From positions 1 through 41,343 of IMG/VR virus record IMGVR_UViG_3300021354_000013: a DNA stretch of 41,343 nucleotides. One strand, given 5' to 3'. Below, piece after piece: positions 1 through 41,343 of this stretch. A model generated the notes under the pieces. The model was not told the DNA's origin. It saw only the letters and a list, made by a program, of their open reading frames with translations, and did not search any database. The translations under genes and the position numbers were made by a program. Every line of letters starts with the position of its first letter. Positions within the stretch are counted from its first letter, which is position 1. Source of the stretch: a virus. Lineage: Duplodnaviria > Caudoviricetes.

Positions 1-131
1 GGGCAAAAGGCCATGCAGAAAGACGCAAAAGAAAAGCGTCGGGAAGTGAGAGCTGAAGCGCGCGTCGAGGTGCTATCACAGCCGGTCTACCGCGCGTGGA
101 CATTGTTGACGGCTAAGGTTAACCCTGAGGA
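1..131. repeat. Terminal direct repeat (left copy), most likely an assembly overlap of a circular or circularly permuted genome
   Basis: nt 6-131 are identical to 41218-41343; nt 1-5 differ at 2 positions from 41213-41217. Confidence 0.95.
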
Positions 132-3100
132 TCGTCTGCCTAAACCTACTGTCACCAAGTCAAATCCTAACATAGTAACGCCGGAGATCGATTCGCTTTT
201 TGCGGCGGTCGCAAAACTAGGCGGGCTTAACAAAGCCGATCTGATATCGCAATGGGGTTTAGATCCTGCGACAAAACAATACTCAGGTGTGTTTGGTAAA
301 CCGGTGTGGCGTAGAGAAGGAGGCTTAACGGTTGATGGGATGCTCGAGGCCTTAATACCTTACGGATATCTCACCTTAGACGAACACGGTAAGCCTGAAG
401 ACAGTCGCGAATTTGAAGAGTTATTTGATCGCGAGTTGCGAGGTGAGCCACAGTATTCGGTTGAACATGCGTATGACCGCGACCAAGAGCAACGCGCCGG
501 CAGTCACATTGCTAACCCTTATGCGTTAAACGCAGTGCGCTTTGATAAAGGAGATTTGATTGGGGCCGGCGTATCGGACGAAGACCTTAACAAGCTGCAA
601 GCGTACAAGATGGTGGCAAAAAGCGACGGCATTAACCAAGACATTATTGCGGATCTTATTTTAGACGAGAACGGCAATCCTGAATTTACGTCGGGTGATG
701 ACTTGATCCAGCAGTTAATGGCCGCAACACCACCGAATGAAGAGATCGAGGCGCTGACGGACTTGCGTATGCTTGAGAAGTACGGCGACCTATCATCACC
801 TGACGCGATTGAGAAAGCGGCGGATCTTGCGATTCATAACGAAGCGCGCGTTAAGATGGTGGCCACCGAAGCCAATGCTTTGGCAAAGGCAACAGGCGGT
901 CGCAAAATACTAGCGAGCGCAGCTAAGATGTTGGCCGCAACCACCATTGGACGTAAAAAAATACGCGATCTTTTACCGAGCGTTTTTACCAATGCAGAGG
1001 TGAAAGCGGCTAAGTCTGCCGAGAAGTACATGCGCGCGAAAGATCTTGTCAACGCCGCCGCTGAGAAACGCAACCAACTTTTTAACATGTATGCGGCTAA
1101 GGCTGCGATGGACGCTAAAGACGAGGTGGAAAAAGGCCTACGCTATCTGAAGAAATTTAACGGTGTTATTAAAGGCATTGATGTTGATTACGCCGATCAG
1201 ATTGCCGCGATACTAAGCCGGTTTGATTTGCGCAAGATTAGCAATAAAGAAGTTGATCGCCGAAAATCTTTAGCTGCGTGGCTGGTCTCTCAAGAAGATG
1301 AGGGTTTTGTTCCGGATCTACCGGAGCATGTCACCAACGAAGCCTTTATCAAATCATATAAAGAACTGACGGTTGAAGAGTTTAGAGGCGTGCTGGATTC
1401 GGTCAGGCAGATTGAACACTTAGGCCGTCTTAAAAAGAAATTGCTACTGGCTAAAGACCAACGCGAGTTTGAAGCCATCCGCGATGAGATTGTGCAAAGC
1501 ATTAACGACAACTCACAAGGCCGTATCGCCAACACCCGCACTATTAACACCGGTGTTGAACAGGCTAAGAAAAAATGGGGCGCTTTTGCCTGGGGACATG
1601 CCAAAGTGGCGACCTTGGTTAAGGTGCTGGATGGTGGAAATATCGGCGGACCGGTTTGGGAATTTTTAGTAAGGCCCGCCAATGAGCGAGGTGATTGGGA
1701 AACCACGCAGCGCGCTGAGGCAACGCTTGCGCTTGCCGAGATTATGGCACCAGTGTTTAAGCTGGGTAAGATGGGCGGTAAAGGCGTAAAGTTTCCTGGT
1801 ATTGATCGCAGCTTTAACCGTGAAGCGCGTATTGCGATTGCACTTAATGTCGGTAACAAAGGCAATTTGCAACGCTTGTTAGGTGGTGAAGGCTGGAGTC
1901 TGCCGCAGATAGCACCAATCTTACAGTCTTTGACACGGGATGAATGGCTTGCTGTGCAAGCAATATGGGATCACTTTGAGACTTACCGTCCGCTGATTGC
2001 TGCAAAAGAGCGCAGAGTCTATGGTAAAGAACCTAACTGGGTAGAACCTACCCCCTTCAACATGACGACCGCAGACGGGGAAACCGTCAACCTACGCGGC
2101 GGGTATTACCCGATTAAGTATGATCCTGCGGCCAGCCAACGAGCAGAAGAACATAGCGACGCGGAAGCGGCAAAGCGCCAACTACAAGGGGCGTACACTT
2201 CAGCGACGACACGTCGCAGCTTCACCAAAGCGCGTGCAGAAGAAGTGAAAGGTAGACCTTTGCTTCACTCGTTGACTGGTGTTTATTCGGGTGTGAATGA
2301 CGTGATTCACGATCTGGCTTGGCATGAGTGGTTGATTGATACGAATCGCTTGATCAAGAATAACGCGATTGATACTGCGATTCGTCAACACTATGGACCG
2401 GAATTTAAAAACCAATTTAAGACGTGGACAAGCGCGATTGCTGAAGGTGAAAAAGGATCTGACAATACGGTTGATATTGCGCTTTCTAAAATTCGCCAAG
2501 GCGTGAGCGTATCGGGTTTAGGGTTTAACGTCATGTCTGCGGCGATGCAACCGACTGGATTTACGCAGTCTGTGTCAGTGGTAGGCGCAAAATGGATAGG
2601 TATAGGCGTTAGCCGATATTTAGCGGATATCAAAGGATCTACGCAATCCGTCAACGAAATGTCAGAGTTTATGGCCAACCGCACGCGTACTCGATTTAGA
2701 GAATTGAACGAGTTACGCAATTCGGTTGAGGATCAATCGCCGTATAAAGAATGGTTAGGCCGATACGCATACTTTTTAATGATGCGCTGCCAACAGATGG
2801 TCGATGTCCCCACCTGGATAGGCGCGTATGAGAAAGCGCAAGCCAATGGTGAGATAGAAGAACGTGCAATCGCTTTAGCCGATCAAGCCGTGATTGACTC
2901 CCAGGGCAGCGGGATGTTGAAAGATCTCTCTGCAATTGAGCGAGGTGGCGCTGCGCAAAAACTCTTTACCGTGTTTTATTCGTACATGAATACCGCGCTT
3001 AACATTGGGATTGGTAAAACGATGTCGGCGGAGATCGGGAAACGTAAAGCAAAACTAGCGGCGGATTACCTTTTGCTTTACGTTTTACCGCCGGTATTAG

Positions 3101-3513
3101 GGTTTGCTATTAAAGAAGCGCTCACCCCAACGGGTGACGATGACGACGATTATTGGGAGAAGCTACCTAAGCGTCTAGCTGCTAACCAAATCGACTATCT
3201 GATGGGTTTGATGGTGATAGTGCGCGAGTTTTCTGAGGCGGCTAAATTGATGGCCGGCGTAGAGGATCATAAGCAAGATTACCAAGGACCGGCAGGTGTG
3301 CGAATGATTGCGGATACCGTCAAGTTTGGGGAGCAATTAGGCCAAGGTGAATTTGATACGCCATTCCGCAAGGCTTTTGTCAATTTGATGGGTGATGCTT
3401 TTGCCCTACCAAGCGCTCAGATCAACCGAACTGTCACCGGAATAGAAGCGATATCCGAGGGCAAAACGTCCAATCCTGCGGCGATAGCATTCGGGTTTAA
3501 AGAGAAGCATTGA
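13..3513 (+). CDS. C-terminal 1166 aa of the giant internal virion/DNA-ejection protein (continuation of the ORF starting at 34562)
   Basis: ATG at 13 corresponds to in-frame ATG 41225 of the open frame from 34562; mostly helical sequence; position before the tail fibre as in BPP-1/epsilon15-like podoviruses. Confidence 0.9.
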   Translation: MQKDAKEKRREVRAEARVEVLSQPVYRAWTLLTAKVNPEDRLPKPTVTKSNPNIVTPEIDSLFAAVAKLGGLNKADLISQWGLDPATKQYSGVFGKPVWRREGGLTVDGMLEALIPYGYLTLDEHGKPEDSREFEELFDRELRGEPQYSVEHAYDRDQEQRAGSHIANPYALNAVRFDKGDLIGAGVSDEDLNKLQAYKMVAKSDGINQDIIADLILDENGNPEFTSGDDLIQQLMAATPPNEEIEALTDLRMLEKYGDLSSPDAIEKAADLAIHNEARVKMVATEANALAKATGGRKILASAAKMLAATTIGRKKIRDLLPSVFTNAEVKAAKSAEKYMRAKDLVNAAAEKRNQLFNMYAAKAAMDAKDEVEKGLRYLKKFNGVIKGIDVDYADQIAAILSRFDLRKISNKEVDRRKSLAAWLVSQEDEGFVPDLPEHVTNEAFIKSYKELTVEEFRGVLDSVRQIEHLGRLKKKLLLAKDQREFEAIRDEIVQSINDNSQGRIANTRTINTGVEQAKKKWGAFAWGHAKVATLVKVLDGGNIGGPVWEFLVRPANERGDWETTQRAEATLALAEIMAPVFKLGKMGGKGVKFPGIDRSFNREARIAIALNVGNKGNLQRLLGGEGWSLPQIAPILQSLTRDEWLAVQAIWDHFETYRPLIAAKERRVYGKEPNWVEPTPFNMTTADGETVNLRGGYYPIKYDPAASQRAEEHSDAEAAKRQLQGAYTSATTRRSFTKARAEEVKGRPLLHSLTGVYSGVNDVIHDLAWHEWLIDTNRLIKNNAIDTAIRQHYGPEFKNQFKTWTSAIAEGEKGSDNTVDIALSKIRQGVSVSGLGFNVMSAAMQPTGFTQSVSVVGAKWIGIGVSRYLADIKGSTQSVNEMSEFMANRTRTRFRELNELRNSVEDQSPYKEWLGRYAYFLMMRCQQMVDVPTWIGAYEKAQANGEIEERAIALADQAVIDSQGSGMLKDLSAIERGGAAQKLFTVFYSYMNTALNIGIGKTMSAEIGKRKAKLAADYLLLYVLPPVLGFAIKEALTPTGDDDDDYWEKLPKRLAANQIDYLMGLMVIVREFSEAAKLMAGVEDHKQDYQGPAGVRMIADTVKFGEQLGQGEFDTPFRKAFVNLMGDAFALPSAQINRTVTGIEAISEGKTSNPAAIAFGFKEKH

Positions 3514-3544
3514 TGCACTTGCCGGCACCTCTGACAGTTAGCCT
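3511..3544 (+). promoter_or_regulatory. Putative phage late promoter 1 (TGATGCACTT-N18-TAGCCT)
   Basis: Exact 10-mer found 4 times at gene junctions, with a fixed 18-nt spacer to TAnnnT. Confidence 0.75.
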
Positions 3545-3569
3545 AGGTTAACTTTTCAGAGGTGTCTTT

Positions 3570-5477
3570 ATGTCTATAGCCAGCACTACCCGTAAAGCCG
3601 GCCCGTATACAGGCAACGGCCTTACCACTATTTTTACTTTTCCGTTTAAAGTTTTTCAAGCAAGCGATTTGCTGGTTGTTCGCACAGACTTAATCGGCCT
3701 GGAAACCACATTAGCCCTTACTACGGATTACACGGTATCGCTCAACGTAAATCAAGACGCTAACCCTGGTGGTGTAGTGGTGATGAATGTTGCGCCCGCT
3801 ACTAGCTATCTGATCACGCTATCAAGTGCGGTCGCAGAATTGCAACCGGTCGTGCTGACCAACAACGGCGGATTCTATCCGTCCGTCATTAATGACGCGC
3901 TGGACCGCTTGACTATCTTGACGCAGCAGATCTCAGAACAGGTCAGTCGTGCGGTTAAGGTGAGTATCTCAAGCAGCACCAATCCCGACGATTTAATTGC
4001 ATCGGTGATATCCAACACCGCAAGCGCAGCTGCAAGTGCTGCAAGCGCCTTGGCATCCTGGCAATCGTTTGAAGGAATCTATTACGGGGTTTATGTGTCT
4101 GCACCTTCGACCGATCCTTTGGGTAATCCGATTGGTGTGGGTGATCTTTACTACAATTCATCTACGCAATCGCTTCAAATTTATACCTCGACCGGGTGGC
4201 AAGCATCGGCGCAATCTACACCGGTGAGCTACACCAACCAGACTTTCAACGGTACCGGATCACAGACTAATTTTACACTCTCTTCAACTCCGGCATCGAT
4301 CGACGCGATTGAAGTTTTTATATCAGGCATCCGTCAATATCCTACAACGAATTTCACGATTGCCGGCACCACGCTGACATTTGTAACCGCACCAGCATCC
4401 GGCACCAACAACATTCTGGTGCGATGGACATACGCTTTAGCGGTGGGAACACCTAACGACAACTCAGTGACTACAGCAAAGATCCAAAACCTTGCAGTCT
4501 CTACAGCAAAACTTGCGGATAATGCCGTCACTCCAGCTAAGTTAGCCAACTCAGGGAATGAGCTTGGCTCGCGCAATCGTTTGATCAATGGGTGTTTTAG
4601 AGTAGATCAAAGAAATAGCGGCACAGCAGTATCGCTTGCCGTTAGTGGGATCAATTACTATCTTGATCGGTGGTATGTGTATTCAGTTGGTGCTACCGGG
4701 ACAATACAACAAGACGATAATATTTCTCTTAGCGGCAAGCGTTTACGGATTAACGGCGCTACCGGAATGACTAGCGTCGCGGTGGGACAACGTATCGAGA
4801 GCATTAACTGCAAAGATCTTGCTGGTAGTACCGTGACGCTTTTCGCAATACTTTCTAATTCTTCGAATGGATCGGTATCGTGGAACGCCTACTATGCAAA
4901 TACCACTGACTCTTTTGGCACGGTTTCTTCACCCACCAGAACGCTGATTGCCGCTGGAACATTTAACCCGACGACTACCCCAACTGCGTTTAGTGCTACT
5001 TTTGCAGTGCCTTCGGCAGCGGTGACGGGTATTGAAATTATTTTTAGGGGTGGTGCGCAATCCTCTGGGTCGACGTGGTACATCGAACAAGTGCAACTTG
5101 AAAAAGGCTCAACCGCAACGCCGTTCGAATATCGACCCTACGGTGCAGAATTGGCGTTGTGTCAAAGATATTTACCGGTTTGTCGCGGAAACTATACAAA
5201 CCTAGTCGGTCAAAAGACCGCCGCGACTGCCGCGAAAGTGACTTTTACCTTTAAGACAACCGCAAGAATTGCGCCTACGGGAATAGTGTCCTCTGACTCT
5301 TTTTACGTATTGGATGCTTCAGGGGGTGTGGGTTATCCGGTGACCACCGCTGCGTTGTCAGGATCATCTATAGACGGAGCATTCATAAATCTAACAGGTA
5401 TTACGGGACTAGGCGCAACCGCGGGGCAAGCGGCAATAGCCTATGGCAGTTTTTATTTAACTGGGTGCGAACTCTAA
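3570..5477 (+). CDS. Tail fibre / receptor-binding protein
   Basis: T7 gp17-like N-terminal anchor (GPYTGNG..F.FPFKVF...DL.V; DALDRLTIL.QQ); Ser/Thr/Gly-rich; RNRLING...QLEKGSTATPFEYRP beta-sandwich-type C-terminal region. Confidence 0.85.
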   Translation: MSIASTTRKAGPYTGNGLTTIFTFPFKVFQASDLLVVRTDLIGLETTLALTTDYTVSLNVNQDANPGGVVVMNVAPATSYLITLSSAVAELQPVVLTNNGGFYPSVINDALDRLTILTQQISEQVSRAVKVSISSSTNPDDLIASVISNTASAAASAASALASWQSFEGIYYGVYVSAPSTDPLGNPIGVGDLYYNSSTQSLQIYTSTGWQASAQSTPVSYTNQTFNGTGSQTNFTLSSTPASIDAIEVFISGIRQYPTTNFTIAGTTLTFVTAPASGTNNILVRWTYALAVGTPNDNSVTTAKIQNLAVSTAKLADNAVTPAKLANSGNELGSRNRLINGCFRVDQRNSGTAVSLAVSGINYYLDRWYVYSVGATGTIQQDDNISLSGKRLRINGATGMTSVAVGQRIESINCKDLAGSTVTLFAILSNSSNGSVSWNAYYANTTDSFGTVSSPTRTLIAAGTFNPTTTPTAFSATFAVPSAAVTGIEIIFRGGAQSSGSTWYIEQVQLEKGSTATPFEYRPYGAELALCQRYLPVCRGNYTNLVGQKTAATAAKVTFTFKTTARIAPTGIVSSDSFYVLDASGGVGYPVTTAALSGSSIDGAFINLTGITGLGATAGQAAIAYGSFYLTGCEL

Positions 5478-5525
5478 GCATAGGACAGTGGCTTTGTTAG
5501 CGTGTATCAAATAATAGGGGGATAA

Positions 5526-5753
5526 GTGACAGCAAATGAGATTAAGCAAGCGGTACTCGAAGCAATCAACGACCATCCTGCCTTTGACCCTGAAATCCAT
5601 TCAGCTCATCATGCATGGATTGAAGAGCGTATTGAGTCTGAAAGAGCGCGTAAAGAGGTTATGCAAGAAGCGGCTAAGGCTTTCGCACAGTGGTCTGTGG
5701 TAGGGATAGCTGGCGCAGTTTGGTATTACTTTAAAGGACACTGGACATGGTAG
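5526..5753 (+). CDS. Small membrane protein with C-terminal TM helix (possible holin/antiholin)
   Basis: GGGG RBS before GTG; hydrophobic WSVVGIAGAVWYYF; directly upstream of the endolysin. Confidence 0.6.
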   Translation: MTANEIKQAVLEAINDHPAFDPEIHSAHHAWIEERIESERARKEVMQEAAKAFAQWSVVGIAGAVWYYFKGHWTW

Positions 5754-6208
5754 ACGAGCCTTTATTATCACAGATTAAATTTGAAGAAGGACTACGCTTA
5801 GAAGCGTATCACTGCACGGCCGGCAAGAAAACGATTGGGTATGGGCATAACTTAGATGCTAAGCCCTTGCTTGAGGGCAACCGAATCCCCGACGTAATTA
5901 CCGAAGAGATAGCCGAGGTGCTATTGCATAATGATGTTGAACGCACGATGGATATGCTGGACGCCATTTGGCCCGGCTATATCGCGCTGCAAGGTGCAAG
6001 GCGAGACGCGTGCATCAACATGGCGTTTCAATTAGGTGTTGCTCGCTTCATGCAGTTTAGCAAAATGCGCGAAGCCATTGAAAAGCTAGACTGGCGCAAA
6101 GCGCACTTTGAAGCGTTGAACAGTTATTGGGCAAGGCAAACACCAGAGCGCGCTGCGCGTGTCGCTTCGCAATTTATCACGGGTGAATATTACGAGAAGA
6201 GGGTATGA
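5747..6208 (+). CDS. Endolysin, T4-lysozyme-like (GH24) muramidase
   Basis: EEGLRLEAYHCTAGKKTIGYGHNL catalytic motif; NMAFQLG; S.WARQTPERA. Confidence 0.92.
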   Translation: MVDEPLLSQIKFEEGLRLEAYHCTAGKKTIGYGHNLDAKPLLEGNRIPDVITEEIAEVLLHNDVERTMDMLDAIWPGYIALQGARRDACINMAFQLGVARFMQFSKMREAIEKLDWRKAHFEALNSYWARQTPERAARVASQFITGEYYEKRV

Positions 6209-6261
6209 AAGAATTTATATTAGCTAGACTACGCGAACCATCCACTTGGACTGAGGAATAA
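6205..6261 (+). pseudogene. Truncated duplicate of the holin N-terminus (MKEFILARLREPSTWTEE*)
   Basis: First 15 codons encode the same peptide as 6265-6309; ATGA overlap with the endolysin stop. Confidence 0.6.
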
Positions 6262-6264
6262 ATA

Positions 6265-6441
6265 ATGAAAGAATTTATATTAGCTCGATTACGTGAACCT
6301 TCTACGTGGCGCAGCGCTGTTTGGGTAGCAACATCTTTTGGAGTCGTGTTTCATGGCGAACAAGCTGAAGCAATTATTGCGTTTGGGATGGCTCTTAGCG
6401 GCGCTGTGGGTGTTGTTACACCTGATAAGTTGTCAAAGTAG
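6265..6441 (+). CDS. Putative holin, 58 aa (not in ORF track)
   Basis: GAGGA RBS; MKEFILARLREPSTWRSAVWVATSFGVVFHGEQAEAIIAFGMALSGAVGVVTPDKLSK has two hydrophobic segments and the REPSTW motif seen in small phage holins. Confidence 0.75.
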   Translation: MKEFILARLREPSTWRSAVWVATSFGVVFHGEQAEAIIAFGMALSGAVGVVTPDKLSK

Positions 6442-6538
6442 TATTTGCAGACCATCAATATCGCCAACATTAAAATACACACCCGAATCTACACAAATAG
6501 ACGGGGCCATTATTTCAGCATCATGCAACGTAGGATAG
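6353..6538 (+). CDS. Putative lipoprotein (o-spanin/Rz1-like), overlapping the holin in another frame
   Basis: GGAG at 6340, ATG 6353; basic N-terminus, hydrophobic stretch and lipobox-like LISC. Confidence 0.55.
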   Translation: MANKLKQLLRLGWLLAALWVLLHLISCQSSICRPSISPTLKYTPESTQIDGAIISASCNVG

Positions 6539-6542
6539 TATT

Positions 6543-6863
6543 ATGTCAGTAGGTAATCAAGTTATAGCAGTAGCTTTAAAAACTTTTATACGAATTTGGG
6601 GGAAAGGTGCCTTGTTTACTCGCGTAGTAGATGAAGTTAAACGAGCTAATGAGGCAATGCCGAATGTTACCGGTGATGATAAATTTAAAATAGTCTTTGC
6701 TGATTTAAAGATTATTTTTAATGACTTAAAACCCGTAGCCACAAGTGTTTTAAAAACGCTCATTGAACTTGGTGTGCAGTATGTCAAACTGCAAAACCCT
6801 TTAGCCGGTGAAGTAGTTGGTGTTGTTGCTAATGCAGTTGAGGTAAAAATAAATGAACTTTGA
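6543..6863 (+). CDS. Hypothetical protein (lysis region)
   Basis: AGGA RBS, 106 aa, amphipathic helical. Confidence 0.65.
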   Translation: MSVGNQVIAVALKTFIRIWGKGALFTRVVDEVKRANEAMPNVTGDDKFKIVFADLKIIFNDLKPVATSVLKTLIELGVQYVKLQNPLAGEVVGVVANAVEVKINEL

Positions 6864-6876
6864 CAAAGCAAACCTA

Positions 6877-7023
6877 CTAAGTTGTTAGGGTAAACCATGC
6901 TAACTTGTCTATGTTCTTATCCACTTTGATATAGCTTACTTTAAAACTATCTGTGTAATAACTATATGAGTAGCTACCGACAACACATTCATTATTATTA
7001 TTTACCCACACGCTATATTTCAT
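6877..7023 (-). CDS. Hypothetical 48-aa protein (not in ORF track)
   Basis: MKYSVWVNNNNECVVGSYSYSYYTDSFKVSYIKVDKNIDKLAWFTLTT; last gene of the leftward operon; AT-rich. Confidence 0.45.
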   Translation of the reverse strand: MKYSVWVNNNNECVVGSYSYSYYTDSFKVSYIKVDKNIDKLAWFTLTT

Positions 7024-7031
7024 AGTTCAAC

Positions 7032-7380
7032 TCATATCCCATGTGCTTTTTCTATTGCTCTAGCAAAACCAAAGGGTTTAAACGTATTAGCTTCAAGATA
7101 CAAGTTTTGTTTCCCTAATAACATTATCACTTCATCACTCAACGGCTCTCGTTTTGGTGGTGCTGAGTATAGTTTTGTACCTTTTGGCAGATTAGCGATA
7201 TCGTTTTCATACCAGCCAACAGCCGTTTCTCCTCCAATACCCCCATTTATCCAAGCCACAGGCTCTGGCTCAGGTTGAGCGAGGAGTTCTTTTGCATACT
7301 CAACCTCCGCCCATGCAAAATTATTGCCCGTGCTTTTTTGATGTATTTCTACAATTATTAACAAATCTTCTAATACTCAT
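7032..7380 (-). pseudogene. Hypothetical phage protein (LAQPEPEPVAW...REPLSDE...FARAIEKAHGI type), apparently frameshifted near its start
   Basis: RBS plus ATG at 7380 is out of frame with the long 7032-7364 frame and stops after 19 codons. Confidence 0.5.
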
Positions 7381-7383
7381 TAC

Positions 7384-7560
7384 CTACCCCCATTTTAACA
7401 ACAGCTCGTTAAGCCCCGACCATATACCAAACAAACTAACTAAATATAAAGCTACAAGATTGTAAATAGGTTCTTTTTTATCTGTAAGTATATGCATGAC
7501 AAATGTAAATACCATAAGATATATCCCTGCAACAAAAAGAATAATATTAATTGCTGTCAT
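7384..7560 (-). CDS. Small two-TM membrane protein, 58 aa (not in ORF track)
   Basis: MTAINIILFVAGIYLMVFTFVMHILTDKKEPIYNLVALYLVSLFGIWSGLNELLLKWG; ATGA overlap with the helicase stop. Confidence 0.65.
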   Translation of the reverse strand: MTAINIILFVAGIYLMVFTFVMHILTDKKEPIYNLVALYLVSLFGIWSGLNELLLKWG

Positions 7561-8951
7561 TCCCCTTTCCTTTGTTTCATTGCTTCTAATAAAAGGTCCT
7601 GCACTTCGCGCTTTGAATCGCGGCGTAGCATGACCATCTCATCCATCGTGCCTTTAGTGACGATGTGATGTATAAATACTGGGCGGTTGTATCCTGATTG
7701 CGCCTGGCGCGCAGGACCAATCCGCTCAATAATTTGTTGGTACTCTTCTAAATTCCACCAGTGTCCGAAAAATGCGAGGATGTTTCCGCCGTCTTGTAGA
7801 TTGAGGCCATGTCCCGCGCTGGCCGGATGCGCAAAGAGTAGCGGGGTTTTTCCGGCGTTCCAGTCTCTAATAGTATTAGGATCACTGTCCAGCGCCCGAC
7901 CTTTAGGGAAAGCCTTTTGTAACCTTGCAAGGTCGTGCTTGAAATGGTAAGCAACCAGGATAGGCATCCCCGCAGCTTCTTCGATAATTGACTCCAGTGC
8001 TTTGATTTTTTCATTGTGAATCTCCGTAAAAGTTGTTCGGGTGTCATCGGTGTAGATGGCACCGTTTGCGATCTGCAAGCATTTGATGGTTTTGCTCGCA
8101 GCGTTTAATGCTTCGATTTGCGCGCCGCACTCAAGCTCGATGAACATTTCTTTTTCCATCTCTTTGTATTGCGCGCGGGCTTTGGCCGGCATATCGACAC
8201 GGATCACATTAACGATAGGCTCATCAATTTCAAAGTGATCTTTAGCATCGAGCGAAATACAAAGATCGCGCACTGCATCTTCAATCTGCGACTGTGCAAA
8301 CGCCAAAGGCTTTGTCTGCACGGCGTGTCGATCTTCACCTACCTGGATCTTTTGAAACCATCTCGCTTCAAACGCGCTAAAACTGCGACCTAAACGGCTG
8401 CCGCGATCCAAGAACCAGAACTGCCCCCACAGATCTTGCAAGCCGTTGGGTGAAGGTGTGCCGGTCAATTGAATGAAGCGTGTCGCTTTGCTGTGTGCAA
8501 CTCGCGCTAACTCTCTTGCGCGCATACCGCCTTGGCGTAGCCTGAAGCCTTTGAGTTTTGTGCTTTCATCGGCGACGATCTTGGCGAACGGCCAGGTTTC
8601 CCCGCATTGCTCCACCAGCCAGGGCAAGTTTTCGTAATTAATAGTGTAAACATCCGCTTTAGTCGCCAGCGCTTTGCGACGAGACGATGCGTCCCCCACA
8701 ATGGGTGAGATTGTCAGGTCGCTTAAGTGCTGCCATTTAGCAACCTCATCAGGCCAAGTCGAACTGGCTACGCGTAAAGGCGCTAACACTAACGTAGGAC
8801 CAGGCTCAACTAAATTGATGATGTCGATTGCGGTCAGTGTTGATACCGTCTTACCCAATCCCATGCCCGCCCACACCGCACATCGTGGGGTATCCACAAT
8901 ATGCGCAATAATGGAGTGTTGATAAGGCCTTGGTGTAAATTGTTTACGCAC
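7557..8951 (-). CDS. SNF2/SF2 family helicase
   Basis: GMGLGKT Walker A, DEST, LTGTP, HPASAGHGLNLQ, Q.IERIGPARQ. Confidence 0.93.
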   Translation of the reverse strand: MRKQFTPRPYQHSIIAHIVDTPRCAVWAGMGLGKTVSTLTAIDIINLVEPGPTLVLAPLRVASSTWPDEVAKWQHLSDLTISPIVGDASSRRKALATKADVYTINYENLPWLVEQCGETWPFAKIVADESTKLKGFRLRQGGMRARELARVAHSKATRFIQLTGTPSPNGLQDLWGQFWFLDRGSRLGRSFSAFEARWFQKIQVGEDRHAVQTKPLAFAQSQIEDAVRDLCISLDAKDHFEIDEPIVNVIRVDMPAKARAQYKEMEKEMFIELECGAQIEALNAASKTIKCLQIANGAIYTDDTRTTFTEIHNEKIKALESIIEEAAGMPILVAYHFKHDLARLQKAFPKGRALDSDPNTIRDWNAGKTPLLFAHPASAGHGLNLQDGGNILAFFGHWWNLEEYQQIIERIGPARQAQSGYNRPVFIHHIVTKGTMDEMVMLRRDSKREVQDLLLEAMKQRKGE

Positions 8952-9087
8952 GTTTCACCAACTCGATTGCGCGCTTAACAATTCCGTCAAGCAACATTAA
9001 GAGGGTGATTACAGTTAAAATCACCGGCATGAATAAAAAAACAAACGGTGCTAACATCATTGCGATTGATCTATAGATACTATTCAT
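8944..9087 (-). CDS. Small single-TM membrane protein, 47 aa (not in ORF track)
   Basis: MNSIYRSIAMMLAPFVFLFMPVILTVITLLMLLDGIVKRAIELVKRA fills the gap between VRR-NUC and helicase. Confidence 0.6.
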   Translation of the reverse strand: MNSIYRSIAMMLAPFVFLFMPVILTVITLLMLLDGIVKRAIELVKRA

Positions 9088-9089
9088 AA

Positions 9090-9503
9090 CTACCTTTGAT
9101 ATTTGACTAAAGGCGCTTGGCCTGCATTAAGATTCCATTCGTAAATGATCCGGCAATCGTTGCAGATCTTTTCTTTGTGCGAGGAAAACAATAGCATCCC
9201 GCGCCCGCACTCAGGGCAATCATTGCTCGTCTTTTTAAACAGAGCAAAAAGGTGATCGACATCTTCCAGCGTATCGATGACTAACACCGTTTGGCCAGCG
9301 CGTCGCATCCGCTCATGTTCTCTAAGCTGATGCGGATCCGGTTTCTTGCCTGTGCTTTTTGTTTCCACCCATACCGTCACGCCCTTAAACATAATGCAGC
9401 GATCCGGTGCCGCGCGCCGGCCCAACCATTTCACTTTGCGGATCTCTGCGCCGGCAAGCAAAGCTCGCTCGACTAGATATCCCTCAATGATTGACTCTCT
9501 CAT
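9090..9503 (-). CDS. VRR-NUC nuclease (resolvase-like) with C-terminal Zn ribbon
   Basis: MRES.IE..L, APDR, WVETK, Q..EHE.MR..G motifs; CPECG...CNDC tail. Confidence 0.85.
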   Translation of the reverse strand: MRESIIEGYLVERALLAGAEIRKVKWLGRRAAPDRCIMFKGVTVWVETKSTGKKPDPHQLREHERMRRAGQTVLVIDTLEDVDHLFALFKKTSNDCPECGRGMLLFSSHKEKICNDCRIIYEWNLNAGQAPLVKYQR

Positions 9504-9772
9504 ATCGTTAACCTTTTTTGCGCGTTGCGCGTAGCCACCGGTCCAAGACCTGAGCAGCTGCTGACTTTCTTTTTAAAGTTGGTTAAGCTATTTCGATCTC
9601 GTAAAACAAATCGCGTTGCGGTTAAAGGGGTAATAAAAATAACTTGAGCCCGATCGGGTACGGTTAATTCTGCCGCGTCAATTTTAGAAAGAAGCCAATC
9701 TTTAATTGTTTTGTGTCCCTCGAGATCGTTATTTTTATAGTGTCCAAATCTCACCTGATCAAGTCGCATCAT
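9500..9772 (-). CDS. Hypothetical protein (~90 aa)
   Basis: AAGGAG RBS upstream of ATG 9772; translationally coupled to VRR-NUC. Confidence 0.55.
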   Translation of the reverse strand: MMRLDQVRFGHYKNNDLEGHKTIKDWLLSKIDAAELTVPDRAQVIFITPLTATRFVLRDRNSLTNFKKKVSSCSGLGPVATRNAQKRLTI

Positions 9773-9776
9773 GTTT

Positions 9777-11828
9777 TTACTCCTTTCTGTATCTGTAGGC
9801 CTCAAAGCCTGCCGCTGCAAGCGGCAAGCCGTCGGCCCATTGTGGTTTTGTCACCATCAGCGCAGATAAGTGATCGGCGTTGTAGTGGGGTTGGTCTGGT
9901 GCCTCGGCGATGATCTCGTCGTGGACCGTTAAAACAATCTGATATCCAGCGTCCTCGATGCCTTGCATACTGGCGGCTAAGATGTCACGGCTTACGGCTT
10001 GGGTGACGTTCTCCGCTAGTTTCCCGCCGTACGTCTGCAAAGCGGACCAACGGCGTGAGTATTGGTTAACGCCTTTATAGTGCAGCTTGCCGTCTTTAAG
10101 TGCTGCGCCTGGGTAACAAAGGAACCTGCCCGACGGCAGCTTGATGCGTAACCACGCGCCGTCGCATCTCACCAAGAGTTTGCGACAGCTATAGGTCACG
10201 CCCTTGTTGACCAGCGCCTGCACGGCTGCGTCTTGCAGCTCGCCCCAGAAGGTCGAGATCTCTGGGTGAGCGTTGCGCCATGTACGTTTAAACGCGTCGC
10301 ATGTACACCAAGCGCGATCAGATAAGCCAAACGTCTTGCCGGTTTTAAAAGCGTAGCCGTGCGCGCGCTTTGCTTCGCGCTGTATGTCTTCAGGGATCGC
10401 GTCCCATGCTTGTTGCCCCATCGCCTCGAGGTCAATGCCGTACGCCGATGCGAAAGTGATAAACGCGCCCACACCGCCTTCGTAGCCTAGCGCTAACTCT
10501 TGCACCTTGCCGACTTGACGATCGTCTTTGCTAACGTCTTCGGGCTTAACACCGAACGATTTAGCGTAAGCGAGTTTGTAAAGATCGTGACCGGTGCCTT
10601 TATCGAAGTCCTCAAACGCTTTGATCTTCCACGTTTCGCCGGCAAGCCACGCAAGTACACGTCCCTCGATGTTTGACAAATCGGCTACGACAAACTGCTT
10701 ACCCAGGGGTGCAATCAGGCAGCCGCGAATTGCGGAACTCGTTAACTCCATCACGTCATCAACAATTAGATCCACACAGTCGGCTTTCATCGCCGCGATG
10801 CCCAAGTCGATTTGATCTTGCTTAAGCGATGGCCTGGGTAAGTTTTGCGGTTGAAACAAACGACCGGCCCAGCGGCCTGTGCGACTGGCACCGTTAAACT
10901 GTAGAGTGCCGCGCAGTCTGCCGTCGCTGCTTACCCCGTTGATCAGGGTTTTATATTTAGCCGTACTGGTGCTGCTTGCCTGTAGCCGGATCACAAGCAA
11001 CTCGCGCAGCTCGGCCGGCAATGATAGATCGTTGACACGTCGCTCAAGTGTTGATGCTTGCATGTCGGGTAACTCGATGCCGTACTCTTCGAGCATGTGC
11101 TTGAGCATAGCGTCGCGCTGCGTTGCTGCTTGCACCGCGCCACCTGTCATAGCGTTAACGCGCTTGGCCATTTTCTTTTGAGCTAAGTCTACGGCACGGA
11201 TTGCCGCCTCTGCCATTTCAACATCAACTAGCACACCGCGATCGTTGATCGTTTGGTCCAGGTGCCAGAGCGCCAACTCCGCACCTGTGTAATTCCAGGT
11301 AGGCATGCGACGTTGGCACTCACGCATTGCGATGATGTCGCGGCCTGCGTAGTCGATAAAGCGCGCCCACTGATCAGGGTGAGTTTCACGCGTAGCGCGT
11401 CTGATCTTTCGGGTGTTGCTGGGTTTGCAAAACAACAAGACCAGCTGCCGACCGTCTTTATCCTTTGCTTGATCAGTAGGCACGCCAAGCGCTTCGCAGA
11501 GATCACCTAAGCCTGCCGGTAGCGAGTGCGCTAAAGCCTGGACCATTGTGTCTTGCCACCTGGATAAATCAGTTTTTCTGAATTGCGCGTTTAAGACTGT
11601 ACGATCAAAGCCGGTATTGTGCGCAACTAAGGTAACGCTCGGCGATACAAACGCCTGCGCAAGATCGCCAGGGATATTGTCTGTCGCGGTGCAATCCCAG
11701 ACTTTTACCGGACCATCGTCGATTGCATACGCAAAGAGCGTGATCTCTACGTCTTCAGCGTAGCGGTGGGTGCCGTGCTTGATCGGCGTTTCGCAGTAAG
11801 TTTCTAAGTCAAGATACAAGGTTGTCAT
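9777..11828 (-). CDS. DNA polymerase family A (3'-5' exonuclease plus polymerase)
   Basis: LDLET and AHN..FDR exonuclease motifs; TGRW; DLSNIEGR (motif A); RQVGKVQELALGY (motif B); VHDEI (motif C). Confidence 0.96.
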   Translation of the reverse strand: MTTLYLDLETYCETPIKHGTHRYAEDVEITLFAYAIDDGPVKVWDCTATDNIPGDLAQAFVSPSVTLVAHNTGFDRTVLNAQFRKTDLSRWQDTMVQALAHSLPAGLGDLCEALGVPTDQAKDKDGRQLVLLFCKPSNTRKIRRATRETHPDQWARFIDYAGRDIIAMRECQRRMPTWNYTGAELALWHLDQTINDRGVLVDVEMAEAAIRAVDLAQKKMAKRVNAMTGGAVQAATQRDAMLKHMLEEYGIELPDMQASTLERRVNDLSLPAELRELLVIRLQASSTSTAKYKTLINGVSSDGRLRGTLQFNGASRTGRWAGRLFQPQNLPRPSLKQDQIDLGIAAMKADCVDLIVDDVMELTSSAIRGCLIAPLGKQFVVADLSNIEGRVLAWLAGETWKIKAFEDFDKGTGHDLYKLAYAKSFGVKPEDVSKDDRQVGKVQELALGYEGGVGAFITFASAYGIDLEAMGQQAWDAIPEDIQREAKRAHGYAFKTGKTFGLSDRAWCTCDAFKRTWRNAHPEISTFWGELQDAAVQALVNKGVTYSCRKLLVRCDGAWLRIKLPSGRFLCYPGAALKDGKLHYKGVNQYSRRWSALQTYGGKLAENVTQAVSRDILAASMQGIEDAGYQIVLTVHDEIIAEAPDQPHYNADHLSALMVTKPQWADGLPLAAAGFEAYRYRKE

Positions 11829-11881
11829 TCACTTTCTCTAAAATTGCGCTTTGGTAAAACGACCCGCCAGGATCGGTTTGC

Positions 11882-11906
11882 AAAAGCGGCCTGGGTGAGC
11901 AGGCCG
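11882..11906 (-). terminator. Intrinsic terminator/attenuator between the SSB region and the DNA polymerase
   Basis: CGGCCTG-ctcacc-CAGGCCG hairpin followed by CTTTT on the minus strand. Confidence 0.55.
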
Positions 11907-11912
11907 ATTTGA

Positions 11913-12104
11913 TTAACTTAACAACTGAATCACGTTGTCCTTTTTAGGTTCTTTCTTTTCACCACCCACTGCTTCGATCATCGTGAGGGCTACTTGTTGG
12001 GCTGCAGTTACGGGACCGTCGTTTGATTCCAACGTAGGTTCGCAAACCACATTGACGACAGCGGTGTCTTCCTGATCCATAATGGTGATTATGATAAGTG
12101 CCAT
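11913..12104 (-). CDS. Hypothetical protein (63 aa, MALIIITIMDQED...)
   Basis: ATG 12104 immediately after the SSB stop; the longer ORF-track start overlaps SSB. Confidence 0.6.
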   Translation of the reverse strand: MALIIITIMDQEDTAVVNVVCEPTLESNDGPVTAAQQVALTMIEAVGGEKKEPKKDNVIQLLS

Positions 12105-12108
12105 ATGA

Positions 12109-12663
12109 TCACCACAAATCAGCTTCAGCAGCTGCGCCTTCTGTAAGATCCTCGAACTCATCGTCTTTGGCAGCGCCGCCACCTGCGAACGCGTCGCCGT
12201 CTTTAAAGAACTGCACGCCGCGTAATGACGCGTTGATGCGTTTGCCGTATTTGTTATCCTGCGCCCAAAGCTCAAGGCTTGCGTTAACGTAACAGCCGGC
12301 GTAGGGCTTGCCGTCTACCTGATTTAAAGGTGACTTGTCTCGATCGATAACGGTCGGACGGGTTTTGTTTCTAGCTGAGATGTAAAACATCCCCTGAAAA
12401 CCGTCGTACTCAGACTTTAAGTCACCGTTGTGTAGCGCGGTCTTGTCACCCGCGACCATCTTGGCCAGGTGATCTTCGGCTTTAGCGCCCCATTTTTCTT
12501 TTGCAACTTCAGTGATTGCCGCCTTGATGCTCGCAATTTGCGGATCATCTTTTGCAATCAAGAACACTGCTGAGAAAGCCGGTTCACCCTCACCATTAAC
12601 TGTTTGTGCTTCAAACAGCGCGGGAAAAGCAAGACGGGTACTGCTCAATTTAATAATAGCCAT
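12109..12663 (-). CDS. Single-stranded DNA-binding protein, DUF2815 / T7 gp2.5-like
   Basis: RLAFPALF, YAGCYVNASL, GVQFFKDGDAFAGG, acidic C-terminal tail ending in an aromatic residue. Confidence 0.9.
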   Translation of the reverse strand: MAIIKLSSTRLAFPALFEAQTVNGEGEPAFSAVFLIAKDDPQIASIKAAITEVAKEKWGAKAEDHLAKMVAGDKTALHNGDLKSEYDGFQGMFYISARNKTRPTVIDRDKSPLNQVDGKPYAGCYVNASLELWAQDNKYGKRINASLRGVQFFKDGDAFAGGGAAKDDEFEDLTEGAAAEADLW

Positions 12664-12666
12664 GGT

Positions 12667-12816
12667 TTAACTCCTAAAATATTTTGGATACATTTGTTTA
12701 ATGCGTTTTGTAACGCGGTTGATTGCACGTTCCCGTGCAACCGGATCTTTTATCTGCGCGGCGTCAGCTAACATCTTGCGAGCATCAGCCGGTAAGAGTG
12801 CTGACTGTGTGGTCAT
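12667..12816 (-). CDS. Hypothetical 49-aa protein (not in ORF track)
   Basis: GGAGG RBS; MTTQSALLPADARKMLADAAQIKDPVARERAINRVTKRIKQMYPKYFRS; ATGA overlap. Confidence 0.65.
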   Translation of the reverse strand: MTTQSALLPADARKMLADAAQIKDPVARERAINRVTKRIKQMYPKYFRS

Positions 12817-14081
12817 ACCAGATCACCTCCGGTCAAGATGCCTAGCGCTTCATCGTCAGTCATCGCGTCAAAATCATCTTCAGCCGTGATTGAGATTGCG
12901 CGGCGTTTGTCCGACACCGGCGCGACCAAGGGCTTACCTTCTGATTGCGAGATTAGACCTTGCAGCTGCGGCCATTGACGCGGACCGATCTCACCAGACT
13001 TGGCTAACTTTTCTGCCGTCGTAGGTGAAATTAGCGTCTTGTCGTACATGACATCAGTTTTGATACGCATCGACTTCATCAGCGCTTCAACGCCGTCAGC
13101 ATCGTTCCACTTGCGCGATCCACGACGACCTTCAACTAACTTGTAGCCTGGTACTTCTTTACCGGCAAACAGCTCAGCCTCAGTGCGACCGCGTATCGCT
13201 TTGCACCAATCTTCGATCAGATCAAGCGAGGCCATTAGGCCGCCCAGTAGCACGTTGTCTACTGTGCGATCTTTAGCAGCGGCAATTTGCGGTTTGATCT
13301 CTTGCTCAAGATCCACAAAATCGTCAGTGATCGTAGACAAAACATGGTTAGTCAAAGCAGGGCAAGACGCTTTTGCTTTACAAAACTTGCACTGCTTGTC
13401 ACCTGGCACAAATTCCGGATTGGCTTCTTGCGACCGGCGAACAGCAAGGTCCACATTGCGGGTAAGCATCTCGATCCACTCAAGATCCGTTTCCCAGTGG
13501 TCAACGTGATTGATGCGAGGCTGGCAGATCACTAGCTCTACGCTGTGAAACTCTTCACAAAAAGACCAGTGTTCGATCGCAGCTGCTGCGTACATGCCAA
13601 GCTGATAGTTACCTTCGGCTTCTACCTTTACACCACGACCATATTTAAGATCTACGATCGTGATTTTGCCGTCGTGGATGACCACGGCATCGGCTGTACC
13701 TTTGGCATCAGCTTCACCGGTCAAGTGCGAGATCAAGTATTTTTGCTCGACATACAGATCGCCAGGCATTGAGCGCACAAGATCCAAATAAACTTGCACG
13801 TTCTCGATCATCTCTGGGTTTACCACGAAGATGCGCGCGCTTTCCGATTTGTCTTGCATGCCTATAAATTTTTCACGGTCGTTAAATACCGCAATCTTTT
13901 TATATAGATACTCTTTCGCATTTTTGCCATCCGTAAGCGCAGTGCTTGCCAAAAAATGCGCAGCACTACCTTCATCTGCAAACTCACTTGAGCTGTCAGG
14001 AAATCTTTCTTCAAGATTTACGCTGCCAGGGCAAGCGATCCAGCGGCTTGCGCCGCTGGGTGAATATTTCGCGTGGGCCAT
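12813..14081 (-). CDS. DUF2800 family PD-(D/E)XK / Cas4-like exonuclease
   Basis: HAKYSPSGASRW..CPGS, GTAD, DLKYG.G, Q...YA, C.FC....C, GYKLVEGR. Confidence 0.88.
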   Translation of the reverse strand: MAHAKYSPSGASRWIACPGSVNLEERFPDSSSEFADEGSAAHFLASTALTDGKNAKEYLYKKIAVFNDREKFIGMQDKSESARIFVVNPEMIENVQVYLDLVRSMPGDLYVEQKYLISHLTGEADAKGTADAVVIHDGKITIVDLKYGRGVKVEAEGNYQLGMYAAAAIEHWSFCEEFHSVELVICQPRINHVDHWETDLEWIEMLTRNVDLAVRRSQEANPEFVPGDKQCKFCKAKASCPALTNHVLSTITDDFVDLEQEIKPQIAAAKDRTVDNVLLGGLMASLDLIEDWCKAIRGRTEAELFAGKEVPGYKLVEGRRGSRKWNDADGVEALMKSMRIKTDVMYDKTLISPTTAEKLAKSGEIGPRQWPQLQGLISQSEGKPLVAPVSDKRRAISITAEDDFDAMTDDEALGILTGGDLV

Positions 14082-14452
14082 TACGCAGCCTCGCAAGCCT
14101 TAACCACTGCCGCGAAGTCAGACTCTTTGACTTCTGGGAGTTTTGAGGCGTTGAAGGTTGCTAACACCGCGATAGCTGCATCGCGGCCTTTGGCTTTCGC
14201 CAAGTCTTGGATTGCCTTAGCGGCATCTTGATAGGTAACGCTAACCGCTTCATCAGCCGAGGTTGAAACTTTTGAAGCGGGTTTCTTAGCGGCAACTGCG
14301 GGAGTTGGCTTTTCGGTGCGGCCTTCCTCCGTGTCACTGGCACTGTTACTGTGGGCCACCGGTGCCTGGGCGATTGAACCGCTTTGCGAAAGCAAGGCGA
14401 TAAGGTTCTGGATTGCTGCTGTATTTTCTTGTATTGCTGTTTCTAAACTCAT
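14081..14452 (-). CDS. Hypothetical protein (MSLETAIQENTAA...)
   Basis: GGAG RBS before ATG 14452; coiled N-terminus, Ala/Pro linker, helical C-terminal domain; typical neighbour of DUF2800. Confidence 0.75.
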   Translation of the reverse strand: MSLETAIQENTAAIQNLIALLSQSGSIAQAPVAHSNSASDTEEGRTEKPTPAVAAKKPASKVSTSADEAVSVTYQDAAKAIQDLAKAKGRDAAIAVLATFNASKLPEVKESDFAAVVKACEAA

Positions 14453-14465
14453 TTTTTTTCTCCGA

Positions 14466-14630
14466 TTAGCATTTAGGGCCAAGGCCCACTGTGGTTAAAA
14501 GTACGATCATGAAAAAGATGACCGCATAAGAGGTGTAAAGGTGTCCACGCATCTCGCTGATGGTGTGGTCCGCTTTTTGCAACGCGTAATTAATCGCGTC
14601 GCTTCTTAAAATTTCTTCTTGGGTTTTCAT
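14466..14630 (-). CDS. Small membrane protein, 54 aa (not in ORF track); first gene of the leftward operon
   Basis: MKTQEEILRSDAINYALQKADHTISEMRGHLYTSYAVIFFMIVLLTTVGLGPKC. Confidence 0.55.
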   Translation of the reverse strand: MKTQEEILRSDAINYALQKADHTISEMRGHLYTSYAVIFFMIVLLTTVGLGPKC

Positions 14631-14684
14631 AAATCACCCATTGTTTTGTTAGTTAAAAATAGGATTGCTATCCCGTTGAGTCAT

Positions 14685-14713
14685 ATTGTCTTACAAGTTT
14701 AAACTTGTGTCAA
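14685..14713 (-). promoter_or_regulatory. Leftward sigma70-type promoter (TTGACA-N17-GACAAT) with a palindromic operator in the spacer
   Basis: Consensus -35, 17-nt spacer; ACAAGTTTAAACTTGT palindrome at 14693-14708. Confidence 0.75.
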
Positions 14714-14752
14714 TAGGGCAATACAAATATTTTTTGTAAAGTGTAATTTATC

Positions 14753-14782
14753 TTGTATATACACAAGCCTTACTTGTACAAT
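14753..14782 (+). promoter_or_regulatory. Rightward sigma70-type promoter (TTGTAT-N18-TACAAT) with an operator in the spacer
   Basis: ACAAG-CCTTA-CTTGT at 14763-14777; lies ~30 nt before the cro-like ATG. Confidence 0.6.
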
Positions 14783-14811
14783 GTCCGCTCTTTAATCAAA
14801 CAGGAAAAGCA

Positions 14812-15033
14812 ATGTCTTACTCAGGAGTAAGAGCGGCTGTCTCTGCGGCAGGCAGTCAAGCTCAATTAGCCAGTACGCTCGGCGTCACCCAACAGGCTGT
14901 GAGTCTGTGGGTGCGTCGCGGATTCGTACCGGCAAGCCGCGTGGTTGAAATCGAATCGCAATACGGCGTTGATCGGGTGGAGTTGGTGAACCCCAGAACG
15001 CTGGAGCTATTTACTCCCAGGGGGAATTTATGA
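14812..15033 (+). CDS. Cro/YdaS-like HTH transcriptional regulator
   Basis: AGSQAQLASTLGVTQQAVSLW...VP...IE...GV...L.P pattern; AGGA RBS. Confidence 0.88.
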   Translation: MSYSGVRAAVSAAGSQAQLASTLGVTQQAVSLWVRRGFVPASRVVEIESQYGVDRVELVNPRTLELFTPRGNL

Positions 15034-15173
15034 TCGAACTTTTAGAAGAGATATTTGATCGGCTATTGACGGTCAGAGATCCGTCTTTAAATGACTTGCG
15101 CATCAAACTTGTGCAAGCAATTAAGGCACTACGCGCTGCGGACAGCGTGGGCGGTGGTGATGATCCCGAATGA
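15030..15173 (+). CDS. Hypothetical 47-aa protein (not in ORF track)
   Basis: GGGGG RBS; ATGA overlap with cro; MIELLEEIFDRLLTVRDPSLNDLRIKLVQAIKALRAADSVGGGDDPE. Confidence 0.55.
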   Translation: MIELLEEIFDRLLTVRDPSLNDLRIKLVQAIKALRAADSVGGGDDPE

Positions 15174-17286
15174 TCAATCCTCTTTTTATTTAGAACACGT
15201 TCCGGCTGCACTCAAAACCATAGACCGGTGGTCGCCGTGGAAAGCCGTGTGGAATGTCAAGCGCAAGAAGTTTGACAAGATCCCGCAGCTGGCGAGCAAT
15301 CCAGACTACGGCTTATCAACGGCCAAGCCGGATAAGTGGGTGAGTTTTGATTTGGCAGCTGCTGCGCTATCGCATAATAAGTCTGCGGGTTTGGGTTTTG
15401 TCATGACTGGTTTAAAGGGCATTGTCGCGATTGACTTAGACAACTGCCTGGATCAGTCGTGGGCGCTTGATATTATCACCCAAGTGAATAGCTATACCGA
15501 GTTGTCACCCAGTGGGCAGGGTTACCGGATCTTTTTGCACGGCGATCTTGAGGTGGATTGGACCAACCACGACCAAGGCATCGAAGTGTACGGCGGTAAC
15601 GAGGCACGCTTTTTAACCGTGACCGGTGCTGCGCTTGTTAACTCTCCAGCGGATCTGGTGCGCGTAGCACCTGGGGTGTTGGCCGATCTCTTTACCCGAT
15701 ACGCTAGAGAAAAGCGCAAAGCCGAGGTAATTGATCTTAACCTACCGGATTTGCTGGATGATTTGGTGTTGCCATATGTTGAGGATTTGCGCATACCGGC
15801 AGGACCTAAGCGCTTTTTGTTGACGGGGGAGTTTGACACGGATCGATCCGGCACGCTGTTCGGCGTGGGCGTGAGTCTGTATGCGGCAGGCTACACGGAC
15901 GCCGAAGTGCTGTCGATTTTGGCTTATAACGATTTTGCGATGGAGGTCGCACTCGACCACAGGCGGCAGGATCAGGACAGAGCCTTGCTATACCTTTGGC
16001 GTGAGCATTGTCTCAAGGCTAAAGGCAAGGCAAGTGCATCAATCGCCACCTCGGATGACTTTGATGTGGTTGAGGTGCCATCCGGTGAGCGCGAGATGCC
16101 GCGCTTTAAGCGCGACAAAGTAGGCGCAATCGAATCAACCATTGAGAACGTGAGCAAAGCTCTAAACCGTCCGGACCTGTGTGGTATACAGATCCGTTAC
16201 GACAGTTTTCGCGATGAAATCATGTTTACTCCGGACGATGCGCCTAATGCCTGGCGCGCTTTTACTGACGCGGACTACTCTCGCCTTCGCATCACCTTGG
16301 AACAGGGCGGGTTCAAACCGGTCGGCCGTGAGTTGATCCGCGATGTGGTGCTCATGGTGGCGGATGATAATCCTTTTGACTCTGCGATTGAGTGGTTAGA
16401 CGGTTTGACATGGGACGGCGTGCCTAGGGTTGAGCGCTTTTTATCTAACTATTTTAGCGCGGAGGACACCGACTACACCCGGGCCGTGGCTTCTTATATA
16501 TGGACAGCGCTGGCCGGCCGTGTGCTTGAGCCTGGCATTAAGGCGGACATGGTGCCAATCTTAATCGGTGAGCAAGGATCTAAGAAGTCATCAAGCGTGG
16601 CGGCCATGGTGCCGTCCCAAGACTTTTTTACTGAAGTGAGTTTTCATGAGAAGGAAGAAGATCTGTCACGCAAGATGCGAGGCCGTTTGCTTGCTGAGAT
16701 CGGAGAGCTGCGCGGGCTGCACACCAAAGAGCAGGAATCAATCAAAGCCTTCATCACCCGCACCCATGAGAACTGGATCCCCAAGTACCGAGAGTTTGCC
16801 ACGTCGTTTCCTAGGCGTTTGGTGTTTATCGGTACGACCAACCAGGAGCAATTTTTAGCCGACGACACCGGTAACCGTCGATGGTGTCCGGTCCGTGTTG
16901 GCCAAGCGGACATCGAGGCGATCCGCCGCGATCGTTTGCAATTGTGGGCGGAGGGCCGTGAGCTTTTTTCTTTATTTGGCATTGCGTTTAGAGATGCTGA
17001 ACGCTTGGCGGCGGACGTGCATGAAGAACACACGATGACCGAACGCTTCCAAGAAGAAATTGAAAATTGGCTATCCGCACCAGATGCGTTAACAGGTGAA
17101 ATACCGCGAACACGTGAATTTTTGCGGACGGGGGATATTGCGCGCGAATGTTTGCGTATTGAAGCACGTAATTTATCACGTGCTGACGAGATGCAAATAG
17201 GTAAAGTTTTGCGGATTGCGGGTTTTGCGCGAAAACAGCGGCGGCTGGATGGCAAGTTAATGTGGGTGTACCTACCTTGTAACTAG
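15160..17286 (+). CDS. Primase-polymerase (AEP) fused to VapE-like P-loop helicase
   Basis: IDLDNC and ELSPSGQG, IEVY...RFLTVTG; C-terminal GEQGSKKSS, EIGEL, FIGTTN, DDTGNRR; likely start ATG 15160 after GGTGG. Confidence 0.88.
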   Translation: MIPNDQSSFYLEHVPAALKTIDRWSPWKAVWNVKRKKFDKIPQLASNPDYGLSTAKPDKWVSFDLAAAALSHNKSAGLGFVMTGLKGIVAIDLDNCLDQSWALDIITQVNSYTELSPSGQGYRIFLHGDLEVDWTNHDQGIEVYGGNEARFLTVTGAALVNSPADLVRVAPGVLADLFTRYAREKRKAEVIDLNLPDLLDDLVLPYVEDLRIPAGPKRFLLTGEFDTDRSGTLFGVGVSLYAAGYTDAEVLSILAYNDFAMEVALDHRRQDQDRALLYLWREHCLKAKGKASASIATSDDFDVVEVPSGEREMPRFKRDKVGAIESTIENVSKALNRPDLCGIQIRYDSFRDEIMFTPDDAPNAWRAFTDADYSRLRITLEQGGFKPVGRELIRDVVLMVADDNPFDSAIEWLDGLTWDGVPRVERFLSNYFSAEDTDYTRAVASYIWTALAGRVLEPGIKADMVPILIGEQGSKKSSSVAAMVPSQDFFTEVSFHEKEEDLSRKMRGRLLAEIGELRGLHTKEQESIKAFITRTHENWIPKYREFATSFPRRLVFIGTTNQEQFLADDTGNRRWCPVRVGQADIEAIRRDRLQLWAEGRELFSLFGIAFRDAERLAADVHEEHTMTERFQEEIENWLSAPDALTGEIPRTREFLRTGDIARECLRIEARNLSRADEMQIGKVLRIAGFARKQRRLDGKLMWVYLPCN

Positions 17287-17299
17287 CTAATAAAAGGAG

Positions 17300-17446
17300 G
17301 TGGTTACGTTTTAGCCCAGTAAAACCAAGGGTTGTAACCACGTAACTACTGTAACTACCTTATTTATAACTATATAGATATTACTATATAAGTAGGCTGG
17401 GGGAAAGGTTATAGAGGTAGTGGTTACGGAGGTTACAGGTAGTTAC
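17300..17446. repeat. Putative replication origin: inverted GTAAC(C/T)AC iteron arrays around an AT-rich core
   Basis: Copies at 17334, 17342, 17351; inverted copies at 17300, 17420, 17429 (1 mismatch), 17439; TATATAG-ATATTA-CTATATA palindrome in the core. Confidence 0.65.
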
Positions 17447-17471
17447 AGGTGTTTTTTGCGGATTTGGAGGA

Positions 17472-17717
17472 TTGGCTTTGAGAACGATATTGGTGGCAGT
17501 AAACGAGGACGGCTTACGCATAGGTGAAAGCCATCCCCGTGCAAAATTGAGCGATGATGACATCGAACTGATTAGGGCATTGGCGGAGGAAGGTATGCGC
17601 TACCGCGTCATTGCTCAGAAATTTGAAATCAGCAAGGTGACGGTGGGCAGGATCTGTCGGTACGAACGACGCGGGCAAACCATTGCCCGTTTGAAAAAAT
17701 GTTTTTTGGAGGATTAA
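17472..17717 (+). CDS. Small HTH DNA-binding protein (candidate late-gene activator)
   Basis: GGAGGA RBS with TTG; GESHPRAKLSDDDI..IR.L...G.....IA.KF.IS..TV..I. Confidence 0.75.
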   Translation: MALRTILVAVNEDGLRIGESHPRAKLSDDDIELIRALAEEGMRYRVIAQKFEISKVTVGRICRYERRGQTIARLKKCFLED

Positions 17718-17720
17718 AAA

Positions 17721-18173
17721 ATGGCACGAGTAAGTTACAGCGAAGAGTTGGCAGATGAGATATGCGCAAGAATTGCGGAAGGCGAATCAATGCGTGGGAT
17801 TTGCGCGGATATTCACATGCCAAATTGGCGAACGGTGTGGAGGTGGCTTGATGCTAACGATGACTTTGCCAGCAGGTGCGCGCGCGCCAGAACTTTGCAA
17901 GCAGAAGCGCTTGAGTGTGATATGGCAGAGATCGAGCGCGACACGCTGTCAGGTGTAGTCGATGCGAAAGCGGCCAACGTGGTGTTATCGTCTAAGCGCT
18001 GGCGGGCAGCTAAACTTGCTCCCAAGAAATACGGCGACAAGATCACCACGGAGCTCACCGGTGCTGATGGTGGACCGGTTGAGATCAACGACACTGATCG
18101 CGCGGCTAAAGTCGCAGCGCTTATCGCACAGGCCCAGGGCAGGCAGAAAGTAGATGCAAGCGACCTTGTTTGA
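17721..18173 (+). CDS. terS: Terminase small subunit
   Basis: YSEELADEICARIAEGES.R.IC....MP...TV..WL; W.AAKLAPKKYGDK; ELTGADGGP. Confidence 0.92.
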   Translation: MARVSYSEELADEICARIAEGESMRGICADIHMPNWRTVWRWLDANDDFASRCARARTLQAEALECDMAEIERDTLSGVVDAKAANVVLSSKRWRAAKLAPKKYGDKITTELTGADGGPVEINDTDRAAKVAALIAQAQGRQKVDASDLV

Positions 18174-19674
18174 TCCGGAAGTTTTAAAATATCTCACACC
18201 GGCGGAACTTAAAGAGCTTGATGTTTTGCTTGCGACGATGCCGGTATGGATGCCGCTGCAAGGTCCACAGTCGATGGCGTATGAATCCACGGCGGATATC
18301 ATCGGCTATGGCGGGGCAGCTGGTGGGGGTAAGACAGATCTGGCTTGTGGTAAGACGCTTAGACAGCACCAGAAGACGCTGGTGCTTCGACGCGAGGCAA
18401 CCCAGCTCACTGGTATCATCGATCGCTTTACCGAGCTTATCGGCAGCCGTGATGGCTTTAATGGCGCGGAGAGGATCTGGCGACTACCAGGTAAGCAGAT
18501 CGAGTTTGGTTCTACACCTAACGTGGATGACTGGAACAAGTACCAAGGCCGGCCGCATGATCTGCTGATCTTCGATGAGGCGGCCAACTTTCTGGAGTCT
18601 CAAGTCCGCGCATTGCTCGGCTGGCTGCGATCAGTCGATCCTAAACAGCGATGCCAGGCATTGCTGACTTTTAACCCACCAACAACAGCAGAAGGCCGGT
18701 GGATCATTGCGTTCTTTGCGCCTTGGCTGGACCCTAAGCACCCAAAGCCGGCGCAACCTGGTGAGCTAAGATACTTTGCGATGGTCGAAGGCAAAGAGAT
18801 CGAGTGCGAGGATGGCACGACCTTCACCCATGGCAGTGATGTCATCACACCGATGTCGCGCACGTTTATTCCGTCACGCATATCGGATAACCCCTATCTC
18901 ATGAACACCGGCTATATGGCAACACTGCAAGCCTTGCCGGAACCGTTACGCTCACAAATGCTTTATGGAGATTTTATGGCAGGTATTGAAGACGACCCAT
19001 GGCAAGTTATCCCAACCGCTTGGGTAGAAGATGCGCAAGCAAGGTGGGTAAGACCACTCAAGCTGCCGCCAATGGACTCCCTAGGCGTGGACGTGGCGCG
19101 GGGTGGGCGAGATACTACGCTCATTGCCCGACGGCATGACATGTGGTTTGATGTGCCGCTAGTCTATCCAGGCACCGCCACACCGGACGGACCGACCGTG
19201 GCCGGCTTAGTGATTGCAGCTAACCGCGATCAATCCCCCATTCACATTGACGTGATTGGCGTGGGCGCATCGCCGTATGATTTTTTGAAAGACACCAACC
19301 AACAAGTGATCGGCGTAAACGTATCCGAGGCCGCAACCGGTTTGGATAAGTCAGGCCGGCTACGGTTTAAAAACCAACGCTCAGAACTTTGGTGGCGCAT
19401 GCGCGAAGCGTTAGATCCCACTAGCAACACCGGCATTGCTTTGCCGCCAGATCCACGATTATTTGCCGATCTTTGCGCACCCACCTGGTCGCTGTCTGGA
19501 TCGACAATCTATGTGGCCAGTCGCGATGAGATCATTGCCAAGATTGGCCGATCACCGGACTACGGCAGTGCGTACTGTCTGGCCTTGCTTGACACACCTA
19601 AGCGCTCCTTTTTGCCGTTCGGCAATAACAACACCAGGCGCGCTGTACTCGACTACGATCCGTACAAGATTTGA
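18154..19674 (+). CDS. terL: Terminase large subunit
   Basis: YGGAAGGGKT, FDEA, TFNPP, DNPYL, GVDVARGG.D, GRSPD. Confidence 0.95.
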   Translation: MQATLFDPEVLKYLTPAELKELDVLLATMPVWMPLQGPQSMAYESTADIIGYGGAAGGGKTDLACGKTLRQHQKTLVLRREATQLTGIIDRFTELIGSRDGFNGAERIWRLPGKQIEFGSTPNVDDWNKYQGRPHDLLIFDEAANFLESQVRALLGWLRSVDPKQRCQALLTFNPPTTAEGRWIIAFFAPWLDPKHPKPAQPGELRYFAMVEGKEIECEDGTTFTHGSDVITPMSRTFIPSRISDNPYLMNTGYMATLQALPEPLRSQMLYGDFMAGIEDDPWQVIPTAWVEDAQARWVRPLKLPPMDSLGVDVARGGRDTTLIARRHDMWFDVPLVYPGTATPDGPTVAGLVIAANRDQSPIHIDVIGVGASPYDFLKDTNQQVIGVNVSEAATGLDKSGRLRFKNQRSELWWRMREALDPTSNTGIALPPDPRLFADLCAPTWSLSGSTIYVASRDEIIAKIGRSPDYGSAYCLALLDTPKRSFLPFGNNNTRRAVLDYDPYKI

Positions 19675-19705
19675 TGCACTTACCCAGATTATGGTGCCGT
19701 AGGCT
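19672..19705 (+). promoter_or_regulatory. Putative phage late promoter 2 (TGATGCACTT-N18-TAGGCT)
   Basis: Same motif and spacing as at 3511, 26051 and 31502. Confidence 0.75.
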
Positions 19706-19713
19706 TTGGCACC

Positions 19714-20172
19714 ATGAACGACATTCTAATCAAACCCATCAGCATTACCCAAATCCAAGCCGCGAGTAACATCGACGCGCTACTGGACGCGTATGCGCAG
19801 GAGTCTGCGCTCTCTGTCATGCCCGAACCGCTACCCGATTGGGACGGATACGCAGCGATGGAAGAGAGTGGCGGCATCATTGCACATGGCGTGTATGCAG
19901 GCGACACCTTGGTCGGCTTCATGGTGATCATGATGTGTTATGCCGCGCAGTATTCGGCATCGATCGGCAACACTATGGCGATCTTTGTGCTACCCGAATA
20001 CCGCAAATTTGGCACCGGCAAAAAGCTGGTTGATAGCGTGGCAGAGGCTGCGTTTAGTCACGGCATGGCGGCATTAGCTATCGGTGCGCCATCAGAAAGC
20101 CGGCTTGCAAAAGCGGCGGAATCTATGGGTTTCAAAGAAACAAACCGCATCTATCTGCGAGCAAAACCATGA
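19714..20172 (+). CDS. GNAT-family acetyltransferase
   Basis: LVGFM, IFVLPEYRKFGTGKKL acetyl-CoA-binding motif A, MGFKE. Confidence 0.85.
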   Translation: MNDILIKPISITQIQAASNIDALLDAYAQESALSVMPEPLPDWDGYAAMEESGGIIAHGVYAGDTLVGFMVIMMCYAAQYSASIGNTMAIFVLPEYRKFGTGKKLVDSVAEAAFSHGMAALAIGAPSESRLAKAAESMGFKETNRIYLRAKP

Positions 20173-20612
20173 GCGCTGTGATCCACACCATGAACGACCG
20201 CGCTTTGCAATGTGTGCATCAACTGCACGATGCTATGCGCGAGTTACCCCAGGTGAAGATCAATACCACGCATCATCTGCACGCGGGTTTGTATCACCGC
20301 ACAATATTTGTGCCGGCGGGAACCGTTGTGGTGGGCGTGATGGTCAAGATCCCGACGACCTTGATCGTCAGCGGCCATGCCATGCTCTACATTGGCGAGG
20401 AAGCGCGCGAGATCAAAGGCTATCAGATCATCGAGGGTGACGGCGGACGTAAGCAAGCCGCGTATGCGATTGAAGACACTATGTTCACGATGAGCTTTGC
20501 CACAGATGCGGCCAGCGTGACCGATGCCGAAAACGAATTTACCGACGAGGCTGAGCAGCTGCTCACTCGCACCAACCAACTCACTTACGAGGAAGCACAA
20601 TGTCTGGAGTAG
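20169..20612 (+). CDS. Cupin-like beta-barrel protein
   Basis: HHLHAGLYHRTIFVPAGTVVVG...IVSG...GRKQAAYAIEDT. Confidence 0.7.
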   Translation: MSAVIHTMNDRALQCVHQLHDAMRELPQVKINTTHHLHAGLYHRTIFVPAGTVVVGVMVKIPTTLIVSGHAMLYIGEEAREIKGYQIIEGDGGRKQAAYAIEDTMFTMSFATDAASVTDAENEFTDEAEQLLTRTNQLTYEEAQCLE

Positions 20613-20914
20613 CATTAGCCGTAACCGCAGTCGCTGCCGCTGCCGGCGTGGGTGTTTCTGCCGCACAAGGCGCAGAGCAAGCGGATCAAGCGAAGAAGTC
20701 TATGCAACAAGCGCAGGCCAATGCGGACCGCACCGCTAAGCAAGCGGATCAAGATTTCAACCGCGCGAATCAAAAGAAGCCCGACACTGCCGCCATTCTT
20801 TCGGCCGCGCAACAAGCAGGCAAGAGCGGTGCTTCAGGCACTATGCTAACCGGTGCGCAAGGCGTAGATCCTGCATCATTGACGCTAGGCAAAAGCACTT
20901 TGCTAGGGGCCTAA
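20600..20914 (+). CDS. Small virion-associated protein (pre-portal)
   Basis: Ala-rich N-terminus, coiled region, GTMLTG.QG...LGKSTLLG C-terminus typical of the gene before the portal in these podoviruses. Confidence 0.75.
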   Translation: MSGVALAVTAVAAAAGVGVSAAQGAEQADQAKKSMQQAQANADRTAKQADQDFNRANQKKPDTAAILSAAQQAGKSGASGTMLTGAQGVDPASLTLGKSTLLGA

Positions 20915-20917
20915 GGG

Positions 20918-22582
20918 ATGGAAAACACACCCCGCAATAAATTACAGACACGGTGGGGTCAGCTCAAGACCGAGCGCGCAACCTGGTGGGCGCACTGGAA
21001 AGAGCTGTCAGATTATCTGTTGCCGCGCTCAGGCCGTTATTTTATTCAAGACCGTAACCGTGGCTATCGCCGGCACAATTACATTTACGACAATACAGGC
21101 ACGCGCGCCCTGCGCGTATTAGCGGCGGGGCTCATGTCAGGGCTAACTAGTCCTGCGCGCCCTTGGTTTCGTTTGGCAACCACAGATCCCGCATTGATGG
21201 AGATCGCTGAGGTGAAATACTGGCTTAACGATGTGACTAGCATCATGCTAACCGTGTTTCAAAAGTCAAACACCTATCGCGCATTGCACAGCATGTACGA
21301 AGAACTCGGCACGTTTGGCACCGCGGCATGTATTGTCATGCCCGATTTTGATAACGTGATCCACATGTACCCGCTCACGACAGGTGAGTATGCGATTGCA
21401 ACCAACTGGAAGGGGGAAGTAACTACCCTTTACCGCGAGTTTCAGAAAACAGTGCATGAGATCGTCACCGAATTTGGTATTGAGAACGTCATGCCCTCGA
21501 CGCGCTCGATGTATGAGCGTGGATCTTTAGACGCATGGATCACAATCATCCATTGCATAGAGCCGCGTACTGATCGCGATCCTAGCAAGAAGGACAATAT
21601 GAACATGCCCTGGCGCTCGGTCTACTTTGAGGTGGGATCGGCACCAGACCAATACTTGAGTGAGAGCGGGTTTACCCGTTTTCCGGCATTATGCCCACGC
21701 TGGTCGATTTCAGGCGGCGACATCTACGGCAATAGCCCAGGCATGGAAGCGTTAGGCGACATCAAACAATTACAGCACGAGCAGCTGCGTAAAGCGCAAG
21801 GCATCGACTATCAAACCAACCCGCCCTTACAGGTGCCAACGTCTATGAAGAACCGTGACGTGGAACGCTTGCCTGGCGGCGTAACGTATGTGGATGTGGC
21901 CGGCGGATCGCAAGGCGTAAAAACTGCGTTTGAAGTCAATTTAAATCTCAATGACCTGCTGATGGATATCCAAGACGTTCGGCACCGCATCGAAGGCAGC
22001 TTCTATGCGGATCTTTTTCTGATGCTGGCCAATCAGACAGATGCCCGAATGACTGCCACTGAAGTTGCAGAACGTCATGAAGAAAAGTTATTGATGCTCG
22101 GTCCTGTGCTTGAGCGTTTACAAAACGAATTGCTAGATCCCCTGATCGAGATCACGTTTGATCAGATCATGGCCTCTGGCATTGCACCACCGCCACCAGA
22201 AGCCATGCAAGGCCACGACATTAACGTTGAGTTGGTGAGCATGTTGGCCCAAGCGCAGCGCGCAGTCGGCACCAACTCGATTGACCGGTTTATCGGGACT
22301 GTAGGCAGTGTGGCGCAGTTTAAACCGGAAGTCTTAGACAAGATCGATGGCGACAAACTCACCGATATCTATGCGGATTCGCTCGGCATTGATCCACGCA
22401 TCTTGCTTGCCCAGGACAAAGTGGACGCATTACGTGGACAACGCGCCCAAGCGCAGCAACAAGCGACGCAAGCGGCCATGATGAACCAAGGTGCCGATAC
22501 CGCACAGAAACTTGCGGCGGCTAAGACCAACGAACCCAACGCATTAACTGACGCCACTCGCGCGTTCAGTGGCTACAGTTAA
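20918..22582 (+). CDS. Portal (head-tail connector) protein
   Basis: LAAGLMSGLTSPARPWF, YG.SPG..AL.D, MTATEVAERHEEKLLMLGPVLERL. Confidence 0.95.
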   Translation: MENTPRNKLQTRWGQLKTERATWWAHWKELSDYLLPRSGRYFIQDRNRGYRRHNYIYDNTGTRALRVLAAGLMSGLTSPARPWFRLATTDPALMEIAEVKYWLNDVTSIMLTVFQKSNTYRALHSMYEELGTFGTAACIVMPDFDNVIHMYPLTTGEYAIATNWKGEVTTLYREFQKTVHEIVTEFGIENVMPSTRSMYERGSLDAWITIIHCIEPRTDRDPSKKDNMNMPWRSVYFEVGSAPDQYLSESGFTRFPALCPRWSISGGDIYGNSPGMEALGDIKQLQHEQLRKAQGIDYQTNPPLQVPTSMKNRDVERLPGGVTYVDVAGGSQGVKTAFEVNLNLNDLLMDIQDVRHRIEGSFYADLFLMLANQTDARMTATEVAERHEEKLLMLGPVLERLQNELLDPLIEITFDQIMASGIAPPPPEAMQGHDINVELVSMLAQAQRAVGTNSIDRFIGTVGSVAQFKPEVLDKIDGDKLTDIYADSLGIDPRILLAQDKVDALRGQRAQAQQQATQAAMMNQGADTAQKLAAAKTNEPNALTDATRAFSGYS

Positions 22583-22600
22583 TTTAACCAGGAGATTTCC

Positions 22601-22894
22601 ATGCCCAGACAACTTTTTGCACAAGCACTTTTTACCAACGGCATTAAACAACCGTCAGAATTTGAAGGTGAGCCGGTTACCACATCCGACAGCACGGATC
22701 TAGGCAGTGGACCTTGTACGGCGATTTACGTCACAGGTGCAGGCAACGTCAACGTCAACCTAGCGGGTGGCGGCACGGCGGTATTGACTTCACTTTCCGC
22801 AGGTCAAATCGTGCGTGTTAATGCTTCTCGCATTTTATCTACTAGCACTACGGCAACCGGCATCTTTGCGCTCTATCCTGCCGGCAATTTATAA
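22601..22894 (+). CDS. Head spike base-like protein 1 (RcGTA Rcc01079-like)
   Basis: VTTSDSTDL....AIYVTGAGNV.V...GG...L...G...V...RI..T.TTAT.I.AL. Confidence 0.65.
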   Translation: MPRQLFAQALFTNGIKQPSEFEGEPVTTSDSTDLGSGPCTAIYVTGAGNVNVNLAGGGTAVLTSLSAGQIVRVNASRILSTSTTATGIFALYPAGNL

Positions 22895-22922
22895 GGCTCT
22901 GACACTTTTATTAGGATTACAC

Positions 22923-23180
22923 ATGCAATCAACTAATCTCAAAGCAGAAAATACAGCGCCCGCTGAAAGTGCGGTATTAGTAACCCCTAGCGATAGCACG
23001 GATTTGACTAACCTTTGCAGAGCCCTTTATGTAGGTGGTGCGGGTAATTTAAATATCGACATGGCTGATGGAACTACTATTACGTTTTCAGGATTGTCAA
23101 GCGGACAGATACTGCCTGTAAGAGCAAAGCGAGTGCGCGCTACCGGCACAACAGCCACTAACATTATCGCAATGCTATAG
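22923..23180 (+). CDS. Head spike base-like protein 2 (RcGTA Rcc01079-like)
   Basis: PAESAVLVTPSDSTDL...RALYVGGAGNL...ILPVRAKRVRATGTTATNIIA; start ATG 22923 after AGGA. Confidence 0.75.
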   Translation: MQSTNLKAENTAPAESAVLVTPSDSTDLTNLCRALYVGGAGNLNIDMADGTTITFSGLSSGQILPVRAKRVRATGTTATNIIAML

Positions 23181-23182
23181 CC

Positions 23183-24574
23183 ATGCAACTGAATGGATTA
23201 TCCCTAGCAATAACAAACATCTTGGGCGGTAGGTTTAACCCTTTAACTTGGTTTGCCGCGGGAGAACAAGGCGCATGGTACGATCCAAGTGTCTTGACGA
23301 CTTTGTTTCAAGACAGCGCAGGCACTACGCCTGTCACGGCAGTAGAACAACCTGTCGGGTTGATGCGCGACAAGTCAGGTAGAGGCAACCACGCCTTCCA
23401 AGCCACAGCAGGCAACCGCCCGATACTGAGTGCAAGGGTGAATATATTGACGTATAGTCAAACATTTGCTTCTCCTTGGGCAAACATTCGATCTACTGTT
23501 CCTCCAAGTATGATACCTGCGCCTGATGGAACAATTAGTGGTGTTTTATTTACTGAATCATCTTCAGCAGGTACTCAATTTATAACCCCTGTTGGCGGTG
23601 GAATAGTAGCTTCATCTGCGGGAACATACACTTTTAGTGTATATGGAAAAAATAATGGAAGATATTTAACATTAGCTGGCAATAATGGGATATCCAACTA
23701 CATTTCTGTCATTTTTGATTTAAGTTTAGGGACATATTATCAGTATCAATCTGGTGGGCAAATTATAAATTCAGTTTCATGCACACAAATAGGTTCAACA
23801 GGTTGGTATAGATGCGTAGTTACTGCTACATTTACAGCAGCATCAGGAATTAATATAGCTGGGTCTAATGTAACTACCGTTCCTACTGGGGGTTATGGAC
23901 TACCAACTTATACAGGTGATGGTGTATCAGGATTTTATCTCTGGGGAGCAGACCTACGCCCAACAAACGCAGGCGCATTGCTTCCACCTTATCAGCGCGT
24001 CAACACCGATACCGATTACGACTCAGTAGGCTTTCCGCTGTATCTCAAGTGTAACGGCACAAGCTCTGCTATGCAGACAAACTCTATTGATTTCACCGCG
24101 ACAGATAAGATGACTGTGGTGACTGGAGTTAGGAAGTTGAGTGATACTACGAATCAAAATGTATTTGAAATGGGGAACACTTTACCAGCTGGAGGTTTTA
24201 ACTTATATGCACCAAACACTTTAAACTCACCAAGCTATTCGGCATATGTTAATGCTGGAAATGTATCGTTAATAAACTCGTCTAATAGTTACCCTGCACC
24301 AATATCTAATGTTGTTTCTCTGTTAGTGAATAATAGTGGTGTCTCACCAAATCAACAATTGTTAAGGGTTAATGCAGTAGGAAGCGGCACTCAATCAGCA
24401 ACGCTTTCAGGTAACTTTACAAATATACCTTTATTTTTGTTTTCACGGGCAAGTACATCTTCGTTCCTTAACGGTCAATTCTACGGCGCAATCATTCGAG
24501 GCGCACAATCTGACGCAGCATCAGTGACTCAAACCGAGAACTACATGGCACAAAAAACAGGGATCACATTCTAA
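23183..24574 (+). CDS. Head spike fibre / carbohydrate-binding virion protein
   Basis: GAWYDPS.LTTLFQDSAGTTPVTAVEQPVG..RDKSGRGNHA N-terminus; GWYRC.VT; LamG-like C-terminus; follows the spike-base genes. Confidence 0.65.
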   Translation: MQLNGLSLAITNILGGRFNPLTWFAAGEQGAWYDPSVLTTLFQDSAGTTPVTAVEQPVGLMRDKSGRGNHAFQATAGNRPILSARVNILTYSQTFASPWANIRSTVPPSMIPAPDGTISGVLFTESSSAGTQFITPVGGGIVASSAGTYTFSVYGKNNGRYLTLAGNNGISNYISVIFDLSLGTYYQYQSGGQIINSVSCTQIGSTGWYRCVVTATFTAASGINIAGSNVTTVPTGGYGLPTYTGDGVSGFYLWGADLRPTNAGALLPPYQRVNTDTDYDSVGFPLYLKCNGTSSAMQTNSIDFTATDKMTVVTGVRKLSDTTNQNVFEMGNTLPAGGFNLYAPNTLNSPSYSAYVNAGNVSLINSSNSYPAPISNVVSLLVNNSGVSPNQQLLRVNAVGSGTQSATLSGNFTNIPLFLFSRASTSSFLNGQFYGAIIRGAQSDAASVTQTENYMAQKTGITF

Positions 24575-24846
24575 TGACAAATTTTACTAACTGCACAATC
24601 CTAGTCCTTGCTGAAGATCGGACAAAAGCGCAAGACGTAACGACAACTGAATACTTCAATGCAGAAGCCAGCGCGGACGGACAACTCCCAGCAACGCATT
24701 ATTTTATGTCCGGTCCTCTCAGCAATGATGAGGTTGATGCCATTGTAAATACAAGTTGGCCTAAGTGGATACGCTCAGATAATTGGCAAGCAGCTTTGTC
24801 CGGTCTTGGTTTGATGCCGGTTATACCTACAGAGGGGGGAATCTAA
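24574..24846 (+). CDS. Hypothetical protein (possible fibre chaperone)
   Basis: Coupled to the fibre gene (TAATG overlap); PATHY..SG motif. Confidence 0.65.
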   Translation: MTNFTNCTILVLAEDRTKAQDVTTTEYFNAEASADGQLPATHYFMSGPLSNDEVDAIVNTSWPKWIRSDNWQAALSGLGLMPVIPTEGGI

Positions 24847-25136
24847 TGGCCTTAATCAGCATGAAAACCTCTGAGGAAAACGACGCGACCGCGATGACGA
24901 GCGTCTTGGCAGTTACACCGAATGACAGCGCGGATCTTGTGCCACCGGTTGGACCGGCCAGGCCGACACGTTCAATCATGGCGAGTGGCGCCGGTACGAT
25001 TGCAGTAGTCATGGCCGATGGCAGCACGGCGACCATCACGATTCCTGTCAACGCGATTGGCTTCTTGATTGCGCTTTCTGTTAACCGTATCAAAGCGACC
25101 GGCACCACTGCCACGCTGATCACCGCTTATTTCTAG
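24846..25136 (+). CDS. Head spike base-like protein 3, with an N-terminus shared with 25739-26053
   Basis: VTPNDSADL...TRSIMASGAGTIAVVMADGS...V.RIKATGTTAT.I.A; start ATG 24846. Confidence 0.65.
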   Translation: MALISMKTSEENDATAMTSVLAVTPNDSADLVPPVGPARPTRSIMASGAGTIAVVMADGSTATITIPVNAIGFLIALSVNRIKATGTTATLITAYF

Positions 25137-25145
25137 GAGACCTTT

Positions 25146-25649
25146 ATGACAAAACGAATTGGAAGTAACCCGTTTGTATATACGGACGATGGCGCAAAAG
25201 CGATAAGCGTAGCAAACCCAGACGGATCTAACTCAGATCTTGCTGCCAACTTTACAAACGTTTCTGCAATCCCCACAGGCTTTGTTGGTACTGCAAGGGT
25301 GGGAACTGATTTGTATGTTGGGGATGGAATAATTTTAGTAAAAATAATTAATGCGTCAAATCCGCAAGTTAATTATACAAATTCATCAGCAACACCGGGG
25401 AATGTAACTAATAATTCTCCAAGTGGTAGAGCGGCAATTGCGTCGGGGGCGGCGTCTTGTGTTGTTACAAATTCATTAGTAACAGCAACCTCAAAGATAT
25501 TTGTTCAATCTGAATCAAATGACCTAAATGTTGCTTCAATTTATGTGTCTGCTGTTGCCGCTGGTTCTTTTACGGTTTCAGCCTCAGGATATGGCCTTTT
25601 AGGCAATCCAACAGCCAGTTATAAGTTTTCATTTCTAGTGGTGAACTAA
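25146..25649 (+). CDS. Putative virion decoration/fibre-like protein
   Basis: AGGAG RBS; C-terminal SGRAAIASGAASCVVTNSLVTATSKIFV...AGSFTV beta domain common in phage fibre termini. Confidence 0.55.
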   Translation: MTKRIGSNPFVYTDDGAKAISVANPDGSNSDLAANFTNVSAIPTGFVGTARVGTDLYVGDGIILVKIINASNPQVNYTNSSATPGNVTNNSPSGRAAIASGAASCVVTNSLVTATSKIFVQSESNDLNVASIYVSAVAAGSFTVSASGYGLLGNPTASYKFSFLVVN

Positions 25650-25738
25650 ACATTTTACTAGGCTTATAACAAACCAAACGACCCTCTCTCGAGGGTCAAA
25701 CCCGCCCGAAAGGGTGCTAATCGCTTATAAGGATAACC

Positions 25739-26053
25739 ATGCCTCTTATCTCTATGAAAACTTCCGAAAATAACGACGCGCCGGAGGCAATACGTTCAAA
25801 CCCTTACGGCTATGGTCTTGAGATCCGCTTGAATGAGGATCAATGTGAAGCGCTTGGCATCACCACACCACCAACCCCTGGCAGCAAGGTGATGATCAAG
25901 GCGCAAACCATCGTCGTTGAGGTGAGACAGACCGTCGAAGCTGATGGTGACGACACCGGACCGGATACTTACATGTGTCTACAAATCACGGATCTGGATT
26001 TGGGCAGTGTTGAAAGTAACACCAGCAGCGCGACCATGCTCTACGGTGACTGA
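25739..26053 (+). CDS. Capsid staple/decoration-like protein (epsilon15 gp10-like)
   Basis: YGYGLEI.L...Q..ALGI...P..G..V.I.A...V...LQITDL. Confidence 0.6.
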   Translation: MPLISMKTSENNDAPEAIRSNPYGYGLEIRLNEDQCEALGITTPPTPGSKVMIKAQTIVVEVRQTVEADGDDTGPDTYMCLQITDLDLGSVESNTSSATMLYGD

Positions 26054-26084
26054 TGCACTTACCCGCAATAAATCCCTATAGATT
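26051..26084 (+). promoter_or_regulatory. Putative phage late promoter 3 (TGATGCACTT-N18-TAGATT)
   Basis: Same motif and spacing; upstream of the scaffold/capsid genes. Confidence 0.75.
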
Positions 26085-26090
26085 GGAGCC

Positions 26091-26393
26091 ATGACCAGAG
26101 ACATTGATCCATTTTCACTTGAAGACGCGCAGGAAGAACTTTCTAAACGCGCAAGATTCACAGCCGATCTGGAGATCAATGATCTTAAATGGTTGATGAG
26201 TAACAAGCGGGGGCGTCGTTTCGTTCATCGCTTGCTCGAACGCGCAGGCGTTTGGCGGCTCTCTTTCAATACCAATGCGTTATCGATGGCTTTTGCTGAA
26301 GGCACGCGTAACGAAGGGTTGAGACTGTTGGCCCAACTGACCGAACACTGCCTAGATCGATATACCGAGATGCTTCAGGAGCAAAAAGAATGA
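26091..26393 (+). CDS. Conserved head-module protein (BPP-1 Bbp19-like)
   Basis: DLKWLMS.KRGRRF..RLL..AGV...SF......MAF.EG.RN.GL. Confidence 0.75.
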   Translation: MTRDIDPFSLEDAQEELSKRARFTADLEINDLKWLMSNKRGRRFVHRLLERAGVWRLSFNTNALSMAFAEGTRNEGLRLLAQLTEHCLDRYTEMLQEQKE

Positions 26394-27034
26394 CTGATAC
26401 GCTGATGACTGACGGCCAAACTACCCAAGTAACCGATAGCCAGACGACCGCTGACACATCTACCGACAATTCATCGGCAGACACGCAGCAAACCCAGGTG
26501 ACAGATACCGATAGTCAGACGACTGACCAGGCGAAAGCCGATGCAGACGCGGGGAAAGACGAAGGCGATAAGCCTGGCGCCCCCGAGAAGTACGAATTTA
26601 AACCGCAAGAAGGCCGCGTCTTTGACGAGGCAATCCTTGCAGCCTATTCGGACGTAGCTCGCGAGTTGAATCTATCGAATGAGGATGCACAAAAAGTGCT
26701 GGATAAGGTCGCACCGGTCATGGCCGAGCGACAACTAGCGCAGATTGAAGCCGCAAAGAACGAGTGGGCAGAGTCCGCAAAGTCTGACAAAGAGTTCGGT
26801 GGTGAAAAAATCACCGAGAACCTTGGCACGGCAAAGAAAGCCCTTGATGCTTTTGGCACCCCAGAGTTGAAAGCCCTGTTAAACGAGTCGGGCTTAGGTA
26901 ACCACCCCGAAGTAATTCGGCTAATGTACCGCGCCGGCAAAGCGATCAGTGAAGATAAATTTGTGGGAGGTCGCCAAGCGGCACCTGGCACAAATGGCTC
27001 GCTCGCTGACAAACTTTATTCTAATCAAAAATAG
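26390..27034 (+). CDS. Capsid assembly scaffolding protein
   Basis: Acidic Thr/Gln-rich N-terminus, GAPEKYEF, GLGNHPE.IR...AG.AISED; directly before the capsid gene. Confidence 0.8.
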   Translation: MTDTLMTDGQTTQVTDSQTTADTSTDNSSADTQQTQVTDTDSQTTDQAKADADAGKDEGDKPGAPEKYEFKPQEGRVFDEAILAAYSDVARELNLSNEDAQKVLDKVAPVMAERQLAQIEAAKNEWAESAKSDKEFGGEKITENLGTAKKALDAFGTPELKALLNESGLGNHPEVIRLMYRAGKAISEDKFVGGRQAAPGTNGSLADKLYSNQK

Positions 27035-27043
27035 GAGCTTTAG

Positions 27044-28048
27044 ATGGCTACTTTATCAACCGGCGCATTGACCCTTGCAGATTGGGCAAAGCGTTTAGAT
27101 CCAGACGGCAAGGTGCCAATTGTCGCCGAGCTATTATCTCAATCCAATGAAATCTTAGAAGACGCAGTTTTCCAAGAAGGTAACTTGCCAACTGGCCACC
27201 GCGTGGTGATCAGAACAGGCTTGCCTACTGCTTACTGGCGATCAATCAACCAAGGTATTCCAACCAGCAAATCAACCACTGCGCAAGTGGATGAGTCTGT
27301 AGGTATGCTAGAAGCGTATGCAAGAATCGATAAGGACCTTGCAGAATTGAACGGCAACACAGCGGCGTTCAGATTGTCTGAAGACACTGCGTTCTTGGAA
27401 GCGATGAACCAAGCGCAAGCGTCGACCATTTTGTACGGCAACCCAACAACCGATCCTCGTCAGTATCTAGGTCTTGCGCCACGTTTTGGCACGATCTCAG
27501 GTGCAGGTAACGCGGCCAACATCATTGATGCAGGCGGTACGGGTTCTGTTAATACGTCAATCTACTTAGTGCTTTGGGGAGAAAACACTGTTTTCTGCAC
27601 ATTCCCTAAAGGTTCTAAAGCCGGCTTGATCCACGAAGATCAAGGCATCTTGACCGTTTACGATTCAAGCAACAACCCTTACCAAGCGTATCAAACACAC
27701 TACCAATGGAAAAACGGCTTAGTCGTTAAAGATTGGCGTTATGTGGTGCGTATTGCTAACATCGATACGACTAACTTGGTGGCTGAATCTTCAGCGGCTG
27801 ACTTGGTGAAATTGATGTCAAGAGCGCTCGATCGTATTCCTAACTTTGGCATGGGCCGTGCAGCGTTCTACATGAACCGTACAGTCTACTCAATGCTACG
27901 CATCCAAGCGTTGAACAAATCACAAAACGCGATTGATGTGGCACAAGGCTTGAACCAATTCGGTACACCACAAAGCTGGACACAGTTTGAGGGCGTGCCT
28001 TTACGTCGTGTTGATCAGATCCTCAACACTGAATCACGCGTGGTCTAA
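27044..28048 (+). CDS. Major capsid protein (BPP-1 Bbp17 / epsilon15 gp7-like)
   Basis: AGGAG RBS; TLADWAKR.D, ELLSQSNEILED, RTGLP, DWRYVVRIANID, F.GVP.R.VD.ILNTE. Confidence 0.93.
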   Translation: MATLSTGALTLADWAKRLDPDGKVPIVAELLSQSNEILEDAVFQEGNLPTGHRVVIRTGLPTAYWRSINQGIPTSKSTTAQVDESVGMLEAYARIDKDLAELNGNTAAFRLSEDTAFLEAMNQAQASTILYGNPTTDPRQYLGLAPRFGTISGAGNAANIIDAGGTGSVNTSIYLVLWGENTVFCTFPKGSKAGLIHEDQGILTVYDSSNNPYQAYQTHYQWKNGLVVKDWRYVVRIANIDTTNLVAESSAADLVKLMSRALDRIPNFGMGRAAFYMNRTVYSMLRIQALNKSQNAIDVAQGLNQFGTPQSWTQFEGVPLRRVDQILNTESRVV

Positions 28049-28059
28049 GGAGACATAAC

Positions 28060-28563
28060 ATGATTACTGATGCTTTTTTAGCCCTAGCGGGTTCTATTTC
28101 GGGCAATACGGTGACACCTGCCAGCGTGTTTGGCGCAGGCACTACCATCGTATCGGGCTCTTTTACTGGCGGTAACGTCATCGACACAGCTTCACCAGGC
28201 AACCCAAGCGGCAACGTCAGGGATATAGGTGAAGGTGGTGAGCTTTACTTGCGCGTGCAAGTGGCCACAGCCGCTGCTGGCGGTACATCGATGCAATTTA
28301 ACGTCGTTGCGGCGGATGATGCCGCCATCACTACTAACGTGGCATTGATTGGTACTACCGGCGCAATCCCTGTTGCATCATTGACAGCGGGCGCACGTTT
28401 TGCGGCAGAATTAAATCCGCGTATCGCAAGCAAAGGCCAACGCTATGTGGGCTTGCAAGTGGTAAACGTGGGTACTACCACTGCCGGCGCAATCTATGCA
28501 GATCTAGGTGATGCAATCCAAGACGGCCAAAAGTTCTATCCATCTGGCTTCACTATTAAATAG
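28060..28563 (+). CDS. Capsid cement protein (Bbp16-like)
   Basis: MITDAFL, NVID, RDIGEG, QRY.GL, YPSGF; position after the capsid gene. Confidence 0.8.
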   Translation: MITDAFLALAGSISGNTVTPASVFGAGTTIVSGSFTGGNVIDTASPGNPSGNVRDIGEGGELYLRVQVATAAAGGTSMQFNVVAADDAAITTNVALIGTTGAIPVASLTAGARFAAELNPRIASKGQRYVGLQVVNVGTTTAGAIYADLGDAIQDGQKFYPSGFTIK

Positions 28564-28571
28564 GGGGCTTT

Positions 28572-28739
28572 ATGGCGCAATACAGAGTTTTAGAAAAGTC
28601 TTTTATCGATAACAACATTGTGGAAGAAGGCGCGGTCATCGAGTATGCCGGCGAGGCTTCTAACAATCTGGAATTGGTGGAAGAGCCGAAGGTCAAGGCC
28701 AAGAAAGATGCAGCACCTGCTGCGGACAGTTTGGTTTAA
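28572..28739 (+). CDS. Small virion-associated protein, 55 aa (not in ORF track)
   Basis: GGGGG RBS; MAQYRVLEKSFIDNNIVEEGAVIEYAGEASNNLELVEEPKVKAKKDAAPAADSLV. Confidence 0.75.
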   Translation: MAQYRVLEKSFIDNNIVEEGAVIEYAGEASNNLELVEEPKVKAKKDAAPAADSLV

Positions 28740-28761
28740 GCCGCCAGGTTAACCTAATACG

Positions 28762-28790
28762 ACGGGGGCTATATGCCCCCGTTTTTATTT
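28762..28790 (+). terminator. Intrinsic terminator after the capsid genes
   Basis: ACGGGGGC-TATAT-GCCCCCGT followed by TTTTATTT. Confidence 0.8.
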
Positions 28791-28802
28791 AAGGAGTTTT
28801 TA

Positions 28803-29456
28803 ATGGCTACCGAAGTTGATATCTGTAATTTAGCGCTTGCGCATCTGGGGGATACGGCGACCGTTGCCAGTATTGATCCTCCCGAAGGCTCTGCGCAAGC
28901 CGAACACTGCTCGCGGTTTTATCCGATTGCGCGCGACACCTTGCTTGAGATGCACCCATGGGGTTTTGCAACTAAGCGCGTACAGCTTGCCATGTTAGGT
29001 GAATCCTGGTCGGAATGGACCTACGCTTACGCCGTGCCGAATGATGCGGTCAACATCATTGCGATCGTGACCTCAGATGCGACCGATGACTACAGCGAAG
29101 CGATCCTCACCAATCCCAACATCCCCGCCGGAGGCGCGTATGTGCCGCAACCCTTCTCGTGCGAGATCCAAGACGACGGCACGCAAGTGATCCTGACTGA
29201 TCAAGAGAACGCGGTACTGCGCTACACGGCACTCGTATCAGATACAGGGACGTTTTCACCATTATTTGTGTCTACCTTGAGCTGGCACCTAGCATCACTG
29301 TTAGCCGGTCCGATCCTTAAAGGTGAAACCGGTGCGGCCGAAGCCAAGCGCTGTCTGCAAATGATGAATGTTTACTTGTCGCAAGCCATGGAGTCGGACG
29401 CATCTCAGCGCCGCATCAATCCCAACCAGCGCGTTGCTTGGATCAGTGGGAGATAG
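28803..29456 (+). CDS. Tail tubular protein A / adaptor
   Basis: AAGGAG RBS; EVDICNLAL.HLG, HPW.FATKR..LA, W.YAY..P, F.PLF. Confidence 0.88.
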   Translation: MATEVDICNLALAHLGDTATVASIDPPEGSAQAEHCSRFYPIARDTLLEMHPWGFATKRVQLAMLGESWSEWTYAYAVPNDAVNIIAIVTSDATDDYSEAILTNPNIPAGGAYVPQPFSCEIQDDGTQVILTDQENAVLRYTALVSDTGTFSPLFVSTLSWHLASLLAGPILKGETGAAEAKRCLQMMNVYLSQAMESDASQRRINPNQRVAWISGR

Positions 29457-29458
29457 GC

Positions 29459-31504
29459 ATGGCTAACACCCGCATTTTACAAAAGTCATTCTCAGGCGGC
29501 GAGATTAGTCCGGAGATGTTTGGTCGTATCGATGACACCAAGTATCAAGCTGGCCTTGCCATTTGCCGAAACTTTATCCCCAAACCCCAAGGCCCTATTC
29601 AGAATCGTCCAGGCTTTGGCTTTGTGCGCGAGGTTAAGGATTCAACTAAGAAGGTGCGGTTAATTCCGTTTACCTATTCGACCACACAGACCATGGTCAT
29701 CGAAGTGGGTGCAGGCTACTTTCGATTCCACACGCAAGGCGCGACCTTACTCTCAGGTGCCGTGCCTTATGAGATTGCTAACCCCTACGCAGAAGCCGAT
29801 CTTTTTGATCTGCACTATGTACAGTCTGCGGACGTGCTGACCATCGTGCATCCCAACTATGCGCCTAGTGAATTGCGCCGCGTCGCCGCGCTTAACTGGA
29901 CCCTGACCACTATTTCGTTTGCCGCGCCAATCGCCGCGCCCACTGCACCAACCGCAGTGCAAACCGGTACAGGCACGACGATATCCTATTCGTATGTGGT
30001 GACTACCATTAGCACGGACGGAGTGTCTGAGTCCGCGCAATCTACCGCAGCAACCGTGAGCGGTAATTTATTTACCACGGGCAATTACATCACGATTGCC
30101 TGGGCGGCGGTCACAGGTGCTGCTCGCTATAACGTCTATAAATTGCAAGGCGGATTGTATGGCTATATCGGGCAAACGTCGGGCACTTCGATCAAAGATG
30201 ACAACATTGCGCCGGACCTAAGTAAAACCCCGCCCATCTATGATGCGGTGTTTGCCGCTACCGGTGATTACCCTGGCGCGGTGTCCTACTTTGAGCAACG
30301 CCGATGCTTTGCCGGCACGTCCAACAAGCCACAAAACATCTGGATGACCAAATCAGGCACTGAATCGGTGATGAGCTACAGCTTACCGATCCGAGACGAT
30401 GATCGCATTGCGTTTAGAGTAGCGGCACGCGAGGCCAATACCATTCGGCATATCGTACCGCTAACGCAACTATTGCTTTTAACCAGCGCTGCGGAATGGC
30501 GCGTGTCACCTGTTAACAGTGATGCGATTACGCCGACCACCATTACCGTGAGGCCACAGTCTTATGTGGGTGCCAATAACGTGCAGCCGGCGGTAATCAA
30601 CAACACGCTCTTGTATGCCGCCGCGCGCGGTGGGCATATTCGAGAATGCGCGTATAACTGGCAGGCCAACGGCTTTATCAGCGGGGATTTATCCTTGCGC
30701 GCGCCGCACCTTTTTGACAATTACGATATTAGCGATATGGCGTATGCCAAAGCGCCGCTGCCGATTGTGTGGTTCATATCCACCACCGGCAAACTGCTTG
30801 GCCTGACCTATGTGCCAGAGCAACAGATTGGCGCCTGGCATTGGCACGATACCGATGGCACGTTTGAATCGTGCGCGGTCGTAGCGGAAGGCAATGAAGA
30901 TATTTTGTACTGCGTGATTAAGCGCACCATCAACGGCGCCGACGTGCGCTATGTAGAGCGGATGGCCACTCGTCAGTTTGTAGATCCCGCCGATGCGTTT
31001 TTTGTGGATGCGGGGTTAACGTACTCGGGCGCAGCGGCCACGACAATTAGCGGGCTTACCCACCTCGAGGGTAAAACCGTTAACGTGTTAGCCGATGGCG
31101 CGGTGCATCCACAATGTGTGGTGACGAGCGGCGCAATTACGCTAGAGCAAGCCGCCAGCAAGGTGCAGATCGGGTTACCGATTACGGCGGACGCAAAAAC
31201 CCTACCGGTTGCGGCTGGCATTGATAACGGCTTTGCCCAAGGGCGATACAAAAACGTCAACAAAGCCTGGCTGCGGGTGTTCCGGTCCTCGGGCATTTTT
31301 ATCGGCCCAGACGAATATAACTTGGTCGAAGCCAAACAGCGCACTACCGAATCCTACGGCTCACCCCCTGCGCTCAAAAGCGAAGAGATCCCAATCGTCT
31401 TGTCCCCTGCATGGGCAGATAGCGGTCAGGTCTTTGTCCGGCAATCGGATCCCCTACCGTTAACCCTGGCCAGCCTCACCCTGGAAGTATCCATCGGCAG
31501 TTGA
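29459..31504 (+). CDS. Tail tubular protein B / nozzle
   Basis: SFSGGEISP, NF...QG....RPG, RLIPF, YPGAVSYFEQR, Q.DPLPLT. Confidence 0.9.
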   Translation: MANTRILQKSFSGGEISPEMFGRIDDTKYQAGLAICRNFIPKPQGPIQNRPGFGFVREVKDSTKKVRLIPFTYSTTQTMVIEVGAGYFRFHTQGATLLSGAVPYEIANPYAEADLFDLHYVQSADVLTIVHPNYAPSELRRVAALNWTLTTISFAAPIAAPTAPTAVQTGTGTTISYSYVVTTISTDGVSESAQSTAATVSGNLFTTGNYITIAWAAVTGAARYNVYKLQGGLYGYIGQTSGTSIKDDNIAPDLSKTPPIYDAVFAATGDYPGAVSYFEQRRCFAGTSNKPQNIWMTKSGTESVMSYSLPIRDDDRIAFRVAAREANTIRHIVPLTQLLLLTSAAEWRVSPVNSDAITPTTITVRPQSYVGANNVQPAVINNTLLYAAARGGHIRECAYNWQANGFISGDLSLRAPHLFDNYDISDMAYAKAPLPIVWFISTTGKLLGLTYVPEQQIGAWHWHDTDGTFESCAVVAEGNEDILYCVIKRTINGADVRYVERMATRQFVDPADAFFVDAGLTYSGAAATTISGLTHLEGKTVNVLADGAVHPQCVVTSGAITLEQAASKVQIGLPITADAKTLPVAAGIDNGFAQGRYKNVNKAWLRVFRSSGIFIGPDEYNLVEAKQRTTESYGSPPALKSEEIPIVLSPAWADSGQVFVRQSDPLPLTLASLTLEVSIGS

Positions 31505-31535
31505 TGCACTTGATTAAAACCTGAAGGGTTATGGT
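31502..31535 (+). promoter_or_regulatory. Putative phage late promoter 4 (TGATGCACTT-N18-TATGGT)
   Basis: Same motif and spacing; upstream of the ejection-protein genes. Confidence 0.75.
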
Positions 31536-31564
31536 GAAGACCATTATCCTTCGGAGTTTTAAAC

Positions 31565-32140
31565 ATGGCTTATGGTGTAGTCAACTCGTCCTTCAAAGGG
31601 CTAGGCGGTGGCGGGGGAATGGGCGGTTTAGGCGCAGGCGTCATGGCGCTGCAAATTGGCGGGATGCTTTCATCCACAATCGGATCATTCTTTAGCGCTG
31701 AAACGCAGAAATACCAACTCAAAACCCAAGCAATCATTGCGGATACCAACGCGCGTATCGCAGAGCTAGGCGCGCAGTCTGCGCTCAATCAAGGCCAACA
31801 TGAGATTGGCAACCTCACGCTTAAAGCCGGCCAACTTAAAAGCACCCAACGCACTTCAATGGCAGCGAACGGAATCGACTTAGGTGAAGGTAACGCGGCG
31901 GAGGTCTTAGCCTCAACCGAAATCATGAAAGAGGTCGATAAGAACACCATCCAAGCTAACGCCGTGCGCAGCGCATGGGGCTATCGGATGCAAGGCACGA
32001 ATTTCCAGAACGAAGCATTAACCGCGCGCAATGCGTCCAGCGCAATTTCTCCCTGGATGGCGGGCGCTTCCACAATGCTTGGCAAAGCCACGGACGTGGC
32101 ATCGAGTTGGTACATGATGAATACCATGGGTGGTAATTAA
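31565..32140 (+). CDS. Internal virion (ejection) protein, T7 gp14-like position
   Basis: Gly-rich hydrophobic N-terminus, Q...MAANGIDL..G.A, NA.R.AWGY. Confidence 0.78.
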   Translation: MAYGVVNSSFKGLGGGGGMGGLGAGVMALQIGGMLSSTIGSFFSAETQKYQLKTQAIIADTNARIAELGAQSALNQGQHEIGNLTLKAGQLKSTQRTSMAANGIDLGEGNAAEVLASTEIMKEVDKNTIQANAVRSAWGYRMQGTNFQNEALTARNASSAISPWMAGASTMLGKATDVASSWYMMNTMGGN

Positions 32141-32141
32141 A

Positions 32142-34565
32142 ATGCCTAGAGTCCCAACATACGACAGTTTTCAGGCGACCCCTAACACCTTACCGCAATC
32201 GTTTGCCAAAGCCCCTGATGTTTTAGTCGATCCAGGGCAGACCGGTAAAGTCATGGGCGAAGCGCTTACCCATGCGGGCAATACCTTTGGCAAGATCGTG
32301 CAAGACATGAACGAGACCGCCAATCAATTACGATTAGATGATGCGGCCAACCAGCTTCGAGAAGGCGCGCGTAAATTACAGTTTGATAAAGACGTCGGTT
32401 ACACCAACCTCAAAGGCAAGAGCGCGCTTGACCGGCCAGATGGCTTGTCCCTTTCAGATGAGTATGGCGGAAAACTACAAGAGCATTCGGATCAAATTGC
32501 CGCGTCTTTGGGGAATGACCAACAGCGACAAGCATTTGCGCATTTCTCTGGCGGGTTTGTACAAGGCTTTAAGAGCAATGTATCCGCGCACGAGGTGAAA
32601 GAATTTACCGATTACGGATTGTCTGTATCGGACGGAATACAAAAAGGCGCTATCGATGATATCGGCTTAAATTGGAACAATCCGGCTGCGGTCAACGATG
32701 CGGTGTCACGCATCCAGGCAGAGACCTACCGGCAAGCACAACTCTTAGGCAAGTCGGCCGAATGGCAAGACGCGCAAGCCAAAACTATGACCAGCCTAGC
32801 GCACAAGACGGCGCTGATGACGGCGCTGGATAACAACGATCCTTCCTACGCAGATAGCTATCTCAAGCGCTACGCCTCACAAATGCACGCGGACGATATT
32901 CTTACTGTAAAGGGCCATATCACCAAAGAGATGGACAACCGCATCGGGATGACCGCGTCGGCCGAAGTGATCCAAAAAATTCAACCACAGATCCAAGTGG
33001 GGGACGGGGAACGGGCCTTTAATATTCTACTAGACGCGGAAACCGGCAATAAACAATTTGCTGGCAAGTTTTACGGATTACGCCCAGACGGCACCCCAAA
33101 AGGTTCTGGGTATTTCGGCGAGCTTAAACGCCCTGATGGTGGCGTGATGACCGAGTTTAGCGTAGGTGTGAACATCAAAGGAAAGGAGATGGATATTCCG
33201 ACGCTGGTTCCTACGCTTACCCAAAAAGAAAAAGACATCATCTTGAATATTAAAGACGGTGAAAACCTGCCGGATTCAATCATTCAAAAAGCCGTAGATC
33301 ATGCAAACAAGCGCATCGATCAAGGGAAGTCTGTTTGGGCGGATACCCCACAACCCATTACTAGCGTTAAGGGTGCCGTAGGTGCTGCCCAAGTGATGCC
33401 GCCCACTGGACCGGAAGCGGCCGAGCTTGCGGGGTTGCCTTGGGATGAGAATCGATTTAAATACAACAAGGGCTATAACAAAGCCTTGGGCTTGGCGTAT
33501 TTCCAAAAGCAATTACAAGATAACAGTGGGGATTTGGCCAAAGCCTATGCCGCGTATAACGCAGGACCTGGCGCTTTAAAAGAAGCCACCAAAAAAGCCG
33601 ACAAAGAAGGCGGCGACTGGCTGTCTTACCTACCCAAAGAGACACAGGATTATGTAGCCGGCAACATGAAAGCATATGGCTCAGGTGAAGGTAAACCCCC
33701 GCGCGCCACCTTTGAAGAAATAGACGCGCAGCTGCGGGCGGATCCGCGTATTGCCGGCAATCCAGATCGATACAAGATTGCCAGGGCGGATGCTAAGCAA
33801 CGCTTTGAAGAGCAAACGCAAGCAATCAAACAGCGCGATGATGACGCGCTGGCAACCGCGCTTAAAGGTGTTGAACAAAACGGTGGGCGCTTTAGCGACC
33901 TACCGCCAAGCGTACGCGCAGCGGTACCGGTCGATAAGCGCGACGCCGTCATCAACTACGCGCAGAAAGTGGCTAAGGGGGATGACACCACCAGTCCTTG
34001 GCTCTACTCCAAGATGTCTAACGACCCCATGAAAGATCCTTACACTGGTGAAACCATGTCGGATAGCGCGTTCTACCGCTATCGTCCTGAGTTATCCGAT
34101 GCGGATTTTCGTAAGTTTACCGACGAGCGCAATAAGCGCTCTGGTAAGACAGCGGGCAGCGGTGGTCCTGGGGATCTAAATAGCGCGGCGATTAAGCAGA
34201 ACCTAGATACCAATCTCTGGAATTTAGGTATCAAACCTAATCCTAAAAGCGATTCGGACAACGAGCGCGTGGGTGCTATCCGTAAATTTGTAGATGACTA
34301 TTTTATCGCGGCGCAACGTGAAGCCGGTAAGAAATTTACCGATGCTGAAGTAGCAACACACCTAAACAATCTCTTTGCAAAAAACGAAACCTTTAAGCGT
34401 TTTTGGTCAAGCGATACCAAAGGACCGTTACTCTCAATGAAGATTGGCGACATCCCGCCTGGGGATAAAACCGCGATCAAAGAGTCTTTCAAAAAACAAG
34501 GTGTCAGCGATCCGACCAATGCCCAAGTCCTCAATGCCTTCTTTATGACCAAGGTTACTAAATGA
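32142..34565 (+). CDS. Internal virion protein with soluble lytic transglycosylase domain
   Basis: MPRVPTYD start; ETG...KGAVGAAQVMP.T, AYAAYNAGPG, LPKETQDYV. Confidence 0.88.
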   Translation: MPRVPTYDSFQATPNTLPQSFAKAPDVLVDPGQTGKVMGEALTHAGNTFGKIVQDMNETANQLRLDDAANQLREGARKLQFDKDVGYTNLKGKSALDRPDGLSLSDEYGGKLQEHSDQIAASLGNDQQRQAFAHFSGGFVQGFKSNVSAHEVKEFTDYGLSVSDGIQKGAIDDIGLNWNNPAAVNDAVSRIQAETYRQAQLLGKSAEWQDAQAKTMTSLAHKTALMTALDNNDPSYADSYLKRYASQMHADDILTVKGHITKEMDNRIGMTASAEVIQKIQPQIQVGDGERAFNILLDAETGNKQFAGKFYGLRPDGTPKGSGYFGELKRPDGGVMTEFSVGVNIKGKEMDIPTLVPTLTQKEKDIILNIKDGENLPDSIIQKAVDHANKRIDQGKSVWADTPQPITSVKGAVGAAQVMPPTGPEAAELAGLPWDENRFKYNKGYNKALGLAYFQKQLQDNSGDLAKAYAAYNAGPGALKEATKKADKEGGDWLSYLPKETQDYVAGNMKAYGSGEGKPPRATFEEIDAQLRADPRIAGNPDRYKIARADAKQRFEEQTQAIKQRDDDALATALKGVEQNGGRFSDLPPSVRAAVPVDKRDAVINYAQKVAKGDDTTSPWLYSKMSNDPMKDPYTGETMSDSAFYRYRPELSDADFRKFTDERNKRSGKTAGSGGPGDLNSAAIKQNLDTNLWNLGIKPNPKSDSDNERVGAIRKFVDDYFIAAQREAGKKFTDAEVATHLNNLFAKNETFKRFWSSDTKGPLLSMKIGDIPPGDKTAIKESFKKQGVSDPTNAQVLNAFFMTKVTK

Positions 34566-37500
34566 GCAGTGAATTTGATTCAGCCGTAACAAACGTAATT
34601 AATAACGAAACCCCTGCACCAGATAAAGCGCAAGCTGCGCGAGAAGGCTATGTGGGTGCTGTCGACACCAATCCAGATGTTTATGCGGAGATGCAACGCG
34701 TGGCGCGTCGAGTAGGCGTGCCTACCAATGTAGCGATGGATATGCCTCAAGAAGTTAAGAAGCAAGCGAGCATCGGCTCAATTAATTTTGACACACTTGC
34801 GCAAACCAATCCCGCTACTGCTTCATTGTTAGCGGACACCGACAAAGCCAAAGTCGCGCATGATGATGTGCCTAATCTACAAGCGACCGAGCGCACCTTT
34901 ATCGAAAGCGCAATAGAACCAATTCAGCGAGGCTATGCGCAAGGACGCGCGGGGCTATCGTTGATGCTGCACTCAATGGGGCTTTTCAAAGGCCTGGATG
35001 CGCAGCGCAAAGCAGCGGCTGAAGCCAACGGAATCCCTTACGATCCGACGGTGGAAACGTCGAACATGATGGCGCAAAGACAGCGCGAAATTGAAAAGTA
35101 TCCAATCCCAGAAGACATTCAAAGAGGCATGGACGAGATCAGCAAAGCGCCGGATTTTTCGTCTGCGTTTGAAAGTGCGCTTTACAACAAGCGTGCCGTA
35201 TTAGAAACCACACTGCAATCGATTGGCACCAGTTTTCCGGCGCTGGCAACAACCGCCGGCGGATCTGTCTTTGGTCCACTAGGCACTGCGACCGGTGCCG
35301 GCATGGGCAGTTTTGCGGTGGAATACGGCAGCACCATGCAAGACGTGTTAGCCGACAAGGGCATGAATCCCACCAACGCGATGGATATACACCGCGTATT
35401 AAACGATCCTACCATCATGGATGCGGCGCGGGACAAAGCGCTTAAGCGCGGGATTCCGGTTGCAATCTTTGACGCCCTTACCGCGGGGGTAGCCGGCAAA
35501 CTGTTAGCCGGTGCTAAAGCTAACCCAACAAGCGTGGCAAGTCGTGTTGGCGGCGAGCTGGCGGTACAGGCGACCGGAGGCGCAGCGGGTGAAGCGGCAG
35601 CGCAAGCGGTTACCGGCGAATATAAACCAGGTGATATTTTGCTTGAAGCATTAGCCGAATTACCTACCGGATTGGTGGAGATTCCAGGCAATTACAAAGA
35701 CGCATTAGCCAAAGCGCAGCGCTCAGAAGATAACGCGCGATTTGTTGAAACCATAAACAATCTTTCCGAAGCGAGCAAAGTTTTACAACGCGATCCAGAA
35801 ACATTTGAGGCGTTTGTTAATCACGCCGCCGAAGATGGACCTGTAGAAAAAGTATTTATTGATGCTAACGCGTTGATGCAATCGGGTGTTGCTGATCAAA
35901 TCGCAGCAGTGTCTCCCTCGGTTGCCGAACAGTTACCTTTAGCGCAAAGCACAGGCGGGCAGATTGCCATTCCTGTTGGGGAATACGCTTCTAAAATTGC
36001 ACCCACTGAGTACGCACAAGCGTTAGTCGATCATCTTAAAACAAGCCCTGAAGAATTTAGCCGCGCTGAAGCGGCAGACTTCATGCAAAACCACCAGGAA
36101 GAATTACAAAAAGAGATCGAAAGATCACTGGGCAATTCACAATTGAGCGACGAGTTTAAACAATCCACTTCACGCTTAAAGGAGAAATTCCAAACGGAGT
36201 TAGACGCGCTTGGCCACCATACTCCCGATGTCAACAAAGCGTATTCCACCTTGTTGGGGGATTTCTTTGCGGTCAACGCGGCCAAGATGGGCATGTCACC
36301 TGAAGAATTGCACAATCAGTACGCGGTCCGCTTTGCCTCAGACTTACAGCAAGGCTATGACCAAAGCCGTGTGGATATGCATTTCAAAGACGTGACCAAA
36401 AGAATTGAAGGGTTAACGATTGCTGCTAATCAGTTGAAAGAAGGCAAGATTACACGGGAAGACTACGACAGATTAGTTAACGAATTAAAACCAGTAACAC
36501 CATATGCCGAGACCCCTACACCATCTTCTCTTGAGGATATGCAAACATCTTTAACATCGGATAAGGTTCCTAAGATAGGGGAAGCGGCAAGAACTTTAAA
36601 AACAGGAGATGCGGTAGGTTTGCGTTTAGACATCCCAGCATATCGAGATCATGGCGTATGGGTTGTGTCTATTCATGGCGCACGAGCATCAGATAAAAGT
36701 GGAATGGCGGGTAAAGCCACGGGGTACGACAGTGTTGCTTCTGTTACTGATGCTCGATTTGGAATAAATGAAAACGCAGGACTTAACATCGCGGCGGGTA
36801 AATCTAAAGCAACTATAGCCACCGTGGAAGGAAAATGGAAACCAATAACACCGGAAGAAGCGCATGCTAGAGTGACAGAGGCTTTGACTGATCCAGCGTG
36901 GACCCAGGTGGGAATGGATCCAGAACGACACAGCTATTTTTACGATAGAACAACAATGGAGCCCGTCGTTAGCGCGGATGAGGTTATTCAAATCGGCCCG
37001 TTGGTTATGGCGAAGAATCCTGTTTACGCGCCCAAAAATCATTTTTTATACCAAAGCAGAAACCTACAAACAGATACTCCAGCGTTTAAGAATTGGTTCG
37101 GTCAATCTAAAGTGGTGGATGCCGAGGGTAAACCTTTGGTGGTTTATCACGGTACAGAAGCAGATTTTGATACATTTGACCTTAACAAGATGGGCCTTAA
37201 TGGCTTGGCGATCGGCCCTGGATTCTACTTTGTAAATTCTAAATTAGTTGCCAGCGGGTATGGGGATAAATCCCTTGCTGTGTATTTGAAAGCGAATAAC
37301 CCAACTCTAAGTGTTACAAAGAAAACCATTACCAAAGCACAAGTAACAAAGATCATTGAAGACATGGAAAAGGAAGATGAGTATTTTCTTTCCAACTATG
37401 GTGATATTGAATACGAAGGACGTCGTGCTGTTTTAAACGCCGCGCTTGACGATATTTACACGCAATCTAAACACGATGCTGAAATAATAGGTTCGCTAAT

Positions 37501-40500
37501 CAACGTGGGCGGCGTTGATCGGGATAGCGTTATGGAGTCTGTTATTGCTCGTACTAAAAAAGACGGGTTTATCGTTGACGCAAGCATAGCCTCTCATGCG
37601 GCAAATGAAGGCGATAAAGTTTATGTTGTTCTAACACCTACTCAAATCAAATCTGCCACCGGTAACAACGGCAACTTTGATCCTAACGATGCGAATATTT
37701 ACAATCAAAGCGCAGTGGTTGAAGGCGCTAATGCCATCACTGGCGATCTTGACCGTGTAAACCCTGACGTAAAGGACGCAGTAGAAAGCCGAATTGCCCG
37801 CATGGGTGAAGAGGAACAGCAACGTGTACGAGCAAATCTAGGGGAACATAAAGGTACTGCGTGGGCAGCTGCTGCTATCAAAGGTATGGCGTACCGCGAA
37901 ATGCTAGAACGTGCGATGGATGGCCAAGACATATCTAACCTAGAGCGAAATGCAATCTGGGGAAAGCAAGATATGGCGGCTACCAAACTTGTTAAAGCAT
38001 TTAAGAAATATCCAGAGCATGGCGCTCGTGTTCTAAAACTGCTTCTTAATGCCTATGATTTTATTGGGGGAAACCGTAAAGCTGAGAACGATGTTTCAAC
38101 ATCCTTCACCAACTGTGATCCTAGTAAAGCGTGTGCGATCCATTGTTACGCCGCGACCGGTAACGCTAGGCCAAATGAAATAGCCAAATCGGAATTTACC
38201 GAATTTATGCTAGAGCGATTTCCGCAAGAGATGGCGGATAAACTGGCTTCAGACTATCTGGCAACGGAGGCCGGTAAGGCGGGGCTATCTTTACGGTTAA
38301 ACGACAAGGGGGATCTTTCACCCGCGCAGGTGCATGTTATCGAATTGCTAAACACTAAAGGAATAGCAATTCAGGTTTTTTCAAAACGTCCGGATTTATT
38401 GCGATCTATCTCTGATCTCAATTTAAAGATGCTTTCCATTGATGGCACCAACATGGAATTGGCCGATGCAAATCCTGATTTGCGTTTAGCTGTCACGATT
38501 ACAGACGAAACCACCGAAGAGATGTTAATGCCGATACACGACCGTGTATCCGTATATTTACCGGTTAACCTTAAAGGTAAGGCAATTACCAAAGAAGAGC
38601 TTAAAGCGCGCTTTCCAAATTTATATAGCCGAATGGCAAAAGAGAATCTTTGTCCAGTGGATGGGGGGAAACTCGAAACTAAGCCAGGCACTTCGTTTGT
38701 TGATATCCGTGACAAGACCGCAGACAAAGGCGTGTGGACATGTACGGCCTGTGATCTTTATGGCGCGGCAGGATGTTTTAAAGGGGATCGGCAAACTAAC
38801 CAACGAAAAGCACAAACAATTTCTTTGTCTGATTTGACTAAAGAATTACAATTATCAAAGGTACGCAAGGAGCTTCAGTCTAACCTGGAGACACTTTTAC
38901 AATTAGGGGGAATAGATGGAGAACTTTACAGCCAACTTAGCCAAGCACTTTCTAGCGGGCAACGCGCGGTTCTCGAAATTGCTGACACCGAAAGAGAAGG
39001 CAGAGGCGCTGAAAGCGCAAGCGGCCAGACTCAAACAATCGAGGGAAGCGGAAGCGGAACTGGACAGCCTTCTGGCGGAGAATACAACCAAGGCAACATC
39101 GTTCCTTTATCAAAACGATTCAACACCAGAAAAGTAGAGTCATACTTTCAATTCGCCGGCGTACAAGCCTGGACCGCCGACACACATTCTTTAACTTCCG
39201 CCGTTGAACGTATTAAAAAAGGTGAAAACCCAGAACAAGTCCGCAAAGAAACCGGCTGGCATATTGGTGCGGATGGTATGTGGCGATTTGAGATTTCCGA
39301 CGACAAAGCGCAATTTAACACCCCATACAACGATTGGACCGCCGATCGGATTCGCGAAGAAGTAAAAGTGTATTCTAATTTCGAAGGTAAAGAAGGCACC
39401 TATAAAGCTATTTTTAGAGAGGGTACGCCGGATCATTTTGGTGCCTTTGGCCGATCCGAAGAAGAAGCAGTTAATAATGTTGTTAGAAATGTTAGAAAGA
39501 AACGATTTGCGGATGAGGGCTTTGATATCTCTAAAGTCTCTGACGGGGATGCACACGTCTTATCTCACGTTTTAAAACACCCAGAATTGTTTGATGCCTA
39601 CCCTTCTTTGTTGAACATGCGTGTGCATTTTGAAGAAAACACTTACGCTTATCGGGGAAAGCTAGATCCCGACACAGATGTGATTACTTTGGCAATTACT
39701 GGTGATGAACAGCAAATGCTGTCCACATTGTTGCACGAGATTCAGCACGCGATTCAAGAAAAAGAGGGCTTTGGCAAGGGGGGAAACTCAGATAAACAGT
39801 TTACGTACGCAGTTAAAACTGCTTTAAAGGAGCTGTCAAACCAACAACAACGAAAAATTGCGGAATGGACAAATGACAATTTTGACAAGATTGTTGATTA
39901 CAACGTCGCCGCCAAAATAGCAAGATATGGATTGATGTACGAATCCGCGCAACGACTAATTGGATACGCCAACCGCAGCGAACCGTCTGGGGTATTTCGA
40001 TTGGTAAGGCAAGAGATGCAATGGCTTTATGCGGATGAGTTTCGGGAAAATGATAAAGCACAAGATCTTCAGCGCGATTTTTATAACATTCCTAAACGCC
40101 ATAAAAAGAACGAACGAAATGCCTTTATAGGTGATATGGCGTTTCGCGCGGGGCAAGTGTTGTTAGATGAAATTGGTCCGATGTATCAAGGGATGTTTAA
40201 GAACGATCCGCGCACCTTGAAAGGGATGTTAAAGGCGCTGGAAAGGGAAGCGGACAAAAAGCGCCAAGCGTTATCTCCATTGCACGATTTGCAAAAGCAA
40301 GCGCGGACGACCGAAAACGTAAGTCGTGCGCATGCTTCCTCAACACCGTTCGATGTATATCAATCTTTAGCAGGTGAGGTGGAGGCAAGAAACACCCAAG
40401 CGCGCCAGGCAATGACACCGGAAGAGCGTCGCAATACTTCACCTAAGCAAACAGCGGATGTGCCCGTTGATAAAATTATAGTTAGATTTGGTGGTTTGGA

Positions 40501-41343
40501 GATCCAAGCACCAATGGCGTCGATTGCGGAGCAGGCAACCTTTGACCAAGGCGCCGCCGTCAACCGAGGAAGTTTTAACCCAACCAACCTAACAATCTCG
40601 CTCTTAAAGAACGCGGATCTTTCGACGTTCTTACATGAGACAGGGCATTTCTTCTTAGAAATGCAAACGGATCTGGCTGCAAGGCTAGAACAGGAAGCTG
40701 GACTTTTTGGCATAGAAAACCTAAAGCCTGGCGAACAGCAGATTATCAAAGATGCTAATGCCATTTTAAATTGGTTTGGTTTACAAGATCTGGATACCTG
40801 GCACCGCATGACATTAGAAGAGAAGCGCGGATTCCATGAGCAATTTGCGCGCGGCTTTGAAGCCTATCTGTTTGAAGGTAATGCGCCAAGCATTGAACTT
40901 CAACCCTTATTCCAACGCTTTAAAGAATGGCTAAAACGCGTTTATAAATCCATCGAGGCGCTTAATGTTGAGTTGACCGATGAGGTGAGAGGCGTGTTTG
41001 ATCGCATGATTGCATCAGAAGAGCAGATCCAACTTGCAGAGCAAGCGCGCAGTATGATGCCTCTTTTCACGACACTCGATGCGGCACCCATGACGGCCGA
41101 TGAGTTTAGGGAATATCAGAACCAACAGCAAGAAGCGACTGCGACCGCCGTTGATGAACTCGACGCGCGGGGATTGCGTGACATGAAATGGCTGCGCAAC
41201 GCGCGAAGCAAGGTGCTAAAGGCCATGCAGAAAGACGCAAAAGAAAAGCGTCGGGAAGTGAGAGCTGAAGCGCGCGTCGAGGTGCTATCACAGCCGGTCT
41301 ACCGCGCGTGGACATTGTTGACGGCTAAGGTTAACCCTGAGGA
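34562..41343 (+). CDS. Giant internal virion / polyvalent protein, ~3387 aa across the circular junction (34562 to 3513); domains: unknown, ADP-ribosyltransferase, Gp88-like Fe-S, LPD23 plus zincin, second HExxH
   Basis: ATGA overlap with the SLT gene stop; the frame runs to the window end (no stop-terminated ORF in this frame in the track; segments translated by hand are open) and is in frame with the ATG of 13..3513. Confidence 0.9.
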   Translation, partial: MSSEFDSAVTNVINNETPAPDKAQAAREGYVGAVDTNPDVYAEMQRVARRVGVPTNVAMDMPQEVKKQASIGSINFDTLAQTNPATASLLADTDKAKVAHDDVPNLQATERTFIESAIEPIQRGYAQGRAGLSLMLHSMGLFKGLDAQRKAAAEANGIPYDPTVETSNMMAQRQREIEKYPIPEDIQRGMDEISKAPDFSSAFESALYNKRAVLETTLQSIGTSFPALATTAGGSVFGPLGTATGAGMGSFAVEYGSTMQDVLADKGMNPTNAMDIHRVLNDPTIMDAARDKALKRGIPVAIFDALTAGVAGKLLAGAKANPTSVASRVGGELAVQATGGAAGEAAAQAVTGEYKPGDILLEALAELPTGLVEIPGNYKDALAKAQRSEDNARFVETINNLSEASKVLQRDPETFEAFVNHAAEDGPVEKVFIDANALMQSGVADQIAAVSPSVAEQLPLAQSTGGQIAIPVGEYASKIAPTEYAQALVDHLKTSPEEFSRAEAADFMQNHQEELQKEIERSLGNSQLSDEFKQSTSRLKEKFQTELDALGHHTPDVNKAYSTLLGDFFAVNAAKMGMSPEELHNQYAVRFASDLQQGYDQSRVDMHFKDVTKRIEGLTIAANQLKEGKITREDYDRLVNELKPVTPYAETPTPSSLEDMQTSLTSDKVPKIGEAARTLKTGDAVGLRLDIPAYRDHGVWVVSIHGARASDKSGMAGKATGYDSVASVTDARFGINENAGLNIAAGKSKATIATVEGKWKPITPEEAHARVTEALTDPAWTQVGMDPERHSYFYDRTTMEPVVSADEVIQIGPLVMAKNPVYAPKNHFLYQSRNLQTDTPAFKNWFGQSKVVDAEGKPLVVYHGTEADFDTFDLNKMGLNGLAIGPGFYFVNSKLVASGYGDKSLAVYLKANNPTLSVTKKTITKAQVTKIIEDMEKEDEYFLSNYGDIEYEGRRAVLNAALDDIYTQSKHDAEIIGSLINVGGVDRDSVMESVIARTKKDGFIVDASIASHAANEGDKVYVVLTPTQIKSATGNNGNFDPNDANIYNQSAVVEGANAITGDLDRVNPDVKDAVESRIARMGEEEQQRVRANLGEHKGTAWAAAAIKGMAYREMLERAMDGQDISNLERNAIWGKQDMAATKLVKAFKKYPEHGARVLKLLLNAYDFIGGNRKAENDVSTSFTNCDPSKACAIHCYAATGNARPNEIAKSEFTEFMLERFPQEMADKLASDYLATEAGKAGLSLRLNDKGDLSPAQVHVIELLNTKGIAIQVFSKRPDLLRSISDLNLKMLSIDGTNMELADANPDLRLAVTITDETTEEMLMPIHDRVSVYLPVNLKGKAITKEELKARFPNLYSRMAKENLCPVDGGKLETKPGTSFVDIRDKTADKGVWTCTACDLYGAAGCFKGDRQTNQRKAQTISLSDLTKELQLSKVRKELQSNLETLLQLGGIDGELYSQLSQALSSGQRAVLEIADTEREGRGAESASGQTQTIEGSGSGTGQPSGGEYNQGNIVPLSKRFNTRKVESYFQFAGVQAWTADTHSLTSAVERIKKGENPEQVRKETGWHIGADGMWRFEISDDKAQFNTPYNDWTADRIREEVKVYSNFEGKEGTYKAIFREGTPDHFGAFGRSEEEAVNNVVRNVRKKRFADEGFDISKVSDGDAHVLSHVLKHPELFDAYPSLLNMRVHFEENTYAYRGKLDPDTDVITLAITGDEQQMLSTLLHEIQHAIQEKEGFGKGGNSDKQFTYAVKTALKELSNQQQRKIAEWTNDNFDKIVDYNVAAKIARYGLMYESAQRLIGYANRSEPSGVFRLVRQEMQWLYADEFRENDKAQDLQRDFYNIPKRHKKNERNAFIGDMAFRAGQVLLDEIGPMYQGMFKNDPRTLKGMLKALEREADKKRQALSPLHDLQKQARTTENVSRAHASSTPFDVYQSLAGEVEARNTQARQAMTPEERRNTSPKQTADVPVDKIIVRFGGLEIQAPMASIAEQATFDQGAAVNRGSFNPTNLTISLLKNADLSTFLHETGHFFLEMQTDLAARLEQEAGLFGIENLKPGEQQIIKDANAILNWFGLQDLDTWHRMTLEEKRGFHEQFARGFEAYLFEGNAPSIELQPLFQRFKEWLKRVYKSIEALNVELTDEVRGVFDRMIASEEQIQLAEQARSMMPLFTTLDAAPMTADEFREYQNQQQEATATAVDELDARGLRDMKWLRNARSKVLKAMQKDAKEKRREVRAEARVEVLSQPVYRAWTLLTAKVNPE
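38916..39137 (+). CDS. Candidate overprinted 73-aa helical protein inside the giant gene
   Basis: AGGGGG 5 nt before ATG; TACAAT at 38898; host frame here is largely a Gly/Ser linker. Confidence 0.45.
   Translation: MENFTANLAKHFLAGNARFSKLLTPKEKAEALKAQAARLKQSREAEAELDSLLAENTTKATSFLYQNDSTPEK
41213..41343. repeat. Terminal direct repeat (right copy)
   Basis: Matches nt 1-131. Confidence 0.95.

Follow-up and report, generated by a model that had tools for sequence, protein, structure and literature searches.

In the giant ejection protein of a BPP-1-like podophage, cargo modules are gained, lost and swapped at a short word, Phi-x-Gln (Phi-x-Q, in which Phi stands for Phe, Tyr or Leu), and comparisons of homologous sequences indicate that this word is kept at the protein level and depends on the chassis that carries the modules, not on the module. 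We judge it somewhat better than an even chance that the words are processing sites for the conserved HExxH zincin in the core of the same protein.

Architecture of the giant ejection protein

The window, i.e., the whole stretch of 41,343 nucleotides analyzed here, is a circular BPP-1-like podophage contig that encodes a Bbp10-type, T7 gp16-equivalent ejection protein of approximately 3,390 aa. The corresponding ORF, starting at 34562, exits at the window end and resumes at positions 1-3513, with a terminal overlap of 131 nt (129/131 match) and matches to phrog_9880 in both halves of the gene. It lies in a late virion-gene setting, with terminase, portal, capsid, nozzle, gp14-like and SLT genes upstream and a tail fibre gene downstream, and the gene order matches that of BPP-1 (bbp12-bbp11-bbp10-bbp9). 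The core of the protein is 58% identical to that of BPP-1 Bbp10 (E 4e-85) and matches 5,116 clusters (50% identity clustering) at E<=1e-30, which corresponds to a very large podophage family. The features are as follows, with L001 denoting a close relative and a slash marking the end of the word at junctions J1 to J6.

31565..34565, + strand: upstream ejection genes (T7 gp14-like and SLT lysozyme-bearing), which fix the operon context
34562..41343, + strand: 5' part of the giant Bbp10/IVP-D-type ejection protein gene, 2,260 aa up to the window end (phrog_9880)
34562..36364, + strand: N-terminal chassis with LPD22 (aa 27-113), a Gly/Ala-rich hydrophobic stretch and a conserved anchor domain ending in J1
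36356..36367, + strand: J1, YDQ/S, breakpoint relative to L001
36365..37054, + strand: module 1, 230 aa (aa 602-831), with weak likeness to L5 gp82 and phrog_586
37046..37057, + strand: J2, LYQ/S, swap end relative to L001
37055..37708, + strand: module 2, ART-PolyVal (aa 853-1039, E 1e-22), predicted ADP-ribosyltransferase fold
37700..37711, + strand: J3, YNQ/S, swap end relative to L001
37709..39091, + strand: module 3, GP88-like (Pfam E 1e-4; Atlas 0.92), containing Cys and a low-complexity tail
39083..39094, + strand: J4, YNQ/G
39092..39151, + strand: 20-aa remnant of a deleted module (its C-terminal tail), with J5, YFQ/F (39143-39154), at the end
39152..40549, + strand: module 4, LPD23 and cargo zincin (HEIQH at 39734)
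40541..40552, + strand: J6, FDQ/G, six residues upstream of RGSF, swap end relative to L001
40565..41050, + strand: conserved core zincin with RGSF strand, HETGH (40634-40648) and downstream HE pair
40838-40840, + strand: Glu of the downstream HE pair, predicted third zinc ligand
1..3513, + strand: 3' continuation of the giant gene across the circular junction, conserved C-terminal chassis (131-nt overlap; phrog_9880, E 0)

All six (Y/F/L)-x-Q codon strings that an earlier, sequence-only reading had listed are present and in frame with ORF 34562 (aa 599, 829, 1047, 1508, 1528 and 1994). That reading had also placed four unrelated domains between the N-terminus and the core. Domain searches showed these to be real and unrelated (within the whole protein, LPD22, ART-PolyVal and LPD23 scored above curated cut-offs, and GP88-like and DUF6782 were also found), but the 20 aa from YNQG to YFQF hold no domain and instead represent the tail of a deleted module, with 16/24 residues identical to the last module of a relative (P0095). 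Module 1 gave weak matches alone, to Pfam L5 gp82 (E 0.0013) and phrog_586, and no usable match in the Atlas; a PADLOC scan returned a single marginal hit to JetA (E 0.005), which was dismissed.

Modules are exchanged at the junction word

Between the window protein and L001, whose core is 96% identical, 4/4 swap ends fall on the Gln codon, with an overlap of 3-8 nt. Among close relatives, modules 1-4 occur in new combinations, joined at YxQ or LxQ: module 1 has an 87% identical copy in P0006 and is replaced or absent in L001, P0004 and P0005, module 3 is missing from L001 and P0009, and J4 (YNQ/G) is followed directly by the core in P0005, P0006 and P0008. The anticipated gain and loss of modules at the motif in homologues was thus found, both as swaps and as new combinations. 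At >=60% identity, 27/69 ends and 26/69 starts of internal BLAST breakpoints lie within 6 aa of the motif, compared to 6.5 and 7.0 expected, while approximately 60% of the breakpoints lie more than 6 aa from the strict motif, which reflects partly overshoot and partly real crossovers inside modules. In BPP-1 Bbp10, FDQ/E and FYQ/G flank a single PBECR1 module. Furthermore, the word is identical in phages of Bordetella, Caulobacter, Cobetia, Pseudomonas, Vibrio and Xanthomonas, and it is carried by cultured phages (BPP-1, Caulobacter Jess A, Pseudomonas AF and Cobetia Carin1), which makes its role directly testable.

The word is a protein-level signal enriched at module boundaries

Within the window protein, the bare [YFL]xQ motif is not rare (23 observed vs. 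15.8 in shuffles, p 0.033), and the argument against chance therefore rests on the homologues. The extended pattern [YFL]xQ[SG], chosen post hoc, occurs 12 times vs. 2.0 in shuffles (0/2000 as high), with 7/12 occurrences not being junctions and two of these lying within the modelled ART fold. Among 113 non-redundant loci, which are related by descent and from which 18/192 core hits were excluded for want of the RG anchor, [FYL]xQ precedes the core zincin in 100 and follows the N-terminal anchor in 94 (random-window nulls 11.4 and 16.3; within-window shuffles 26). The right-hand motif was absent from the six excluded loci that were checked (L050, L129, L141, L159, L164 and L181). In held-out proteins, the motif was found before the core in 124/135 and after the N-terminal part in 104/122 cases. 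In the homologues, the case against chance is very strong.

The codons of the motif follow the usage of each gene, with CAG encoding Gln in 135 of 206 junctions compared to 140 expected and with all six Leu codons, Phe and Tyr in use at the first position, which argues for a protein signal rather than a DNA site. Moreover, the residue after Gln is G, A or S in 106/206 junctions and bulky hydrophobic in 6/206 (vs. 29%), while Pro is found between Phi and Gln in 0/206 and directly after Gln in 18/206; at J5, Phe occupies the latter position. Pro or Phe after Gln is awkward for one fixed cut at this point. Since the hydrophobic depletion is also present at +2 on the right side, linker composition can account for part of it, and due to this confounding, the N-end-rule argument for the cut position is suggestive only.

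The chassis sets the word

ART-PolyVal tails within Bbp10-type chassis end in I-Phi-x-Q in 34/34 and 7/7 cases (41/41 Phi-x-Q), whereas in other chassis Phi-x-Q was found in 9/131, most of the remainder being R-[FY]-S. This indicates that the chassis protein, and not the domain, sets the word. In other chassis, the protein carries its tail word at the upstream junction as well in 36/112 cases, compared to 9 in permutations (max 20). The question of chassis versus descent was addressed by pairwise comparisons (n=3), in which the ART of P0010 (ILHQ/S) matched an ART ending in ILHS/R with 120 bits and one ending in IRFS/R with 110 bits (other chassis), vs. 101 bits for that of the window. In the ART model, the word is located at the edge between order and disorder.

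The core zincin is a candidate reader of the word

The core HExxH was found in 139/141 held-out proteins, with the remaining two matched downstream of HExxH only, and the downstream HE is invariant (103/103, in a set pre-filtered for HExxH); the predicted catalytic Glu and all predicted zinc ligands are retained family-wide. The sequence-only reading had suggested a repeated protease signal read by one of the protein's own HExxH peptidases. Codon use and conservation favor such a protein-level signal, but the cargo HEIQH zincin is rejected as a general reader, as it is non-essential, with its LPD23-linked form in 4/101 cargo regions (101/104 regions scanned) and the word nearly universal. The core HETGH zincin, and not the cargo HEIQH zincin, appears as the plausible reader.

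The core domain was modelled with a pLDDT of 88. Foldseek yielded no match of this model to the PDB at E<=0.001, and a core sequence search of the PDB gave nothing meaningful; the VIA comparison listed zinc peptidases among its top matches, which are weak (Z<=4.1, rmsd 4.9 over 105 residues). In the core model, a beta-bridge involves Phe-Asp of FDQ (pLDDT 60-76) and hints weakly at a substrate-like pairing. When a complex of the core domain, Zn and a 33-aa J3 peptide was predicted, a control outscored the pair.

In the mechanism that we propose, the Phe/Tyr/Leu-x-Gln words ending the N-terminal part and every cargo module would be recognised by the core zincin. This enzyme would cleave the polypeptide, most likely directly behind Gln, and release the modules after ejection of the protein into the host. 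The analogy with T7 gp16 (PMC8954989) would place both cargo and zincin in the stretch reaching the cytoplasm, with cutting presumably following refolding. The freed ART, nuclease-like, GNAT and JAB domains may then target the host or its defence early in infection. Shuffling likely occurs via ordinary microhomology recombination at the shared codons, with selection retaining products whose modules end in the word. A wider reading, to which we assign slightly less than an even chance, would extend self-cleaving polyproteins with a plug-in slot to the entire family: a Gln-specific zincin would read Phi-x-Gln, any domain gaining the word would become an injected effector, and other polyvalent chassis would use their own peptidase-word pair, with modules re-coded on moving.

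Alternative explanations

The word could instead be a docking or threading handle, by which the core or another ejection protein binds Phi-x-Q to order, pack or feed the modules through the tail while the chain stays uncut. We consider this unlikely, albeit deserving of attention: the comparative results demonstrate protein-level recognition and not hydrolysis, Pro follows Gln at some junctions, and, according to Iyer 2017 (PMC5512222), N4 vRNAP is packaged uncut with its MPTase, the region of which is needed for encapsidation. However, the family-wide retention of the predicted catalytic Glu and zinc ligands speaks against it, and known protease sites share the P3-x-P1 layout with a small residue behind it (A-x-E in SPN3US, with Ser preferred at P1'; PMC10052503).

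We regard as improbable that the word is a functionless scar of microhomology recombination, with every incoming module taking over the junction codons already in place. While crossovers at 3-8 nt overlaps on the Gln codon and a 24-nt exact direct repeat around the first module of L001 are in line with such scars, the left and right junctions within a gene have a mean of 3.68 nt in common, which equals the value between genes. Furthermore, Gln and the hydrophobic class are maintained among proteins that are approximately 50% identical, whereas synonymous sites drift with GC, and the empty chassis of cargo-less relatives (L079, L095, L154, L156, L174 and L177) still retain one motif each. Thus, of the earlier suggestion that the motifs are in-frame microhomology sites for module swapping, it holds that microhomology at the motif codons helps shuffling, but codon use and junction identity render pure DNA microhomology insufficient.

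It is quite doubtful that the word is cut by another enzyme, be it a protease of the host or a distinct phage maturation protease that works in the head. The word resembles prohead-protease rules such as A-x-E of SPN3US, and ORF 26390-27034 bears the PHROG label 'protease' (phrog_458). However, this ORF has no Pfam hit and encodes a 214-aa acidic, scaffold-like protein in the position preceding the capsid gene, and from sequence and position we read it as a probable scaffold rather than a maturation protease. The occurrence of the same word across six host genera and its difference between chassis agree better with a reader encoded by the chassis than with one from the host.

It is very improbable that the junctions serve as DNA sites for a site-specific recombinase of the integron or shufflon kind. 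Such sites would agree with the nucleotide-precise swaps and with the presence of one motif for each module and a further one in the empty chassis, but they are largely refuted by the codon test. An att-site or repeat model was rejected on the basis of codon use, equal within-gene and between-gene identity and the lack of direct or inverted repeats common to the junctions of the window, with no conserved DNA word found beyond the motif codons and no site-specific recombinase among the larger ORFs scanned in the window.

Comparison with known systems

The sequence-only reading had considered the self-processing payload a candidate for an undescribed system. However, the class has already been published as polyvalent proteins, for which Iyer 2017 (PMC5512222) proposes MPTase autoprocessing with an analogy to RNA-virus polyproteins; what is new is the junction code. 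The same paper cites the processed P1 DdrB, yet also N4 vRNAP, ArdC and TraC1, which have MPTases and are packaged or transferred uncut. Like the polyvalent proteins described therein, the window protein unites dissimilar domains in a single polypeptide from a late gene (LPD22, ART-PolyVal, LPD23 and MPTase), to which its relatives add PBECR1/3/5, LPD3, RadC, GNAT, MuF-C and LPD37, and it has the HExxH and downstream Glu of a zincin-like MPTase. The main text of Iyer 2017 contains neither 'linker' nor 'boundar', and no junction motif, no site of cutting, no fixed slot for cargo and no example from BPP-1 was found in the available text. Our search of the accessible literature yielded no description of the junction motif, of Bbp10-type processing or of Bbp10-type proteomic data.

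BPP-1 Bbp10 is grouped with T7 gp16 and epsilon15 gp17 in the IVP-D class (Table 2, PMC4819975). It shares core and gene order with the window, but has 2,052 aa, one module instead of four, and an annotation as crystallin-motif protein or lysin. In SPN3US, the prohead protease gp245 matures head proteins following an A-x-E rule (PMC10052503); the window word matches this P3-x-P1 arrangement with a small following residue in ejected head proteins in form only, and, unlike the separate protease gene and N-terminal propeptides there, the window protein has internal sites and a candidate zincin inside the substrate.

The proposed processing turns the 2017 autoprocessing proposal into exact residue-level predictions in cultured phages. 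Moreover, the word provides a rule for dividing thousands of giant 'hypothetical' proteins into true modules, so that candidate early effectors, for instance modules 1 and 3, could be produced with their native termini. If true, it would also define a new sequence-specific peptidase family and explain how injected cargo continues to be exchanged without disturbing the DNA-ejection machine.

In RNA-virus polyproteins, 3C-like cysteine proteases cut at Gln-Gly/Ser at domain boundaries, and the gene order is fixed. The domain boundaries of the window protein likewise carry Gln and then a small residue, but are combined with a predicted metallopeptidase and freely exchanged modules.

Architecture of the giant ejection protein

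The window is an entire circular podophage contig (131-nt terminal overlap), whose BPP-1-like gene set comprises terminase, portal, capsid, and nozzle genes, the gp14-like and SLT ejection genes, and genes for Pol A, an SNF2 helicase, and a VapE primase. The core of its giant ejection protein, the conserved RGSF...HETGH zincin following the cargo, is 58% identical to BPP-1 Bbp10, which Table 2 of PMC4819975 lists as IVP-D, a T7 gp16-equivalent protein. GC is lower in the cargo region (0.44-0.47) than in its flanks (about 0.52).

Features of the giant protein
34562 to the window end, continuing 1-3513: giant ORF, approximately 3,390 aa by arithmetic
aa 602-831: module 1, type unknown
Module 2: ART-PolyVal
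Module 3: GP88-like
Between modules 3 and 4: 20-aa remnant
Module 4: LPD23 + zincin

All 6 copies of the word [FYL]xQ (J1-J6) that the sequence-only reading had placed at module boundaries (36356, 37046, 37700, 39083, 39143, and 40541) are in frame in this ORF. Taken by itself, the window protein shows hardly any enrichment of [YFL]xQ (23 versus 15.8), and 7 of 12 [YFL]xQ[SG] sites are not at junctions; the decision was therefore left to homologues.

Elsewhere in the genome, the SLT ejection protein (32130-34565), whose Pfam match is restricted to aa 411-493 (profile 32-111), has an apparent insertion of ~100 aa (window 33030-33400) between the ETG catalytic motif and the remaining SLT domain. 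A 463-aa ORF of low GC (about 0.40) between portal and scaffold (23183-24574) had no match in Pfam, PHROG, and PADLOC searches. The acidic, scaffold-like protein immediately 5' of the capsid gene (26390-27034) carries the PHROG 458 label "protease," probably a mislabel.

A family-wide junction code

The junction code is real, family-wide, and protein-level. Among 192 core hits in 190 loci, both the RG anchor of the core and the N-anchor (the end of the N-terminal part) were present in 156, of which 113 were nonredundant; dropped hits lacked the RG anchor (18), the N-anchor (14), or fell out otherwise (4). In the 13 aa preceding the core, the motif was present in 100/113 loci (random windows, 11); in the 18 aa following the N-anchor, it was present in 94/113 (random windows, 16). 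Shuffling the same windows gives 26 occurrences. Held-out cluster representatives (n = 141) carried it in 124/135 right and 104/122 left junctions, although their search profile included some motif columns and may favor motif carriers. At E<=1e-30, the core profile matched 5,116 clusters.

ART-PolyVal was found in about 40 of 101 cargo regions, besides PBECR1/3/5, LPD3, RadC, GNAT, MuF-C, LPD23, LPD37, a zeta-like kinase, and DUFs; 6 relatives without cargo retain a single motif. The cultured phages BPP-1, Jess A, Carin1, Ab9, AF, PS25B.1, and CP2 have the motif as well. Among the dropped hits listed, at least 6 loci (L050, L129, L141, L159, L164, and L181) lack the right-hand motif, and L141, L159, and L164 retain the left one. 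L141, L159, and L164 (and L050/L129, L181) group together, their first core strand being altered. The divergent vir555 protein (L196, BK063671.1; host label Methanomicrobiales) has x-F-Q in place of [FYL]xQ: in its junctions, QFQ|A and RFQ|L, the word is shifted, and the adjacent zincin is divergent too. In one protein (P0013, 2,496 aa), the core profile matches 4 times.

Module exchange and the nature of the signal

The sequence-only reading had proposed testing whether modules come and go exactly at xxQ. In locus L001 (core 96% identical to the window), the first module is a different one and module 3 is missing; identity at the DNA level begins or ends at the Gln codon of J1, J2, J3, and J5. 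In proteins P0004-P0009, these modules are mixed with others into new orders, with YxQ or LxQ at the joins. In 196 nonredundant cargo regions, internal BLAST alignments at >=60% identity fell within 6 aa of [FYL]xQ for 27/69 ends (6.5 random) and 26/69 starts (7.0 random), and at >=75% identity for 14/27 ends (2.7) and 9/26 starts (2.9). The remaining breakpoints represent BLAST overshoot or true crossovers within modules, which makes this a strong rule with exceptions.

L001 also contains an exact 24-nt direct repeat (7653-7676 and 8106-8129) around its first module, spanning junction codons, possibly a recent insertion with duplication. Partial deletions or duplications in P0100, P0110, L027, and L002 left module remnants that still terminate in the word. 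Between LYQ and YHQ junctions, the cargo of P0007 contains a block that seems to come from another polyvalent chassis (host protein carrying swappable modules); the block brings an HExxxH zincin and KYS/FAS-type words of its own.

Of the two explanations originally offered, microhomology for swapping is favored by the 3-8 nt overlaps at the window/L001 swap points, but codon usage speaks for a protein signal. The junction Gln codon is CAG in 135/206 cases versus 140 expected from per-gene usage; at the first motif position, every Leu codon occurs, as do Phe, Tyr, and occasionally Met/Val, and third-base GC follows that of the gene. Within a gene, the left and right junctions have 3.68 nt in common, equal to the between-gene value, the L001 repeat being the exception. 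No att-like repeats were found at junctions and no recombinase among the ORFs scanned. The word is kept as a protein signal, not a DNA site.

The chassis sets the word

With an ART profile trimmed before the tail, 160 additional loci were retrieved and tails were aligned on the conserved G-x-F-[DSN] that precedes them; counts are raw, ignoring kinship among loci. The tail reads I-Phi-x-Q in 34/34 cases (28 proteins) whose Bbp10-type anchor is clear and in 7/7 whose anchor is weak. Where this anchor is missing, it does so in 9/131 (108 proteins), and I-R-[FY]-S is the prevailing ending. In non-Bbp10 proteins, the tail word is repeated at the upstream junction in 36/112 cases versus 9 permuted. 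One ART subfamily spans both chassis types, ending ILHQ|S in the Bbp10-type chassis and ILHS|R or IRFS|R elsewhere. The ART fold therefore does not include the word, which the ART structure model places at the order/disorder edge. Judged from these sequences, the chassis, rather than the ART module, sets the junction word.

A candidate reader

One of the protein's own HExxH peptidases had been proposed to read the word. The core zincin is the likely candidate: it adjoins the last junction in every case, its HExxH is retained in 139/141 held-out proteins, and the downstream HE is invariant; the LPD23-linked cargo zincin occurs in 4/101 regions. The core model is confident (pLDDT 88) and shows 2 strands and a bridge at Phe-Asp of FDQ, which we would guess to be substrate-like pairing; its structural similarity to zinc peptidases is low (Z<=4.1).

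Gln is followed by G/A/S in 106/206 junctions, by Pro in 18/206, and by a bulky hydrophobic residue in 6/206; the only frequent bulky residue arises because the LPD23 module (window 39152-39160) begins FAG in every setting (window, L001, P0014, P0041, and AF). Pro never stands between Phi and Gln. These preferences appear compatible with a cut after Gln, without fixing the bond. Alternatively, the cut may precede the hydrophobic residue of the word, as thermolysin-like enzymes favor. On balance, the likeliest reading, toward which we lean slightly, is that the junction words are processing sites of the built-in zincin. On the pattern of T7 gp16, in which the middle part of the protein is described as cytoplasmic and flanked by two membrane regions (PMC8954989), refolding of cargo and zincin and their separation would both take place in the cytoplasm.

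Comparison with known systems

For a prohead protease, the rule A-x-E is given in PMC10052503. The portions covered of PMC9503650, PMC3974807, PMC13730344, and 10.1101/2021.05.28.446129 contain nothing on junctions, and our literature searches found no published junction code. As far as covered, the phi24B preprint detects a polyvalent protein of 2,811 aa in virions and does not report its processing. PMC5512222 defines polyvalent proteins, proposes autoprocessing by their zincin-like metallopeptidase (MPTase), draws the polyprotein analogy, and cites P1 DdrB as processed and N4 vRNAP, ArdC, and TraC1 as uncut; the passages covered give no junction motif. The suggestion of an undescribed system thus does not hold for the protein class: the carriers belong to the known polyvalent proteins, and the new part is their junction code.

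Follow-up and report, generated by a model that had tools for sequence, protein, structure and literature searches.

What does a GP88-like, cysteine-rich domain do inside a giant phage virion protein, and at which moment of infection would it act? The window analysed here, that is, the whole stretch of DNA, is the 41,343-nt virus record IMGVR_UViG_3300021354_000013, with a completeness of 94% according to CheckV. Its final 126 nt (41218-41343) are a repeat of positions 6-131 and the assembly is therefore likely circular; for the same reason, the giant ORF carrying the domain, which starts at 34562 and crosses the window end, can be followed into 1-3513, giving a full length of ~3,387 aa. The window holds a BPP-1-like podophage gene set (terminase, portal PF12236, capsid GP7, Bbp16 and Bbp19, plus tail tubes, a T7 gp14-like protein, an SLT protein, the giant ORF and a tail fibre); of the genes on either side of the giant ORF, five were compared with BPP-1, and these follow the order of Bbp14-11 and Bbp9. 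By gene content, the source is an uncultured short-tailed phage of the BPP-1-like podophage type. No methyltransferase was matched in the window ORFs scanned. The genes surrounding the domain are the following:

28773-29456, + strand: tail tube A, an upstream virion gene within the Bbp14-Bbp11 orthologue set.
29438-31504, + strand: tail tube B, an upstream virion gene within the same orthologue set.
31565-32140, + strand: gp14-like internal virion protein, within the same set.
32130-34565, + strand: SLT-bearing protein, within the same set.
34562..41343, + strand: first 2,260 aa of the giant polyvalent ORF, a Bbp10 orthologue (T7 gp16/IVP-D type) with a ~1,270-aa insert at aa 721-1994.
1..3513, + strand: C-terminal continuation of the giant ORF via the 126-nt terminal overlap, with 66% identity to Bbp10 aa 1079-2050.
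3570..5477, + strand: tail fibre gene, immediately 3' of the giant ORF, in the Bbp9 position.

The giant ORF aligns with Bbp10 of BPP-1 in four blocks of 42-66% identity, and its residues 721-1994 stand in place of 28 Bbp10 residues. This insert contains a weak gp82-like domain, an ART-PolyVal domain, the GP88-like domain, LPD23 and a zincin, so that the domain map of the ORF reads:

34640..34900, + strand: LPD22 domain, N-terminal in the giant ORF (Pfam E 7.8e-20).
36704..36988, + strand: L5 gp82-like domain, weak and below cut-off (Pfam E 0.0013, PHROG 586 E 5e-4).
37118..37678, + strand: ART-PolyVal ADP-ribosyltransferase domain (Pfam E 1.4e-22), ending 10 aa before the GP88-like domain.
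37709..38059, + strand: N-terminal helical subdomain, found with the enzyme domain in 131/137 homologues and with no counterpart seen in L5 gp88.
38060..38566, + strand: GP88-like core, a predicted six-stranded partial barrel, with Lys 38078 (invariant), the Cys triad, R..(D/E).G(D/E), F(S/T)K, S.D and LP.
38114..38152, + strand: Cx5Cx3C-YA triad, the predicted SAM-binding [4Fe-4S] site, with an aromatic residue or His before the third Cys in 114/137 homologues.
38651..38776, + strand: CP...WxCxxC-x7-C four-Cys site, a predicted second metal centre (Fe-S or Zn).
39146..39775, + strand: LPD23, then a zincin-like metallopeptidase with HExxH at 39734.

LPD22, ART-PolyVal, LPD23 and DUF6782 lie above their Pfam cut-offs and are accompanied by HExxH motifs (the second at 40634); by domain content, the carrier fits the description of polyvalent proteins given by Iyer et al. 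2017 (PMC5512222). Its orthology to Bbp10 and its position behind tube B, IVP-B and IVP-C identify it, by homology and synteny, as a T7 gp16-type (IVP-D) ejection protein, Bbp10 being given as an IVP-D and T7 homologue in Table 2 of Hardies et al. 2016 (PMC4819975). No RadC is found in the window's giant protein.

All motifs of the domain are in frame with the ORF starting at 34562: GGNRK at 38066, the Cys triad CDPSKACAIHCYA at 38114-38152, LRLNDKGD at 38291, FSKRP at 38378, MLSID at 38429, CP at 38651 and CTAC-x7-C at 38741-38776. Since translation of the window in six frames yields 5 instances of a bare Cx5Cx3C, this pattern alone is weak. Nevertheless, 7/7 Cys of the first 2,260 aa of the giant ORF fall within the GP88-like domain, the 1,170-aa continuation having 1 Cys, and in the 131 full-cover homologues among the matches listed the Cys frequency is 2.1% within the domain vs 0.06% elsewhere in the same proteins. 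The domain is thus far above chance despite the commonness of the bare pattern.

Pfam PF17338 (GP88) matches the domain alone with 24.9 bits, the gathering cut-off being 24.4. The score was 25.4 bits in a genome search, where 0/14 control genomes matched, and 22.4 bits, below cut-off, on the whole 2,260-aa protein. GP88 is matched at E<=1 by 18/20 aligned family members (best 1.8e-7), and hhalign against seven stand-alone GP88 proteins gave a probability of 93.7 and E 1.8e-7 over 134 columns. In the ESM Atlas the best three clusters are all GP88 (0.95-0.96), and in BFVD the best named matches are GP88-labelled and include a 1,122-aa piece of a giant protein (E 4e-24). PHROGs and NCBIfam returned no match for the domain. 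On this evidence of homology, the domain belongs to the GP88 family. The first-pass annotation, which had listed the motifs between 37709 and 38800, assigned them to the GP88 family by their order and placed them in an ejection-type protein, was accurate on every motif position, and Pfam, hhalign, the Atlas and BFVD bear out the kinship as orthology and synteny bear out the location. At least one giant phage protein carries the automatic UniProt label 'Gene product 88 domain-containing'. L5 gp88 itself is matched by 396/50,697 phage records; stand-alone GP88 is also present in soil and gut viruses.

A profile built from 20 sequences was searched against 1.84 billion cluster representatives and retrieved 205 clusters at E<=0.001; the clade comprises the 149 at E<=1e-30. 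Its members lie mostly within polyvalent proteins of 2,000-7,000 aa; among the 150 matches listed, 127 are at least 1,000 aa and 113 at least 2,000 aa long, with a median of 2,744 aa. Conservation was scored on the 137 of the 150 listed homologues that cover all motif columns, with 13 partial ones omitted. All seven Cys are present in 135/137 of these listed homologues, and the Cx5Cx3C spacing in 128/131 of the full-cover ones, so the cysteines singled out in the earlier reading are indeed a conserved set. In domain numbering, K124, Y147, R196, G201, F224 and S243 are invariant (137/137), position 202 is D or E in 137/137, D245 is kept in 136/137 and K226 in 132/137. At one locus from a separate search (L028), the last three Cys are lost. 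Comparison of three pairs with close relatives gave pN of 0.11-0.19 and pS of 0.86-0.94, with synonymous sites saturated; judged by these substitutions, the domain is under purifying selection. With three close relatives the domain shares 64-90% identity, the adjoining upstream ART region 0-42%.

Two AlphaFold2 models were obtained, one of the full domain (pLDDT 84.3) and one of the core (79.2). They display an N-terminal helical part, followed by six strand positions, the first of which leads into the loop bearing the Cys triad, and a four-Cys tail. In the full model the first strand position is no more than a 2-residue bridge, and the tail has lower confidence in the second model. When compared with 48,161 PDB representative chains (50 rows listed per model), the best 16 of 50 listed for the full model (Z 6.2-7.7) and the best 15 of 50 listed for the core (Z 7.1-8.3) are radical-SAM enzymes, at rmsd 3.4-5.5 A, in a search where Z 7-8 is frequent even for unmatched models. 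Amidohydrolase and chitinase barrels rank just behind, with the first non-radical-SAM barrel of the core model at Z 7.1, a near tie. Foldseek against the PDB gave nothing at E<=0.001 for either model, other barrels ranking highest, and sequence searches of PDB chains with the domain and two profiles yielded nothing significant (best E 0.34). The conserved residues are located at the ends of strands 2-4 in the model, which we take to be the sites of SAM-binding motifs in radical-SAM enzymes. A specific identity as spore photoproduct lyase (SPL), TYW1 or viperin was rejected, as the top structural rows are tied and their order differs between models: SPL is row 1 in the full model (Z 7.7) and row 15 in the core model, within ties.

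The domain does not have the canonical CX3CX2C motif but Cx5Cx3C. The superfamily is defined by CX3CX2C, and the variants quoted in the available part of the RadicalSAM.org paper (PMC9477430) all end in CX2C; by its spacing, the domain is therefore not assignable to the canonical radical-SAM family. The same portion lists DUF5131 as a radical-SAM subgroup with CX6CX2C and places it, together with SPL, in Megacluster 5. In the Atlas, DUF5131 clusters come closest among named ones once GP88 is set aside, their 0.78 being no more than a lead; BFVD links the domain to DUF5131 with a probability of 0.99 and E 0.06, and no Pfam match of the domain to DUF5131 (PF07505) was obtained. The radical-SAM-like fold put forward in the first-pass annotation is favoured by prediction, with the top 16 and 15 listed rows, but at Z no higher than 8.3 and with a non-canonical spacing; Pfam supports GP88 just above its cut-off and gives no Radical_SAM match to the domain sequence. 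Altogether, the models suggest that the domain very probably works like a radical-SAM enzyme.

We surveyed 38 loci picked from 66, once re-cuts and evident duplicates had been removed (L053 and L066 still resemble one phage). The domain lies in an ORF of at least 1,400 aa at 34/38; outside this pattern are L008 (805 aa, in the same operon position), L056 (506 aa), L057 (301 aa) and L058. At 18/38, the neighbours of the domain include a homologue of tube B, the gp14-like protein or the fibre of the window, and the remaining loci, with no recognisable virion neighbour, are too short or too divergent to judge. On a FastTree phylogeny, Bbp10-type and LPD38-type carriers mix near-randomly (17 changes vs 20.2 shuffled, with 35/500 shuffles as low, in a count that leaves out 64 rows of other carrier type), indicating that the module moved repeatedly between scaffolds. 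Other domains in the carriers are LPD38, RadC, ddrB-ParB, InPase, PBECR1, a kinase and C5-methylase, the last in 7/113. A tblastn search with the domain found no match to the clade at E<=1 in 50,697 phage records, and no cultured carrier. A search for proteins of near-domain length returned 5, all from contigs <2 kb and therefore probably fragments. Genome-bin records with the domain bear titles of both aerobic and anaerobic taxa.

The gene neighbourhoods of stand-alone relatives offer a clue to timing. In L5, gene 88 is the second ORF 3' of Pleft, an early promoter, within the region transcribed early, and several Streptomyces phages have a GP88 gene around gene 8, in two copies per record, from which we infer terminal repeats. 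From these positions GP88 seems to be either expressed early or carried in an injected protein. A second clue comes from RadC/JAB, present in 41/113 carriers of at least 2,000 aa, in 25 of those at most 400 residues downstream of the domain. Using a RadC profile derived from the carriers themselves, and a control set restricted to one scaffold family (34 clusters of 119 LPD38-type proteins, all without the GP88-like domain), RadC was found in 41/115 carriers vs 3/34 control clusters (Fisher p 0.002), and in 13/22 of the LPD38-type carriers (p 1e-4). The excess is partly inherited, with 23 changes on the tree vs 33.4 shuffled. An obligate RadC partnership was rejected, since 74/115 carriers and the window's own protein are without it. 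The part of Iyer et al. 2017 available to us (PMC5512222) predicts that RadC processes nucleic acids or nucleotides, and has it confined to conjugative-element proteins, whereas here it is common in phage carriers. ART is not enriched (41/115 carriers vs 9/34 control clusters), for which reason coupling to the adjoining ART was rejected; a looser, window-seeded profile, used without a control, detected ART in 66/127.

What is observed is the domain with its motifs, together with its kinship to GP88 and its location in a Bbp10 orthologue. From these we tentatively propose that it may be an injected GP88-family enzyme, a predicted divergent radical-SAM enzyme, acting on DNA early to blunt host defence. 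The case for delivery lies in the Bbp10 orthology and gene order, in the IVP-D class of Bbp10, and in the large ORFs and virion neighbours of the surveyed loci; being inserted in a gp16-type internal virion protein, the domain is likely packaged and likely injected with the genome. The late-made polyprotein would probably be packaged in few copies and then ejected with the genome, to refold in the host. In T7, an ejected internal protein must unfold at least in part to traverse the tail, and radical-SAM clusters are oxygen-labile, which is awkward for virion storage. The giant protein may likewise unfold at least partly during tail passage, so the simplest course would be for the Fe-S machinery of the host to supply its cluster once the protein has entered. 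Release of the domain inside the host may fall to the in-line zincin; zincins have been proposed to cleave polyvalent proteins into units (Iyer et al. 2017, PMC5512222, in the portion available), just as IVP-D proteins have been proposed as cytoplasmic delivery vehicles for passenger enzymes (PMC4819975, likewise in part).

Once there, the predicted six-stranded partial barrel would very likely hold a [4Fe-4S] cluster and SAM at its Cys triad and yield a 5'-deoxyadenosyl radical, with the four further Cys forming a second metal site. The invariance of K124 and R196, and the near-invariance of K226, point to an anionic substrate, and these basic residues are equally compatible with free nucleotides and DNA. 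The chances are about even that the enzyme acts on a nucleic acid, in the simplest case DNA as it moves past the ejected protein, with H-abstraction at base or sugar; the SAM-derived radicals would then be used on DNA to counter defence. The place of L5 gene 88 downstream of Pleft argues for early action. Among the functions offered in the first-pass annotation, SAM consumption is the weakest, and DNA action has some contextual support. A generalisation to a widespread podophage class that injects an apo-domain, relies on host Fe-S loading and performs radical chemistry on incoming phage DNA, or on that of the host, before phage gene expression, often paired with RadC/JAB, is possible and on the doubtful side.

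An injected radical-SAM enzyme could, alternatively, have a free nucleotide as its substrate, for instance an NTP, a dNTP or a defence signal, and alter it in the manner of viperin, MoaA or QueE, whose substrates are small phosphorylated or heterocyclic compounds. These three are within the tied top structural rows, the Lys and Arg residues are invariant, and polyvalent proteins do bear nucleotide-metabolism domains, InPase among them (11/113 carriers). We nevertheless think this unlikely, as carriers are not enriched in nucleotide metabolism (InPase is found in 28/119 control proteins) and few copies of a slow enzyme would poorly deplete a pool.

A role in the producer cell would place the reaction before ejection: the domain would modify the DNA of the progeny or proteins of the virion, no later than packaging, or would be cleaved off and never injected. 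The gene sits in a late structural operon, the two HExxH motifs could process the polyprotein, clusters and reductant would be at hand, and the problems of oxygen and unfolding would be avoided. However, such a role does not need fusion to an ejection protein, yet 113/150 listed homologues are at least 2,000 aa long, and stand-alone L5 GP88 belongs to an early transcript region; we regard it as improbable.

We give little credence, too, to a metal-binding domain with no radical chemistry (Zn or Fe-S, perhaps with SAM) serving as a sponge, a sensor or a structural element, a reading that includes SAM depletion. It would accommodate the non-canonical Cys spacing, the modest Z-scores and the weak similarity of the C-terminal Cys set to the zinc-ribbon L37ae (E 0.34-1.8), but the many invariant polar residues besides Cys (K, Y, E, R, G-D/E, S-K, S-D) look catalytic. 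SAM depletion in particular was judged unlikely given the copy number, few copies per virion being insufficient against the cellular SAM pool. Uncoupled SAM cleavage by radical-SAM enzymes is slow vs that of phage SAM lyases.

It is quite improbable that the injected radical enzyme targets a protein of the host, or some portion of its own polyprotein, and modifies or inactivates it in the manner of activating and SPASM/twitch enzymes. PFL activating enzyme, SuiB, SkfB and anSME are within the tied rows, the anSME alignment covers the C-terminal Cys region and an ADP-ribosyltransferase domain adjoins, but ART is no commoner in carriers than in controls and no conserved peptide partner was seen across the 38 loci. 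Finally, SPL-like repair of UV lesions in dense virion DNA, to which the first row of the full model and the Megacluster 5 shared by SPL and DUF5131 might point, is very improbable, as SPL falls to row 15 in the core model where rows within 1 Z are ties, stand-alone GP88 is found in soil and gut viruses, and the window domain has no Cys after strand 2, the end of which is presumably the position of the H-donor Cys of SPL.

The reading we favour, an injected radical enzyme acting on DNA, would extend the range of phage cargo. Known injected cargo comprises polymerases, methylases, ADP-ribosyltransferases, proteases and nucleases, and the literature searched yielded no report of a radical enzyme with an Fe-S cluster in this role. 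Already known are GP88 as a Pfam family, polyvalent proteins and IVP-D passenger domains; the combination, and the radical-SAM-like reading of GP88, were not found in print. The claim that no such domain had been described within an ejection protein survived our literature searches, which had most subscription journals outside their scope. In the main text of Iyer et al. 2017 (PMC5512222), the terms 'radical', 'gp88', 'Fe-S' and 'cysteine' each occur 0 times, and the supplements of that paper may list the domain; 'radical' has 0 occurrences in PMC9503650 and PMC7824862, the mentions found in PMC13434306 and PMC10853773 concern unrelated matters, and the accessible parts of PMC10386132, PMC2884959 and bioRxiv 2021.05.28.446129 contain nothing relevant to GP88-like cargo.

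If the injected radical-SAM reading is true, the counter-defence of phages in the first minute would extend to radical chemistry, through a new kind of pre-loaded chemical tool, likely DNA-acting in the first moments of infection, and a function would be provided for the whole GP88 family. The findings direct this large, uncharacterised family toward an early-infection role, add to the radical-SAM enzymes a candidate branch with a Cx5-6Cx3C motif beyond the canonical definition, and pose the problem of how a protein threaded through a tail would obtain its oxygen-sensitive cofactor.

Compared with known systems, the domain may resemble the radical-SAM superfamily in its predicted partial barrel, in the three Cys after strand 1 and in the aromatic residue before the third, and its putative auxiliary C-terminal cluster may have a counterpart in twitch domains; DUF5131 (Gp37/Gp68) has CX6CX2C where the window domain has Cx5Cx3C. 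With L5 gp88 it shares the motif order (Lys, three Cys-YA, R..xGD, aromatic-S/T-K/R, S.D, CP, CxxC). L5 gp88, of the uncharacterised GP88 family, is encoded by a gene of its own, is 239 aa long and has Cx6Cx3C and CP...CxxCxxC, whereas the window clade has Cx5Cx3C, CP...CxxC-x7-C and a ~115-aa helical N-terminal part, and lies mostly in giant virion-type proteins. The carrier follows the T7 gp16/IVP-D order (tube A, tube B, IVP-B, SLT protein, giant, fibre), and like the polyvalent proteins in the available part of Iyer et al. 2017 it is giant, multidomain, equipped with LPD22, ART-PolyVal, LPD23 and zincin, and encoded in a virion operon. Bbp10 (2,052 aa) and Carin1 gp32, on the other hand, are without a GP88-like domain. 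Hardies et al. 2016 (PMC4819975), in the portion available, name N4 vRNAP and H66 gp60 as passenger carriers and report lysozymes, RNA polymerase and methylase as IVP-D passengers, while the passenger in the window is a predicted Fe-S radical enzyme.

The two ends of the window overlap by 126 nt (positions 41218-41343 against 6-131). This overlap joins them: the record probably represents a complete, circular assembly, and the ORFs at both ends are a single gene about 3,387 aa long. Between the portal and scaffold genes (22601-25649) lies a series of small ORFs sharing a 'VTPSDSTDL'-like segment, plus a 463-aa protein with no match in Pfam or PHROG; all of these are probably head decoration or fibre proteins. 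A GNAT acetyltransferase is encoded between terminase and portal (19714-20172), and not behind tube B, the position of IVP-A.

At another locus with a GP88-domain member (L008:8924-14399), the giant gene, in its usual operon position, appears as two ORFs, the first of 805 aa, ending just past the GP88 domain, and the second of 1,018 aa. The member at L028:9899-10993, inside an ORF of >6,900 aa, keeps the Cys triad, but its last three Cys have been lost; this makes it a natural variant with which to ask if the predicted second metal site is required.

Members outside IVP-D scaffolds include:
L056:7101-8618
L058:9263-12289
P0139 (carrier protein)
They start with short Gly/Pro/His-rich motifs that resemble the N-termini of head-packaged phage effectors, and because of this resemblance such members, too, may be virion cargo. 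Neighbours of the L056 member include a topoisomerase IB, a PPDK-like protein and two DSP phosphatases. At L057:3397-10681, a stand-alone member of 301 aa lies in a same-strand gene run with RadC, an M28 peptidase, DUF932 and an integrase.

In the phage giant proteins that carry the GP88 domain, it is common to find a RadC/JAB domain whose HxHP..S..D motif is intact, often 137-237 aa downstream of GP88:
P0031
P0038
P0046
P0072
L060:4346-17128
L063:2501-14851
In contrast, the polyvalent-protein survey (Iyer 2017, PMC5512222) gives the polyvalent proteins of conjugative elements as the sole setting for RadC. Finally, the insert holding the window's GP88 domain also contains a weak match to gp82 (PF25735) of mycobacteriophage L5 (36704-36988); L5 has genes 82 and 88 in one early region.

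Follow-up and report, generated by a model that had tools for sequence, protein, structure and literature searches.

Immediately after the segment for a GP88-family domain, a giant phage gene almost certainly contains a small gene in its +1 frame, and the helical protein encoded by the small gene probably binds that domain. By analogy with known cargo-partner pairs, there is about an even chance that the small protein is a cognate inhibitor that holds a putative iron-sulfur enzyme in check. The reality of the gene is supported mainly by its selection pattern and conservation across homologous loci, and the binding by a predicted complex.

The window, i.e., the whole 41,343-nt stretch of DNA that was analyzed, is a circularly permuted phage contig whose ends overlap by 131 nt (41213–41343 = 1–131), and its genes include those for terminase, head, tail, and internal virion proteins. 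Across this overlap, the ORF at positions 13–3513 joins the giant gene as its C-terminal third and is not a separate gene. The domains encoded by the giant gene are LPD22, gp82-like, ART-PolyVal, GP88-like, LPD23, and metallopeptidase domains (assigned by Pfam for LPD22, ART-PolyVal, GP88, LPD23, and the metallopeptidase), and the C-terminal part of the giant protein shares 66% identity with Bbp10 of Bordetella phage BPP-1. With several LPD, ART, and peptidase domains and a position among virion genes, the giant gene encodes a phage polyvalent protein in the sense of PMC5512222. The sequencing runs containing the stretch were DNA runs from lake, freshwater, and mat samples, with no RNA run among those listed. 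The features discussed below are collected in Table 1.

Table 1. Positions in the window of the nested gene, its signals, and the surrounding modules
Feature	Position	Strand	Remarks
Giant polyvalent protein gene	34562..41343, continuing at 1–3513 via the terminal overlap	+	~3,390 codons in total
GP88-family domain, predicted radical-SAM-like partial barrel	37709..38800	+	Pfam, model, fold comparison
Host-frame helical hairpin ending the cassette	38795..38956	+	Encodes the Shine-Dalgarno sequence and start of the nested gene; part of the predicted interface
Candidate internal sigma-70 promoter, TTGTCT-16-TACAAT	38825..38852	+	9/12, weak match
Shine-Dalgarno sequence AGGGGG	38905..38910	+	−9.3 kcal/mol
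Nested +1 gene	38916..39137	+	73 aa; conserved core is codons 1–59 (38916–39092); tail from the next module
Module junction ACCAAGG, YNQ/G	39087..39093, repeated at 40545–40551	+	Comparison with L003 and other contigs
LPD23 and metallopeptidase module	39094..40544	+	Absent at this junction in L003 and in contigs of three other studies

The upstream domain matched the Pfam family GP88 (PF17338) with 27.2 bits against a cut-off of 24.4 when the domain was searched, and below the cut-off when the whole protein was searched, and 28 of the 31 domain members matched the GP88 profile at E ≤ 0.05. In the fold comparison, its structural model (pLDDT 87) came closest among solved folds to viperin-like enzymes, at middling Z scores of 8.0–8.5 (rmsd 3.4–3.7 over 188–195 aligned residues), with TYW1 and spore photoproduct lyase tied at Z 7.7. 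The best 14 matches of the fold search (Z 6.6–7.8) are presumably all radical SAM enzymes; Foldseek on the PDB gave no match for the domain at E ≤ 0.001. A Cx5Cx3C-Y motif at 38114–38149, standing in place of the canonical radical SAM motif CxxxCxxC, is invariant in 31/31 members, and this cysteine triad may bind a cluster. Also invariant are four further cysteines (38651, 38741, 38750, and 38774) and the residues K120, R192, K222, and R223, and we infer that the substrate of the domain bears phosphate. The domain matches the GP88 profile, and its predicted partial barrel can be aligned at these middling scores with that of viperin-like radical SAM enzymes, but it differs from the latter in an identity of only 6–14%, in an extra N-terminal helical lobe, and in the four further invariant cysteines. 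Many GP88-domain proteins of 200–400 residues occur in Atlas and BFVD; a search of literature listings and abstracts returned no description of GP88 function, and the passages of PMC7824862 that were searched contain neither “radical SAM” nor “viperin.”

Behind this domain, the Shine-Dalgarno hexamer, the ATG, and the 73-codon +1 ORF lie exactly where the first-pass annotation had placed them, and a TAG at 38913–38915 in the +1 frame immediately precedes the ATG. As it had also described, the host frame across the nested ORF is of low complexity (rich in Gly, Ser, and Glu), and the small protein is modeled as helical, with helices at residues 4–22 and 25–66 and a mean pLDDT of 84.9. The TACAAT at 38898..38903 (+), which had been taken for a −10-like element, is present, yet it ends 12 nt before the ATG, too close to be a −10 box, and it is not conserved: a hexamer matching 5 of the 6 positions at that offset was found in 3 of 22 homologues, two of them near-identical. 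A sigma-70 scan, the source of the weak candidate at 38825–38852, yielded 7 matches against 8.9 expected in shuffled sequences, i.e., no excess. A −10-like box 39–96 nt upstream of the nested start occurred in 12 of 26 loci (five from one clade) versus 7% of background windows. Over the 26 loci, the start codon, picked from the alignment, was ATG in 25 cases and GTG in one, and the Shine-Dalgarno energy of these related loci had a median of −7.0 kcal/mol compared with −1.85 kcal/mol for a background of 210 ATGs in the +1 frame of the domain, with values of −4 kcal/mol or lower at 24/26 nested loci and at 26% of the background ATGs. In one genome alone, the nested ORF is within the range of chance; the giant gene holds 10 stop-free +1 stretches of at least 45 codons, and when the host protein was synonymously reshuffled, a start and 56 open codons were retained in 13% of trials. 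It is the conservation across homologues that places the ORF beyond chance.

The first-pass annotation had proposed to compare dN/dS in both frames, and the comparison showed purifying selection in the nested frame and none in the host frame. In a codon analysis of 51 gap-free codons from 20 sequences (two near-duplicates were dropped and the most distant loci left out), omega was 0.22 for the nested frame (2dL 138 versus omega = 1) and 1.53 for the host frame at the same codons. The domain itself showed the opposite, with an omega of 0.04 for the host frame and 2.40 for its +1 shadow, and the switch occurs exactly at the nested gene; over the first 15 codons of the nested core, host-frame omega was 0.76. 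The pairwise pN/pS ratio of the nested frame was below 1 in 16/16 pairs and below that of the host frame in 15/16, while among five disjoint pairs the nested ratio was the lower in 4/5 (p = 0.375). When the window was compared with the locus L003, there were 0 differences in the 177 positions of the nested core and 30 in the 1072 of the domain. Given the contrast in omega between the nested and host frames, and its reversal inside the domain, the host frame behaves as the shadow frame here. Therefore, the word “overprinted,” which had been applied to the small gene, probably has the relationship backward: the small gene is what selection maintains, and we infer that the host frame came to read through a two-gene cassette, as opposed to a new gene having arisen on top of an old linker.

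Conservation was assessed in 65 loci collected through the upstream domain, which together with the window gave 40 distinct sequences; 37 of these have at least 400 nt downstream of the domain and fall into 27 clusters at 90% domain identity. The first relative of the small protein was a gene-called protein with 76% identity. An iterated profile matched 28 of the 40 distinct loci at E ≤ 1e−3, always directly behind the domain, and no off-position copy was detected among 4,686 six-frame segments. BLAST clustering linked 4 further distant loci, raising the number with a nested relative to 32 of the 37 full-length loci (the loci are related, and the linkage counts are not independent), and the nested gene was found behind the domain down to ~37% domain identity. 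When the profile was built from database proteins only, the position-equivalent frames of 33 loci scored (E ≤ 0.25) better than every off-position match; the database proteins had been found with our own alignment, so this profile is not fully independent. Furthermore, a position-blind filter on Shine-Dalgarno strength and composition kept 32 of 257 nested +1 ORFs, and 27 of these 32 were at this position. The ORF and its ribosome-binding site, whose conservation in homologous modules had been suggested as a check, are thus both retained, the latter together with the start codon. In the remaining loci, L058 and L059 have open +1 frames behind the domain without significant similarity, and L049 and L064 gave weak scores for the nested protein. 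L065 (4640–5100) is a natural exception, in which the domain is present but the longest +1 frame that follows does not exceed 43 codons.

Among 1.84 billion proteins, the small-protein family has 18 representatives of 49–206 aa, which gene callers have recorded as small stand-alone proteins. Searches of Pfam, PHROGs, PDB sequences, BFVD, and Atlas did not connect the small protein with any known family or fold; its members have no Pfam family in common, and the best PHROG occurred in 2/21 of them. The search for antitoxin or immunity families gave only a FitA-like match in 1/21 members (E 0.027, 14.9 bits against a cut-off of 27). The small ORF or P0031 as a single-protein query found no match in viral contig DNA, and neither the small protein nor the domain had a match in 50,697 phage records. 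A degenerate DNA pattern yielded 28 loci, of which 27 belonged to a chance family with no relation to the small gene and the other was the L034 contig, already in the set. One member, P0034 (206 aa, on a Logan contig of 79,988 bp), joins the small-protein sequence, in frame, with the hairpin and linker of the host frame, and is possibly a duplicated or orphan partner cassette.

The limits of the cassette emerged from L003, which is 96% identical to the window over 37050–39093 and rejoins it at 40545, with ACCAAGG at both sites. Contigs of three other studies also depart from the window at 39093/39094, and the cassette runs from YNQ at 37708 to YNQ/G at 39093. On this comparison, the LPD23-peptidase module is exchanged at the short shared sequence. 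L003 also lacks ~36368–37049, the gp82-like region. The first-pass annotation had the ORF stopping just before a YFQ junction and traveling with the cassette; codons 1–59 do travel with it, but the junction is inside the ORF, and because the ORF crosses it, the last 14 codons come from the neighboring module. FLYQ, which had been regarded as the junction motif, sits in this borrowed tail, is present in 1/22 homologues, and is incidental.

The modules flanking the cassette differ between loci. In six loci of one clade (L039, L012, L013, L017, L018, and L024), the domain ends its gene with a stop, giving a protein of ~760–930 codons where complete, and the next long ORF, whose 5′ part encodes the hairpin and contains the nested gene, begins at TGATATAATG. 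In these split loci, the small gene comes after the domain with TGATATAAT and a Shine-Dalgarno sequence, and the ATG of the new ORF overlaps TGATATAAT; this −10 box could serve only the nested gene, 50–59 nt downstream. The six split loci indicate that the small gene keeps to the domain even across a gene boundary. Judged from these arrangements, the unit that moves among different neighbors is a single cassette of the domain, its terminal helical hairpin, and the nested gene, and the earlier proposal that the small gene co-travels with the upstream Fe-S-type domain holds, the linkage persisting across swapped neighbors.

Complex prediction with the domain, another check that had been proposed, yielded predicted binding: the 1:1 model of the domain (423 aa) with the small protein (62 aa) scored 0.80, versus 0.00 for the best of 3 controls. 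In a rough calibration, in which own alignments were used, the score mark was reached by 116/157 solved complexes and by 2/215 mismatched pairs. The runs shared at least 75% of contacts, and the pLDDT of the partner was at least 79. Sequence search found no solved relative of either chain, and it is therefore unlikely that the pass reflects memorized structures. On the domain, the predicted interface comprises residues 88–123 and 177–189 and the hairpin at 381–406, many of them variable; it flanks the loop bearing the invariant Lys120 and does not include Cys132/138/142 or the putative active-site motifs DKGD, FSKRP, and SID. On the small protein, residues 35, 38, 45, and 49 are among the predicted contacts. 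With the Cys loop and the central motifs outside the named interface, the model gives no sign of a plugged active site, and an inhibitor in this position would probably act via the Lys120 loop and not as a plug.

If the small protein is a cognate partner of the domain, inhibition is more likely than chaperoning or activation; this tilt comes from the analogy with MuF toxin-immunity pairs and from the logic of making an injected enzyme in the phage's own host. The giant protein would be made late, packaged, and injected, as is known for other polyvalent proteins (PMC5512222), and the small protein, translated from the mRNA of the giant gene, would keep the domain silent in the cell that makes the virions. 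Where a lineage has an internal −10 box, the small protein might also be made soon after injection and switch the enzyme off. Through nesting, the cargo domain would retain its partner gene while the giant reading frame stays intact, and the floppy linker would be the product of reading through the small gene.

A less probable but serious alternative is that the small protein is a required subunit, a folding chaperone, or an activator, needed for solubility of the apo-domain, cluster loading, or refolding after injection; where the locus is split, it might hold together the domain and the hairpin at the start of the next protein. The linkage, the selection, and the complex score fit this possibility as well as they fit an inhibitor. 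The interface, lying on the N-terminal lobe and the C-terminal hairpin away from the Cys loop, also suits it, as do the hairpin that remains with the small gene where the domain ends in a separate gene and the fusion of a small-protein copy to the hairpin in P0034. On the other hand, the many GP88-domain proteins stand against 18 small-family representatives, so GP88 folds probably do not need the small protein in general, and L065 has the domain without it.

It is unlikely that the small gene is real but independent, i.e., an early gene housed in the linker whose product targets the host and is functionally unrelated to the domain. Such a gene would account for the Shine-Dalgarno sequence of its own and the extended −10 box in one clade, and physical linkage by itself yields co-inheritance; however, the gene remains behind one domain through wide divergence while the flanking modules swap, it has no copy elsewhere among the segments searched, and the complex model passes against three controls. 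Less likely still, the +1 frame encodes an alternative C-terminus, entered through ribosomal frameshifting, or else a peptide that the radical-SAM-like domain uses as its substrate. Small peptides encoded nearby are common targets of radical SAM enzymes, and the in-frame fusion to host-frame sequence in P0034 is in keeping with this reading; against frameshifting, a +1-frame stop lies at most 10 codons upstream of the nested start in 20/22 loci and the Shine-Dalgarno spacing suits initiation, and against a substrate, the model names no contacts to the cluster loop. That there is no gene, only a chance open frame from a Gly/Ser/Glu-rich linker, is the least credible explanation, largely refuted by omega (0.22 versus 1.53) and by the conserved protein, Shine-Dalgarno sequence, and start, even though such a frame with a start has a probability of 0.13 in the window alone and spurious short sequences can reach high pLDDT (bioRxiv 10.64898/2026.06.09.728211).

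Returning to the cognate inhibitor, a broader version of this reading is speculative: polyvalent virion proteins would be chains of enzyme-plus-inhibitor cassettes, with the inhibitor genes in the +1 frame of the linkers, and the cassette described here would supply an injected, viperin-like, nucleotide-acting radical SAM enzyme together with its dedicated hidden inhibitor. Further nested +1 ORFs were seen directly behind ddrB-ParB domains in three loci (L059:1431–1610, L061:~2575–2759, and L057:2559–2714), with similarity between the L059 and L061 ORFs. This second nested family fits the chain reading and suggests the same design of cargo plus hidden partner for a second domain. A hidden partner behind the cargo domain would explain how a phage can produce injected enzymes that are harmful to the very host it grows in, and also the filler-like, low-complexity look of the linkers. 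The analysis also yields an unannotated protein family with a specific predicted partner, offers a test case for a hidden layer of genes in giant virion genes, and opens a way into GP88, a family of unknown function, whose domain may become expressible and assayable upon co-expression of the partner. The enzyme module described here likely carries a hidden off-switch or helper that annotation misses.

Genes embedded in the +1 frame of another gene are familiar from lambda Rz1 in Rz, the products of which interact, and from phiX174 E in D. The arrangement described here differs from both in that the outer frame over the overlap gives no sign of purifying selection and acts as a linker, and in that the pair is a mobile domain cassette and not a lysis gene pair. 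The host gene itself resembles the polyvalent proteins of Iyer et al. 2017 (PMC5512222) in its LPD22, ART-PolyVal, LPD23, and metallopeptidase motif, its virion-gene setting, and its domain shuffling; the main text of that paper has no occurrence of “radical,” “gp88,” “overlap,” or “linker,” and its passages on these proteins that were consulted mention no nested partner gene. In MuF toxin genes, a small ORF lies directly after the toxin gene in 89.4% of 191 cases (PMC5576092). Like such toxin-immunity pairs, the present cassette has a virion-linked cargo domain followed directly downstream by a small ORF that is co-inherited with it, and the split loci show that layout; unlike those in PMC5576092, the domain here is usually internal, the small gene is nested out of frame, and the cargo has neither a MuF domain nor a known toxin fold. 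The search of literature listings and abstracts found no description of the small-protein family or of nested partners in polyvalent proteins. What is new relative to these systems is the small-protein family, the reversal of selection from one frame to the other, and a complex prediction that passed for a named cargo domain.
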